NCBI GenBank assembly: GCA_023213395.1
Contig: CM041465.1
Span: 245,713,741-245,777,740, forward strand
DNA length: 64,000 nt
Direction of reading: 5' to 3'
Source of the DNA: Cycas panzhihuaensis
Taxonomy: Eukaryota; Plantae; Cycadophyta
Shown piece by piece: positions 1-64,000 of the stretch. The position numbers and the translations under genes were made by a program. The stretch's first letter is position 1; each line of letters starts with the position of its first letter. A model generated the notes under the pieces. It was not told the origin of the DNA and ran no database searches. It saw only the letters and a list, made by a program, of their open reading frames with translations.

Positions 1-3000
1 TCTCAAATCAAAAGATGAAGCATTCACAACATTCAAGGCATTCAAGACTCTCACAGAGAAGGAATCTGGATATCAGCTGAAGTGTCTTAGGACTGACAAT
101 GGTGGCGAATACACTTCAAATGAATTCGAAGACTTCTTGCATCACCAAGGGATCAATCATCAAACAACTATTGCAGGTACCCCTCAACAGAATGGCGTTG
201 CTGAAAGGGCTAACATGCCCATAATGAATATGGCACGGGCTATTCTCGTCTTCAAGAATGTACCTATATATCTTTGGGCCGAAGCTATTTATACTGCAGT
301 CTATTGCATGAACAACATAAGTCCATCGAAGCTCGGCCTGTCTCCAAATGAACGATGGACTGGACGGACCCCCATTGTCCATCACTTCAAAATTTTTGGC
401 TCTACTTGTTATGCTCACATTCTTGATGAGCACAGAAATAAGCTCCAGCTGCGAGCTTTAAAGGGCATCTTTGTTGGGTACCCCATGAACAAGAAAGGGT
501 ATAGGGTCTTCATTCCAACATGAAAGAACATCATTACCACTAGGGATGTGGTGTTTGCGGAGACAGAGGATCAACTGCTTCAACTTGATTCTAAAGCACC
601 GTCTCATAGATACAATGATGTCCAGGAATATGTTGTAAAGATTCCAACATTTGGGCAGGGAGACACTGAAGAAATACTCAAAATTTTGGAATCTGACAAT
701 AGAGCCCTGGAGGACACTATCCTTGACTCAGATCTTGTGCCAATCTGCACCAATCTAGGGCAATCTTGGGAGAATAGCTAGGAATCACCATGTCAAGCAT
801 CAAAAGGAAAAGGAGATGCAGAAGAACGACCTTCACCACCTTCAGTTGCAGGGCCGTCTTCTCCAGCAATGTCATCGACCTCCAGACCATACATCTCCCA
901 TGATCCTTTTCAAGATCAAAATGAAGACCAAGATGTTGTGGAAATGAGAACGTCATTCCCAACCAAAGGTTTTTGAGAAGCCTACCAGTTGCACAAAGAT
1001 TTGAGATCTGATGAGTTAGGCAAAACTGGCACTCGAAGCGGTGCCTATAGAGCAAGGGAGCAAACATCACTTCCCACAGAGCTTGAACCAGTTGAACTGC
1101 ACCTTGCTTCAAATGATGAGCCTCTATCGTACCAAGAACCTGTGAAACACATGGTTTGGAGAAATGCCATGAATGAGGAATACCAATCCTTGATCAAGAA
1201 CGGTACATGGGAGCTCGTTGATCTGCCTTTGGGAAGAAAGGTAGTCAGAAACAAATGGGTGTTCAAAAATAAATACATATTAGACGACACCCTTGAAAAA
1301 CACACCCTTGAAAAACACAAGGCAAGGTTGGTCGCAAAAGGATTCACCCAAAGGGAAGGCATCGACTACACTGAGGTCTTCGCACCAACTACCAAATGGC
1401 CCACAATCAGAGCACTTGTGGCCTTGGGTGCTCAACAGGGTTGGAAAATCCACCAACTCGATGTGAAAATTGCTTTTCTCAATGGAGATTTGGAAGAAGA
1501 AATCTATATGACACAGCCTGAAGGCTTTGAGATAGTAGGACATGAGCAGAAAGTGTGCAGATTGAAAAAGTTGCTATATGGCCTAAAACAAGCCCCTCGT
1601 GCTTGGTTCACCAAGTTGTCCAACAAAATGTGGCAACTTGGTTATGAGGTATGTGACTATCAAGACGTTGATGCAACTTTGTTCATTAAGAGAGAAAAAG
1701 GCAAAGTCATATATCTCCTGATCTTTGTGGACAACATGCTGATAACTGGAAACAATGAGCAGGATATTAGCAAATTAAAGATGGACTTGTCAAAATCCTT
1801 CGAACTGTCTGACCTCGGACTAATGAGATATTACTTGGGAATTGAGGTAACTCAATGTAATGGAAAAATCTCTCTCCTAAGAAAAATATATGAACGATCT
1901 TCTAATCAAGTTTCGATTAGAAGATGCCAGAACAATGTTTACTCCAATGGAACCAAATGTCAAACTTTCCGATGAAGACACTCGAGAGGTAGACAACACT
2001 CTATCAACAACTTGTAGGTAGCCTCATTTATATTACCAACATAAGGCCAGATATTGCCCATGGCGTTGGCATTCTTGCCCATCATGTGACAACTACAAAG
2101 CAAAACCATTGGCAAGCAGCAATACGAGTGTTGAAGTACCTAAAGACAACCAACAAACTTGGTTTGTTGTATGATCATAACAATGATTTTAGACTTACAG
2201 CATACATAGACTCGGATTTTGCCGGTGACAAAAATACCGGAAAGTCAATGTCTAGGTACATCACATTTCTTGGAACAACTTCAATTTCATGGTGGTTAAG
2301 GTGGTAGAAAATCACTGTAGATTCTATTGCTAAAGCCGAATACGTAGCTGTTTCAGAGACTAGCATGGAGGTGATATGGCTTCGCAAATTAGTACATACT
2401 TTGGATATCACACAGACAGGTCAGTCAACAATCCATATGGCCAAGAATCTTGTTTTTCATGATCGTACAAAGCACATTAGTACAAAAGTCCACAGGATCC
2501 GAGAATTGGTCCATGACGGCACAATACAATTGGAACACTGTCTCACAACAGAACAAGTGGCTGATATCTTCACCAAACTGCTGCAAAGGGTGAAGTTTGA
2601 ACAGTTCCGATAGCAGCTCAGCCTCAGGGCCTCCATCTCCAACTGATTGAAGGAGATGGCACATAGAACCAGCATACTCTATCCCATTCGTGAAAACCCC
2701 TTGTGGGCGCGAAAGCATTAGAGTAAGTCTCTGCTCTCTCCCATTCGTGAAAACCCCTTGTATGTGCGAAAGGAGTTGGGTTGTGCGTGTTTTAAAAATC
2801 AGAACCTATGAAAACCCAAAAGGGCATGGGGGATGACAAAACGGTATATGGAGACTTAGCATATTGAAGTTGCACAACCAACTTGTACTACTTGGCCATC
2901 TGGTTACACTCAAAGAGCCGCCTGAGCCATTTCATAGAATAGGAAGTCAAGTCCGTGGGTTTTTATTACCCTGAGGGTTTTTCCACAAAAGTGTCTTGCA

Positions 3001-3505
3001 GGTTGTAGAATGTTTTTCTCAATGTAATGATGAGGCTAAAATGAAGACCTCATAGATTAGAATAGGATAAAGGAAAATGACCTTCTTCCATTAAGGGGGG
3101 GATTGTGACGATGTTAATGTCACATGGTCATTTCATAAAGTTAGAATTATATAAATTCACTTTTATGTTTGTAACTTTAGGATAAGGTGACTATGCTTAA
3201 GTCACTTAAGTGAAATGACATAAAGTTCATTTCATTGTAATTTCATGTAATCTCATTTGAATGTCATTGGAAGGGAAAACTCAAATTCCAAACCCTAATG
3301 AGCATTCTCATTATGTAAGTTGAAATTAAATGGAGAGTGATCATATTCTACAGTTCTCCTCTTTGAGCTTAAGCTATTAGCATTTCTCTTGTTGAGTACA
3401 TTGTGCTTGTCTCCACTATTTGCCATTGTGTAGTGTTAGTGCACTAGATACCTAGATCCATTCCCTCAACAATTCTAAACTCGAAATTGCCACATACTCT
3501 TTACA
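1..3505 (+). mobile_element. Ty1/copia LTR retrotransposon, 3' part (integrase-RT-RNaseH, PPT, 3' LTR); degenerate
   Basis: Integrase TPQQNGVAER (137-523); RT WELVDLP..KARLVAKGFTQREGIDY..LYGLKQAPRAW (989-1975); RNaseH DSDFAGD..KHI..EQVADIFTK (2086-2613); PPT AAGGGGGGGA ~3093-3102; LTR TG(3104)..TTACA(3505). Frameshifts and stops present. Confidence 0.95.
3104..3505 (+). repeat. 3' LTR of copia element
   Basis: TG..CA termini directly after the PPT; gypsy protease sequence resumes immediately after 3505. The partner LTR is outside the window. Confidence 0.75.
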
Positions 3506-6500
3506 ACTGGCAAACGAGTTGCTAGTAAAACTAATGGGAAATTTGTCAAATGTTAAAGTCGATGTGGCTGGCATTGTGGTAGGAATCTATTTCACTATTA
3601 TAGAAACTATCAAGGGGATGGTGCCTTATCCGACACTACTTGGCGGCCCTTAGCTCTACAAGATAGACTGTTTACAGAGTTGGAAAAATGTGACATTCAT
3701 GTTATCGGATGGAGGAAGTGATGTAGTCCTCCCTATGCTCGAGAAGTTGTCAATTGAGATGATTCTAGATGATGCTCCTAGTATGACGATTGCTATTGAG
3801 GAAACGTCATCATCATTTGAAGAAACTAATTTATACCTCATAATGGAAGAACCTACCAAGATGATTAATTCTCAAGAATTTGAAGCTAATTGTTTTGGGG
3901 AATTGTGTATCTTCTTAGATGATGAGTGAATAGAGAAATTTGTTGATTTCTGGTTGCATGAGTAGTATGAGGGTAACCCTCCATCTTACTGATGTAACCT
4001 GTTTTCTAGATGTATTGCTAATGACATTAATAAATCCAATTCTTTTGAGTAATTTGGTGATTATAACAATAGGACAATAGTTAGCATAGGAAATGGATGT
4101 ATGGATGCTATAGTCAATGTTAATATGATTCAAACCCTAGACCACAACCACAACCTTATCCCTAATCCCTTCCTTAACCCAAACCCTAACAACTATCCCG
4201 AACCTAAACTTTTAGCCCCACTTGACCCTAGTTTTCCCTCTACCTCTGGTGTGGGTTCAGAGGTAGACAACCCTTCCCCTCCCTTAAACCTTCCTTGGGA
4301 AGGAATCAATAATTCTTCCTCCTCTTCTCGAGGTGCACCCACCCATCATTAAGACCTCTTCCTCGGAAGGCACTTCACCCATGGGTACTGAATTGTTAAA
4401 CGAAGAGATATCCTGTAGAAACTTGTTCCATATATTGGGGATTATGTAAAACCATTTTTTGGGAAACAATTGTATGGTACCACTCACTCAATCCAATGCA
4501 TGGAATATTGGAAAGAGAAAAGAATGGTCGATAAAGACCAATGGGACCTAGGTTTCATCTTACCTTTAAGAGGATCTTCATGACATTGGTATTTAGCCCA
4601 TTAGGCTTCCCTTCAAAAATGTGCTGAGCGCCAAGAAGATTTTAGACTTTGGTCTGACTAGTGTCCCATCTTTCTACGTAGAGTAGTTTCCTAAGAAACA
4701 CATTGAACGTTTCACGGATTATTGGAAATCTCCGAGCTTTCCTAAAAATAAGTGGAGCCATTTATTTTTTCATAGCTTGGGAAGAATGGGTAAGAAATGG
4801 ATGCTAGAGAAGGAGAAAACCCTAGACTCATCTTGGTATAATTAAAAAAGTTCTTTTATTAAGACATTTTCACATTCCTTCCACAATAAAACCTTTAGAT
4901 AAAATACTCAAGCAAATTAGGAAATTGAGTACATATGTAGAACAACCTAAAAATATGTCATTAGCACAAGCAGTGGAAAGTAGGGAAGTTCAGGAGGAGG
5001 AGGAGGAGGAGGGAAGGGAAAACCATGATTTTCCTCTAGAATATACTGAGTTGGAATACAAAGAGCGGGAGATTGAAGACACCCTAGCTCATAAGATGAC
5101 AGACCAAGATAAAATAGAAGTGGAAAAGTTTAAAACAACAGAGAATAACTTGAGAACACTAGGAAAACCCAAGAATATACTTATTGGAAACTATTGGGAT
5201 GAGAAAACAATGACAAAGGAACAAGCATTGTTTGAAAAATATAAAGACGTCTTTGCGTGGTCTTATAAAGACCTTGAGGGAATTCCTCCAGAGTTTGGAA
5301 TGCACCATATTGAATGGGTAAGTCCAGTGGTGGTTGTATTGAAAAAGAATGAAAAGATTCAAGTTTGCGTTGACTATCGACAATTAAATAAGGTGACAAA
5401 AAAGACCCGTTTTCTCTACTTTTTACAAAGGACGTATTGAAGATGGTATGGGGAAATGAAGTCTATTCAAATGGTTTTAGTGGTTATAATTAGATGCAAA
5501 TTTTCCTTGAAAATTAGGGAAAAACGACTTTTGTCACAGAATGGGGAATGTGTGCTTACAGAGTGATGCCCTTTAGATTGACCAATGCGCCTGCCACATT
5601 TTACGACATTGTCATTAATATCTTCAGGAAAATGAGTGGGAAGAAAGTTGCAGTATTTCTTGATGACTGGACATTATATGGATTGATGAAAAATCACATG
5701 GATAATCCTAGATAGATGCTGCAAGCATGTAGAGAACATAATCTTTGCCTCAACTCCACTGGAAATTTGCTCGGACATATTGAGAGTAAAGATAGATTGC
5801 TAACTGATCTAGTTAAATTGCCAACCATTGTGCATTTTCCAATTTCGCTAACACAGAAATAGTTAAAAGGTTTTTTGGGACTGATAGGATATTATAGAAA
5901 ATTCATTCGAGGTTATGCATGTATATCCAGACCTTTGGAGCAATTATTAAAGAAAGATATAGAATGGGAATGGGGCACATAGCAACAAGATGCATTAGAA
6001 TCATTGAAAGTCGCGATAGCATTTTATACCATCTTATGCTTTCCAAACTGGGCCAAGATATTCAATGTCCATGTGGATGCATCATAATTTGCAATTGGGT
6101 GCGTGCTAGCATAATCAGGAGAAGCAAATATTGATCATCCATTTTATTTTACCAACACGAAATTGACAAAAGTCGAACAAAATTATACAACCGTTGAGCG
6201 AGAAGGCCCCAGTATGGCATATGCTTTGCAAAAATTTCAACACTACCTTTTGTCCAATCCATTTACCTTTTATGTCAATCATTAAGCCTTGATGTATTTA
6301 TTGAATAAACCTATATTACGAGGATGGATTAGCAGATCTTATGTTATTCCAACAATTTAGGTTTAAAATATTAGTCAAATCGGGATAAGCCCACATTTTA
6401 CAAGACCAATTATCAAGAATAAGAAATGGAGAGGAAGCCACATGCATATCTAATGATTTTCTAGATGCCACACTCTTACTGTGGAAGCAGTTCAAATTGA

Positions 6501-7971
6501 GTGGTACGAAGGAATTCCAGAATATCTGGCGACAAGAATATTATTGCTAGAAATGGACAGGACAGAATGCAGGAATTTGGTTCGGAAGGTAGAACCCTAT
6601 TAGTTGATTATGGGGGAATTATATTATCTTGGCCCTGATGAGGTACTCTGACGTTGTTTAAAACCACACGAAGTTGATCAAATCATGAACCAAGCCCATG
6701 AAGGCGTGGCAGATGGCCACGTGGGGAAGATGGCGACATGGTTAAAGTGTTATTTGCAAGATTCCTAGTGGCCAATGATATTTGAAGATATTAAAAAGTG
6801 GATATAGTAATGTAACTATTGCCAGTGAGTGGGGAAACCAAAGCTGCAAGATTACAACCCATTCAAACCAATTTGCCACTTGCACCCTTTGAAAAATGGA
6901 GTCTTGATTTCATAGGGCCCATCAAGCCAGCAACCTGACATTCTCAAGCCCATTATTTTATGGTGGTAATAGATTACATGACAAAATGGGTAGAAGCTCG
7001 ACCTTTGAGGAAAGTAGATTTTGAAAGTATAGTGAGATTTTTATATGAAGTGATTATTACACGATATGGATGGCCCTTGAAAGTTATAAGTGATCAATGA
7101 GCCCATTTCTTAAATCAAGCAGTGGAAACCTTGACTTCAAAATTCATGATTAGTCACCACAAATCTACACCATATTACCCACAAGCAAATGGACAAGTGA
7201 AAAGTTCAAACAAGATCATTAAGAATTGCCTTTGGAAGATATGTGATGTAGGATGATTAGACTGGGTAGAAAAGTTATCATCGGTACTTTGGGCATTTCA
7301 GACATTAAAGAAAGCAACTCGTCATGCACCAATCTAATTAGTGAATGGAATAAAGGCAATCCTTCTGGTTGAATTCGAAATTCCAAGTTTACGAGTAACC
7401 ATGGCATGTTGATTGGATGATTTCCATTTACTATGTGAATGCTTGAAGCAACTAATCCTACTAGAGGAAACACGACATAAAGCTAATTGGTTACAAAACA
7501 TTGAGATAATGAGACAAAAGGCATGGCACGGTCGCAGTCTGAGAGCGTCACAATTCCAAGAAGGTGACCAAGTTTTACATTATAACAATAAATTTTGAAC
7601 CCACCCTGGGAAATTAAAGATGCGATGGTTTGAGCTATACATCATTGACAAAATCTTTGATAATGGTTCAATAAGATTACAGGAAATTGATGGACCTCAA
7701 TTGTCAGCTTTGGTCAATGGCAGCCAGTTGAAACCTTATCACAACTAGGGTATATCTGCCCACTAGAGGTATCAGTTGGTTGTACCATAATGTGTTGTTT
7801 GAAGTTGGAGACAATCGAGGTTGTCTTGGTGCCAAAACATGGTTCCAATTTGATACATAAATAGAAAAACAGAAGAAGAAGAGAAAAATATTAAAATAAT
7901 CGTAACTCCTATTATACACTTTTAAGTAATATGACAAAAATATTATGAAAAAAGAAGAAGAAGAGAGAGAG

Positions 7972-7974
<3 letters not shown>

Positions 7975-8023
<49 letters not shown>

Positions 8024-8032
8024 GTATGTATA
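7975..8032. repeat. (TA)n/(TATG)n microsatellite
   Basis: Direct inspection. Confidence 0.95.
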
Positions 8033-8553
8033 GATATCTATAAGAAAAAGAGTGCATAAAACAATGATGTAAAAAAAATGATGACAAAATTTAGGGAAAT
8101 TATATATAGTGAAAAATACAAAAAAGTGAAGCAAAAGTGATAAAAGTATTGATTATTGGAAGAAAAATGCAAAATACTAAAAATTTGAGTATACATACCT
8201 ACAAATACACTATATGTACCAAAAAAGTAAGTTATCGAGAACGCATATAATAAAAGTATGTAAAGTAACCAAATACACTATATATATTAGTAAGCATTCC
8301 TACGTGGTACACATAGAGGAAAACTTTGATTACAAGTGCCAAATTGCAAAAGTAAAGCCTCATTTCAACGAGATTCAATGCCAACATGTCAAATAACCAG
8401 ACATAGAAGTGTTCAAAGTGAAAAGGACAAGCATTCTAGTCGGTAATAGCCATATGTTGCTCCAAAGTATGCATTCAGGTTCTCCATACCTCAACTGTAC
8501 CCATTCTTCTTGTAAGTGTAAGTATCGCTTCTTGTCTTTCCATTTATGTCTAG

Positions 8554-9648
8554 AATGAGAACTACAAGGTGCCAAGAGACCTACTTTCCCAAATTAAGAA
8601 AGGAGCTAAAAGGGTTACCTAATACATTCAAAACAAGGGTTAAATTGGAAGTATGGGGAGAGTATATATATCCGAGTCCACTGTATTGGGACCTAGAACT
8701 GATGGAGAACATATTATTGGAGATGAAAAAGGATATTGAGCAAATTCGGCTTGATGCAGATATCATTCATGAGATTATAGGACTTCCCAAGGAGGGGGAC
8801 CTCCTAACTTCTACTAAACAGTCCGATGTGGACCGTGAAACTTGGTTAAAGAAATACTGCATAGAGAATGCACAAATTCTCTCAAGAGGAATACGGACAA
8901 TAAACATCAAGGACATGCGACTATAGTGGGTTGATAAAATCATAAACACTCGATTCCTGTCCAAAAGGAAATACAAATACATTCCGGGGGGGAATGATGC
9001 TAGTATTACATGAAATCCATGATGCAGTACAATTAAATTGGTCAGAATTCTTGGTAGAAAGCATGAAATAGCAAATTGAGGAAGTAACAACACACTCCTT
9101 CAGGCATCCTTCCTTGTTATTTCTAGCAGTGCTTATTCATCATTGTTCGAGGGTACAACCTCCCCAAATACTTATTCGCCCACATGAGCCATTGATCAAA
9201 CAGTGGGTGGATGCTTCTCCGGAAACTACTCAGGATATGGAGATAAAAAGAAGGGTGAAAAATGGAAATGATCAAAATTCTGAGATGGTTACAACACATA
9301 CCTGACACTTCCATCCCACATTGCTCCAAGTAGGTGGTATATAAAAGCACCAAGAGGAGATAAAAAGTAGAGGATGAAGACGAAATTGAAACAGGACCTT
9401 CACTAGAGGATTGGGCTGAATTTCCTCCCACAACGGAGTTGGGAGAAACATCCTCCCAACCAATCCAAATAGAAGAGAAAGGCTAGCAAATTATTCGCAT
9501 GATTGAGGAATTGGAAGTAGGAAACAAAGCAGAGATCGCAACCTTGCAAGAAAAGCTAAAGGAGAAAGACACCATTATAGCTACCCTTACCGAAATTAAT
9601 GAGGAAATCTTGAAGGCTAGTGAAGCACTAGCAGATCCAAGCCAGTAA
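8554..9648 (+). pseudogene. 3' additional ORF of gypsy element (between pol and 3' LTR); PMD/env-like motif plus C-terminal coiled coil; disrupted
   Basis: MRTTRCQETYFPKLRK..IRLDADIIHEIIGLPKEG.. continues through frameshifts to ..EIATLQEKLKEKDTIIATLTEINEEILKASEALADPSQ*; a homolog lies at 23670-24770. Confidence 0.7.
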
Positions 9649-9740
9649 GAGCAACCTTAAGACAAAGTGGGGGAGAGAAGACTAATCAAAAATTTGAAGT
9701 GAGCAAGGATGCTTAACCCTTTTTATTGACCTGAGATAGA

Positions 9741-10530
9741 TGTTGGGGTTAATTCTGGCACATATGATAGTCTAGACCATGGAAACACAAGAACACAAGC
9801 TTGTTCTAATAGGTTGAATGCAGGTACACATCGCTGGAAGGATGTACTAGGGTATGCATGAAAGGAAACATAGCAAGAGTTTAGAAAAATGGCTTTTAGG
9901 GTATGCATTCCAGGATGCATACTCAAATGGTACGTACATAGATAAGTATACTTGTGGTATGCATAGAAGGGTACACATGGTACACATGCCTAGATTAGAC
10001 CTAAATGTTCCAGACATGTTGACGTCAGCCACAAACATGGGTGCGTACGGCCGTACGGACCAAAAAGGCACTAATTAATGAATTGTAATGTATCTTAAGT
10101 GAAAAGGCACCATTTATTAAGAAATGGAATGGTTGTGATAAGAAGTCACAACCATTCGCCCAAAGGCATGTATTTGGGTATTTATGAGGGCTTGTTCCAC
10201 CATTGTTGGTGTGAGAGTCCAGTATTGTATCTAGTCTTAGCTAGTGCACAACATTGAATGTAATGGTGTGTTCCAATAGGGCATGATACACATGAGCAAT
10301 GCAGGGAATGCATGCAGTGATATGTTCTAAACTTATATGGAAATGTACCAATAGCAAAATTGCTTAATATAATCAAGAGTTACATGAAATATTATCATGC
10401 ATGATAAAGTGATTGCATGTGGAATGTATGATGGCTTTCTAACTAGTATGATGGAATAATGTGTTATTATGTTGTCGTAGTGATGATGTTAATATTTCGG
10501 TGATATAATCATGTTGACCGACCCTAACTA
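9741..10530 (+). repeat. 3' LTR of gypsy element
   Basis: Starts TGTTGGGG and ends CCCTAACTA (imperfect terminal inverted repeat); the same upstream boundary motif occurs at 24830-24870. Confidence 0.6.
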
Positions 10531-10532
10531 GG

Positions 10533-10639
10533 CTACCTGCAATGACCCTTAACAAGTGCATATCTCACAAGTGTAGTGAAATAGAACTACCTGCAATGAC
10601 CCTTAACAAGTGCATATCTCACAAGTGTAGTGAAATAGA
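10533..10639. repeat. Perfect tandem duplication, 54-bp period x2
   Basis: CTACCTGCAATGACCCTTAACAAGTGCATATCTCACAAGTGTAGTGAAATAGA at 10533 and 10587. Confidence 0.95.
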
Positions 10640-10694
10640 GCTCAATAGGAATTTTCTTACGATCTGTGGGCTTCCTTGGTGCATGGGATTTGCA

Positions 10695-11367
10695 CAATCA
10701 GATCTTCATCTCAACGTTCATGTGCTTCATCTCATGGTGGTTATCTTCATTGGTGACAGATCACTGTGAGTCACTTAACCTTTACTATTTGCATTAGGGA
10801 TATTTACCAATGCTTGGCGAATTTCTCATGGATTGCAGGCGTCTCTATCTTTGTGGTAGGATGGCCTTCTAATCCTTGTCTAATAGCAAACTATCCCTGG
10901 GTAGTTTCTTTCGATCTTCACATTCTTCTTCTAATTTCTTCTTTGAGTCTTCATGTTTTTTTTTTTTTTAATTAAATTTCCCTAAATAAGGTAGGGAGCA
11001 ATCCTTCTTCAAGCCGCTTCTAGGGCATCAATCAAATCTTCATCTCAACGTCCATGTGCTTTATCTCATGGTGGTTATCTTCATTGGTGACAGATCACTG
11101 TGAGTCACTTAACATTTATTATTTGCATTAGGAATATTTACCAATGCTTGACGAATTTCTCATGGATTGCAGGCGTCTCTGTCTTTGTGGTAGGATGGCC
11201 TTCTAATCCTTGTCTAGCAGAAAACTATCCCAGGGTAGTTTCTTTTGATCTTCACATTCTTCTTCTAGTTTCCATGCTCTTCTTTCAGTCTTCATGTTTA
11301 TTTTTAATTAAATTTCCCTTAATGAGGTAGAGAGCAATCCTTCTTCAAGCCGCTTCTAGGGCATCAA
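10695..11367. repeat. Tandem duplication, ~334-bp unit x2
   Basis: CAATCARATCTTCATCTCAACG..GCCGCTTCTAGGGCATCAA at 10695 and 11029; the near-identical ORFs at 10766 and 11100 are by-products. Confidence 0.95.
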
Positions 11368-13849
11368 ATTTTGGAGTCTTTCTTCAGAAATTTTTCTTTG
11401 TGAATGGTAGTCTTTGGAATCCATGATGGTTTGACTTGATCACAGGCATTGATACCATTTGATGTGAAATTATGAGTGCACAAAGACTCATAGAACGTCA
11501 CCCTTAAAATTGAGATTGTTGAAGAGGTGATGAAATGAATTTTCTTCTATTATCTCGTAAACCTAGCTTACATTGTGAATTCACACTCTGATGATTATTA
11601 CAATGAAGGTGCTTCTCATTTATATTGAGGGCTCGCTAACCACTTTAAAAAACTACCTACTAATTTTCCAACTAAATGACTTAATTAATTTTAGTAACTA
11701 ACTCTTAACTTTCTAACTAACTAACTGAGTAATTAATTGACTAACTTTCTAACTTAAATGTACTTTACATAAAGGTACAATAATATACACATAATGTTAC
11801 ATAATGTCAATATGGGTGATTGATAGTCATCAACCCAATGCCTTGTAAAAGTCATATTATTGGGATCCCATTAAGATACCTAGAAAACCACATATGGATC
11901 CAAATATTGATCGTAATAAGAGTTTTAAAGATATCTTAGATACATTTATAGATGAGGTATATAACAAGCACAGAATGAAATTAGATTATTTCTAGAAGTC
12001 AATACCCTTCCATGATGCCTTCTCTATGGCATTAGAGCAAAGGGAAAATGAATGATTCGATATGGAACAAGTGCCAACAAATATACAAGTACATGCATGA
12101 AAGATAGAATCACCCAAAGGTAGTGTTTCAATACAAGAAAGTAATATAGATGTATAAAATTATTGACAGGAAATAGAGATAGATCATGAAGTCATACATA
12201 AGTTATCAATTATGCCTCAGAGACATGATTGATGCATGCCCACTAGGCCGAGTGTGCTCCTTTCACGATAGGGCGAAGAAACCAATCTTTCTATTCGTCA
12301 AAAGAGAGGGATGAGCCACCGCTCCTGATAGTGCCATGAGAGATAAGCACTATTGGGCACAATGCATAGACAATGGCTAGGTGCTGTCTATGCACTACTC
12401 CACAACCACCCTATAACAAGAAGGGCCATCCACTTTACATGTCACTACATACTCCACTATTCTAGTAAGAAGGGTCACTATTAAGAGGGCACTTTAATTG
12501 GATCTCTACTTTGGAATTCAAGAATGCTATAGCAACATCGAGCTCAAAAAAGAAAGAGAACACTATGAATACAGAATGCTATAACAACATTGAGCTAAAA
12601 AAATAAAGATAACACTATGAAGAAAAGAATATTGAGCCATTGCAACAAGGGGTACTATTCGAGAGGGGGGCATAGGGCGCATTGGTGATTTCAGGGCACC
12701 TTTTGAGTCTTTTGGGGACAAGCTATTGAAGAAAAAAGAACTAAAAAAAAAACCTTCAAGCTAAAAAAAAAAAGAGAGAACACTATGCATTATTCTTTGG
12801 TTCGTCAGAGCTGGTCGAAGGTCTACTGCCAAGGCCAACAAGTGTGCTTGTCATGAGTAATAGGAATGCAGAGCTTTTAGATATCTAGTTGGATCGATTT
12901 GGTTTGGTACCTGCTTGAATAGGCATTGAGGTCAACATGAATGCAAGTCAGTCCATAGGCTACAACCTTCAATAGTGCCATCTATCTTTTTTTTTCCAAT
13001 AGGGGCAAGATCTAAGAATAAAGATTGTCAATGAGATCTCTATATTGGAAGCCTGGGGAAAGGATCCATTAAATGAATGGGAAGGGATTCATTTGGAGGG
13101 AGGTAGGGGTCTCCCTAGTCTACAACGAATCTTTCATTGTTATTATTTCCCAATCTGCTCTTTTATCCATTCAATGACTAGGATTCAGTGACTTGGAAAG
13201 GATTCATTGTAATGTGGGTAAGGTTCTACTCAATGCGCAACAGATCTTTCATTGTCTCCCAATTCACTATTTCATTTGGAGCCAAAGCACATGAATATGA
13301 TACGAATAAACAAGCAAATTCAATTAGAGTCCAAAGTATGTATTCTTGGACAATAAGGTATATTGATATATTGAAAGAAATGTGGAACTTGAAATATGTC
13401 ACGAAAAAGTGGAGGAAATAAGAGAAAAACTGTACTCAACATGTGCTATTGTTAATATTGTTTTGACTGATGTTCAGCTTTGTCTGTACTATTTCAGGAT
13501 GGCATTCCTAAAGGTGCTTCCTACCATTTGTTAAGCATTCTACTAGTGACATTCTGGTGGCATTCCACTTGCATTTTGACTATGTTGCTCTGATGGGTAC
13601 CATTTTGCTACTATTTGACTAGCAAGTTGTCTTCCTCTGAATTGTTCCTGAAGTGCCCTTCTATTGGTGGCATTTCTAAATCACTCCTTGACAACATTTC
13701 GCATCTATAAGGCCATTCTAGTAGTGCAAAAGTTTAATGTGCAAATTAGAAATGTAGTCTGAGGGTTGAGTCTTCTCTGTACTACTTTGAAATGGACTAT
13801 GTTGGAGTTGTTAAAGCTTGTTATTGTTTGGGACTTAGTTGCAAAACAT

Positions 13850-15979
13850 AGATGAATGCACCCAAACACATCCCAAAGGAGATGGGAATAGGGAAGAACT
13901 CAAAAATAGAGGAAAACACTTATTCTATTCAAGTTCAGAAACGAGTGTATGGGAATGTACATCAAAGTGTGTCGTGCCTCTTTTAGGGATACAAATGCAT
14001 CGTCATTAGTGAGAGTTAGATGGGTGTAGTTACATGCACCCACTTCTAAACTAAAAATTAGTTATAAAATTGGCAAGCAACTAATAATTACATCTTACTA
14101 AAACTAATTTATGTTAACTCACTATTCCTAAATTGGAGTCACTTTAGAGCTTAAGCGAACACAACACCCAAAAAGGCTAGAAGTACATTTGAATGAGCGA
14201 ATAATTCATCAACTGAGCACATCAATTTGTTCCTGGCTAGGAGACAATTGTCCCCAATCTTGATGTACGTATGGGATGTAGGGAACTCCTATCAACTTGG
14301 TAGGAAACTATCCCCAAGTTGCCTAGAAGAATTGTAGACTCATAGTCCATTGTGGTTGGAATTGGTGCAACCATCTAATAACGAGTTGATGGTGTAGCTG
14401 TTGTCCCTTTCCTACCATGGGCCAATGCTACTAATATTGCCAATGGATGGGCAACCGTGGAGTCTATTTCTAAGATCCTACCTGAGAGGAAGGCAATTGT
14501 GCCTATAGTTGAGGTGGTGCATCTGCAATGCCTAGTGGCATAAGCAATAGAATATGTACCATTTGCCTTGAGGGGGTTGTAGTTTGTTGTTGAAGTAAAC
14601 GTTTCTCTTGTTGGTGTGATTGCACTTCTCAGATTGTTTGAAGAATTGGAACTATAATGTGTAGAGGTGCAATGAAAGCATGGTCTCTAATGGTAGTGCA
14701 GTTGCTTGTAGGCCTAGTAGGGGCCTTGAAATTGGAGGGCTCTGATACTAAATCTGTGGGGAATGTGAAGAAGATTAAGGATGATGATGTTGTTGAATTG
14801 GCTGAAGAATAAAAAATGAAGGCTATGGAAGTTTGCAAGATAGTTGGTATGGCTATGGATTTACGCTGGAATGTCTTGTGTTCTTTGCACAAGAAGCACA
14901 TGTTTTTATAACTACCATACTGTGCACGTGTGTCATATTGATAGGGTTGCTTAACAATAGACAACCATAGTCCATGGGTGACATTGCAAGCTACTGTATC
15001 AAGGATTGGGTTCATTGCCAACATGACATGGTACATCCTATATGCTCTTGTTTGGTGACCATTGTTTTGTACCCGTCCAAGGTTGTAGGTAGCTAAATGT
15101 GGCTTCGTTGCAATATGTAGAGAAGAAACTAGTCCATTAGAGAGTAGTTTCTTCATGTTCCCAACGTCCATATTGGAAATCACTAATCAGTTCTTCTTCC
15201 AGCAATTCTATGTGAATAGAGCTTCTTAGTCCGAGACCAAATAGTAGTTAGCCATTGGAACTAGTCATGGGTCAAGTTGTCTCTGGTTGGTCATTAGAAT
15301 AACTCGCTCCTTTTCTTCTTGTGTCTTCTTTCTTATTTGTGACCAAGGTTGAGGCTTGCCCTTTCTACTTTAGGCATTAATCATTAGAATGACCATAGGG
15401 CTTGTGATAGTCACAATATTTCTATGGTCCTCCCCCCTTATTGACGGGGAATCATGATTTGTAGCATAAGAAGAAGCTACAACACATTGATATTAGGGTC
15501 TACCCATGAGGTCTCCTTGCAAATGACCCTTTCTCTTGATAGAAAGGAGGTTTGTTTTTGTCAAAATTGCTATTGTTGTGGCTTAGGAGGGCATTGCTTT
15601 TGCATATAATCGTCTATCTTGATTGCAAATTGAAAAGCCCGATCTAAAGAAATGATTGTAAATAGTTGCAATTTTTGTTGCAAATGTGGAAACAAGGCTC
15701 AAAATTTTCAACTTAGGCACATCATTAGTATCTATTACGTCAAGCATGGTGGATAACTTATGGAAATCATTAATGCATTATTGCACAGAGTGACCAAATT
15801 GTTGGTGAGGATGTAGCCACTTTTTTAGTTGGCCATCCTTGTAACCAAGTGGGTAAAATCTCTTTGTAAATGTTTTCTTAAAGTTTGTCCACTAGGTAAT
15901 AATCTGTTGTCGATTTGTGGGTAGGTTCCTTGTATGTGTTTGCCACCAAATTAGTGCTTTATTTGTCATGGATTTCAAT
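13850..15979 (-). mobile_element. CRM-like gypsy remnant: gag (WWQ motif, CCHC) plus protease, no RT, 3' LTR ~13850-14225
   Basis: Minus strand MTNKALIWWQ..FTKRFYPLGY; knuckle CDYHKPYGH ~15385-15415; protease-like LVSSLHIATKPH..YNLG..DTVACNV (14629-15183); TTGGGGAC.. motif, then TGATG LTR start at ~14225. Confidence 0.7.
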
Positions 15980-17150
15980 TATTGAGATTTTGTTTCATTA
16001 GTGAGTGTTTGGCATGCATAAATTTAGAGTTGATCAAAGAGTAAACACTCAACACACTTGAAATAATATCACTTGTATTAAATATTGATGAAGCAAATAA
16101 TATCACTTGTATTAAATATTGATGAAGCAGCATAGAACATATATACAAAAGAATGACAAGCATGTATAACAAGTGTATGACATGTAGGGCTTGCCAAAAT
16201 GAGGCCTATGGTACAAATAGAAAGAGTCGTATGGTATAAGAATAAAAAGTAGGAAGAACATAATGATGCATTATGTTTAAGATCCCCTCTAAATGATTAT
16301 TCTATTTTTTTGTGCTCCTATTTGCGTTGTAAATAATCCAAACTTACATTTACCTTGAGGTTTGGTAAAGATGTCAACATATTGTACTTCACTAGGGCAA
16401 TAGACTAATTTCATCTCTATGTTTTGAATTTTCTTCCTAATAAAATGATGATGAACCTCAATATGTTTGGTTCAAGCATGGAAGATAGGAGTCCTTGCTT
16501 GCTTAATTACACTTTGGTCGTCACAATAAATTATTGTGGGATAAGATTGGGTTTGTCCTAAATCTTCTAATATCCTTCTCAACTAGATGGATTCACAGAT
16601 GGCTTCCACAATTGCTTTGTACTTTGCTTCTGTTGAGGATAGAGCAACTGAAGGTTATTTCATGCTATTCTAAGAGATTATTCTTGAACCAAGATTGAAA
16701 TAGTAACCTGAAATTAGCTTTTTGCTATTGTTTTTATCTGCTCAGTTTGAATTGTTTTAATCAATAAATTTGAAATTTAGTTTTTGAGTGTATTGTAGAC
16801 CAAAGTCTAAGGTTCACTACACATACCTCAATACCCTTTTGTTGCTTTTCAATGTGCTTCCTTGGTACTGTCCATAAACCTTGATATCATTCCTTTTAAT
16901 GTTTGAGTGAGTAGAAGTGAGATAGATTAGGATGCCCATTAGTATCCTTTATAGGGTTTCATCTATTGTTGGACCGTGATCTTTTGCTGTTAATTTGCAT
17001 ATGGTCTCGATGGGAGTTGGGCCTAGTATGTAGTTATCCACGTTGAACTTGAGTAATAGTTCTTTGGCATATTTAGTTTGAGCCAAGAATATTCTTCCCT
17101 CTTCTTGGGTTACTCCCACTTCAAGGTAATAGTGAAGAGGTTCCAAGTCC
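15980..17150 (-). mobile_element. Ty1/copia 3' fragment (RT C-term, RNaseH, PPT, 3' LTR ~15980-16280) inserted into the CRM-like gag
   Basis: DLEPLHYYLEVGVTQ..QTKYAKELL; RNaseH remnants 16340-16800; PPT TTAGAGGGGA at ~16282-16292; 34-bp tandem duplication 16061-16128 inside the LTR. Confidence 0.8.
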
Positions 17151-20100
17151 ATTAATACTATTATACCAGCTGCAATAGTTGGAACACTCATGAGAGTTCC
17201 TATTGGTCTTACCCGTAATTGATTAAGTAATCTTATAGAATAATTTGGGGCAACTGCTTCGGGCCTTCCCAGGGATATCCAAGAAGATTTTGGTAAAACA
17301 TTAATTCTTGAGCCTCCATCCATAATTGTCTTGCATAGCATTGTCCCCAAGATAACCATTGGAACTCTTGGATCCACTCCATTATCGTTTATGGCTCTTA
17401 GTATAGGTTTTCCAATTTGCTCCAATATAATTTGTTGGAAATGACCAACTTTTCATCGTTTGAAGATTGCCAAAATGGGAATGGAAACTCCTAATTTTGT
17501 TAATGTATCTTTTACTGATTGAAGTCTCTGCCATGGATTCATACCTTCTTTTCCCTATGCAGCCTCTAAAGAAACCACCCTTCTTTTATACATTTGTCCT
17601 TTGAATCTTTACTCTTGCTGGACTTCACGCATTGCTTCTTGTAAAATCTTTACAACTTCCTACAGTCTTCATTTTTCCATTGAGGGATTTAGAAAATTAT
17701 CTTGGATTAGTGTTGTCATTGTCTTTCCATTTCGGGTTTGGAGATATGCTGGTATCTCATCATCTGGTACTTCATGACCAAATTGGCTATCTATATTTTT
17801 ACATTCTTTGGGCAATTTGCCTCTTCATGGTCAGTAGGCCTGCATTCCTCTCAGATGAATTCTCCACCCTTATTTTGTAATGGGCATTTTGACTTTTAAT
17901 GCCCTCGTCTTAGACATAGGAAGCAACAAATTGGTTTCCGTGTTTCCTAGACCTGGTTTGAAGAAACATTTCCATGTATTGTGGTTTGTTCTCTTACGAT
18001 TGTCACACCATTTTGTTACTCCTATGTGTTCATTCTGCAAATGGCCTTGTTGATTACAAGGCGTTGGACACCATACGTTTGTCCTAGGTTTTTCCAAGCT
18101 CAAATGAACCAACTCTATATGCAGCATTTCAATCTCTTGATTAGGTTGCATACTTATAGGAACAGATATTGGAGGCTACTGTTACAAAACTTTGACCTCC
18201 TTCCTTAATACCTCAATTTCTAGATTTTCCCCATCTGTGAAGTTTGCATTATTGTTGTTCCATTCGTCATTGAAGATTGCCAATTTGTATTTGCGTGTGG
18301 CATTTGAGAGAAAGTTGATCCCATTTGGAATGCTGGATATGTTGGTGATGGGAAGTATGCCGACTTCATATGATTCTCAAACTTCAAGGTCAATTCTCGG
18401 ACTTGCTCATAATTATGTTTAGGATGGAGCATAACTTTATCACTTAATTGCAGTATTATTCCTTGCACAAAATATTTCATTGCTAGCATAGGATTAATCG
18501 TTGATGCCATGTCCATCTTATTCATAATAGTTCACATTCTTTCATTAAAATCATTTACAGATTCTTCAGTGAATTGCCGTATTTCCTCCAAAGCTTGGAG
18601 GATTGCCATTGGGTCTCTTAGATTCTAAAATCAGTCTAAAAATGCACCTACAATTGGACACAAGATAAATTCTTGGTTGATGCGTACTGGAACCATAAGA
18701 TTGTTGGTCCTCGCAATGTTGAGAAAAATCTGGCTTTGATCTCATTCACATTTGTGATCTTCTTTATTTGCAACATATTACGGAATAACGCCAGATGATC
18801 TCCCAGATTTGTTGATCCATCAAATTGCAAGCTTGTAAAAGTTGCATCGTTTTGCACTATTATCGTGGGTCGTCCTACGCCCATCAAATTTTGACCTCCT
18901 TACCTCATTCCTCCTGGTGGAGGGCCTCTTTGTGGGAGTCCTCCTCCACCATGCGGTGGTGGCGGTTGATTGCCTCTTCCTTCCACATTCATGAACAAAG
19001 ATTGGTTCTGTCTTTGGCTGATTACTCCTCCGTCCCTATTTCTTCTATTAGGAGACATACTCCCCCCTATTTCCTCTATTAGGAGACGTACTCCTTACTT
19101 GCTCTACATTTGTCGAATCAAAAATCTTGTTACTCATTTTAAAAAGAGGATTCAATATGTGGCTAAGGGGGGTTCTAACTTCAATCAAACGATGGTCCTA
19201 TCCTTGATTTGTTGTACTGTACAACTCAAGATCTATGGAATTTGCTTCATTTTCTAATATTATTACTTCCTTGGCTGGGTCTTCTTCAACCACGTCTTCT
19301 TGTGATGAACTTGTCTCAACTAGATCCTCTTCCAATGCACACCGTTGTGCTTCTTCTATCTAGACCACCTGGTTCTTAATGGGACTTATACCAGATTCTG
19401 CGTTGACCCCTTCCTTCTCTTTGTCCTTTGCCCTTGACTTCCTATGTTTTGTCAATTTGATAAGTGGTCGCTTCTTCACCTATTTCCTTGGTGTAATCTA
19501 GAACCTGGGTTTTCACACTTCTATCTGACTTTTGTCCCTTGCCCAACGCCCCCCTCTCTCTTGGTGTGTCTCAGATTTGTTTCGCATTGCAATCCTTGGT
19601 GATTGAAGAGGAACCACTTGTTTACTCGGCTCCGCTCATTATTCTTAGAATTTGTTTTTCCTGGTTCAATTAGGCAATAAAACCAATGTGTGCTACGATC
19701 TGTCTCTATTCCAATATTATCACAACAACCAGATAGAATATGCACAAGCAACACCAGATTGGATGCAAAACATGATATTATTAATAATAGGGAACTATGT
19801 TTGATCCTCTCACAACCAGACGCAGACTTGGACAATACACAAGAGCTACAATTGCAGTGTCACGCCTTAATACAACAAGAGGATCTATCTACAAGTATGT
19901 ACACATAATCGCATACAATAGACACACACACCTACTACCTGACTCTCTCTCTTTCTTTTCTACAAAGAACGATCGATTAATTGCCATTTGTTACATGTAA
20001 AATGGTATGACGGTTCCACAAAATAGATTCAATTGTGAACAAGACGGTCGATTAGGATCACTTGTGCCGAATTACGATCTGGTTGCAAATGTGGCATCAA

Positions 20101-20407
20101 CTGCGATCTGGTTGCAATCGTGGCATCAATTGCGATTTGGTCGTAACTACTGCTCCAACTGTGACCTAGTCGTAACTACTGCACAAACTGTGGCTTGGTC
20201 GTAACTATTGCACAAACTATGGCCTGGTCGCAACTATTGCACAAACTATGGCCTGGTTGCAATTGCTGCTCCAACTGCGACTTGGTTGCAAATGCTGTTC
20301 GAACTGCAAGCTAGTCCTAGCTGTGACATCAATTGCGACTTGGTTCCAACTATGGATGTAACTGTGATCTGGTCGTACTTACCTGCAATTGAATCTTGAC
20401 CCAAAAA
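17151..20407 (-). mobile_element. Ty3/gypsy 5' half: 5' LTR (~19687-20407), gag, protease; truncated by fusion to copia RT
   Basis: Gag FDGSTNLGDHLALF..STLRGPTILWF (18648-18887); knuckle CPTPCNQQGHLQNEH; protease IMDGGSRINVLP (17425-17150); LTR start TTTTGGGTCAA resembles the LTR starts at 9741 and 24870. Confidence 0.8.
20071..20390. repeat. Degenerate 29-bp minisatellite, ~11 copies, inside an LTR
   Basis: Consensus ~ACTGCGACYTGGTYGCAACTAYTGCWCAA repeated at a 29-bp period. Confidence 0.9.
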
Positions 20408-23400
20408 TATGTGCACGCAACTGCACCCACACATAAATAGAAATCCTAGAAAACACAAACTAAATGAGGACTCTACTTTGAAGGACCTTAGTGATCACAA
20501 GGAAAAGACAGAGGAAGGTCTCTTGACGTATTGGAAAAACCATTTGATAATAAGATTGTTTGAAGACCCATCAGACAGGGGATCTGAGAAGTTATTTTTA
20601 ATAGCAACCCCGTTGGCAGTACAAGCGCCGTGAGTTTCAAAGTTAATTCATTTGAAAACACCCTTCCAAAACCCACTATTAAATATACCCCTAAAAAAGG
20701 TAGAAAAGTGGGGAGAAAACTCCATTAAATATACCCCTAAAAAAGGTGGCGGAAGAGGAGATTATAACCTTGGAAGAATAGACTATTCTGCAAGAATCAT
20801 CACCAAAAGGGAAATTATCACCAAAGATGGCAGATAATAGAAAATTTGGGAGATTGGTGTTTGATGACACCTCTGATGCCAGTGAGCATGTATACTTATT
20901 TTAGAAATTGGTAAATTCAAAAAAGTTAATGGACAAAGCCGAAATCAAGGAAAGATCTTCCTATTCATTATAAGAAGTGCCTCTCTCTTGGTATGAGCAA
21001 CTAGACCCAACCAAACGTTGGGGTGACATTAAAAGGGAATTCGATGAGACATTCCAAAAGTTTAGAAGTAATGAGGTAGTGGAACTGGCACTTAGAGAAG
21101 TTAAGCAGAGGCTAGGAAAATCAATATTAACATAGATCGACAGAATTGATATTATAGCAACTGACATGACAAAAGGGGAGAAGATAATGGATTATGATCT
21201 ATGAAATTACTTTGTAAATGGGCTAAATTCAAAATTTAGAGCTGCAATGGCAACCCACCCTCTCAAGTCATACCAACATGAACAAGAATTGGCTCTTGAC
21301 TTTGAGAAATGGATTGATACAAAGAGGGCAGGCCATGATCCTTTACTTCTAAGATTACAAGAAAAGATGCAGGAGGAGTTAAGGAATCAAAACATGAACA
21401 GACCGTACTTCCAGATAATGAAATCAAGAAAAACTTCAGAAGTGGAGAATCTAAGAAAAAAAGTAGCCAAGATAAAGTTACAAGGGCAAAACCCCCAGGA
21501 ATGTGAGGAGGAAAAGGTTCTAAAATATAGAGGGAAGGAGCCCTTCATAGAAAAATGGTTTCCACCAAAGAATGTGACTTAGATAGGAAGAATAATGGAA
21601 TTAAAAAGCAAAAGAAATAGTGCCAAATTTGTGGTAAGGATAATCACAATACAAAGGAGTGTTATTTCAACGCTTGTTGAAAAAGCCAATAAGAAAAAGT
21701 AAGTAGAAGAGGTGGCGAGTCTATCAAATACATTTATGCCACTCAAATAACACTAGGGACCTCACCAAAGCAGTTGTTAAAACGTTGCTTATGCTATTTG
21801 GAATATGCCCATTGGCAGTCTGAATGCTCGATGGCCAATGCACCTAAAACATGCCCCTTTGTGTCCAAAAATTATGGATCCAACAACCACTCAACAAAAG
21901 ATTGTAAAGGAAAGGTCCTAGTAGGAAGGTGTATGTTTTGTTTGGAGTTCGAGCACTGGAGGAGACAATAGCATCCACAAATGCAAAAATTGTGGACCAT
22001 GTAATCACCTTTTAGAAAGTTGTTTGCTAAGCATGAGATCAAGCAACCTTATGTCAATTGTGCCCGACACACTCAAAGTTGCCAACCTATTAGAAAAGAA
22101 CTACCTCACCTTACCCAAACTAGAGGTGAAGCAAAGATATAAAATGAGGGCATACCCAAAACAAAGTGAGGTCGTTGCAGTAAAGAAGCCAAAAGTAATC
22201 AAGATTGCACGAATCGATTCAGCTAATTTATTCAATAACATTCCTTGGGAAGACATTCCACAAACATTGAGACTTTTAGAGAATTTATCAAAGAAGCTAA
22301 AGTTAACCATTCTATTGTCACAAGTTATCCAATGGGTAAAAATCAAAGTATTTCAAGATCAAAAGTCTCAAGGAACATGTAAGGTTGTAGAAGAAACAAT
22401 GGTAATAAACAAGCCATATGAGAATTATCCTTGATAAAAATCATAGTATGGAGTTTGAAGATATGGATAGTTATAAAAACTCAAATGAGCATGTTATGAG
22501 GGTGACAATGATGTATATCCAAGCACGATTAGTAATGAGGATCTTTATGCTAGTTTGGATGAAGTGGATTGCAAACATGAATATTTTGATGTTAATGACA
22601 ACTTCAGGAAAAATCATAAAGAAAATGGGATGCATGAGACCCATAGTTCAACAAGTCATAGTGGAAATGGGGAAGATCGATCGAGAGACAAAAAGATAAA
22701 ACTAACAAAGAAGACCACGTAGAGAAAAAGGCAGTGAAAGGTAGGGCATGGCTGTTGGGCCACGACATTGTATTTAAAAAAGAGTGATCAAGTATGGCAA
22801 TTTTCCAACAAATCCCAAATGCACTAGGGAGAATCAAGGATGTAACAGAAAGGCCTATATGGGATCGAAAAGGTGTACTAGAATGGCATTGTCTAATTGA
22901 GGAAACTCGCAGGCCAATTATGCCTGAAATGTTCAAAGGCAATAAACTCAAACCCTACCACAATTAGGGTAGAGCAAATTTCTTGGAGGAGTCGACCGAG
23001 TGCAACATAATGTGCTGCTTGAAGTTGGGGACAATTGAGGTTATCTTGGTACTAGGAGTTCGATTCCATCTTAATACACAAATACAAAAGAAAAAAAAAA
23101 CTGACAAAAGAATCGTAACTCAAAATATCATACATTTGAGTGAGATCATGGACAAAAACATATGGCAAAATGTTGATGAAAGAAAAAAAAAATATTAGTG
23201 AAAAAAAAAACTTAGTAAAAAGAAGCCAAAAATAACCATTTTTAAGTCACTATTCCCTAGAAATACACTATGCGGTCCATAAATGGAATGAGAATAGGAA
23301 TGCACTGATTATAAGGCCGCATAGTGAACTTTTTCATTATGCGTTTTACTTGCGTCCTAACGAAGGAATGTACGAAAAAACCCACAGATTTAAAAGTGAA

Positions 23401-25300
23401 TAGTGCCTCATTTTCACCATGCAAAACTAGAGGAACCTTGGTATACCAAGATTGAAGCTAGAGAACAAAATTGCACTAGAATTGAAGCATGTAGCAACAT
23501 GCGTTCTCAACAATGAACATAAGGAATGTTCATAGCAGCACACAATCCATAATGTGTTCTATGATAAGAACAAATCTAGGTTTGAAAGATTTCTTGAGAT
23601 TCTTTGCAATTCAATTGATTTCGTTATATTTCAATTGCTATTCCATCCACTAGTACGACCACAACCTAGAATGAAGACAAGAAGTGTTTAGGAAATACAC
23701 TTGCCCATTCTTAAAACAAAATTCTATGGAATGTCATCTGCATTCAAAAATAAGGTCAAGCAGGCAGCTTGGAGAGAGTTCATTTTTATGCCACTGCTAT
23801 ATTAGGATTTTGACCTAACAGAACAAATGATAGTAGCCCTAAAAAGAGATATGGGTAGAGCCCAAATAAATGCAGACATAATCCATGCAGTAACATGGCT
23901 TTCAAAAGGAGGAGACACTCTGAATGCCATGAAAAGATCAAAGGTTGATATAGAAACTTAGTTGAGGGAACTATGTAAGGAAAACACCCAAATATATTTA
24001 GGTGGGATTCAAATTGTGGATATCAGGCTCAAGCGGCTACAATCGATAGCCAAAGTTATCTCACAAAATTCTTGTCTAAACAAAAACATACTTATATTTC
24101 TAGTGATATGATGCCAATTTTTTTGCAAATACAAGACGGTGTTACACTCAATTGGTGTGAGTTCATGGCTAGTAGCATAAGACAATAGATCGATGGGATA
24201 CGAACTCATCCCTTCTGGAACCCATAATTGTTGTTGGCAACACTATTCCATCAATGTATTGAAGCTCAACTGCCACAAATATTCATTTGTCAAGGAGAGC
24301 CAACAGTAAAGCAATGGATCAACATATTTCCTAATAATGTTCATAATTCAAAACTCAAAAGACAAGTATAGAAAGAGATGACAAAAGTAATTTAGTGGAT
24401 TCAACAAAAGCCAGGGAGTTTAATTTGATCCAAACAAGCAGTAAAAAATAGTGTTAAATGTGGAAGGGTAGAAGTGGAAGATGTGGAATCTACACCCTTG
24501 TTGGAGGAATGGGAGATGGAGCTTCCATTCTAGACAATAACTGAACTAAGGGAAGGGTCCTCTTAGTAGCAAAACTCTTTGGAATGTAAGGGGAAACTAA
24601 TTATATAGATGTATGAAAGAAATAGAAAAGGAGTATCAAGCTGAGATTGTGGCATTATAGGAAAATTTGAAAGAAAAGGATGCAATTTATTGCCACCCTT
24701 ACTTAAATTAATGAAGATTTACTTAAGGCCTCTGAGATTGCCAAGGATCTTGGACTGCAGGGGCAGTCCTAGTTTGTAGAGGGAAGAGGAAAAACAACAT
24801 TAAAATTTTGGGATTTTAAATTTTTTTTGGAGCAAGGATGCTCAACCATTTTTGTTGACCCAAGATAGATATTAGGGTCAAATTTGACACCTATGCATTA
24901 AGGAATGGATAATAATTAGCATGTAACAGATCATTGTGGATGCACGTTGATAGCACAAGATGCGCTTGGATTGAATGCACTTATTTTTGGTTGAAAACAA
25001 TAAAGGCAACCTCTTGGAGAATGCACAACGGGGTGCATTTTGCAACAGGGATGAACAACAGATAGAGCAAAGATTAGAACGCATAGACCAGATCAACTAG
25101 AATGCAATCCAAATAGAACTTTAAGGGGGGTTAAGCATTGGGTTTATCACCAAAGGTTGTGCGTTATGTTGAAAGGTGATTGTGACTTTTGGTCACGAGC
25201 CTTCCTCAAAGGGCGCACAAGGTGTATTTAAATGGCACCAATGCTTATCGGTATTCGCTCGTTGAGTCACTCCAACAACTCTTCACTACTATCTCAGAGT
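20408..25300 (+). mobile_element. Non-autonomous gypsy derivative: gag with 5 zinc knuckles, integrase C-tail only, 3' extra ORF, partial 3' LTR from 24870
   Basis: Gag remnants 20830-22430 (FDDTSDASEH..WYEQL..WGDIKREFDETF); tail FKGNKLKPYHN* at 22967 matches the tail at 7748; no RT, RNaseH or IN core; extra ORF 23670-24770. Confidence 0.75.
23670..24770 (+). pseudogene. Second copy of the gypsy 3' extra ORF
   Basis: MKTRSV*EIHLPILK..QINADIIHAVTWLSKGGD aligns by eye with MRTTRCQETYFPKLR..IRLDADIIHEIIGLPKEGD; similar coiled-coil end. Confidence 0.7.
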
Positions 25301-25616
25301 TAGTCACTCAAGAAGACAACGGAGTCTTTATGTCTGAATCAAAGTATGCAAAGAACCTGCTTCATAAATTCAACATGTCTAAATGTAAACCAGTTGTTAT
25401 GTTAGTGGAAACTGGGTGCAAATTGACATCTAATGAAGGAGGAGAAGTGGTAGGTGGAACCCTTTACATGCATTTGGTTGGAAGCTTGGTCTATTTGACA
25501 ACCACACAAGTAGACATTGCCTTCTCAACAAGATTTATTTCTAGATTCATGAGTAACCCAAAGGTATCATATTGGAAGGCTACAAAACAAGTTCTATGAT
25601 ATGTCAAAGTTGGCAT
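25301..25616 (+). mobile_element. Ty1/copia RT C-terminal fragment
   Basis: VTQEDNGVFMSESKYAKNLLHKFNMSKCKP..YMHLVGSLVYLT..SRFMSNPK. Confidence 0.85.
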
Positions 25617-27525
25617 AAACCTTGTTACCTCTCTAATATACAAAAATAGAGCAAGATAACCAAAATTGGATTGAGGTGGATGGAATGATTGGTGGATGTG
25701 AAGAGCACCACAAAAGAACCAGAAGGACATCAGAGTGAACCCTAAGAGAATTATATTCATCAACATATCATTACAATGAGTAGGGTGCCATATTTATAAG
25801 AGGATCCCATATTTCCACTATTATTAAATACTCATAACTTTAACCTACTTAACCCTTAACCTCCTAATATATTATCCCTCTAACATGTGGTGAAGGATCA
25901 CCACATGCCCTCTCCCCTAAGATGCTTTGCCCTCAAAGCATCCTAATATAAAAAATACACGTCCACCACTTGTTGCTAGAATGTCATAGGTAGATTTATC
26001 ATCCTTGTGTCATAATGAAGAAACTGATGTTAGGATATCTTCATCGTGTAACACATTATTTTCTCCCAACTCGATGGATTTTTGGTTGACCACTCCATCA
26101 TGTGGCAAAGATGAAGATGAAGGGGCTTGAAACTGTCTTGTTAAAATGTCAAGGAGAGTCCTTTGTATGTTTTCAAGCATGTTTTGAACTGCTATTCTTC
26201 TTTCTTTTGCTTCACGCTTAGTTTGTTCTTCTGCAACACGTTGTGGATAAAGTTCTTGAATCTCTAGGCAAAAGAGCAAACATGAAGAGATTCCAAGTTA
26301 CATGGATACCATGTATTTATGCATCACGGAACTGCCATTGTGCCCACCCATGGAGTTTTTCATTGCAAAAGGTTAATATCTTCAATATTTTTTTCATCCT
26401 CTTGTAGGTTGACCTATTTAAAGCATGTTTGCAAGGCAGTAAGCCAATCGTAGAAAGTCACTAAATCATTCTCAATATTGAAGTGTAGGGGTGTGGTCAT
26501 GATATTTTTTTTTTTTTTTTTTAATACCAAGAGAATACTCATGGCCTCAAGAGCAATGGCATGTAAACTAAGGTTTAAATAACCTCAAATAATACAAAAA
26601 GAAACACTAGTATAAACCCTTACAAAATGGAAGCATTAATTTAATTTTAAATATCTGATAAACAATGGCTAAAAATGCACAAAATGTGGTTCAAAATAAT
26701 GGTCTCTAAATTACAGATGACTTTTTTAAGAAGGGTTTACTCCTAGAGATTTTGGACTACAATAATTCCCTCTAATAAAATGCAAATAACTTTTCGCTCA
26801 TACCTTTGATTGACCTAAGACCATTCCATTCGAAAGTAGACAAAAAATTGCATAGAATAAAAAAATAATTGAGGCTATTTGAATACTTGTAACTAAAGTT
26901 ACGGTCATTTGATGTTGAGGTATTAGATTTGCCTTCAAAGTTGGTGACTAAAAGCAGGCTGAAATTAAATCTATTGTATTTTTTTTTTTGCCCTGAAATT
27001 TAGAGTGTGACCACTCAAAATTTGTAGAATGAATTATTTCGCCTCAAATTCACCATTACTTTTTAAAAAATTTTAACATTTATACTTAGATATATGCCTT
27101 TGAACCTTACATTTAAGTAGTGGAAAAAACAAATTTCTAAATACCATTACTTTGATACCACTTGTAACAAGGTTAACCTTGTTATCTTTCTAATATACAC
27201 AAATAGAGAAACATAACCAAAAGTAACTAGAGGTGGATGGAGTGAATGATGCATGTGAAGAGCACCAAAAGGGAACCAGAAGGACACCAAAGTGAACCCC
27301 AAGAGAATTATATTTATCAACATATCATTAAAATGAGTAGGGTGCCATATATATAGAAAGATCACCCTATTATTATATTGTTCTACCACTAAGTTAACCA
27401 TTTATACATTTCCACTATTATTAAATACTCATAACCTTAACCTACTTAACCCTTAACCTCCTAATATATTAACCCTCAACCTCCTAATATATTGACCCTC
27501 TAACATGTGGTGAAGGCTCGCCACA
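25617..27525 (-). mobile_element. Small non-autonomous LTR element A (LARD/TR-GAG-like), ~1.9 kb
   Basis: LTRs ~25617-25906 and 27163-27525; PBS TGGTATCAAAG (reverse complement of ~27150-27160); PPT AGGGGAGAGGGC (reverse complement of ~25908-25919); degenerate gag-like ORF 26010-26500. Confidence 0.85.
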
Positions 27526-27643
27526 TGTGGCGAGCCTTCACCACATGTTAGAGGGTCAATATATTAGGAGGTTGAGGGTTAATATATTAGGAGGTTAAGG
27601 GTTAAGTAGGTTAAGGTTATGAGTATTTAATAATAGTGGAAAT
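27408..27643. repeat. Perfect 236-bp palindrome (118-bp arms, no spacer)
   Basis: Centre CTCGCCACA|TGTGGCGAG at 27525/27526; the arms match base for base out to ATTTCC/GGAAAT. Confidence 0.95.
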
Positions 27644-27661
27644 ATTGGATCCTCCTATAAA

Positions 27662-28630
27662 TGTGGTGAGCTTTCACACATGTTAGAGTGTTAATATGTT
27701 AGGAGGTTAAGGGTTAAGTAAGTTAAGGTTATGAGTATTTAATAATAGTGGAAATATTGGATCCTCTTATAAATATGGCAGCGTATTTATTGTAATGATA
27801 TGTTGATGAATATAATTCTCTTGGGGTTTACTTCAGTGGTCTTTCGACGCTTTTTACATTGATATCATCCATTCCATCCACTTCCATTTAGTTTTGGTTA
27901 TTTTGTTCTATTTTTGTATATTAGAGATGTTACAAGGTTAGGTTTATTACAAATGGTATCAAAGCAATGATATTTAGATTTTTTTTTTCCTACTTGAATG
28001 CGGGGTTTGAAGGCTTATATCAGAGTATAAATGCTTTAAGTTTTAAGATGTAATGGCAAATTTGAGATGACATGACTCGTTCTATAAATTTTGAGTGGTT
28101 ACACTGCATATTTTGAGGTGGAAAAGAAAAAAAGTGCAACAGATTTAATTTTGGCCCATTTTTTGTCATCAATTTTGAAAGCAAATATGCTTTGTCAACT
28201 TTAAACGGTTGTAATTTTAGCTACAAGTATCCAAATGATTTCAATGTTTTTTTTTTTGATTCTGTGTATTTTTTTGTCTACTTTTGAATGGAATTGTTCT
28301 TATAGGTCAATGAAAGGTCTGGGCAAAAGTCATCTACATTTTATCAGTGATTTTTGTTATAGTCCCAAAATCCTAGGAGTAAACCCTCTTTAAAAGGGTC
28401 ATAACTTTTGATACAAGTATCAAAATTTGATTTTGTTTGAACCATTGGAATCGTAATTGAGAAGCCATTATTTTGGGCCACATTTTATGCATTTTTGAAG
28501 CCATTGTTTACTATATATTTAAAATTGAAATTAATCATTCCATTTTGTAAGAGTTTATACTGGTATTTATTTTTGTACTATTTTTGGCCGTTCAGACCTT
28601 GGCTTGCATGCCATTGCTCTTGAGGCCATA

Positions 28631-28669
<39 letters not shown>

Positions 28670-29870
28670 GTATTAAGGGGACTAACTGACTATAGACAAC
28701 TCCTCAAAAGAAAAAAAAGAAAACACATTATGACCACATTCCTACAATTCAATATTGAAGATGATTCAGTGACTTGTCACGAATAGCTTACCGCCTTGCA
28801 CTCATGTTTTGAATGGGTCAACCTACAAGAAGATGAAAAAATTGTTGAAGCTATAACTATTTGCAAAGAAAACTCCATGGGTGGGCATGATGGTGGTTCT
28901 GCGATGCATACATATATGGTATCCATGTTACTCGGGATCTCTTCATTTCAGCTCTTCTCCTAGAGATTCATTAACTTTGTCCACAATGTCTTGCAGAAAA
29001 ACAAACAAAGGGTGAAGTAGAAGAAAGATGAAAAGTTGTTCAAAACATGCTTGAAAACATACAAAGGAGTCTCCTTGACATTTTGGCTAGTTAGGTTCAA
29101 GCCCCTTCATCTTCATCTTTGTCATATGACGGAGTGGTCAAGTAGGAATCCATCCAGTTGGGAGAAAATAATGTGTTGCGGGATGGACTTTTGAAAGAAC
29201 AAGTTTTGAAACTTGAACTTGATGAACTCCCAAGTACTGAGGCAATTTTGTATGAGCATGTGGTGGACCATAATAAGAAAATTGAAAACCTTGCCTCACC
29301 TACATCTCTTCCAGAAGATGGTATGATCAAGTCTCAATCAATTCATCTGGAAGAAGTCATAAGTTTGCCTATCGTACAAGGTAAACTTTTAGATGATAAG
29401 GATGACCTTCCTCCCCCTCATGGTGGTGCGCCATCAACATTCAGCTTGCAGGAGCATTTGGGTACTAATTTTTGTGGATCCCCTCATTACTATAGTATGG
29501 GCTCTCATTTCTTTGCTGATGATATCCATCCAAAAGGGCCACACTTCTGTAGTACATGTTCCCACTTAATGGGAGATGTCTTTGCAGCAGTTTCTTTATT
29601 ATGGCACAAGGATGATAAATCTATCTATGACATTCTAGCAGCGGCAAGTGGTGGACATATGTATTTTTGTATTAGGAAATCTATCTATGGCATAGAACCA
29701 TTCGTGGAGGATTCAAGATATACTGTCATCTCAATGCCCTCCAATGAATGCACTAGAACCACACATTCAATTGGTTTTGGTGCCAACCACTTATTGACGT
29801 AGATGATCCCCTTCTCTGTTCTTGAACCAGTAGTACATTCTGACACCACTCAGGAGCAGCATTGAATGCC
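27662..29870 (+). mobile_element. Non-autonomous LTR element B, same family as A, opposite orientation; 3' LTR absent
   Basis: LTR 27662-27951; PBS TGGTATCAAAGC 27953-27964; internal sequence colinear with A; ORF 29158-29802 shares FQAPSSSSL..GENNVL and DDKS.YDILA with A. Confidence 0.85.
28637..28668. repeat. (CT)n microsatellite
   Basis: Direct inspection. Confidence 0.9.
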
Positions 29871-30746
29871 AATTTCATATCATCTTATGACTGCTGTACT
29901 GATGAGCAGGAGTCTTAACAACATCAAAGACTCCACTAACCGGTGGTAGTCTTATAGCATCTGATGACTCCTCTAATGACAATTTTTTATGGTCATTAGC
30001 CAATGGTCCATCTGCTAACCAGTGGGTGTGATATGGATATTGGTCATGGCTCTGCAACGTATCCTGCCCCTCTTTACTTCCAAACAATAGAGGAGCTATA
30101 TAACCTGTTTTATTATCGTGTATAAACATGCAATCATTTGTATAAAATTACCAGAGATGAACACTCTAGTTATTCTACAACATTTTAACAATGAAGCCAA
30201 CCAATTGTCCCTAAATTACATATCTGAAACATAAATAATAATGGCAAAGCAAAATAAGTGACCTTCAACCATAGGTTCAGGGTAAGAAAACACGCTAAAA
30301 TTTAGGGCTGTTAACACCGATGTGGCTGTTGAAATTTGACACACTGTATGGCTGATTTGTGCTATTCTTAGGTGGATGGCCATACAGTCTGCTGTACTTG
30401 TGAAGAAGAGCCAAGTGAAAAGGGCCAAAAATAACTCATGAAAGCGCAATGGAAATCTGCAAATGCTGATTTAAATGGCAGTAGGGAAAACCTATTTTAT
30501 AGCTGTGTGGCTGATGTCACAATTGAACGGCTGGAGGGATCTTCGTACTCTTTATATGGCCATGTTCATAAATGCAAATTTAATGTGCATGACTTGCCTG
30601 TAATGCAAGACCTCTCATCAATGATATTGTACATCTCTTTATTGCAGTTGTACCCTTAATTAATGTTTTAATTGTTTCTAGGTTGTGGCCCTGTTCTCTT
30701 GAGGTTGTGAAGTCACCTAGAGGCTTATCTGCTACTTCTGTTAGCT

Positions 30747-30783
30747 TCTCTCTCTCTCTCTCTCTCTCTCTTTCCCTCCCTCT

Positions 30784-30819
<36 letters not shown>
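30747..30819. repeat. Compound (CT)n-(AT)n microsatellite
   Basis: Direct inspection. Confidence 0.9.
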
Positions 30820-30821
<2 letters not shown>

Positions 30822-32026
30822 TTACTGAATTAGGTGTTTTGCCCTACTTTTAGGCCTCGGCTTTGCTTCATTTTAGAATAGCTTTTTCTTTGTGAGTAAT
30901 TAAAATTTCAGGGGTTATCTGTGGGACTTAAAGCCCCTTTTCTGACTGTCTAAAGCTCTGAGCTGGGCCATTTTTGGTCTGTGACATCAGATGCCTTCTT
31001 GAGTAGGAACTTCTAGGAGGTTTGCTGGGCTAGCCATTGGTTTGCAGCAGTTCATTGATAAAAGGCTTCTATTGTGCTTTGTTAAATTCATTATATGCCG
31101 TGGGTCCTTGTGCCTTTACTCCACCCAAATGTGCCCATCATTCTATGATATGTACCTGTGAGTGTAGGTGTGTCTCAAAAATCACAAAAAATGCATTGAA
31201 TCTTGCATGTCCTAAGCCTTTCCTTGGGTTTGAGTTGCACAACGATGACATGCTTTTGCTATTTTTTTCTTCAAAACTTGGAGGGGAAAAATGGAAAAAA
31301 AAAGAAAAGAAAAAACAAATATGAGTTTTGAACCATGGAGTACTTCTTGAGACAGTCTGTCTTGCTTGAAAAGACCAGATTACCTCAATAATACTTGCTG
31401 TCCACTGTTTTCAATTTTTGAACTTCTTATTTTCTTGTCCACTATCCTATTCCTGGCTTTTCTTGTGCTTACTGCTGCTTCTTGCTGTCCTGTTTTCCAA
31501 AGTTGCCTTTTTGCTGCAGTCTTCTTTTTCCTTCTTGTTGTCCTTTTCTAGCTTGATCCTTCTTTCCCTTTTGAGTTTTATTTTTGCTGTTTTTGAATGT
31601 TGTGAGAAAACTGTTTGAAAGCTCTTTTAGTGAAACTCTCAAGGTTTCTGTTGTTCTTCACCCACCGCCCCACCCTGGGTTGTATTTTTGGGTGGCAGGC
31701 CCTGAGGCTGGGTGCCCCACCATACTAGATTTTTCACCACTCCAGGAACTGCTGACAAACTCAGTTTGGCCGAGTGAATCTGGTTCTGCAGATTAGCAGA
31801 ACCAGAACTTGGGAACTGGTTCAGTTTTGAATCAGGTGTGTAAGTTTACAAGGCTATGTTTATAAACTTATTTTCCTTGTTATTGCCATTTTCAGTTGAT
31901 ATTTTTGAGCAATATTAATGGAGCATTGGATTTGTTTTATCATTTACATCTGTATTTGATATTTTTGAGTATATATTATTGTGACATCTGAGTTTTAATT
32001 TACAAGTACTTGTATGTGTGCTCCAG

Positions 32027-32140
32027 CCAAACAAAAAGACAAGAACTCGGGCCTATGAGTTACTAGTTAAAATTGGTCACTGCTTGGGAGATGCCGAAAA
32101 TGGAGGTTCAGTGGAGAATTTGCGTCAGTTTTTTAACATG
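32027..32140 (+). CDS. RRP12: RRP12-like protein, internal exon (first one in the window)
   Basis: AG|..|GT; PNKKTRTRAYELLVKIGH..ENLRQFFNM matches the plant RRP12 NKKTRNRAYDVLVQIG motif; 114 bp, phase 0. Confidence 0.9.
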
Positions 32141-32785
32141 GTAAGGAATGGGCTGTTTTATGTATGGTAAACTCTGCATTGTGGCCAGGATATGTTGTAT
32201 ACTTTTCGAGAAGCAGGATTTTGAATAGAGTTATAAATTCAATGATGTTGATAAGGCTCTATGTTGCTATATACTGTTAAACATATATGACAAGTGTATT
32301 GTTGATATTACAAGATGCTTTTTAGTCTAGAAGATTGAGGTGGTTCAAAATTCATATATATTAGGCCTCTGAGGTCTCGTGCTTTAATTTACTCTAATGT
32401 TATTGGCAACTTCATCTTTTAGGAGTTCATGCCAATGTTTTAGAAGCAGATCTGCTCTTAATATGTTATTCATATTCTTATGTTCTATGAAAGCCACTTA
32501 TGTTTGGACCTGCTACGCTCTGTTTTCCGTATCCAGTTTGCTTAATGGATGGTTTTGTTTCTCTTGGGTTTCCATGTGTTTGACAACTCTATTTCTGGGT
32601 TGCAGATACCGAAGTCCAAACATTTGCCACTAGGTTAACATCTTATTCATGTTATGGGTTTCTTATCAGAATGGACCTGTTATGACTGTTGTGACAAGTT
32701 TACCAAGGATGCCTTTCCTACTAATTGTTTATCATATCTGAATTCCTGAATAAATTTCAGCCTTTTATTCTCCTTTTGGGTGCAG

Positions 32786-32947
32786 GTTGTTGGGTGTCTT
32801 GGGGGTAGCACACCCCACATGATAAGTGCAGCAGTCTCAGGTCTAGCAAGACTGATTTATGAGTTCTCTGATCTCTGCTTGATGGTATCAAACTTGCTTC
32901 CATCTGCATTTATGCTGCTTCAAAGTAATAACAGAGAAGTTATCAAA
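32786..32947 (+). CDS. RRP12: RRP12-like protein exon
   Basis: VVGCLGGSTPHMISAAVSGLARLIYEFSDL..NREVIK; canonical splice sites; 162 bp. Confidence 0.92.
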
Positions 32948-33068
32948 GTAAGTGGCTCTCCTTTTGCCCATATGCTAATGCAATGAAATGCCAAGAAGTT
33001 CCTGTGCGTACTTATGCTGCACATTATATTTCTGTGCACATTTATAAATTCATTTGGGTGATTGTCAG

Positions 33069-33197
33069 GCAACCTTGGGACTGATGAAAGTAGTGGCAGC
33101 CAGGCATCAAGCAGAGGATCTGCAACAGCATTTAAAGAGTATGGTAGAGGGGTTATTACGTTGGTCGGGTGACAGGAAAAACCACTTCAAAGCAAAG
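33069..33197 (+). CDS. RRP12: RRP12-like protein exon
   Basis: ATLGLMKVVAA..LKSMVEGLLRWSGDRKNHFKAK; AG/GT; 129 bp. Confidence 0.9.
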
Positions 33198-33304
33198 GTT
33201 TCCAGAATTTGATGGAGTTTCTGTTGCTGTGATATTTCTCTCTTTGTAGGTTCTGATATCAAACCAAGGTTAGTTCCTATAATTACAAACTGAATTAATC
33301 ACAG

Positions 33305-33406
33305 GTTCGGTTGCTGCTTGAAATGCTGGTACGGAAATGTGGTCTAGATGCTGTTAAGGTTGTGATGCCAGAGCACCACATGAAACTCCTCACAAATATA
33401 AGAAAA
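33305..33406 (+). CDS. RRP12: RRP12-like protein exon
   Basis: VRLLLEMLVRKCGLDAVKVVMPEHHMKLLTNIRK; AG/GT; 102 bp. Confidence 0.92.
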
Positions 33407-33511
33407 GTGGGTTCTCTGGTGTTCATCTATCTTTTCCTGGTTAATATTCATTGTCATGCAAATTTTGAATTTTCAATTTCTCAACTATTGTGGTTGTGAA
33501 TTTGGATTCAG

Positions 33512-33603
33512 ACTAAGGAACGGAAGGAAAAGAAAAAGAATACTTTACCTCAAGACAGATTAGGGGAAACCAAGTCTTCACATTCATGTGCAACCACAGC
33601 CAG
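33512..33603 (+). CDS. RRP12: RRP12-like protein exon
   Basis: TKERKEKKK..SCATTA(R); AG/GT; ends in phase 2. Confidence 0.85.
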
Positions 33604-33770
33604 GTATACATCTTTCTGAACATAGTGAGTGCTTTAAAAGTGGTGGGCATTATGCAATTTATGGGGTCTCAATAGTTGTCTTGTTAATTGACTTTGTGGC
33701 AATTACATTATGATGTGATTAATTTCAGTTCTATCGTGAAGTGCATCTATGCTGAGTTATTCCTTTTCAG

Positions 33771-33911
33771 GCAAAGCGAATGGAGGCACACAAATATATT
33801 TTCTGATTTTGGAGATGAGGATGACAACGACACTGATGAATACATGGATGGGAAAAGTACTGGTTTTGGGAGTAAGATTTCAGCGGCAAAGTCAAAATCT
33901 TCTACTGTACG
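33771..33911 (+). CDS. RRP12: RRP12-like protein exon
   Basis: QSEWRHTNIFSDFGDEDD..; phases are consistent with both flanking exons. Confidence 0.85.
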
Positions 33912-34188
33912 GTCAGTACTTGACGCTTTATTAATGGTTTGCAAGAATATGCACCTGCTGATGCATAAGCAATCCATTTTAGGGCTTCCACTGCATGTGC
34001 TGTGGATGCTAACAATTATTGATTCTCTGCAGGGGTTCTTTTTATGTTGTTTCTGTTCTTTGAATATTCTTTGATATTTAAAGAAGACAAGCTTGCAAAA
34101 TGAAAATATTATCCTGTTTTCAGTGTTGGAATGTGCTGCGGCTCTAATTTTGTTTATTCTTATCATATGTGAAAATTCAATTTTGTAG

Positions 34189-34801
34189 ATCGCAAAAACT
34201 GCGGAAATCAAACAAGAGGCTTCCTGAAGACGACTCGGCCCTTTTAGGAAGTGAACCACTCGACTTGTTGGATAAACACAGGACTAGAGCTGTGCTGAAA
34301 GCACAAATGCCTAAAGACCAAAGATCTGACAGTGATAATGAGCCAGAACTTGCTGCTGATGGGCGTCTACTGATAAATGAAGAAGTTGAGAGTCGCTCAC
34401 GCAAGAGGAGAGCAATGGACAATGAAACAGGGCAAAAGATAGATATTCAAAGTCAGCAGAGTAGGCAGTCAAAATCGCAAAGCATTGCTTTTCAAAAGCG
34501 ACGGAAGACCTCCGGCTCCGGATGGGCTTACACTGGTACTGAGTATGCTGGTAAGAAGGCAGGTGGTGATGTGAAGAGAGAAGGGAAACTTGAACCATAT
34601 GCATACTGGCCACTTGATCCCAAGATGCTGAACCGAAGAGAAGAAAAGAGAGCAGTTGCCAGGAAGGGGTTGGCAAGTGTGGCGAAGCTTACAAAACAGC
34701 TTCAAGGTAAAAGTGTGAGTAATGCGCTGTCAGTGAAAGCAGCAGCACGAAAAAGAAAGCAGAAACCCCATAAGGGAAAGAGCAATAGGAAGAGCAGGTG
34801 A
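34189..34801 (+). CDS. RRP12: RRP12-like protein, terminal exon
   Basis: EPLDLLD..DGRLLI..SGWAYTGTEYAGKKAGGDVKREGKLEPYAYWPLD (RRP12 C-terminal signature); TGA stop. Confidence 0.95.
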
Positions 34802-36334
34802 TGGTCTGTTCGAGCTTGGTGCTAGAAGCTTTTGTTTTGTGAAAAACTTCTTTATGTATCAGGTGAGGGCATTAAAAGTCATTCCTTTTCGAAATTTAGG
34901 GGGTTTATGTATTTCAATGAATGTGGCGAAGGGTGGGATTTTGTAGGTTTATTGCATATAAGATGTGCCAAACAGATTCAGGTCATGCAGCGGTAGTGGT
35001 ACACAGGAAATTGCATTGGTATGCCTCATACAAGGGGAGTTTTTTTTGTAATGTTAAAAAAGGTGATCTGTAAGGTCTTGGTATGAAGTGAAATGTACTG
35101 CAAGGAAATTTGACTGTTTCTAGATTTGTGCGTTCCATATGTTCCTTTTGGGGATGGCTCTTTTATAAATTGCTGCTTAGATATTTCTGGTTCTTAATTT
35201 TTTCATAAATAGGAATTGAATTGCAAACATGAATGCTTTCAAGAAAAGAGGGCAGTGATTTTATTATGTATAACTAATTAAATAGGTCATCATAAATGGA
35301 TTCTGATGATTGGACTAAAAGGAATAAATATCTGTAGAGTACTTGGAGGCATTGAACAACTCTCCTTGAAAGGAAGGCATTTGAGGAAGTTGTATAGAAT
35401 CCCATGGAAAGACCGAGGATTTGCCAGATTATTTTGAAGCTGTATACTGAGTAAAATATATGCATTTTTAATTCTTAAAATTTAGCTTTGAAGAGAGGAC
35501 GGAGTGAATACAGAAGTAAGGTCTACTATTGTGCTATTCACTCTCTCACATCTTGTAGCATTTGATTATTATTATGTATATGATATTTCTTGGTGAATTT
35601 TCTTATTCTATTGAAGCATATGCCCATTATCTCCCTCAAGTTGTGTTGTGAACTAGTATTTTGACTCTTCCTAATGTTTCATAGTACTTTTGGAAGAAAG
35701 GCACATGAATTGAATGGGTAAATTATAAGAATACCCTTTTGGTTTTGTTAACTGTTTTGGTTAATTCCAACAGCGAAATAAATATCAATTGACATTGAAT
35801 GATTCAATGTGAAAGCCTAATATATGATGCAGGTTGTTTTTTTGTTCATTCCATTTATACGTTCTTACAAATGAGATATGTGGAGTCACCCAAAAGCGAA
35901 AACTGCCATTATTGAAAATTTCCTTCCAAAGTCCACATGCAACTAGATGGTTAAATAGTTGTGTGCTTATCCAGGCAAGTTCTAGTATAACACATTGTAC
36001 ACATTGTTTTGGGCCCTAGGATTGTCTATGCCAACTTCTTGATGGGTAACTATAAAAAAGCATGCATGTTGTGACCTCTGGGTTGTGGTCACATGGTGGC
36101 AAGAAACTTGCGGGCCAACCTTGACAACTTTTCTGCTCAATTCAAAAACCTTGACCTTCTCTGCTTTGTTTGCCTTTAGGATTGGTGTCTACTATGGTGC
36201 TGGCATGCACTTTAGTGGAACTTGATTGTTTTTGATGTCGACATGCAAATTTGTTGATATGGATCATTTTGACATGTATTTATGTAGAAATGAAATACTA
36301 ATTTTAATTTTTATGAAGTTCTATTGTATATATG

Positions 36335-39300
36335 TGTAGTGAGCCAAAAACAATATAGTAGAAAGAAGCTCTATTTCCAACAATGAAATTATATTCAAAG
36401 CAGATCATAGAACTTCACAACAGTAGATCTCATACTTTTACAACAGTAATAAAATTTCATAAATAACATTCAATAAAGATAATAATAGTGTAAATAAATG
36501 ATATGTGGTGATATCAACAGAACAACAGCACTTGATACAAACTATCCAACAGCTTGACGAATCCTCTTCGAGGTGATAGTGACTTTCTAAATAGGCACAA
36601 GACCCTAATGGCATGGGGCCATTATCCCTTCATAGCAGAAATTCTCCAAGATGATTTTCAAATGAAGGTTGTTTTTTTATTTATAGCCAATTTTATAATT
36701 TTTCCTCAAAAAAATTGACTTCATAATACAATAATTTAAATGATTGTTCTTTTAATTCTTTTAAAATCGATTTCACCACAATAAATTCTTTATATAAAAA
36801 TGAATTCTTTTAAGCTACAATACCCTTCCCGTTAAAATAATGCTTTGCTTTGAAGTATTTAGAATTTACTTGTAACTCGATTTGATCTTTTAACCACCAG
36901 CTGGTAGATCTTGTATGTCATAAAAATCTGATTTGGTCTTCTGTTTTTCATGGAATATTGCTAGCAACCGTCTTGAATTTTTTGAAGTTTATTTCTAGGA
37001 CTAGATACATGCTGTGTCTTGTTCAGAATCAGAAGGATCTTAGGACCAGTGAGGTTATCTCAAATGTCTTGTATTGGTCTTGTCTTGCATTTGCACATTT
37101 TGTTGTTCGATGAGATAGATTTTGGGAGAAGACAAAAGCTTTGGGAAAATAATTGGTCGTAAGGGTCATGGATTGATGATTGATTGTTGCGAAAAAGAAA
37201 AGAAAAAATAGAATTGTGAACTGAGATAAAGCATAGTTTTGAAGGTATAGGAAGAAGGGATAAATTTTGTAATTTACCTTGGATGGAGATGCGAATTTGT
37301 ATAGATTCTGTTAGGTTATAACATCTTTTGGGAAAGGGAAATGGATGGGGAATTAGTGATAGACATTTTTTATGAAAAAAAGACTTTAATGAATTTTTAG
37401 GGATGGTTTTCAGATAAGAGACAAGTTTTAATAGAAAAAAATAGTATTGATAATATGAAATTGAAGGGGTTTGGCAAACGTAAGATTGAATTTTGTAGGG
37501 GGTATTATTAAGTGATAGAATTTGACGAGCGGTTTGGAGTTGAGGAATATCCTATTGAGGATGATCTATATGGGATGGAGGAGTAGGTAAGTAAAGAGAT
37601 GAACTAGGATTATAGAGAGAAATTAGGATTTGACCTATGAAAAAACTAAAATTAAGGGAATTAAGATCATGGCTAACTATGGCTTGAGGATAAGATGGCT
37701 TTTAGACTATCATTGAACTAGGGAAAGAAAGAGGACGTATAAAACAACCAAACAAAATGTGTATGTGCATTACAGGATCAATGAGTATCTTGTATGAAAT
37801 TTGTTGAGATTCTCCTTCAAGGTTTATTTGTTCTTCATTGTCTTCATTCTACCCTTACGAAATTTCACTTTGTATTTTTTCTTCGATATTGTCTTGAGAC
37901 TCTTCTGTTACCTATGCCTGCTTCAAGTCTTCTATGTAGTCAAGTTGTTCCCTTTGTGGCTCTTGTTTTAACTATTGCAAAATTTTTGCTTCTTTTCTTT
38001 CTTCTCCTACTTTTGCCCCTTCATCTGGTTTCTTTGATGCTTTGGTACCCTCACCTTGCTCGTGGGTCTGAAGATCTTTTTGTTGTTGTCCAAATGTTTT
38101 GATAAATGCGCATTGAAACCAGAACCAATATGTGTATCTTGTTGATTGGTTGGACCAATTATTGAACCAATTAGAAGTTTTTTCTCCTAAGAATAATTTT
38201 AAATCTGCCTAATAATCATTAATTTTTTTACTTCCTATGAATTAATTCTGATCTTCAACCTAGTCTATCCATCCTCTTGCATCAATGCCTTCTTTGGGTT
38301 CAAAAAGGTCAAACATCTTTTTCAGTATGAAAATATTGCTCTCAACTGTGTCTTTGTCAATAATAGTTGTTTTCAAAGATAAAAATCGCTATTCTCTGTT
38401 AATCAAAACTATTACATATGACCACTCGTTATGTACGTCTCTGAACCATAAATCTAATGATTCAGATGACATTACAATCTGGCATCTGTAGCAAGAGATA
38501 TGAACAAAATCAATTAAATACCCAGTTTGGAAAATAAAATTGAAAAAAAAAAAAATTCTTTTATTAACCCCTTTTTGTCGGTTTAACCCTTGGTCATATT
38601 GTATCACCATATGTCCATTTGTTATCGGAGAAAAGGCGAACTTCAACATATATCAAATTTCATAAAATTAACAACAAATTAAAGGAAAATTTAGGAAAAT
38701 ATATTAGCACCTAGACTTTATATCTGCGCCTCATTTCTATATGCTTGATTATCGCATGTAATGTTGATTATTGTCTATAATGCCTTTGATATCTTTCCTT
38801 CCGCTGCATTCTACGTGTGTATAACGCAATGCTCTTGTGAAATGGTCTGTTGGCTCTTGCACCTAAGCGATTTCTCAGTGGCTTCAACTTCGTGACCTAG
38901 CTATGTTCCTATGGAAACAAGTTTTGGTATAACACCCTCATACCCTGCTTTGCTCCACTTTACCTTGCATGCCTGTTGGTTTTTTCTTTCGTCTGTTCAA
39001 TTAGGGAATCAAACCAAGGATGGCTCGTGGTAGGTTTCTTTTACGTCTATAGGGATTTGATCGAGTGGCATTATGAACAGGTATTCATCCTTTTCAGAAC
39101 ATTCAAGGAACCCTAAATAAATACCAACTAAGAAGCTACGAGAACCCAAAGACCCAGGATATTATGTCCTAGCTTTCCATATTCTAGTTGAATTCAACAT
39201 AATGTACATAATTTTCATGTGCACCGATCTTATATGATTCCCTCTCGCACACCTGCTGCTTCATCGTCTTCTACACTCTACCCAGTTTTGCTCTGTTTGT

Positions 39301-40180
39301 AGGTCGTTTGAGGATGGACAGATCGTTATAGACATAGGGACGTCTTCTACACAATCTTCTAATCTGTAAAATATCTATGGCCATTCATGATATTTTAGAT
39401 TAGGTTCTTAATAGTGTAATTGATCGCAGAAGCAGAACGATGGCCCCAGATTTGCTTGTAGCTACATGACAAAGTCCCCATCGAACAACCACTCTGACGT
39501 TTAGGGTTTTTGGTCCAGCGTCCAACACTTCGTTTTTTTATAATTTCTGGAAGATTGATAAATAGTTCTCTGAGATTAATTGGTGGCAGGGCAACAATGA
39601 ATGAGGTTTTGATTTTCTATTTTCTTTGGCACAATTTCAACTCAACCCTTTGATAACAAGGCTCTGATACCAGTTGTAGTGAGCCAAAAACAATACAACA
39701 GGCAAAAATTCTATTTCGAACAATGAAATTATATTCAAAGCAGATCATAGCACTTCATAGCAGTAGATCTCATACCTTTACAACAGTTATGATATAATTG
39801 TAGTAATAAAACCTCATAAATAATATTCAACAAAGATAATAATAACGTAAATAAATAATATATGATGATATCAATAGAACAATAGCACTTGATACAAAAT
39901 ATTCAATAGCTTGGCGAACCCTATTCAATGCGAGAGCGCCCTTCCAAATAGGCACAAGGCCCTAATCGCACGAGGCCATTATTCCTTCACAGTAAAAATT
40001 CTCCAAGATGATTTTCAAATGAAGGTGGCTTCTTTATTTATAGCCAACTTTATAATTTTCCCTCTAAAAGGCCGACTTCATAATAAAATAATTTAAATAA
40101 TTCCTCTTTTAATTCTTGCAAAATCAACTTCACCATAATAAATTCTTTATATAAAAGCAGCTTCTTTTAAAAATACTACA
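36335..40180 (-). mobile_element. Complete non-autonomous LTR element (gag-remnant only, TR-GAG/LARD-like), 3.85 kb, TSD ATATG
   Basis: LTRs 36335-36819 and 39675-40180 (TGTAG..CTACA); PBS TGGTATCAGAGC (reverse complement of 39661-39672); PPT GGGAAGGGTA; ATATG at 36330-36334 and 40181-40185; gag-like FEPKEGIDARGWID..NWF..FIKTFG at ~38090-38320; no pol motifs. Confidence 0.92.
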
Positions 40181-40472
40181 ATATGCTTATGCATGTGTTA
40201 GTTTCAATAGATTACATACATGCAAAATGTGCCCCAGTCATATGATTAAACTTGTTAATTGAATGTTCTAGTATTTCAGTGGTCCCAAATTATAGCCATA
40301 TGTTGTAAAGGGCAAAATCCATATATGTGAGTTTTGGAATTAAGAAAAAATATAGTTCATTATTGGCTAGGTAAAGGAATAATTATAGGTTAATATGTCA
40401 AAGTAGTAATACAATGTTAGTTAACTGAGTAGTTAAAATTGAGTCACCATTGGGTGCTTGCAATAGTTGATC

Positions 40473-41118
40473 TGTTGAGGAAACTAGGTTATAATAACCA
40501 AAAATCACCATCAAGATTTAAAGTTTTTTTGTAACTAGTTATAGGAATTGAAATTGAAATTTAACATGCAAGTTCTTAAACTAGAGATAATTCAATAAAT
40601 AAGTCAGAAAGCTAAAGCATTATATATACACCAAATGTAACGTGGTAAAACCCTACTAGTGTGCTAGGAAAATATCTACACAAGAAAGGTATCGATTTTT
40701 ATTATCAAAAAATGGAGAAATGTACATAATCTGCAGTAGAATGCTCACAATAATAACATCCGTTCCTCACAGTGCATCCAATACATCGAATACCATCAAC
40801 ATAATAAAAAAACACCATAAATTGGATTATGTGAGAGTCATACAAGGTACAAATTTCAACCATAGAATTTGGGGTATTTTAAATGAACGACCCTAATTTT
40901 CTTTACAATTTAGTATGTTTTACAGTCCTAGCTTTTTGGGTCAGGGGTTACTGCCTCTGAACCCTATCTTTGTCGGCGGGTTCTAGCACCCCTCGTACCC
41001 CCCGATCAAGGGGGACTCTGCCTCCCTTGGATCCCTCTCACAAAAGTTTGAAGGAGAACCACGTTGTGAATATATCAACATTTTTGCCTCCAAAACATAG
41101 TTGTCACATTATCTAACA
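40473..41118. mobile_element. Solo LTR with TSD TGATC
   Basis: TGTTG..TAACA flanked by TGATC at 40468-40472 and 41119-41123. Confidence 0.7.
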
Positions 41119-42099
41119 TGATCAACTATGTATTCTATAAATAGAGTGATCTGCGTGGTATTAGGGTTCTTCATTAATTGCTTTTGATGTCTGTGAATAT
41201 ATAACATTTTTGAAAGTAACTAAGTACTGACATTAACATCAGTTCATTAGTTGGTAATGTTTCATTTGGTAAGGTGAACATTATATTCTTATGGATTATT
41301 GAATGTTTTTGGTGTTTGGTAACTTGTGGATAATGAAATTGTATTGTTTGTAGTGTATGAAATGGCTAAAATGAACTTGATTTGGTGCCATTGCCTTTAG
41401 TTGAACCTCAAAGGGTTGCTTTTTGGTGGTCATACCATATGTGATGGGTGGATAACAAAAACAAAATCACAAGAAAAGGGAATTTTTTCTGAGCTGCGAC
41501 GGCGAAAGAAGATATTGGAGATGAAAGTGGCCTTTGGTTGGATCAGAGTGGTGAATTGCACCTGTTATGTGGCAAAGACATTTTGCAATTTCCCTTGGAG
41601 GTTCAATGAACTTTTAAGCATGAGATTCATGATGCTTTTTTCACAAGATTTTTTAGCATTTATTTTTGTAAATTGAGAATTGAGTTGAAAAATTAATTAC
41701 TAAGATTTAATAAAGATCTGATTTGGTCACAATCATACTGTAGTCTATTATTATTGTGAAATATTGATTCAATGTCATATGAATATTAATTAACAATGGG
41801 GAAATTTTAAGGGCTTTGTTGAAGATTAGATAATTGACATAGGTTGTTGGCTGCAAAGGATAAAAGACATTCACCAATAATCACTATATTTTCTTGGTAA
41901 GTAATTGCTTCAATGTAAATGTGTTTTGAAATTAATGGTCATGGTTTGTTGATTTATTTGCATTAAGAAACATTGTGAAAGATAAATATGATTTGTGTTT
42001 GGGGATTTGTACGAGAGCATTAGCAAGAGAGTATAAAAGATCGTTGTCTAGGATTGCTTTGACTTTGAAAATTGCAAATGGAGGGAACTTGAAGTCTCT

Positions 42100-44500
42100 G
42101 AGGCATTAACTCTCATATGATAGGATTTTATACTTGACTTACGAGTTCCAAAAGGAAATAGGGCAATTTGAAGAAAAGACGCCATGGAATTTTATTAATT
42201 TTTCATCTTTAATTAATGCAGACTTACAATCAACCTTAGTTTGCAAGCAGTGATTAATAGGGCAAATTAGACACCCATTAGGAGCCAATGTTTAGAAGAG
42301 TCATTATGCAATATGATGGAATGACAAATGGGCCTCAATACCCTTTTGTATGAGTTTGTCTAGAAATGTTGGAAGTTAATTGATGCCCAAGATCAATGGA
42401 ATAAATTTGTGGAAACTTTGAGAGGTTGAGTGATATTAGTCCCAAAATAATAAAACCAAATGGGTTGTGTTAAGAAGGGATTTTGTAAAGCTTTGGGATT
42501 TGAATAAAAAAAAGATAAAATTTAAAACGAGTTTGATATTTGTTGTTGAGATGCTTTTAATTGATTGCCATATAAGATTGATCAAGATAAGGAGGTCGGT
42601 TATTTGGTGAAGGGAATTTTAGCTCCCACTTTATTGGTGGTTCAACAAGGGAATCTATTAACATATGACGCTGCTATTGAGGTGGCATTAGAGTGTGAAG
42701 GATAAATAGGGGGCACTTATTTGAGTAATGGATTTGATCCCATTATTTATCAACTGACATAGATTTTGGAATGATTTAAAATGGACTTGGGAGTACAACA
42801 TAGTCAACATTAGGTATGTTGTAATACAAGTTTAGTATAGGAATATTGGGGAAATAAATGGCAATTGAATATTCGATCCTTATTCATCTTACCGACATCT
42901 TTTATATTACCAATCCACGGTTGGCGATGTAGCTAATTCACATAATAATGTAGGTTTTGATAATAAACATCAATAAATATCCGTTTGTCATATGCATGAG
43001 ATGTTTGGTCATTTTCATAGGGGTTAATCATCCAATTGACAATGTTATATTTGTAGGGCAAAGGCTCATAACATGATTGACTACCATATAATTTGTGGTT
43101 GAATTGACCTAAAGCTCACCAGCACATTATTGTTAAAAGTTTGTTAATCAAGTCTAATAGATGTTGGATTGTTTTAGGTATGGTATATTATGTCACACTT
43201 AAGGAAGTGTCTGCATAATATACTAGGGTGGTTTGTAATTTGTGTGGATTGAGTAATCATAAAATGATTCTGTTTTGTGTTGATGCAGAGGTTAAAAGGT
43301 AAGCATATCAAATCATTTGATGGTGGTGGTTGATCCAAAGTTTGACAAGATAATGACTGCGAATTGGGAGAGAAGGCAAGGTACTTAAGGTGGAAGGGAC
43401 AATGTGCGACGAAAAGTTAAAAGATCCTTTAATATGTTTAACAAGGAGGAGTTCTCCATCTAATCGTAATCATAAGATGAAAAACAATGCATTTCAACAA
43501 ACTCAATAAGAGATTAATTTTCAAAGCTTAGACAATAATGCTTGAAGAAAAACAAATTACCATGGCTCAAACAATTTGCAAACATATGGAGATTCATTGA
43601 TTATTCAATAGATTTTGTATCTATTGGGTAATATTTAGGTAGTTCATTTGATTAAAAGTGGCATAACTATAAATGTTGGTGGAATTAGATTGAAAGATGT
43701 GAAGTGGGTTATATAGTTGACTTATCGACAATAGCCAAGGGCATTCACTCTTTGGTTAACATTCAAATGAATGGAAAATTTACTCAAAAAGTAGTTGGAT
43801 TGGGGTCATTGGTGAACTTGATTGCATGGTGTTTGAAAAATGATTGGTTGATCCACTGTTAGAAAGCATTAGTAATAATTGAAGTGGTTGATTAAATCGT
43901 AGTAAAATCAACTGGAATTAATTGCGTTTTCTAGAGAAATGCGGTGATATGACAAACCATGTTGATTTGGAAACTAGTCGTGTTCTTGGAGATTAGATAC
44001 ATAGAAAATTTTCCTTGGTTGATCATGGGATACAACAATACACTGAGCATTGTGTTTGGATTAATATCATATGATTTTTTGATGAGATGACAAATAAGTG
44101 GTGGTATCCCTTGATTGTAGCTTGGAGATACCTGGATAAGTTGCATATTCTCTTTTGATTAAGAGAGTTGCATATTCAACAATACGAGGAAATTTATAGA
44201 TGTCTAGTTGTAACAAAGGATTTTTGTGAAACCAATAGTAGAAGGCTTATGAATTTCAACGGTACCTCTTTACTTCTAGACAACTTTGACGAGTTGAGTT
44301 ATGCTTAGCAAGATGGGATGTATGAAGAGCAATGTCAATGCTTCAATATACAAATCAATCAAATTCAACATATTCTTTTTTGTGCATTGATAATTGATTA
44401 TGAGGTGGAATTTGATGCATCAACAGATCTAGTGAAGGATTTAGAGAACCTATTGAGCTATCTTGCATAAATTCAAGTAGATAGAATGATGGCAACATGG
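42100..44500 (+). mobile_element. Highly decayed gypsy gag (several knuckle remnants) plus protease
   Basis: CxxC/H remnants 42985-43285; IQMNGKFTQKVVGLGSLVNLI protease-like at ~43760-43830; many stops; boundaries uncertain. Confidence 0.5.
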
Positions 44501-44756
44501 GTGTAATCCTTGGTTGGTTTATATTTTAGCTAGAGGATATCCCATCACTATTCATGGTAGTTGTACCACAATGCCATAAAATGTTTTTGGAGAATATTTG
44601 ATTAGCAATATCATCTTCATGTGACACATAAGAAAGTATATGGGTTAAGATTGCTTGTATCACATTTTGCATATTTGTGTGGAAGCCTCATCAATTAAAG
44701 AAATTCCACAAGAGTGTTGCATTTGTTTCTTTCGATGTTGAATATTTTATCTTATG

Positions 44757-47700
44757 TATTATATAACCTCCCATGGCGAATAACATATAACAACTAATTG
44801 TGCAGTTAAGGTGGTACATGCTAATGTTTATTAATGGGTATGTATGGGCTGCATATCTTTACCAATGGGATTAAAGATCGTATAGTCCTCTAATAGGATG
44901 CTAAGGAATAACAACTACTTTTGTTTATTTAAGGTCATACATTTGTAAAGAAATCCCTTATGTCATAATCTCCTCTTGTAAGATTGTACTCATGTATAAT
45001 TTATCTTTTGGTGTCTTTTAATCTCTCTTATATCTTTTCATATTCTGAATGTAATCTAAACTGTTGCAGCAATAAAAGATCTATTTGTGCTCTCTTATTA
45101 CTTATTTAGAATAAAGATTACAAGTTGGGATCATAACAAGTGATATCAGAGCGAGATACAACTATTTAGTGGAAAGATTTAGTAATCGCAGGGATTTTTT
45201 TTTTTTTTTTTCCCCCTTTGGTTATTTTCAAAACCCTCTATCATAAATAGTTTTTATCTTTTTTTGATTAGTTATGTTATTCACGTAAGTCAGTTGTAAT
45301 TAGGCAACTCACTCCAAATTAGTAAATCACACCCTCCCTTCCCCTAAAGTTTAGGTACATATCCTATGTTAGGAGTCTATAAACATCATAGGGATTTGTC
45401 ATTTTTGGCTAAAAGCACATTTAGATATATGTTGTTGCGTGAAGTAAAATGTAGACTGCACTAATACTTAGGCCTTCGATAGAACCTGATTATAGACTTA
45501 TGCTTCCACATACCCTTGAGTATATAGGAGGACCCCTGTAGGCTTTTTCACAAATCTAGAATAGGAAAACATTTGACCATTTGTCCCTCTGTGGTGTACA
45601 GGTTAATGATTAGCATTTGGAAGCTACTCTACACGACTGTAGAGCTTATGGGGACAATTTTTCCTTTGTAAGTAGTACCTTGAGATATTGGATTGAGCTA
45701 TAGTAACGACAAAGTAGTTTATTGTAGGGCCTATAGACCTAAACACTCCCTTGTCAGAGTTTGGTAGATTCTCTTATCACTTGTACGTTAATTATTAAAC
45801 AAACCCTCCATACAAAATCTTGAGTCTACTGTACTTCTATCAATACAATTGAGAATTACCATAAATCTATGACTATAACTTATTATTGAATAAATCAATA
45901 ACAATACTCTATATAAATACCATCACATCCAGTAAGGTGATCCTACAAAAAATAGTAAGATTATCAAATCAGAGCATATCTGCAAATTTACATAGTTTAG
46001 CTCTTAAGACTTTTTAGTACAATCAATAGGTAGACACACTGTGTTGGAATTTTTGCCCAAATTTTCAACATCATTTACATCTAGTTCTGTCTGCATCAGA
46101 GTTGCCTAAACTTAGTCCAACCTAGTTGAGTTTAGTCCCATAGTTTATCTTACAAAAAAAGAAAGAAAAAGAAAAAAAGAGTTATAATTTTGTTAATATT
46201 TATCGGATTTAAACGAGACTTACGTCGTTAGACTCGTAAGAAAAAAAAATATCCACGACCCAAAAATTGACCTTAGCAACTTATTCATCTTATTTTGATT
46301 AGTGTCTCATGTTGATTCAAGTCCACAAAGTCTTTTTCAACTGTCAATTTTGGCAAAAACTTAACTTACGTGCACTTTGTAAGCCCTACTGGTCTCAATT
46401 TCTCATTTATTATTCACCTATATCATCTTGACGAGCTTGTTGCACTCGTTCAAGTGCACTAGGTTATTTTCTTACTTAATTTTTGGGGTCAACAACGTAT
46501 AGACAACTCATACCCTACCCTTCTTTCCTCTCTTTATTCTTTTTATATATCTCCATTCCTTTGACACCCATTCTACTTATCTCTCCCATTTCTTGCATTC
46601 CTTTCTTCTAGTTATTCTTCGCTTTGTCAAGACCCCTTTTGTAATGAGTCAATTTGAACATTTTTTCTCTTTGGAAACTCAATTCCTCACTATATAGAAT
46701 ATACACAAACATGACACAACTAGGCTATCATTAGACATTGCAAACTTCACTAAACATATTACATCTATACACAATCAACTCTCCAGTTTTTTCTTTGTGG
46801 CCAACTCTAACTTCAACATTTCACAAGGTGTAGCATCTTAAAGTGGAACCCCACCTCCCTAGTCTATATGATAACAACCATTCAATTATAAAATTAATAT
46901 ATTAGTCTTCGATTCAAATCTCAACAAGGATGTAGTTTGTGATTGGTTCAAAAAATTTAGATTCCTATTTTGCACTCAATCACTTGTTTAAAGTTGATCA
47001 ACTGACATTTGCCTCCATTCACTTGGAAGGTAAAGCTCACTACTGGTATAAATAGTAGATCCGTAAGTATCCATCAAATCAAACATGTGATCAATTTTGT
47101 AAATGCTTTTTTGAGCAATATGAAGAGACATGGAACTAATATGTTTTTAGCCAATTGATGTGATTAAGACAAACCATGTTGGTTGAAGCCTACACGAATG
47201 AGTTCTAGGCAATTTAGACTCAAGTCACCTACTGCCTAGAAAAATAGACATTGGTTGAAACTTACATAGCTAATCTCAATGAACGAATCCAAATGAGTCT
47301 GAAGACCGACTAATCTGCTAACCTTCAGGATGTCGTCAATTATGCTAAGGCAATTGAAGTTGAATTTACAACAAAGCGAGCATTTCGGGTTAGAAGAGAC
47401 ACCTTACTTTATTTGCCAAAGGCTTGTAGAACCATATAGACCTCCAAGGCTTTGAGCAAAAGAACCTCCACGACAATCAATAGACCGTCCAACTGAACCC
47501 TCGATAATAGAACAACCATCAACACAAATGTAGATACCCACATCTGAGGTGCACAAGTGCAAAGAAGCTGGTCTATGCTCATAGTGTGCAGAAAAATAGT
47601 TCCCATGACATGGTTATGTATGTAAAGGCAAAATAGTCATATTCACCATTGACCCCGATTCTAACTCCGAAGATGAAATTGAAGAAAACCACCCTTGGAA

Positions 47701-50700
47701 CCCTCCCCTCCTCTTGACCTTAAACCCAAAGCACTCCTATTTGTTATGTCTTCTTCTACTTGCATTGACCCGTTACAAGTAAGAGGGACCTTAAGGAAAA
47801 TGCCCATTACAATTTTGATCAATAGTGTTGCATTATTAAACTTTATTGATATTGTAATAGCTAAACAATGAAACCTCTACATCAAGTCAAAAATAAGGTT
47901 TAATTGTTCTCTCCTAGGCCATTACTCCCTCCACTATGTGGGTGTTATTCGAAATCTCCAAGTCCAAATTGGTATATATCATCTCAAGTTAGACTTTTAT
48001 GCTTTATCCATTAGGGGATTAAATGCCATGTTAGGTGTCTAATGGCTCCAAACATTAGGCACTTATAGTACCAATAACTCCCTAGAGAGCCCATTTATAA
48101 TGTTTAAAGACCACAATGGCCAAACTCATAAACTTTATGGCCTCCAATCACCACTTAACAAATTTATTTGCCCTAAGCAAATGAGTAAGTGGCTCAATGA
48201 GAGTATCAAATATATTGTTCGTCTTAACAGCAATCAATCATAGTTTGAAGTTAACCCATATATGCAATCCATTCTCACTAAATACCAATCTGTCTTTTTC
48301 CCCATATTTGGTGGCCCTGCCCCAAATCACGGATTTCATTACACCATCAACCTAAAAAATCCTTATAACCTTATCAATCTATGTCCATATTGAAACTTCT
48401 ACTTCCAAAAGAATGAGATCAAATGTATCATTAATGAATTTATAGATATAGGAATAATACAACCTAGTAAAAGCCCTTATGCAACTTTCATTGTGCTAAT
48501 TTGGAACAAAGCTGGTTCTTATCGATTTTTTTTTATTATAGGGAACTCAACAAACTGACCATTAAGAATAAGTTTCCCATCTGCTGGATTGATGATATGT
48601 TAGATGAACTCCATGAGGCTACAATATTTTGCAAATTAGACTTGCAATCTAGATATTACCAAATACCAATAGGCCTTGAATATAGGCACAAAACAACTTT
48701 TCAAATCCATCATGGCCACTTGGAATTTCAAGTCATTCCATTTGGGCTATGTAATGCTCTGGCCACTTTCCAAGCCCTCATGAATAAAATTTTTGCTCCT
48801 TACCTTTGAAAGTTCATTATTGTTTTCTTTGATGATATATTAATTCATACTGCGAGCATGCCCCTACATCTCCAACATTTAGAAACTACCATTTAGGTAC
48901 TAGCTCAAAACTAGTGATATGTAAAGATGTCAAAATGTGAATTTAGAAAAATTGAATTACAATACTTAGGTCATATCATTTTCAAAGTTGGAGTACAAGT
49001 TGACTCTAATAAAGTGTCGATCATCACCCAGTGGCCCACCCTAAAGAATTTCACAAATTACGAGCCTTCCTCGAACTAATTAGCTTTTATCGTTGCTTCA
49101 TTAAAAACTATGCATCCATAATCGCTTCCTTAACGAATTTACTCTATAAAAACTCCTTTCAATGGTCACAAAGTGCTGAGAATATCTTCAACTTGCTAAA
49201 AATGTTCATGTCAACGACACTAGTCCTCTCCACTTGTGACTTTTCCTAGTCATTCTAATTAGAATGTAATGCATCATGTGTGGGGCTAGTGGTTGTCCTC
49301 ATGTCAAAATTTCACCCCATCGTATTTGAAAATTAGAAGCTCAAAGAGCATAAGTGTTGACTACCCACCTATCAAAAAGAAATAAAGGCCATTCTACATG
49401 CAATAGACAAGTGGTGCCAATATCTGTTTGGTTCCAAGTTTACCATTTTGACAAGCCATCATAGTCTTCGCCACTTATTAGACCAAGCAGTTTGACCTAA
49501 AGAACAAGCCAAATGAATTGATAGATTACAAGTCTTTGATTTTACCATCTCATATAAAATGGATAAGGACAATGTTGTCATGGATGTTGTCCTCCCAACC
49601 TTTAGTTGAACCTACCATTTAGGCCATCTCGACGCTCTAACCTTTGTGGCTCCAAGACTTGGTCGAGGCCAACAAAGCCTAACCTAACTTTGCCACCTAG
49701 GCTAATAAGGTCCAAAATCATAAAGATTGGAGTTTACATAATAACCACTTTCTCTATCAAAATTACATTTTCGTATACCCTGGTTCCCTATTTATTACCC
49801 ACATCTTGTCTATGTATCAAAACAACCCCCTTGGACGCCACTTGGGATTTAACAAAACCTATAATTGAATTTGGTTAGATCTATACTATCCTTGTATGAA
49901 GTCTGTCATCGTCACATATATATCTGAATATGATACATACTAACATAATAAGGTGGACACCAAGACCCAACTTGACCTACTTCAACCCTTGTAAATCCCT
50001 TAGGGTAAATGGCAAGACATTACTATGGACTTCATCATAGAACCCCCATTATTAGTCCTGTAAGATTTTATTTGGGTCATCATAGATCGCCTGACTAAAT
50101 ATGCCCATTTTTTACTTGTCTACACTATCTACAAAGCCCCCCATTTAGCTAAACTCTACATCAAATTCGTCTTTCATCTCCATAGCTTTCCATCAATTAT
50201 TATATTCGATGGAGATTTCTAAATTCACTAGCACATTCTCTTTTGTGCATAAGGAATGTCCTTCAACATGAGTTCCTCCTACCACCCCCAAACAAATGGG
50301 CAATCCAAAATTCATATTAAAACCTTATAAATGTGCCTTTGTTGTTTCGCCTTAGAACACCAAATACATTGGACCTCTTGGCTAGTCTTAGACAAATATT
50401 GGCACAATTCTTCCCATTAGTCTATAATTGGTATGACCTCTTTCATGGCCCTCTATGGTTACCCCCACCATCTCAGCATAGCTTAACCACCAATTTCCAT
50501 ACTGCTAGGGTGCAATAAACACTAAAGGACATGGATCAAATCTTCCACACCCTTAAGAAAAACCTAGCCTCTACACAACATCAAATGAAGCAACTAATGG
50601 ATTGCCACCACTTTGATCAATCATTTGAAATGGGTGACCTAGTTTTCCTTTGCCTCCAACCTTACAATCAGCATTCCATTTGTCATAACAAATCCCACAA

Positions 50701-51457
50701 ACTAAGCCCTCAATATCATGGCCTATATAAAATCACTCAATAAATTGGTGTAGCCATTTATGCTTTTAACCTTTCTCACAATACTAAGATCCATAACGTC
50801 TTTCATGTATTCTACTTAAAAGAACACCTAGGAAAGTCTGTCATCCCCAAAACAACCCTTTCTACCCTCTAAGAAGAAGAGATCTTCACAATTTCTCCCA
50901 CATGTATTTTAAACACTCGCCAACGTTGTCTCCATAATAGAACCATTTTCAAGCATCTAGTGTAGTGCGCTGGCTGTGAACCTGAGGAAGCCATATGGAA
51001 ATCATAAGACTCTATTAAGCATCATTTACACCTTTAGCATTTCGGGGACTTAGTGTTTCATAAGGGAGACCTATTACATAACCTCCTAAGGTGAACAACA
51101 TATAAGCAACTAATTGTGTAGTTAAGGTATTATAAGTTAATGCCATTTATTAATTGGCGTGTACAGATTATATACCTTTACTAATGGGATTGAAGGTTGT
51201 ATGGTCATCCAATAGGATGTTAGAGAATAATGACCACTTATATCTATTTAAGGCCATACATTTATAAAAGAATCCCTTATATCATAATCTATTCTTATAA
51301 GATCGTATTTATGTACAACTTCTCTTTTGGTGTCCTTTAAGCTATCTTATGTCCTTTCATATTCTAAATATAATCTAAGCTATTACAGTAATAAAAGATC
51401 TATTTGTGATCTCTTATCGTCTATTTAGAGTAAGGATTGCTAGTTGGGATTATAACA
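44757..51457 (+). mobile_element. Full-length degenerate chromovirus (Ty3/gypsy with chromodomain), TSD TTATG/TTGTG
   Basis: LTRs 44757-45138 and 51072-51457; PBS TGATATCAGAGC 45141-45152; gag ~46640-47620; [35 protein letters not shown]; RNaseH; integrase; chromodomain-like ILNTR..HLV..GCEPEEAIW at ~50900-51030. Confidence 0.93.
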
Positions 51458-54400
51458 TTGTGCTTATTTTGTCAAAGAAAAAAAGCAAAGGTCCATAAGT
51501 TCATGGGAGTAGGTGGTTATATCTTTTGTGGAAAATTTTCAAGTTAGAAATACATGCAAGAACGTTAATTAAGCTTTGCTATAAGCTGAGGCATTACTGT
51601 GTTGGAGTCAAGGACAAAGTGGATAGACTACAAAGCCATTTCGAATGAGTTAACCATAGTTCTGATATGAAGGTGGTGTTGAAAAACACCAGGGAGGCAT
51701 TCCCCATTATTATATAGTTTTGGGGAGGCGATAAGCACCTTTACCTGATATTAAATAAAAAATTTAAATAAATAATAAAATATTAAATGCATTATTAAAA
51801 TAACGTACTTTAGGTGGTATTGGACGCTTATGTTATCTCAAGATGGCTGCATGGCAGCTTTAGGTGGCCTGAGGTGCCTTTTAGTGGCCCAAGATGTCTT
51901 TTAGGGGCCCAAGGTGGGTGCGCATGTTTAAATATTAGACGTTATCTCAACATTCTCCCCTATAATGGTTAATGTGTAGAACTCCCTGCTTGTCTTTGAA
52001 CTTATGGAATTTGATCTTTCCCAAAGATTTTGTGAAGATGTCAGCTATTTGATCTTCTGTACTGTAATATGTCAATTCTATTTCACCTGTTTGTACTAGC
52101 TCTTGAAAGAAATAGTGTTGTGTCTCAATATGCTTTGTTCTTCCATGAAACACTAGATTCTTTGTTATTTGCATTATACTTTGATTATCACACCAGATTC
52201 TTGTTGGCCCTTTCTGTTCTGACTAAAAATCCTATGATAATCTCCTTAACCAAACTGTTTCACATGCCCCTAAAACTGTTGCTTTGTACTCGACTTTTAG
52301 TGTAGATAAATATACTGTATTATGCTTTTTGGTGATCCAAGTTATAACTGTCGAACCCATACTAAAAATATAACTAGAAGTCAATTTCCTGTCATCAATA
52401 TCACACCTTGATCGAATACTGTGTTTAACCAATATGAAATTTAGAGAATATTTGTAGAACAATCTATATTTTGATGTGCCTTTTAGATATTACAAAATTC
52501 TCTTAACTGCTTGTCAATGAGATGTCTTGGGTTCTTGTATAAATCTTGATACTGTACTAACTGTATGCACAATGTCTAGTTGAGTGGAAGTTAGGTAGAT
52601 AAGGCTTCCAATCAATTGTTTGTAGAGAGTAGGGCCTATTGGTATGGAGTCATCGAGTTTAGATAATTTAAGTCCAGATTTAGAAGTAGTATCTAAAGGT
52701 TTGCAATCCACCATTCTGAACTTCTAAAGTAAGTCTAAGGTATATTTTCTTTGGGAGATAAATATGTCATTTTCTCCTTGCCATACTTCTAGACCTAAGA
52801 AGTAATACATTATTTCAAGGTCTGTCATTTCGAATTCTTTGTACATATTTTTCTTAAAAGTTTATAGAAGATGTGTATTATTACCAGTGTAGACAAGATC
52901 ATCTACATAAAGTCCCACGATTAAAATAGATTCTCCTTTGATTTTGATATATAGGTTTGGATCCAATTGAGATCTTTTAAACCCTTAATTTCTAAAATAT
53001 TTATCAAGATGGGAATACCATGCCCCGAGGGCTTATTTCAAGCCATAAAGTATTTTCTTAAGCTTTTATATATATTTTTCTTTACCCCTGACTTTAAAAC
53101 TGAGGGGTTGAGAGATATAAATGTCTTCTTTAATATGGTCATTAAGAAAGGTGCTTTTGACATCTATTTGATAAATGTCCCAACCCATTTATGCAACAAT
53201 ACTCAACATTAAATGAACAATTTTCATATGAGCAATGAGAGCAAAGGTCTCACTGTAATCAGTTCCTTCTCATTGGGCATAACCTTTAACGACAAGTCTT
53301 GCCTTGTGTTTGTTAATAGAACCATCTAATCTAAATTTAGTTTTATATACCCATTTTGTACTGATGACTTTTTTGTTGGGTGGAAGATCAACTAATTCTC
53401 AAGTATCATTTTTGATGATGGAATTGTATTCTTCTTCCATTGCCTTTTTCTAATTATCATGTGTATTAACTTCTTCAAATGTTTGAGGCTTATGGGATTC
53501 CATAACTTTACTCATGAGGGCAGAGTTTACCATATGTGTATGAGTAGATCTCTGATTGTAATTGTTATCCAAGATGTTCCTATGTCGTTATTCCTTTGAA
53601 TCCATTTTGGAAGGCATTGTGATAGTGGTTAAGAAGAGGTTCCCTCTCCACTTGGTTCATCAATGACTCGTCTAGAGTCAAACATGGGTGGCACATATCT
53701 TAACTTAGTGGAGGTGTTAAGATTTATCATCACTTCTTTCTTTCTTTCTTGGTCATTATAATAACAAGCGTCTTATTAGAATTTTACGTCTCTGCTTACC
53801 ATAACCTTTCTTGTCTTAGGATCATAGACCTTATATGATTTGGAGGTTTCACTATAACCAATAAATATGCATTTAATGCTATGGTCATGCAGCTTGGATC
53901 TTCTATGATCAGGTACATGTGCATAGCCTAAACAACCAAAAACTCTTAAGTGATGGATATTTGGCTTGTAACCTGTCCAAGCTTCTTCAGGTGTCTTCCA
54001 CCATAGGGTATTAGTAGAGCATCTATTGAGTAGATATACAGAGGTATAGACTACTTCCGCCCAAATTCATATCCCAAATTTGTATCTTTCAACATGCACC
54101 TTGCCAGTTCTACAATAGTGCGATTTTTCCTCTCAGCTACACCATTTTGTTGTGGGGTGTAGGGATTTGTAAGTTGCCTTCTTATCCTATGATGCATGCA
54201 ATATGCCTTAAATTCATTGGAAATGAATTCTCTCCTATTATTTGATCTTAGTAAGAGAAGTTTATATTCACTTTGCCGTTCCACATAGGTTTTGAAGTTA
54301 ACAAAGTGTTGGAAGGCATTCGATTTAAACTTTAGGAAGAATACCTAAGTCTTTCTTGTATAGTCATTAATAAATGTAATTAAGTAATATGCACCTTCCA

Positions 54401-56292
54401 ATGAGGGTACATACATAGGACCACAAATATTTGTATAAACTCATTGAAGTGGTCCAGATACTCGATAACTGTAATCTGGAAAACTCTCTGTGCTGTTTGC
54501 CAAGTAAGCATCATTCGTAAATATTTTTATTCACTTTTATGTTAGGCAACCCATTAACCATGTCCATCTTTTTCATTAAAGCCAAATTACTATAGTTTAG
54601 ATGTCTAAATCTCTTGTTCCATAAGTCACTATCCAGTTTAACCATGGTTCTTAAGGCATAAGTATCTAATGGGCTAAGGACAAGTTTGAAGAGTCTATCA
54701 ATTATCATTTTCTCTTTGGCTACAACCATCTTGTTTCTTCTCTTATATTTAATTGTACATTCTCCATTATCAAATATGATCTTATAGTCTTGGACCATCA
54801 TCTGTCCTACTGATAGTAGATTTTTCTTCAAAGTAGGGACATATAATACATCATCAATATATCTATATTCCTCTGTATCTATTATGAGAGTGGTATTTCC
54901 TCTACCAACTAACTTATGGAAGGTGTCATCACCAAATATTATTGATCCCCTTTTGGTTCTATCCAAAGTATGGAATTAATGCTCCTTATATGTCATATGA
55001 GTAGAGCAACCTGAATCAATATACCAGCTGTCATCTTCCTCTTTATGGGTAATATATCTAGATAAAGAAAGTCTATTATTATCCATTATTTCAATTGTTG
55101 TATTGGCACTACCTTTTATAGGTGGTCCATATTTTGAAAAATACTTATGTTCTGTATGACCATTACGTTTGTAATAAGTATAATATAATGTGTCTCTTCT
55201 CCTATAACTTAAACTTCGATTATGAGGATGAGGTCTATCTAAGTTAGATGGTCCCCCCTTTTCCTCATAATGTGGAACTTGATTGTCCATTGGTCTATTG
55301 TCATAATAATTGAGATTTGATCTTTGAGCTTGTATGCTTCCATGGCAATTTGGGTAACATGGATGTGCCTATGGTTATTTCTCTTGATTTTGACATCTAA
55401 GAGGATTGGTATTCCTTTGGTTTATTCCTTGTCTCCTTCGGTGAGGAGCTTGATACTTAGATGGTACATCTTAATGCATGTCCCTTCTAGGATTTCTTTC
55501 TCTTCTTCTGGGAGATGGTTCTCTAGACTTGGACGTACTAGCTCGAGAATTGGACTAGATTCTTGCCTTGGTAGCAAAGGCATGTTTAAGAGATTCATTT
55601 GTGTTTTGTTTCTCTTCAACTATCATAAACAAAGTACTTAATTGTTCCACCTTAAGGGTACTTAAGTCATTGTATACCCCTATACTTGTTTCTACCATTT
55701 CAAATCTTCTTACGAGACTTACACATCTCAAGATTCATTCTACTACTCTCTGTTCAGTTAGTATATCTTCAAGCGATCTCATTTGATTTACTAAGTCTTG
55801 CACTCTAGTCATAAATTCTATCACAGATTCAGTTGGTATCATGTGTAAGCTCTCAAATTTGTTTCTTAAAGTTTGAAGTTTGGAAGATGCAACTCCTTCA
55901 TTATAAATTAATTGCAAGGTATCCCAAGCCTCTTTTGATTTTGTGGACTCACTAACTCTTAGAAAAATATAGCCTTCCAATGTACAGAAAATGAGAGAAA
56001 GAGCTTCTTTATCTTTCTTAACTTTTTCAACATCTGCGGCCTTTTAACCTAGTTCATTATAACATGTCCTTACAATTTCCCACATGTTGTTAGCTATGAG
56101 GATGGGTCTCATCATCCCAGTTTAATTTAGAAAGTTTGATGCATCGAACTTAGGAATAATCATGTTTCTAAAACTTGTTGCCATTTCTTATCTAGATTTT
56201 ATAAAAAAAAATCTATAAATAGAATGATATTTCCCAAAAGTTTGGTTTTAATATTAACCCAAAAATAAGGTTTAAAGTTTTTCTCAAAGTTT

Positions 56293-56730
56293 ACAAGTGT
56301 CATAATCCCTAATGAGGTTTTTAGGCTTTGAGTCCAAGTTTCTCCAAGGGAAACCTTCGGTTGCTATCATATCTAATGGCGCCTGCTCATAAGTGGTAAA
56401 ATAGGGACCCAATATATCGGTACGTGAGGTTTAGAATCAATATACCTCAGTAAGTGGGCTACTAAGAAGGTTGTTATACCCCCTTAAATTGTTGGTCCAC
56501 CTGTGCCGAATTTATACCTAATGATAGATCTAGCGGTGAAGATTTTACAAACTGTGGCACTCACCCTCTCTAGGTCTAGCGTTGGTCTTTGAACTCTATA
56601 AGAAAAGGTTCTTCACTTCATCTTGCTACCTAATACATATAATATCCAATGATATACCCCATCTAATATGAGTAGGCTAAGAGCATGTGCATGGTGGTAA
56701 CTTCAAGTGTCCTAATCGTTCCCCTCACAA
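56293..56730 (-). promoter_or_regulatory. Candidate structured RNA element upstream of gag (copy 1)
   Basis: Colinear with 62571-62992; shares hairpins; ends ~110 nt before the gag ATG. Confidence 0.55.
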
Positions 56731-57585
56731 TGTTTAGAAAAAAATGTGGTAAATTTAGGATATTATCTTTATTAATGTGAATAATTTAAATTAGATGTGG
56801 TCTTTCTTAAGCATACAAAGATTCCTTTTAAATAAGAAATGAAATGAAAGAAACTTTAAGTAAGACTAAATAATTTAAATGAAAGAAATAAGTAATACTT
56901 TATATCAATTCACTATAAAAATAAATTAAATGATCAATATATTCATTTTTTAATAAACCAGAAAATGGATGCCAATATGCAAGCTAATACTTTTCAAATT
57001 AAAATGCTCTTTGTAAATAAAGTATACAAGAAATTATATGCCCCTTCTCTAAGTGATGCAATGAATCAATAGAACCTTCAACATTTGAATGCTCTTAAAT
57101 CTTAGAATGTTAAGTGAACGTAGAAGCATAAAATAAGCAAAAGAACTTGTAATTATGCCTTTGCAATGCACTTGTCAAGTTTAAAAAAATATACTTTGAG
57201 ATAAGTAAGAAAGCTTCTTTCACTAATGAACTTTAAGATGTATAACAAATATTATAAATATTCTTTGTACTAACGTAAATCTAATGACAAGAAACTCCTT
57301 TCTAAATTTAGAAGTAAAATAGGTATACCTCAAAATTTTCAAGAAGATATAATACTTAAAATGATCAAATATGATAAAAAATTATTCTAAATTCAGATGA
57401 AAGTGTAAAATAAAGTAAATGATCAAGGTAAGAAGTATTGATTTGATGTATTGATCCAAGTAGGCCTCTTGATCCTCAAGAAGCTAAAACTGATGCTAAA
57501 AAGTTATAAATCAACTTGTAATCTTATAAAAACCAATAAATATCATTAAAAAACTAATTAGTGGCAAACAGTTATCAAATATATT

Positions 57586-58326
57586 TAATTAAGATAAAAA
57601 ATTAGCTAAAAAATATTACAAATGTGTCTAATTAGGGTTAAAATAGAGCCTTGACTTGTGGAGTTTTAAACATATGCAAAATAGTGTCAAAATAAGATGA
57701 AACTAGTTCTAATGGGTAGAGCTCTTAAAAACCTTTCCAATGGTTCTGACGATTGAAAAATAGAGGTATAATAGTCAAGTTACTGAAGAAACAACAAACA
57801 AACCCGCTTATGATAAGTGAAATAAGTGTAGAAAATAAAGTCAATTTTGAACAACTCAAACACTATATAAACAGACTCAAAATGAATTAAATATGATACC
57901 AGGATGGAGAGTTCTAAAATACGAATCCAACGAGTCTAATTTTATGAAAAATTGACACTCTAGTATGAAGTTATAATAGAAAAGGCGAATAATCTTCTTT
58001 GTGGAAAAAATCAAAATGAAAAAAATATGATAAGGGCCTTTAGCCCCTTATTGAATAAGGTAAGGATCACGTGGGACCTAATAAGATCAACAGCTAAGAG
58101 CCCAATGGGGCTGACAGATCTCAAAATTTATCAAATACTCAATATAAATTATGAATAATAAAAAAGTTTCAAAAAATATTTATTTTTATTTTAAGTTCAC
58201 CCCAAAAGGTGAAGGACATGGTCATATGGCGTGATAATGTGACCGGGAGTCACATATCGAAGGGGGTTAAATGAAATCTAAATGCACGGACTTAAAACAT
58301 TATTAAATTCGATTTAATTTCAATTG

Positions 58327-58363
<37 letters not shown>

Positions 58364-59108
58364 TATAATTAAGATAAAAAATTAGCTTAAAAATATTACA
58401 AATGTGTCTAATTAGGGTTAAAATGGAGCCTTGACTTGTGAAGTTTTGAACACCTGCAAAACAATGTCAAAATAAGATGAAACTAGTTCTAATGGTAGAG
58501 TTCTGAAAAACCTTTCTAATGGTTCTTACGATTTGAAAAACAGAGTTATAATAGTCAAGTTCTTGAAGAAACAACAAACAGACTTGTTTATGGTAAGTGA
58601 AATATGTGTAAAAAATAAGGTCAAATTTGACCAACTCAAACACTACATAAACAAACTCAAAATGAGTTAAAGATGACACTAGGCTGAAGAGATTTAAAAT
58701 ACGAGTCCAACAAGTCCAATTTTATAAAAAACTGATACTCTAGTGTGAAGCTATAATAGTAAAGATAAATAATCATCTCTGTAAAAAAAATTCAAAATGA
58801 AAAAATATGATTAGGGCCTTTAGCCCCTTACTGAATAAGGTCAAGATCACGTGAGACTTGATAAGATCAATAGCTAAGAGTCCAAGGGGACTAACGGATC
58901 TCAAAATTTATCAAATATTTAATATAAATTATGAATAATATTTAAAAAAAAAATAGATTTATTTTTATTTTAAGTTCGCCCCCAAAGGTAAAGGACATGG
59001 TCATATGGCATGATAACGTGACGAAAGGCCACAGATTGAAGGGGGTTAAATGAAATCCAAATGTGCAGACTTAAAATTTTATTAAATTCAATTTAATTTC
59101 AATCGAAC
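57586..59108. repeat. ~780-bp tandem duplication in the copia leader, with (TA)n at the junction
   Basis: TAATTAAGATAAAAAATTAGCT.. at 57586 and 58366; colinear to ..ATTAAATTC; (TA)n at 58330-58359. Confidence 0.9.
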
Positions 59109-60692
59109 TTTAAAGAAAAAAAAATGTAAAAGTCGAATGGCAACTGGCGACGGAGAGCGATGAAAAATTTGACGTGAAATAGATCGTGAATCGAACAAAG
59201 AGTCAATTGATTCTTTCATATACCAGCGACACCTCAACGAGAAATTTACAGGCGATGCAGATTCACGAGCATTGTTGTAGTAGAGTGGGGTGGAGGATAA
59301 CGACAAACAATTGAGAAAATACAAAAAATTGATGATATATTCAACTCTAACCAGAGGAGAACTGCATTAACAAGCTGACCTTGAAGTGCAAATTCACAGC
59401 GGCAACTAGAAATTTTGTTTGCTAAGAAAGATACAAATTCCCGCTTAACAGGAAGCATTTGCAGAGCTTTGCCAAACTGACGTTAAGAGCAGAGAAGACG
59501 AAGTAGAATGCCTCTTTAGAAATAGATCTTATATGAATTCTTTTAAACTGAAGCAGTAGAACATTTGGTCTAAAGGGCTTTGCATTCCCTGTAGAACCCA
59601 TGTAGACCAGCTCTTCGGGATCCCAACTAACAATGAGCTAAGATATCTATGCGACGAGGCTGTTATTCCTTTTTATATGGGCAGGGGGCAAAGGCACTGA
59701 GTCTCAGAATAGAGACACAATATATAGACAAGTTGGAGTCGCACAAAAGACACAGAGGGTCGTATGGTTCATAGAGGGACACAGGTTCAAATAGAATAAT
59801 AGTATTTATTTATTTTTCAAAAAATGTATTAAAAAATAAAGAGAAAAAAATAAAAAAAGATTATTGACCTTTTACAGATCCGAGAGAGTACTTGGCAGTC
59901 TGAAGAGGATACCTCCACTCATAGTGCACGAAATGTTGAACAGATTCTTCCATTGCGAAGATAACTCAATTGTGATCAAAACAAGTAGTAGCTTGAAGGG
60001 GTTTGACCACTGGTTTGGAAGGTAGATTACACTAAAGTTTAAACTACTTGTTGATCCAAATAATTGAGCTGAGAACCATTGAAAAAATGACAAACAATCC
60101 TTAAAAGGTTAGTCTATTTCCTTCCAAATCACAATAGCCTACACACAACTAAGTTTGTTGCAAAATATTGGGAGTTAAATGTTCAAATGGATCACAAAGA
60201 GTGTATGTACATCAAATGGAGGCCATTCACGTGAATATGTATTAAAATTCTAATGATAAATTTTATAGTAAACTTTAATATAACGAAAAATAATGAAAAG
60301 AATGCAATACTTAAGTATCATGGGTTGAATTGTGTGCTCTGATATCAAGGACAAAGTGGATAGAATATAAAGCCATTTTGAATGAGTTAACTATAGTTCT
60401 GATACAAAGGCAGTATTAAAAAATACCAATAAGGCATTCCCTATTATTATATAGTTTTGGGCAAGCGACAAGCTCCTCTACCCAACATTAAATTTAAAAT
60501 TTAAGCAAACAATAAAACATTAAATGCATTATTAAAGTAATATATCTTAAGTGGTGTTGGTGGCTATATGTTAGCTCAAGGTGGTTGCATGGTGGCTTTA
60601 GGTGGCTCGAGGTGCCTTTTAGGGGCCTAAGGTGGGTGCACATATTTAAATGTTGGACATTATTCTAACATACTGTTCTTAGAGGTTGATTT

Positions 60693-63600
60693 TGTTAAAA
60701 CTTTGTAATAACACCTTCATTTCTTTGTAATATATGTTAATTTTGTATATAATGTGTACCTTAGGCGACCCACATTATAAATTTAATCATATTTTGTATT
60801 TATGTCAGGTTTGCTGAATGTGTCGCTTAGTCGGCCAATTGTATTCATTAAAATCTTGATGGGATGCTTATAAATTAAGTCCCAAACTATTCATTTGTAT
60901 ATGATTTTGAAGTATATGTGGAAGCTCTACCATTTTTGAGCCTCATGTGATGACCAATTTGTCTGTGAATCATTATCTCTATTCAGCTCTTGTATTTTAC
61001 TTGTCTGTTACATTATTTTGATAGTATAACTTGATATTAGATTAGTAACACATGATTTCTAGATCTTGGAAGGTTTTTATCATGGTATCAGAGCAACTTT
61101 ATGCTCAGATTTGAAGATTTTTGAGAAAATAGTGGAAAATAAAGGCTCGTTCCCTTATAAGGACACCCTATTTTTAGTCATTTCTCCATTTTTCTCTTAG
61201 TTATTGGTGTAAGCTGTTGTGTTGATGTAAAGTTCAAGCATTCTTCAACATATTTCAATTCCATACAACTAATAATCAGTTCATTTGCAGTTGTACTTAC
61301 TTAGAGGTCTATTTTTTATCAAATAATGGAGGAAACAACTCATTTTCAAGCCACTTCAACCCTAGATTGAGACAAATCTGCTTGTTGGAGCTATATCTTC
61401 CTCCGTGGTTGTTATTTAGCTTTAGTCTATAAGAGTCTATTTAAAGGAGTTTCATGTTGTTTTAAGTTTGTTTTCTATAAGCTTTACCTTACAGAAACCC
61501 CACACATTATGTAGCTTATATCTGCTCGTCTAGGGCTTGTTTTGTATCAAATATCCTTCCTTGTCATGTCACTGACTCTTGCCTTCCCTCTCATGCACTC
61601 GTAGATTAAAAAATTTGAGATTTAAAGGCTCATTGGGCTCTTGTTCCTCCCATAGGTCGCCCATGGCTGTACGTAGTTTATGCAGACTCTACAAATTTAT
61701 TTTCTTTAAAAACTTTTATGTTTTCCATTAAGATTAACTTTAGATCATTGAAATCAAATCATATTTGATAATTCTTAGGATTACGACCCTTTAGCCCCCT
61801 TGATTTGGTCCTTTTGATCTCTCATATGATTATAATCATTACAAAAGTGGTAGATTCCAAATAACTATATGTTATTTTAGATTATTTTTGCAATTTCAAA
61901 AACTTCAAATCATATTTCATAAAATTTTAGGTCCATTAGCCCCTAGCTACATCAACGAGTGGTTTTGTGCAGTCTGTAGGTGACCGTGGGCCAATTTTGA
62001 AGGGGTTTAAGCCTATCCCTCTTAAGGTTTTCTCCCAACAGAGCACCTATAACCGTCTTGGCCATAACTCTGCAATCAGCTATCTGATTTCCAATCCGTC
62101 TAGACCGTCGAAAAGTGGATTCAAAGGACTATAACTTGGAATCAAATTGAGCCAAATTTGAAACCGTTTTGCTAAAGTTATAAACTACTTAAGTAGAGCT
62201 TGGTGTTAGAGCATCTTTAAGCCTTTTTCTCATTTCTTAAAAGCTAAATTTAGATTTTCAGAAGTTCTTTTGCTGCTTTATGCCATTTTTAATTTTTAGT
62301 CATTTGTCTTATTTTATTTTTTTAGGGTAACAAAGTGCATGGTGTTGGTTTTTTGTGGGTGTCACTCTTGGAAGATAAAAGTGGATCTCTCTTATGCAAG
62401 CGCACTTAAGATCACTCTAAACCCTTTCTTTTTCATTAATTTCTTTTATTTCTATTTTATATTTTAGTTATTTTGTTAAAAAAGAACCTTTGTATGTAAT
62501 AAGTTACTTTATAAGATCAATATTATCACATTAAAAAAGATGACTTTCGAATTAACCTCCTTATACTAGCCTTGCAAGGGTAACAATTAAGACCTTTGAA
62601 GTTACCACGTCACATATGCTATTGGTGTACTCTAATTTGTTGAGGAAACCATTGACTATAAGGTGTCAAGTTGAGGTGGAAACCTTTCTATTAGAGTTTG
62701 GAGACTAGGCTAGACCCGAAAGGGGTGAGTGCCTTAGTTAGTCAAGTTCTCACTACTAGATCTGTCACTAGGCACAAGTCTGGTGCAGGTGGGGAAATAA
62801 GTAGACCTTCATTGCAACCCATGTATTGAGGTATATAGATCCTTGAACTCATTTACCGGTATATAGGACCCTTGGTTTGCCACTTGTGGGCAAATACCAC
62901 TAAATAGAATAGTAACTCAGAACTTTCTTGGAGACCCTTAAGACTTAAAATTCTAGATTAGCAGCCCCTTAGGTAGATTAGTACTTGAGCACATGAATTT
63001 TAAAGATACAAAATAAAAAGAAAAAAAAAAAACTCTTAGAAAAATGGCATCACAAATGTTATTATCCAACATAATTAAACTTAATGGTATAAAAAATTTC
63101 ATACCATGGAAAAAAGAAGTTAAAAATCTACTTATCATAAATGACTTTTAGGCCTAAATAGAGACATACCCCTTCCTAGACCAACACAAAATCCCAACGA
63201 TCTTGACACCTTAATTCCTCTTGATGCTATAACCTTATCCAAATTTAGAGCTAAGGATAATATTACTTTGTTCTTCCTCTACTTGGTAGTTGAAGACCAA
63301 GTGTATTAAAACATATAAACAATCGAAACATCTCATGAGGCATAAACCATTTTTTATGCCCTCTATGAAAGAAATGATGAATTTAAGTCCTTGACCCTTA
63401 AAGCTCATCTATATGTCATCCCTTTTGTAGGCACTATCACAACCCATTTAACTGCAGTAAAGACCATTATGATCCAATTGATAATCCTAGGTGAACCACC
63501 TTTAGATCATGACCTCATATCTAACATCCTAAAACTTTTACTCACAGAATATAATAGTTTTATCTTTAAACTTCATGACAATTATTCAAAAATAGACTTT

Positions 63601-64000
63601 ATCACATTTAAGCTCTCTTGCTATGGGAAGAGAACATTCTCAATAAACTTAGGGTTACATTTACTTCTGACTTAATGCTTGTCTTTACAACCCATAATTC
63701 ACAAAAAGGTAAGACTGTACAAAAGATAACTCAATAGTCAAGTCAACTATAAAACCTTGCTCAATAATTAGATTCTCTCAATATATCTCAAGAGTCATAT
63801 CAACAACTAACTCAGCAATAACAACAACCAGTAAGTACCTTTTCCAATCCAAGTCAGCAACTGCAGTAGCCCAAATAACAGCCATAGTTTCAACGACAAA
63901 AGAACCACTGGAGTAGATCAAATATCACCTACCTTTACTATGGAAAAACTAGACACCTCATTGTTGAATGTAGAAGATGTCAAGTTGATTTGTAAATCTT
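60693..64000 (+). mobile_element. Ty1/copia 5' part: LTR (~60693-61082), PBS, ~2-kb leader, degenerate gag; runs off the window
   Basis: PBS TGGTATCAGAGC 61083-61094; gag from ATG 63044 (KLNGIKNFIPWKKEVK..LLTEYNSF); decayed knuckle YLYYGKTRHLIVEC at ~63930-63970. Confidence 0.88.
62571..62992 (+). promoter_or_regulatory. Candidate structured RNA element upstream of gag (copy 2)
   Basis: Colinear with the reverse complement of 56293-56730; several hairpins; ends ~50 nt before the gag ATG. Confidence 0.55.

Follow-up and report, generated by a model that had tools for sequence, protein, structure and literature searches.

Cis-acting signals in the leaders of LTR retroelements are a known kind of element, and their roles can overlap, as they do in the leaders of retroviruses and of CaMV; the leader of the CaMV 35S RNA serves in ribosome shunting. 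Some Drosophila errantiviruses are described as carrying internal ribosome entry site (IRES) sequences (PMC3383448). BARE, the studied plant copia element, appears not to rely on cap-independent translation of its uncapped RNAs (PMC3735527), which counts against an IRES in an element of this type. According to the main text of a 2025 review, which makes no mention of IRESs, the export of plant LTR retrotransposon RNA has not been directly studied and it is uncertain whether these elements have export motifs at all (PMC12786077). Copia elements are characterized as mostly alike in structure, with a suggestion of ancient recombination between lineages (PMC6317226). In the main texts of the largely non-subscription literature that we searched, we found neither the leader block reported here nor any IRES of a plant copia element described; families with long leaders may be covered in supplementary data, for instance the element tables of REXdb.

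The window, i.e. the whole 64-kb stretch of DNA analyzed here, consists of nested, decayed LTR retrotransposons with a G+C content of 27-43%, among them two copia elements, A and B, whose features are collected in Table 1. The Met-type primer sites and a CG/CHG pattern in the decay point to a land plant as the host. Element B is bounded by LTRs of about 350 bp that are 83% identical over aligned sites and by a 5-bp target-site duplication, retains the copia order of gag, protease-region, integrase and SH3 pieces, and adjoins element A about 400 nt 5' of the latter's primer site (PBS). It was probably inserted within the 5' LTR of A, whose other end lies beyond the window. The PBS of A is presumably of the tRNA-Met type. 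Both elements preserve the broken start of a Retrotran_gag_2 gene, and these gag pieces are 12-14% identical, yield no BLASTP alignment and group with different relatives: the gag of A groups with the proteins P0067 and P0068 (50% and 35%), and a search with that of B led to P0062-P0066 (37-48%), which are 17-22% identical to the gag of A. Judging by gag motifs, A may be Ale-like and B Ivana-like. A search of the ESM Atlas with P0067 confirmed PF14223 and gave nothing further, and a protein search with the protease region of B returned no match. The compared LTR parts of A and B share only matches of 22-36 nt (best E 0.02). The first-pass annotation had called the LTRs, leaders and gag sequences of the two elements dissimilar; this holds for the gag genes and the LTRs and fails for the leaders, which are homologous 5' of the shared block as far as 62424/56885 and again in a segment farther upstream (region 1).

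Other parts of the window hold a copia integrase piece with a 332-codon open RT frame (2-1975; 42-43% G+C), belonging to a younger element whose leader lies beyond the window; a decayed gypsy-type element without the block (44757-51457), which has RVT_1, an LTR pair 81% identical and a PBS-like site at 45141; and a short or deleted element, also without the block, marked by two LTRs that lie only 3.8 kb apart and agree at 85% of their aligned sites (36335-40170; PBS at 39672 on the minus strand). There are also a tandem duplication (10695-11367; ~335 bp, 91%), a degenerate short tandem array (20079-20387) and a perfect 236-bp palindrome (27408-27643) within an inverted duplication (26042-27477 versus 29185-27686, 73%), adjoined by a PBS-like site at 27954. 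Since the surrounding DNA is old and decayed, so perfect a palindrome suggests that it either folded back recently or is an artefact of the assembly.

Table 1. Positions of the conserved leader block and of associated features of elements A and B in the window
Feature	Position	Strand	Evidence and remarks
Conserved leader block, copy A	62571..62950	+	blastn E 4e-43 to copy B; segment identities
Conserved leader block, copy B	56327..56730	-	blastn; segment identities; core 56496-56597; donor-like GT at 56564
Block core, copy A	62690..62793	+	3 transversions/101 sites versus copy B; alignment; depth peak in relatives
AT-rich shared flank 5' of block	62424..62570	+	weakly conserved (38 transversions/147 sites)
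GGTGAGT, 5' splice-donor-like	62724..62730	+	two window occurrences, one per block; inside 13-nt run without common variant
Palindrome AGATCT, candidate dimerisation site	62758..62763	+	both copies; relatives' variants
Predicted hairpin with invariant internal loop	62703..62739	+	MFE of copy A; relatives' variants; candidate co-varying pair 62706-62736
Second homologous leader segment, region 1	61696..62258	+	~58-60% identical to B's tandem unit, best E 1.6e-8
Tandem duplication in B's leader (~780 bp, 86%)	57582..59112	-	each unit homologous to A's region 1
PBS of element A	61083..61094	+	
Broken gag start, element A	63044..63672	+	ATG 63044; PF14223 E 5e-4 for 63346-63672
Broken gag start, element B	55558..56184	-	ATG 56184; PF14223 E 1e-16
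Whole element B, decayed copia	51600..60670	-	LTRs ~60350-60670 and 51600-51957; PBS-like site 60347; TSD CAGTA both sides

Directly 5' of gag in both elements lies a shared block of about 380 nt, the two copies of which align at 66.7% identity over 406 columns. The colinearity of 62571-62992 with the reverse complement of 56293-56730 claimed in the first-pass annotation is confirmed for 62571-62950, and all 15 of the shared motifs that it listed are in their places; the start of the block stands and its end does not, as clear homology stops near 62950 and the last 40-90 nt beyond it reach 56% aligned identity versus 50% in shuffled sequences. No third copy was detected in the window by blastn or with a two-copy nhmmer profile (next best E 0.69). 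The distance from the PBS to the start of the block is 1.5 kb in A and 3.6 kb in B, and its end lies about 90-140 nt 5' of the gag AUG in both elements, its position being tied to the AUG rather than to the PBS, and the spacer that follows it is AT-rich (14% and 19% G+C) and poorly conserved. The copies contain 2 (A) and 8 (B) ATGs, some of which may come from CpG decay, and the spacer of A holds one. There is no open frame in the block, with 7-14 stops per frame in all 12 frames, and its mismatches lack codon-position bias (38/34/33 by position), and a decayed extra ORF or coding remnant was accordingly rejected. Scans against Rfam 15 gave chance-level matches only (best E 0.82) and none to an IRES family. 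ARAGORN found nothing in it. No covariance-model or ARAGORN match speaks for a ribozyme, group I/II intron, SRP, snoRNA or tRNA, and three Rfam scans did not bear out suspected likenesses to group I intron R/S words, to hammerhead, HDV and twister ribozymes, to SRP/Alu, or to the IRESs of HCV and dicistroviruses. When considered as a solo LTR or MITE, the block had no blastn match to any LTR in the window and no terminal inverted repeat common to both copies was found; a 14-nt direct repeat (93%) is present at both ends of the block of copy B (56294-56307 and 56704-56717).

From PBS to AUG the leaders measure about 1.95 kb (A) and 4.15 kb (B), with 17 and 29 ATGs 5' of the block, in agreement with an earlier estimate of 2-4 kb with many upstream AUGs. 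The associated claim that scanning ribosomes could hardly cross them is weakened: both leaders are U-rich with acceptor-like sites 5' of the block (62325 in A and 56913 in B), so the upstream AUGs could be removed by splicing without recourse to an IRES. An ATG at 62540, which opens a short ORF before the block of A, is private to this copy, having no equivalent in B and being absent from about 99% of relatives; a CaMV-type shunt leader was therefore dropped, there being no conserved short ORF before the block. Region 1 and the tandem unit of B fold better than shuffled sequences, and better than the block, with z-scores of -2.9 and -3.0 that are confined to the sense strand, and by these predicted folds region 1 may be a second, structure-conserved leader element.

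As a measure of conservation we counted transversions, which methylation decay does not produce, and used three LTR pairs as a gauge of decay after insertion. The core of the block, 62690-62793, has 3 transversions in 101 sites, and the LTR pairs have 36 in 1181 (P = 1.0); most differences between A and B in the block are consistent with methylation decay, at about 10% per copy. The counts rise to 16/118 and 19/156 in the flanks of the block (P = 0.004 versus the core), 24/89 in the tail before the AUG and 122/457 in region 1 (P = 5e-9 versus the core), these P values being somewhat optimistic as the limits of the core were picked with knowledge of the alignment and of the depth peak given below. 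Divergence thus climbs stepwise on both sides of the core, from 3% to 12-14% and then 25-28%, and since shuffled controls give 29-30% transversions the leader flanks are near saturation. The block is hence better kept than the flanking leader of the same pair, and the transversion counts indicate that the active ancestors of A and B had almost the same core, whereas 150 nt from it their sequences could scarcely be aligned. Core divergence equal to post-insertion decay is also what would be left by a leader tract that was swapped or converted between families shortly before insertion, in which case the block would have no special function and its conservation would be only apparent. Modular reshuffling is described as common in plant LTR elements (PMC13570524), and the structure tests below were negative. 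We nonetheless regard such a recent exchange as improbable, in part because the rise in divergence is stepwise on both sides rather than located at one breakpoint, and in part on account of the relatives of the block.

Part of the stretch was matched in 12 of 24 public sequencing runs, from six organisms, and seven runs were compared (X1, X4, X5, X7, X12, X13 and X20, the RAD-seq run X13 contributing one read). The core was matched by hundreds to thousands of contigs in DNA runs from five organisms. In the three deep runs, X1, X4 and X5, a total of 7,092, 7,802 and 8,364 contigs, respectively, aligned to 61900-63400, and summed contig depth peaked at 62665-62766 (10,000-21,600); the upstream leader (61900-62511) had values of 36-2,300, and gag had values of 330-9,600. 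The core thus stands from about 5-fold to more than 100-fold above the upstream leader, although summed depth does not measure copies and the peak exceeds the best bin of gag by a factor of just 2-3 or so. Contigs diverge from the reference in numbers at 62666, 62691, 62739 and 62792, and past 62666 and 62792 their sequence is, by eye, like that of copy B, which suggests that A and B are part of one continuum. That depth peaks over the same short core in each of the three deep runs, and that many contigs leave the reference at its edges so that it is kept in many different contexts, argues against the exchange of a tract without function. Within 62655-62800 we aligned 2,637 contigs from organism B, 368 from organism D and 640 from organism F. 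At positions 62701-62739 a variant of at least 12% is present at 9 of 39 sites, and in the 49 nt of 62691-62739 no transversion reaches 12% in these three organisms; invariant runs include 62707-62715 and the 13 nt of 62723-62735. Apart from changes that read as C>T or G>A relative to copy A, the variants in this 49-nt stretch comprise two loop bases and the partners 62706/62736. Most of the invariant bases are not in CG/CHG contexts, and bases so placed are slow to change even in dead copies, which counts against a reading based on selection. In run X20, a contig of 4,679 nt has a relative of the core at its positions 1556-1592, with about 1.5 kb preceding it. This is a weak hint of read-through across the block, as the RNA nature of the run is a guess and the alignment covered 3 of its 139,402 contigs.

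A scan with the core pattern gave no matches in viral contigs or in prokaryote genomes, and the 20 of 20 matches that it gave in metagenome contigs were due to chance, their flanks being without likeness. Similarly, blastn against plasmids and phages found no match to the block, and protein-led locus searches found no copia relatives in viral contigs. In prokaryote assemblies such a search yielded three copia-like loci, two of them only 2.7 and 4.4 kb long, and none of the three has the block. The contigs with copia-like polyproteins filed under bacterial assemblies (L021, L022 and L023:8204-12064), one of which is 2.77 Mb long and has an open frame of 1,287 codons, are probably eukaryotic DNA in those bins.

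A conserved RNA fold of the block is only hinted at, by one candidate co-varying pair in relatives. Single copies fold no better than shuffled sequences (z -0.54 and +1.07), the two-copy consensus gives z -1.3 in sense and -1.5 in antisense (LTR-pair controls, +1.1 to -1.9), without strand bias, and the 60-nt windows below z -2 number 1/19 (A) and 0/21 (B) in the block and 3/76 (A) and 4/86 (B) outside it. Pairing had been held to be conserved where the sequence differs, and this is not above chance: shared helices of at least 6 bp number 5, versus 5.0 +/- 2.4 in column shuffles, and 9 versus 11.5 if A-C is allowed. A GCAC/GTGC "flip" that had been read as conserved pairing would be expected from CpG deamination of a common ancestor, and a proposed TTTGCC/GGCAAA hairpin has its motif in place and is not formed in copy B. 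Hairpins at 62696-62746 and 62752-62795 have z-scores of -2.8 and -2.4 in A and of +0.3 and +0.4 in B, and copy B in its present sequence does not form the middle of the stem of the predicted hairpin 62703-62739. In the candidate pair, 62706 is joined to 62736 by the predicted minimum free energy (MFE) fold of A, and the variants there, T>C at 62706 (25-30%) and A>G at 62736 (42-49%), are the sole stem variants other than C>T or G>A; these figures are separate frequencies from dead copies rather than linked changes, and copy B breaks the pair. When 32 listed variants are set against this fold, 11 are unpaired, 13 keep the pair or can be rescued by the partner's variant and 8 break it, i.e. 8 of the 21 common variants at paired positions are pair-breaking. 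With each copy decayed by about 10%, every folding test has reduced power. The overall proposal of the first-pass annotation, a conserved cis-acting RNA, therefore survives as a conserved non-coding cis-element, by virtue of the gradient, the depth peak and the invariant stretch, and its structural part fails the two-copy tests. A promoter and splicing, which that annotation had listed only as refuting outcomes, compete with its IRES and packaging readings, as does a role in export.

The 13-nt invariant run contains the donor-like GGTGAGT, which is found only twice in 64 kb. This donor consensus is present in both copies, invariant in three DNA runs and absent from one X20 contig; going by sequence, its invariance suggests U1 binding. 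The block might then be a nuclear RNA-processing signal, either a U1-bound donor hairpin that controls splicing or prevents early polyadenylation, or an element through which unspliced genomic RNA is exported. In Arabidopsis EVD, U1 is described as both splicing and blocking premature termination (PMC5580714), and the IAP and musD export elements and the structured CaMV leader are precedents for export (PMC12786077). A donor, however, needs 9 nt and not 380, the long X20 contig has no GT at this place, and no conserved acceptor precedes the gag AUG, the spacer of A being A-rich and the contigs of relatives replacing the stretch that holds A's AG. We thus consider a nuclear processing signal rather unlikely.

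Retroviral leaders have a donor-like hairpin just before gag, and the motif can accordingly also be counted for a packaging/dimerisation signal (psi/DIS-like), which would pair two genomic RNAs and bind the zinc knuckle of Gag. The block lies in the leader between the PBS and gag, as expected of such a signal, and both copies, like the relatives, retain the palindrome AGATCT (variants at 62759 amount to at most 4% in three DNA runs). If different families shared the signal they would co-package, and this would explain one leader beside unrelated gag genes. Ty1 is reported to dimerise via palindromes in its 5' UTR (PMC6844567), and BARE2 to have conserved dimerisation and packaging signals (PMC3735527). 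Nevertheless, the block is remote from the PBS, AGATCT falls outside any hairpin loop in the predicted MFE fold of copy A, and base-level identity beside Gags so little alike would be unexpected for a Gag-specific site, leaving a packaging role doubtful.

Folding without strand bias would also be in keeping with a DNA-level element (an internal promoter, enhancer or insulator), which could start a short gag-pol mRNA near the AUG and set the translated pool apart from the replicated one. Short motifs recur in pairs inside the blocks at spacings of 28-46 nt, in the manner of factor-binding sites (in copy A, GCTAGA 46 nt apart and GGTATATAG 28 nt apart), and copy A has TATA-like words about 185-215 nt before the AUG. 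BARE is described as having two promoters (PMC3735527) and gypsy a 340-bp insulator in its 5' UTR (PMC3383448). On the other hand, TATATA is absent from the block of copy B, the candidate co-varying pair points to base pairing, and the X20 contig suggests read-through, if weakly given its guessed RNA status. A DNA-level element is, in our estimate, unlikely.

Taken together, these observations make it very probable that the block is a functional, cis-acting leader module that has been conserved by purifying selection and is common to distant copia lineages. Its role can be proposed only tentatively, and our best guess, not far ahead of a packaging/dimerisation signal, an internal promoter or a splice/export signal, is that it is IRES-like. 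The block would act as RNA and be read by a host factor; a host partner rather than Gag is suggested by the same bases being kept beside unrelated Gags. As an IRES-like element it would bring ribosomes to the gag AUG beyond a long leader with its many upstream AUGs, and the AT-rich unconserved spacer may be their landing pad. The block indeed lies just 5' of the initiator AUG after a long AUG-bearing leader, and its AUG-tied place, the short AT-rich spacer and the unrelated Gags make an IRES the best fit, although an internal promoter fits them too. Against an IRES are the folds, which are not unusual and are bettered by that of region 1, the ATGs within the block and in the spacer of A, and the lack of an Rfam IRES match. 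The module might have been passed between lineages by template switching, or inherited with later divergence of gag. In its fullest form, which we put forward as a possibility on the speculative side, this proposal envisages a portable structured RNA module (an IRES or export element) that is read by the host, was spread by recombination between distant copia lineages and permits multi-kilobase leaders.

The block is a real, strongly conserved cis-element, common to distant copia lineages and apparently new to the literature. It shows that a non-coding module can be common to copia lineages that have lost all alignable similarity in Gag and LTRs, and it offers a concrete approach to the question of how Gag is made, or RNA exported or packaged, by elements whose leaders are long and rich in AUGs. 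A portable host-read module, if such it is, would be the first found in plant LTR retrotransposons within the literature searched, and an IRES working in plants would be a tool for multi-gene expression from one mRNA. Among the known systems, the IAP RTE, the musD MTE and the gypsy Su(Hw) insulator are described as non-coding, host-read elements of a few hundred bases, like the block (PMC12786077; PMC3383448); these are animal elements with animal factors, whereas the block is from a plant, sequence likeness having been assessed through Rfam. The CaMV 35S RNA leader (structured, ~480-610 nt, recruiting TREX) is a similar-sized leader of a plant retroelement; more than one role is possible for it, as for the block, and in both the sequence ahead of the AUG is AU-rich (PMC12786077). 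It differs in its strong hairpin, which is not evident in the block, and in its short ORF, the only counterpart of which is the ATG before the block of A that nearly all relatives lack. The 5'-UTR IRESs of Drosophila errantiviruses (e.g. Idefix) are, like the block, non-coding and located in an LTR-retrotransposon leader 5' of gag; they belong to gypsy-type insect elements and have been assayed, whereas the block belongs to plant copia elements, extends across lineages, is without an Rfam match and is known from sequence alone (PMC3383448). Finally, the 5' cis-region of Ty1 (PAL1/PAL2 and a pseudoknot) and the signals of BARE resemble the block in belonging to the copia superfamily, in lying in the leader and in having a conserved palindrome (PMC6844567; PMC3735527), but the Ty1 signals are described from a short 5' UTR near the primer site, whereas the block is found 1.5-3.6 kb 3' of the PBS, beside unrelated Gags.
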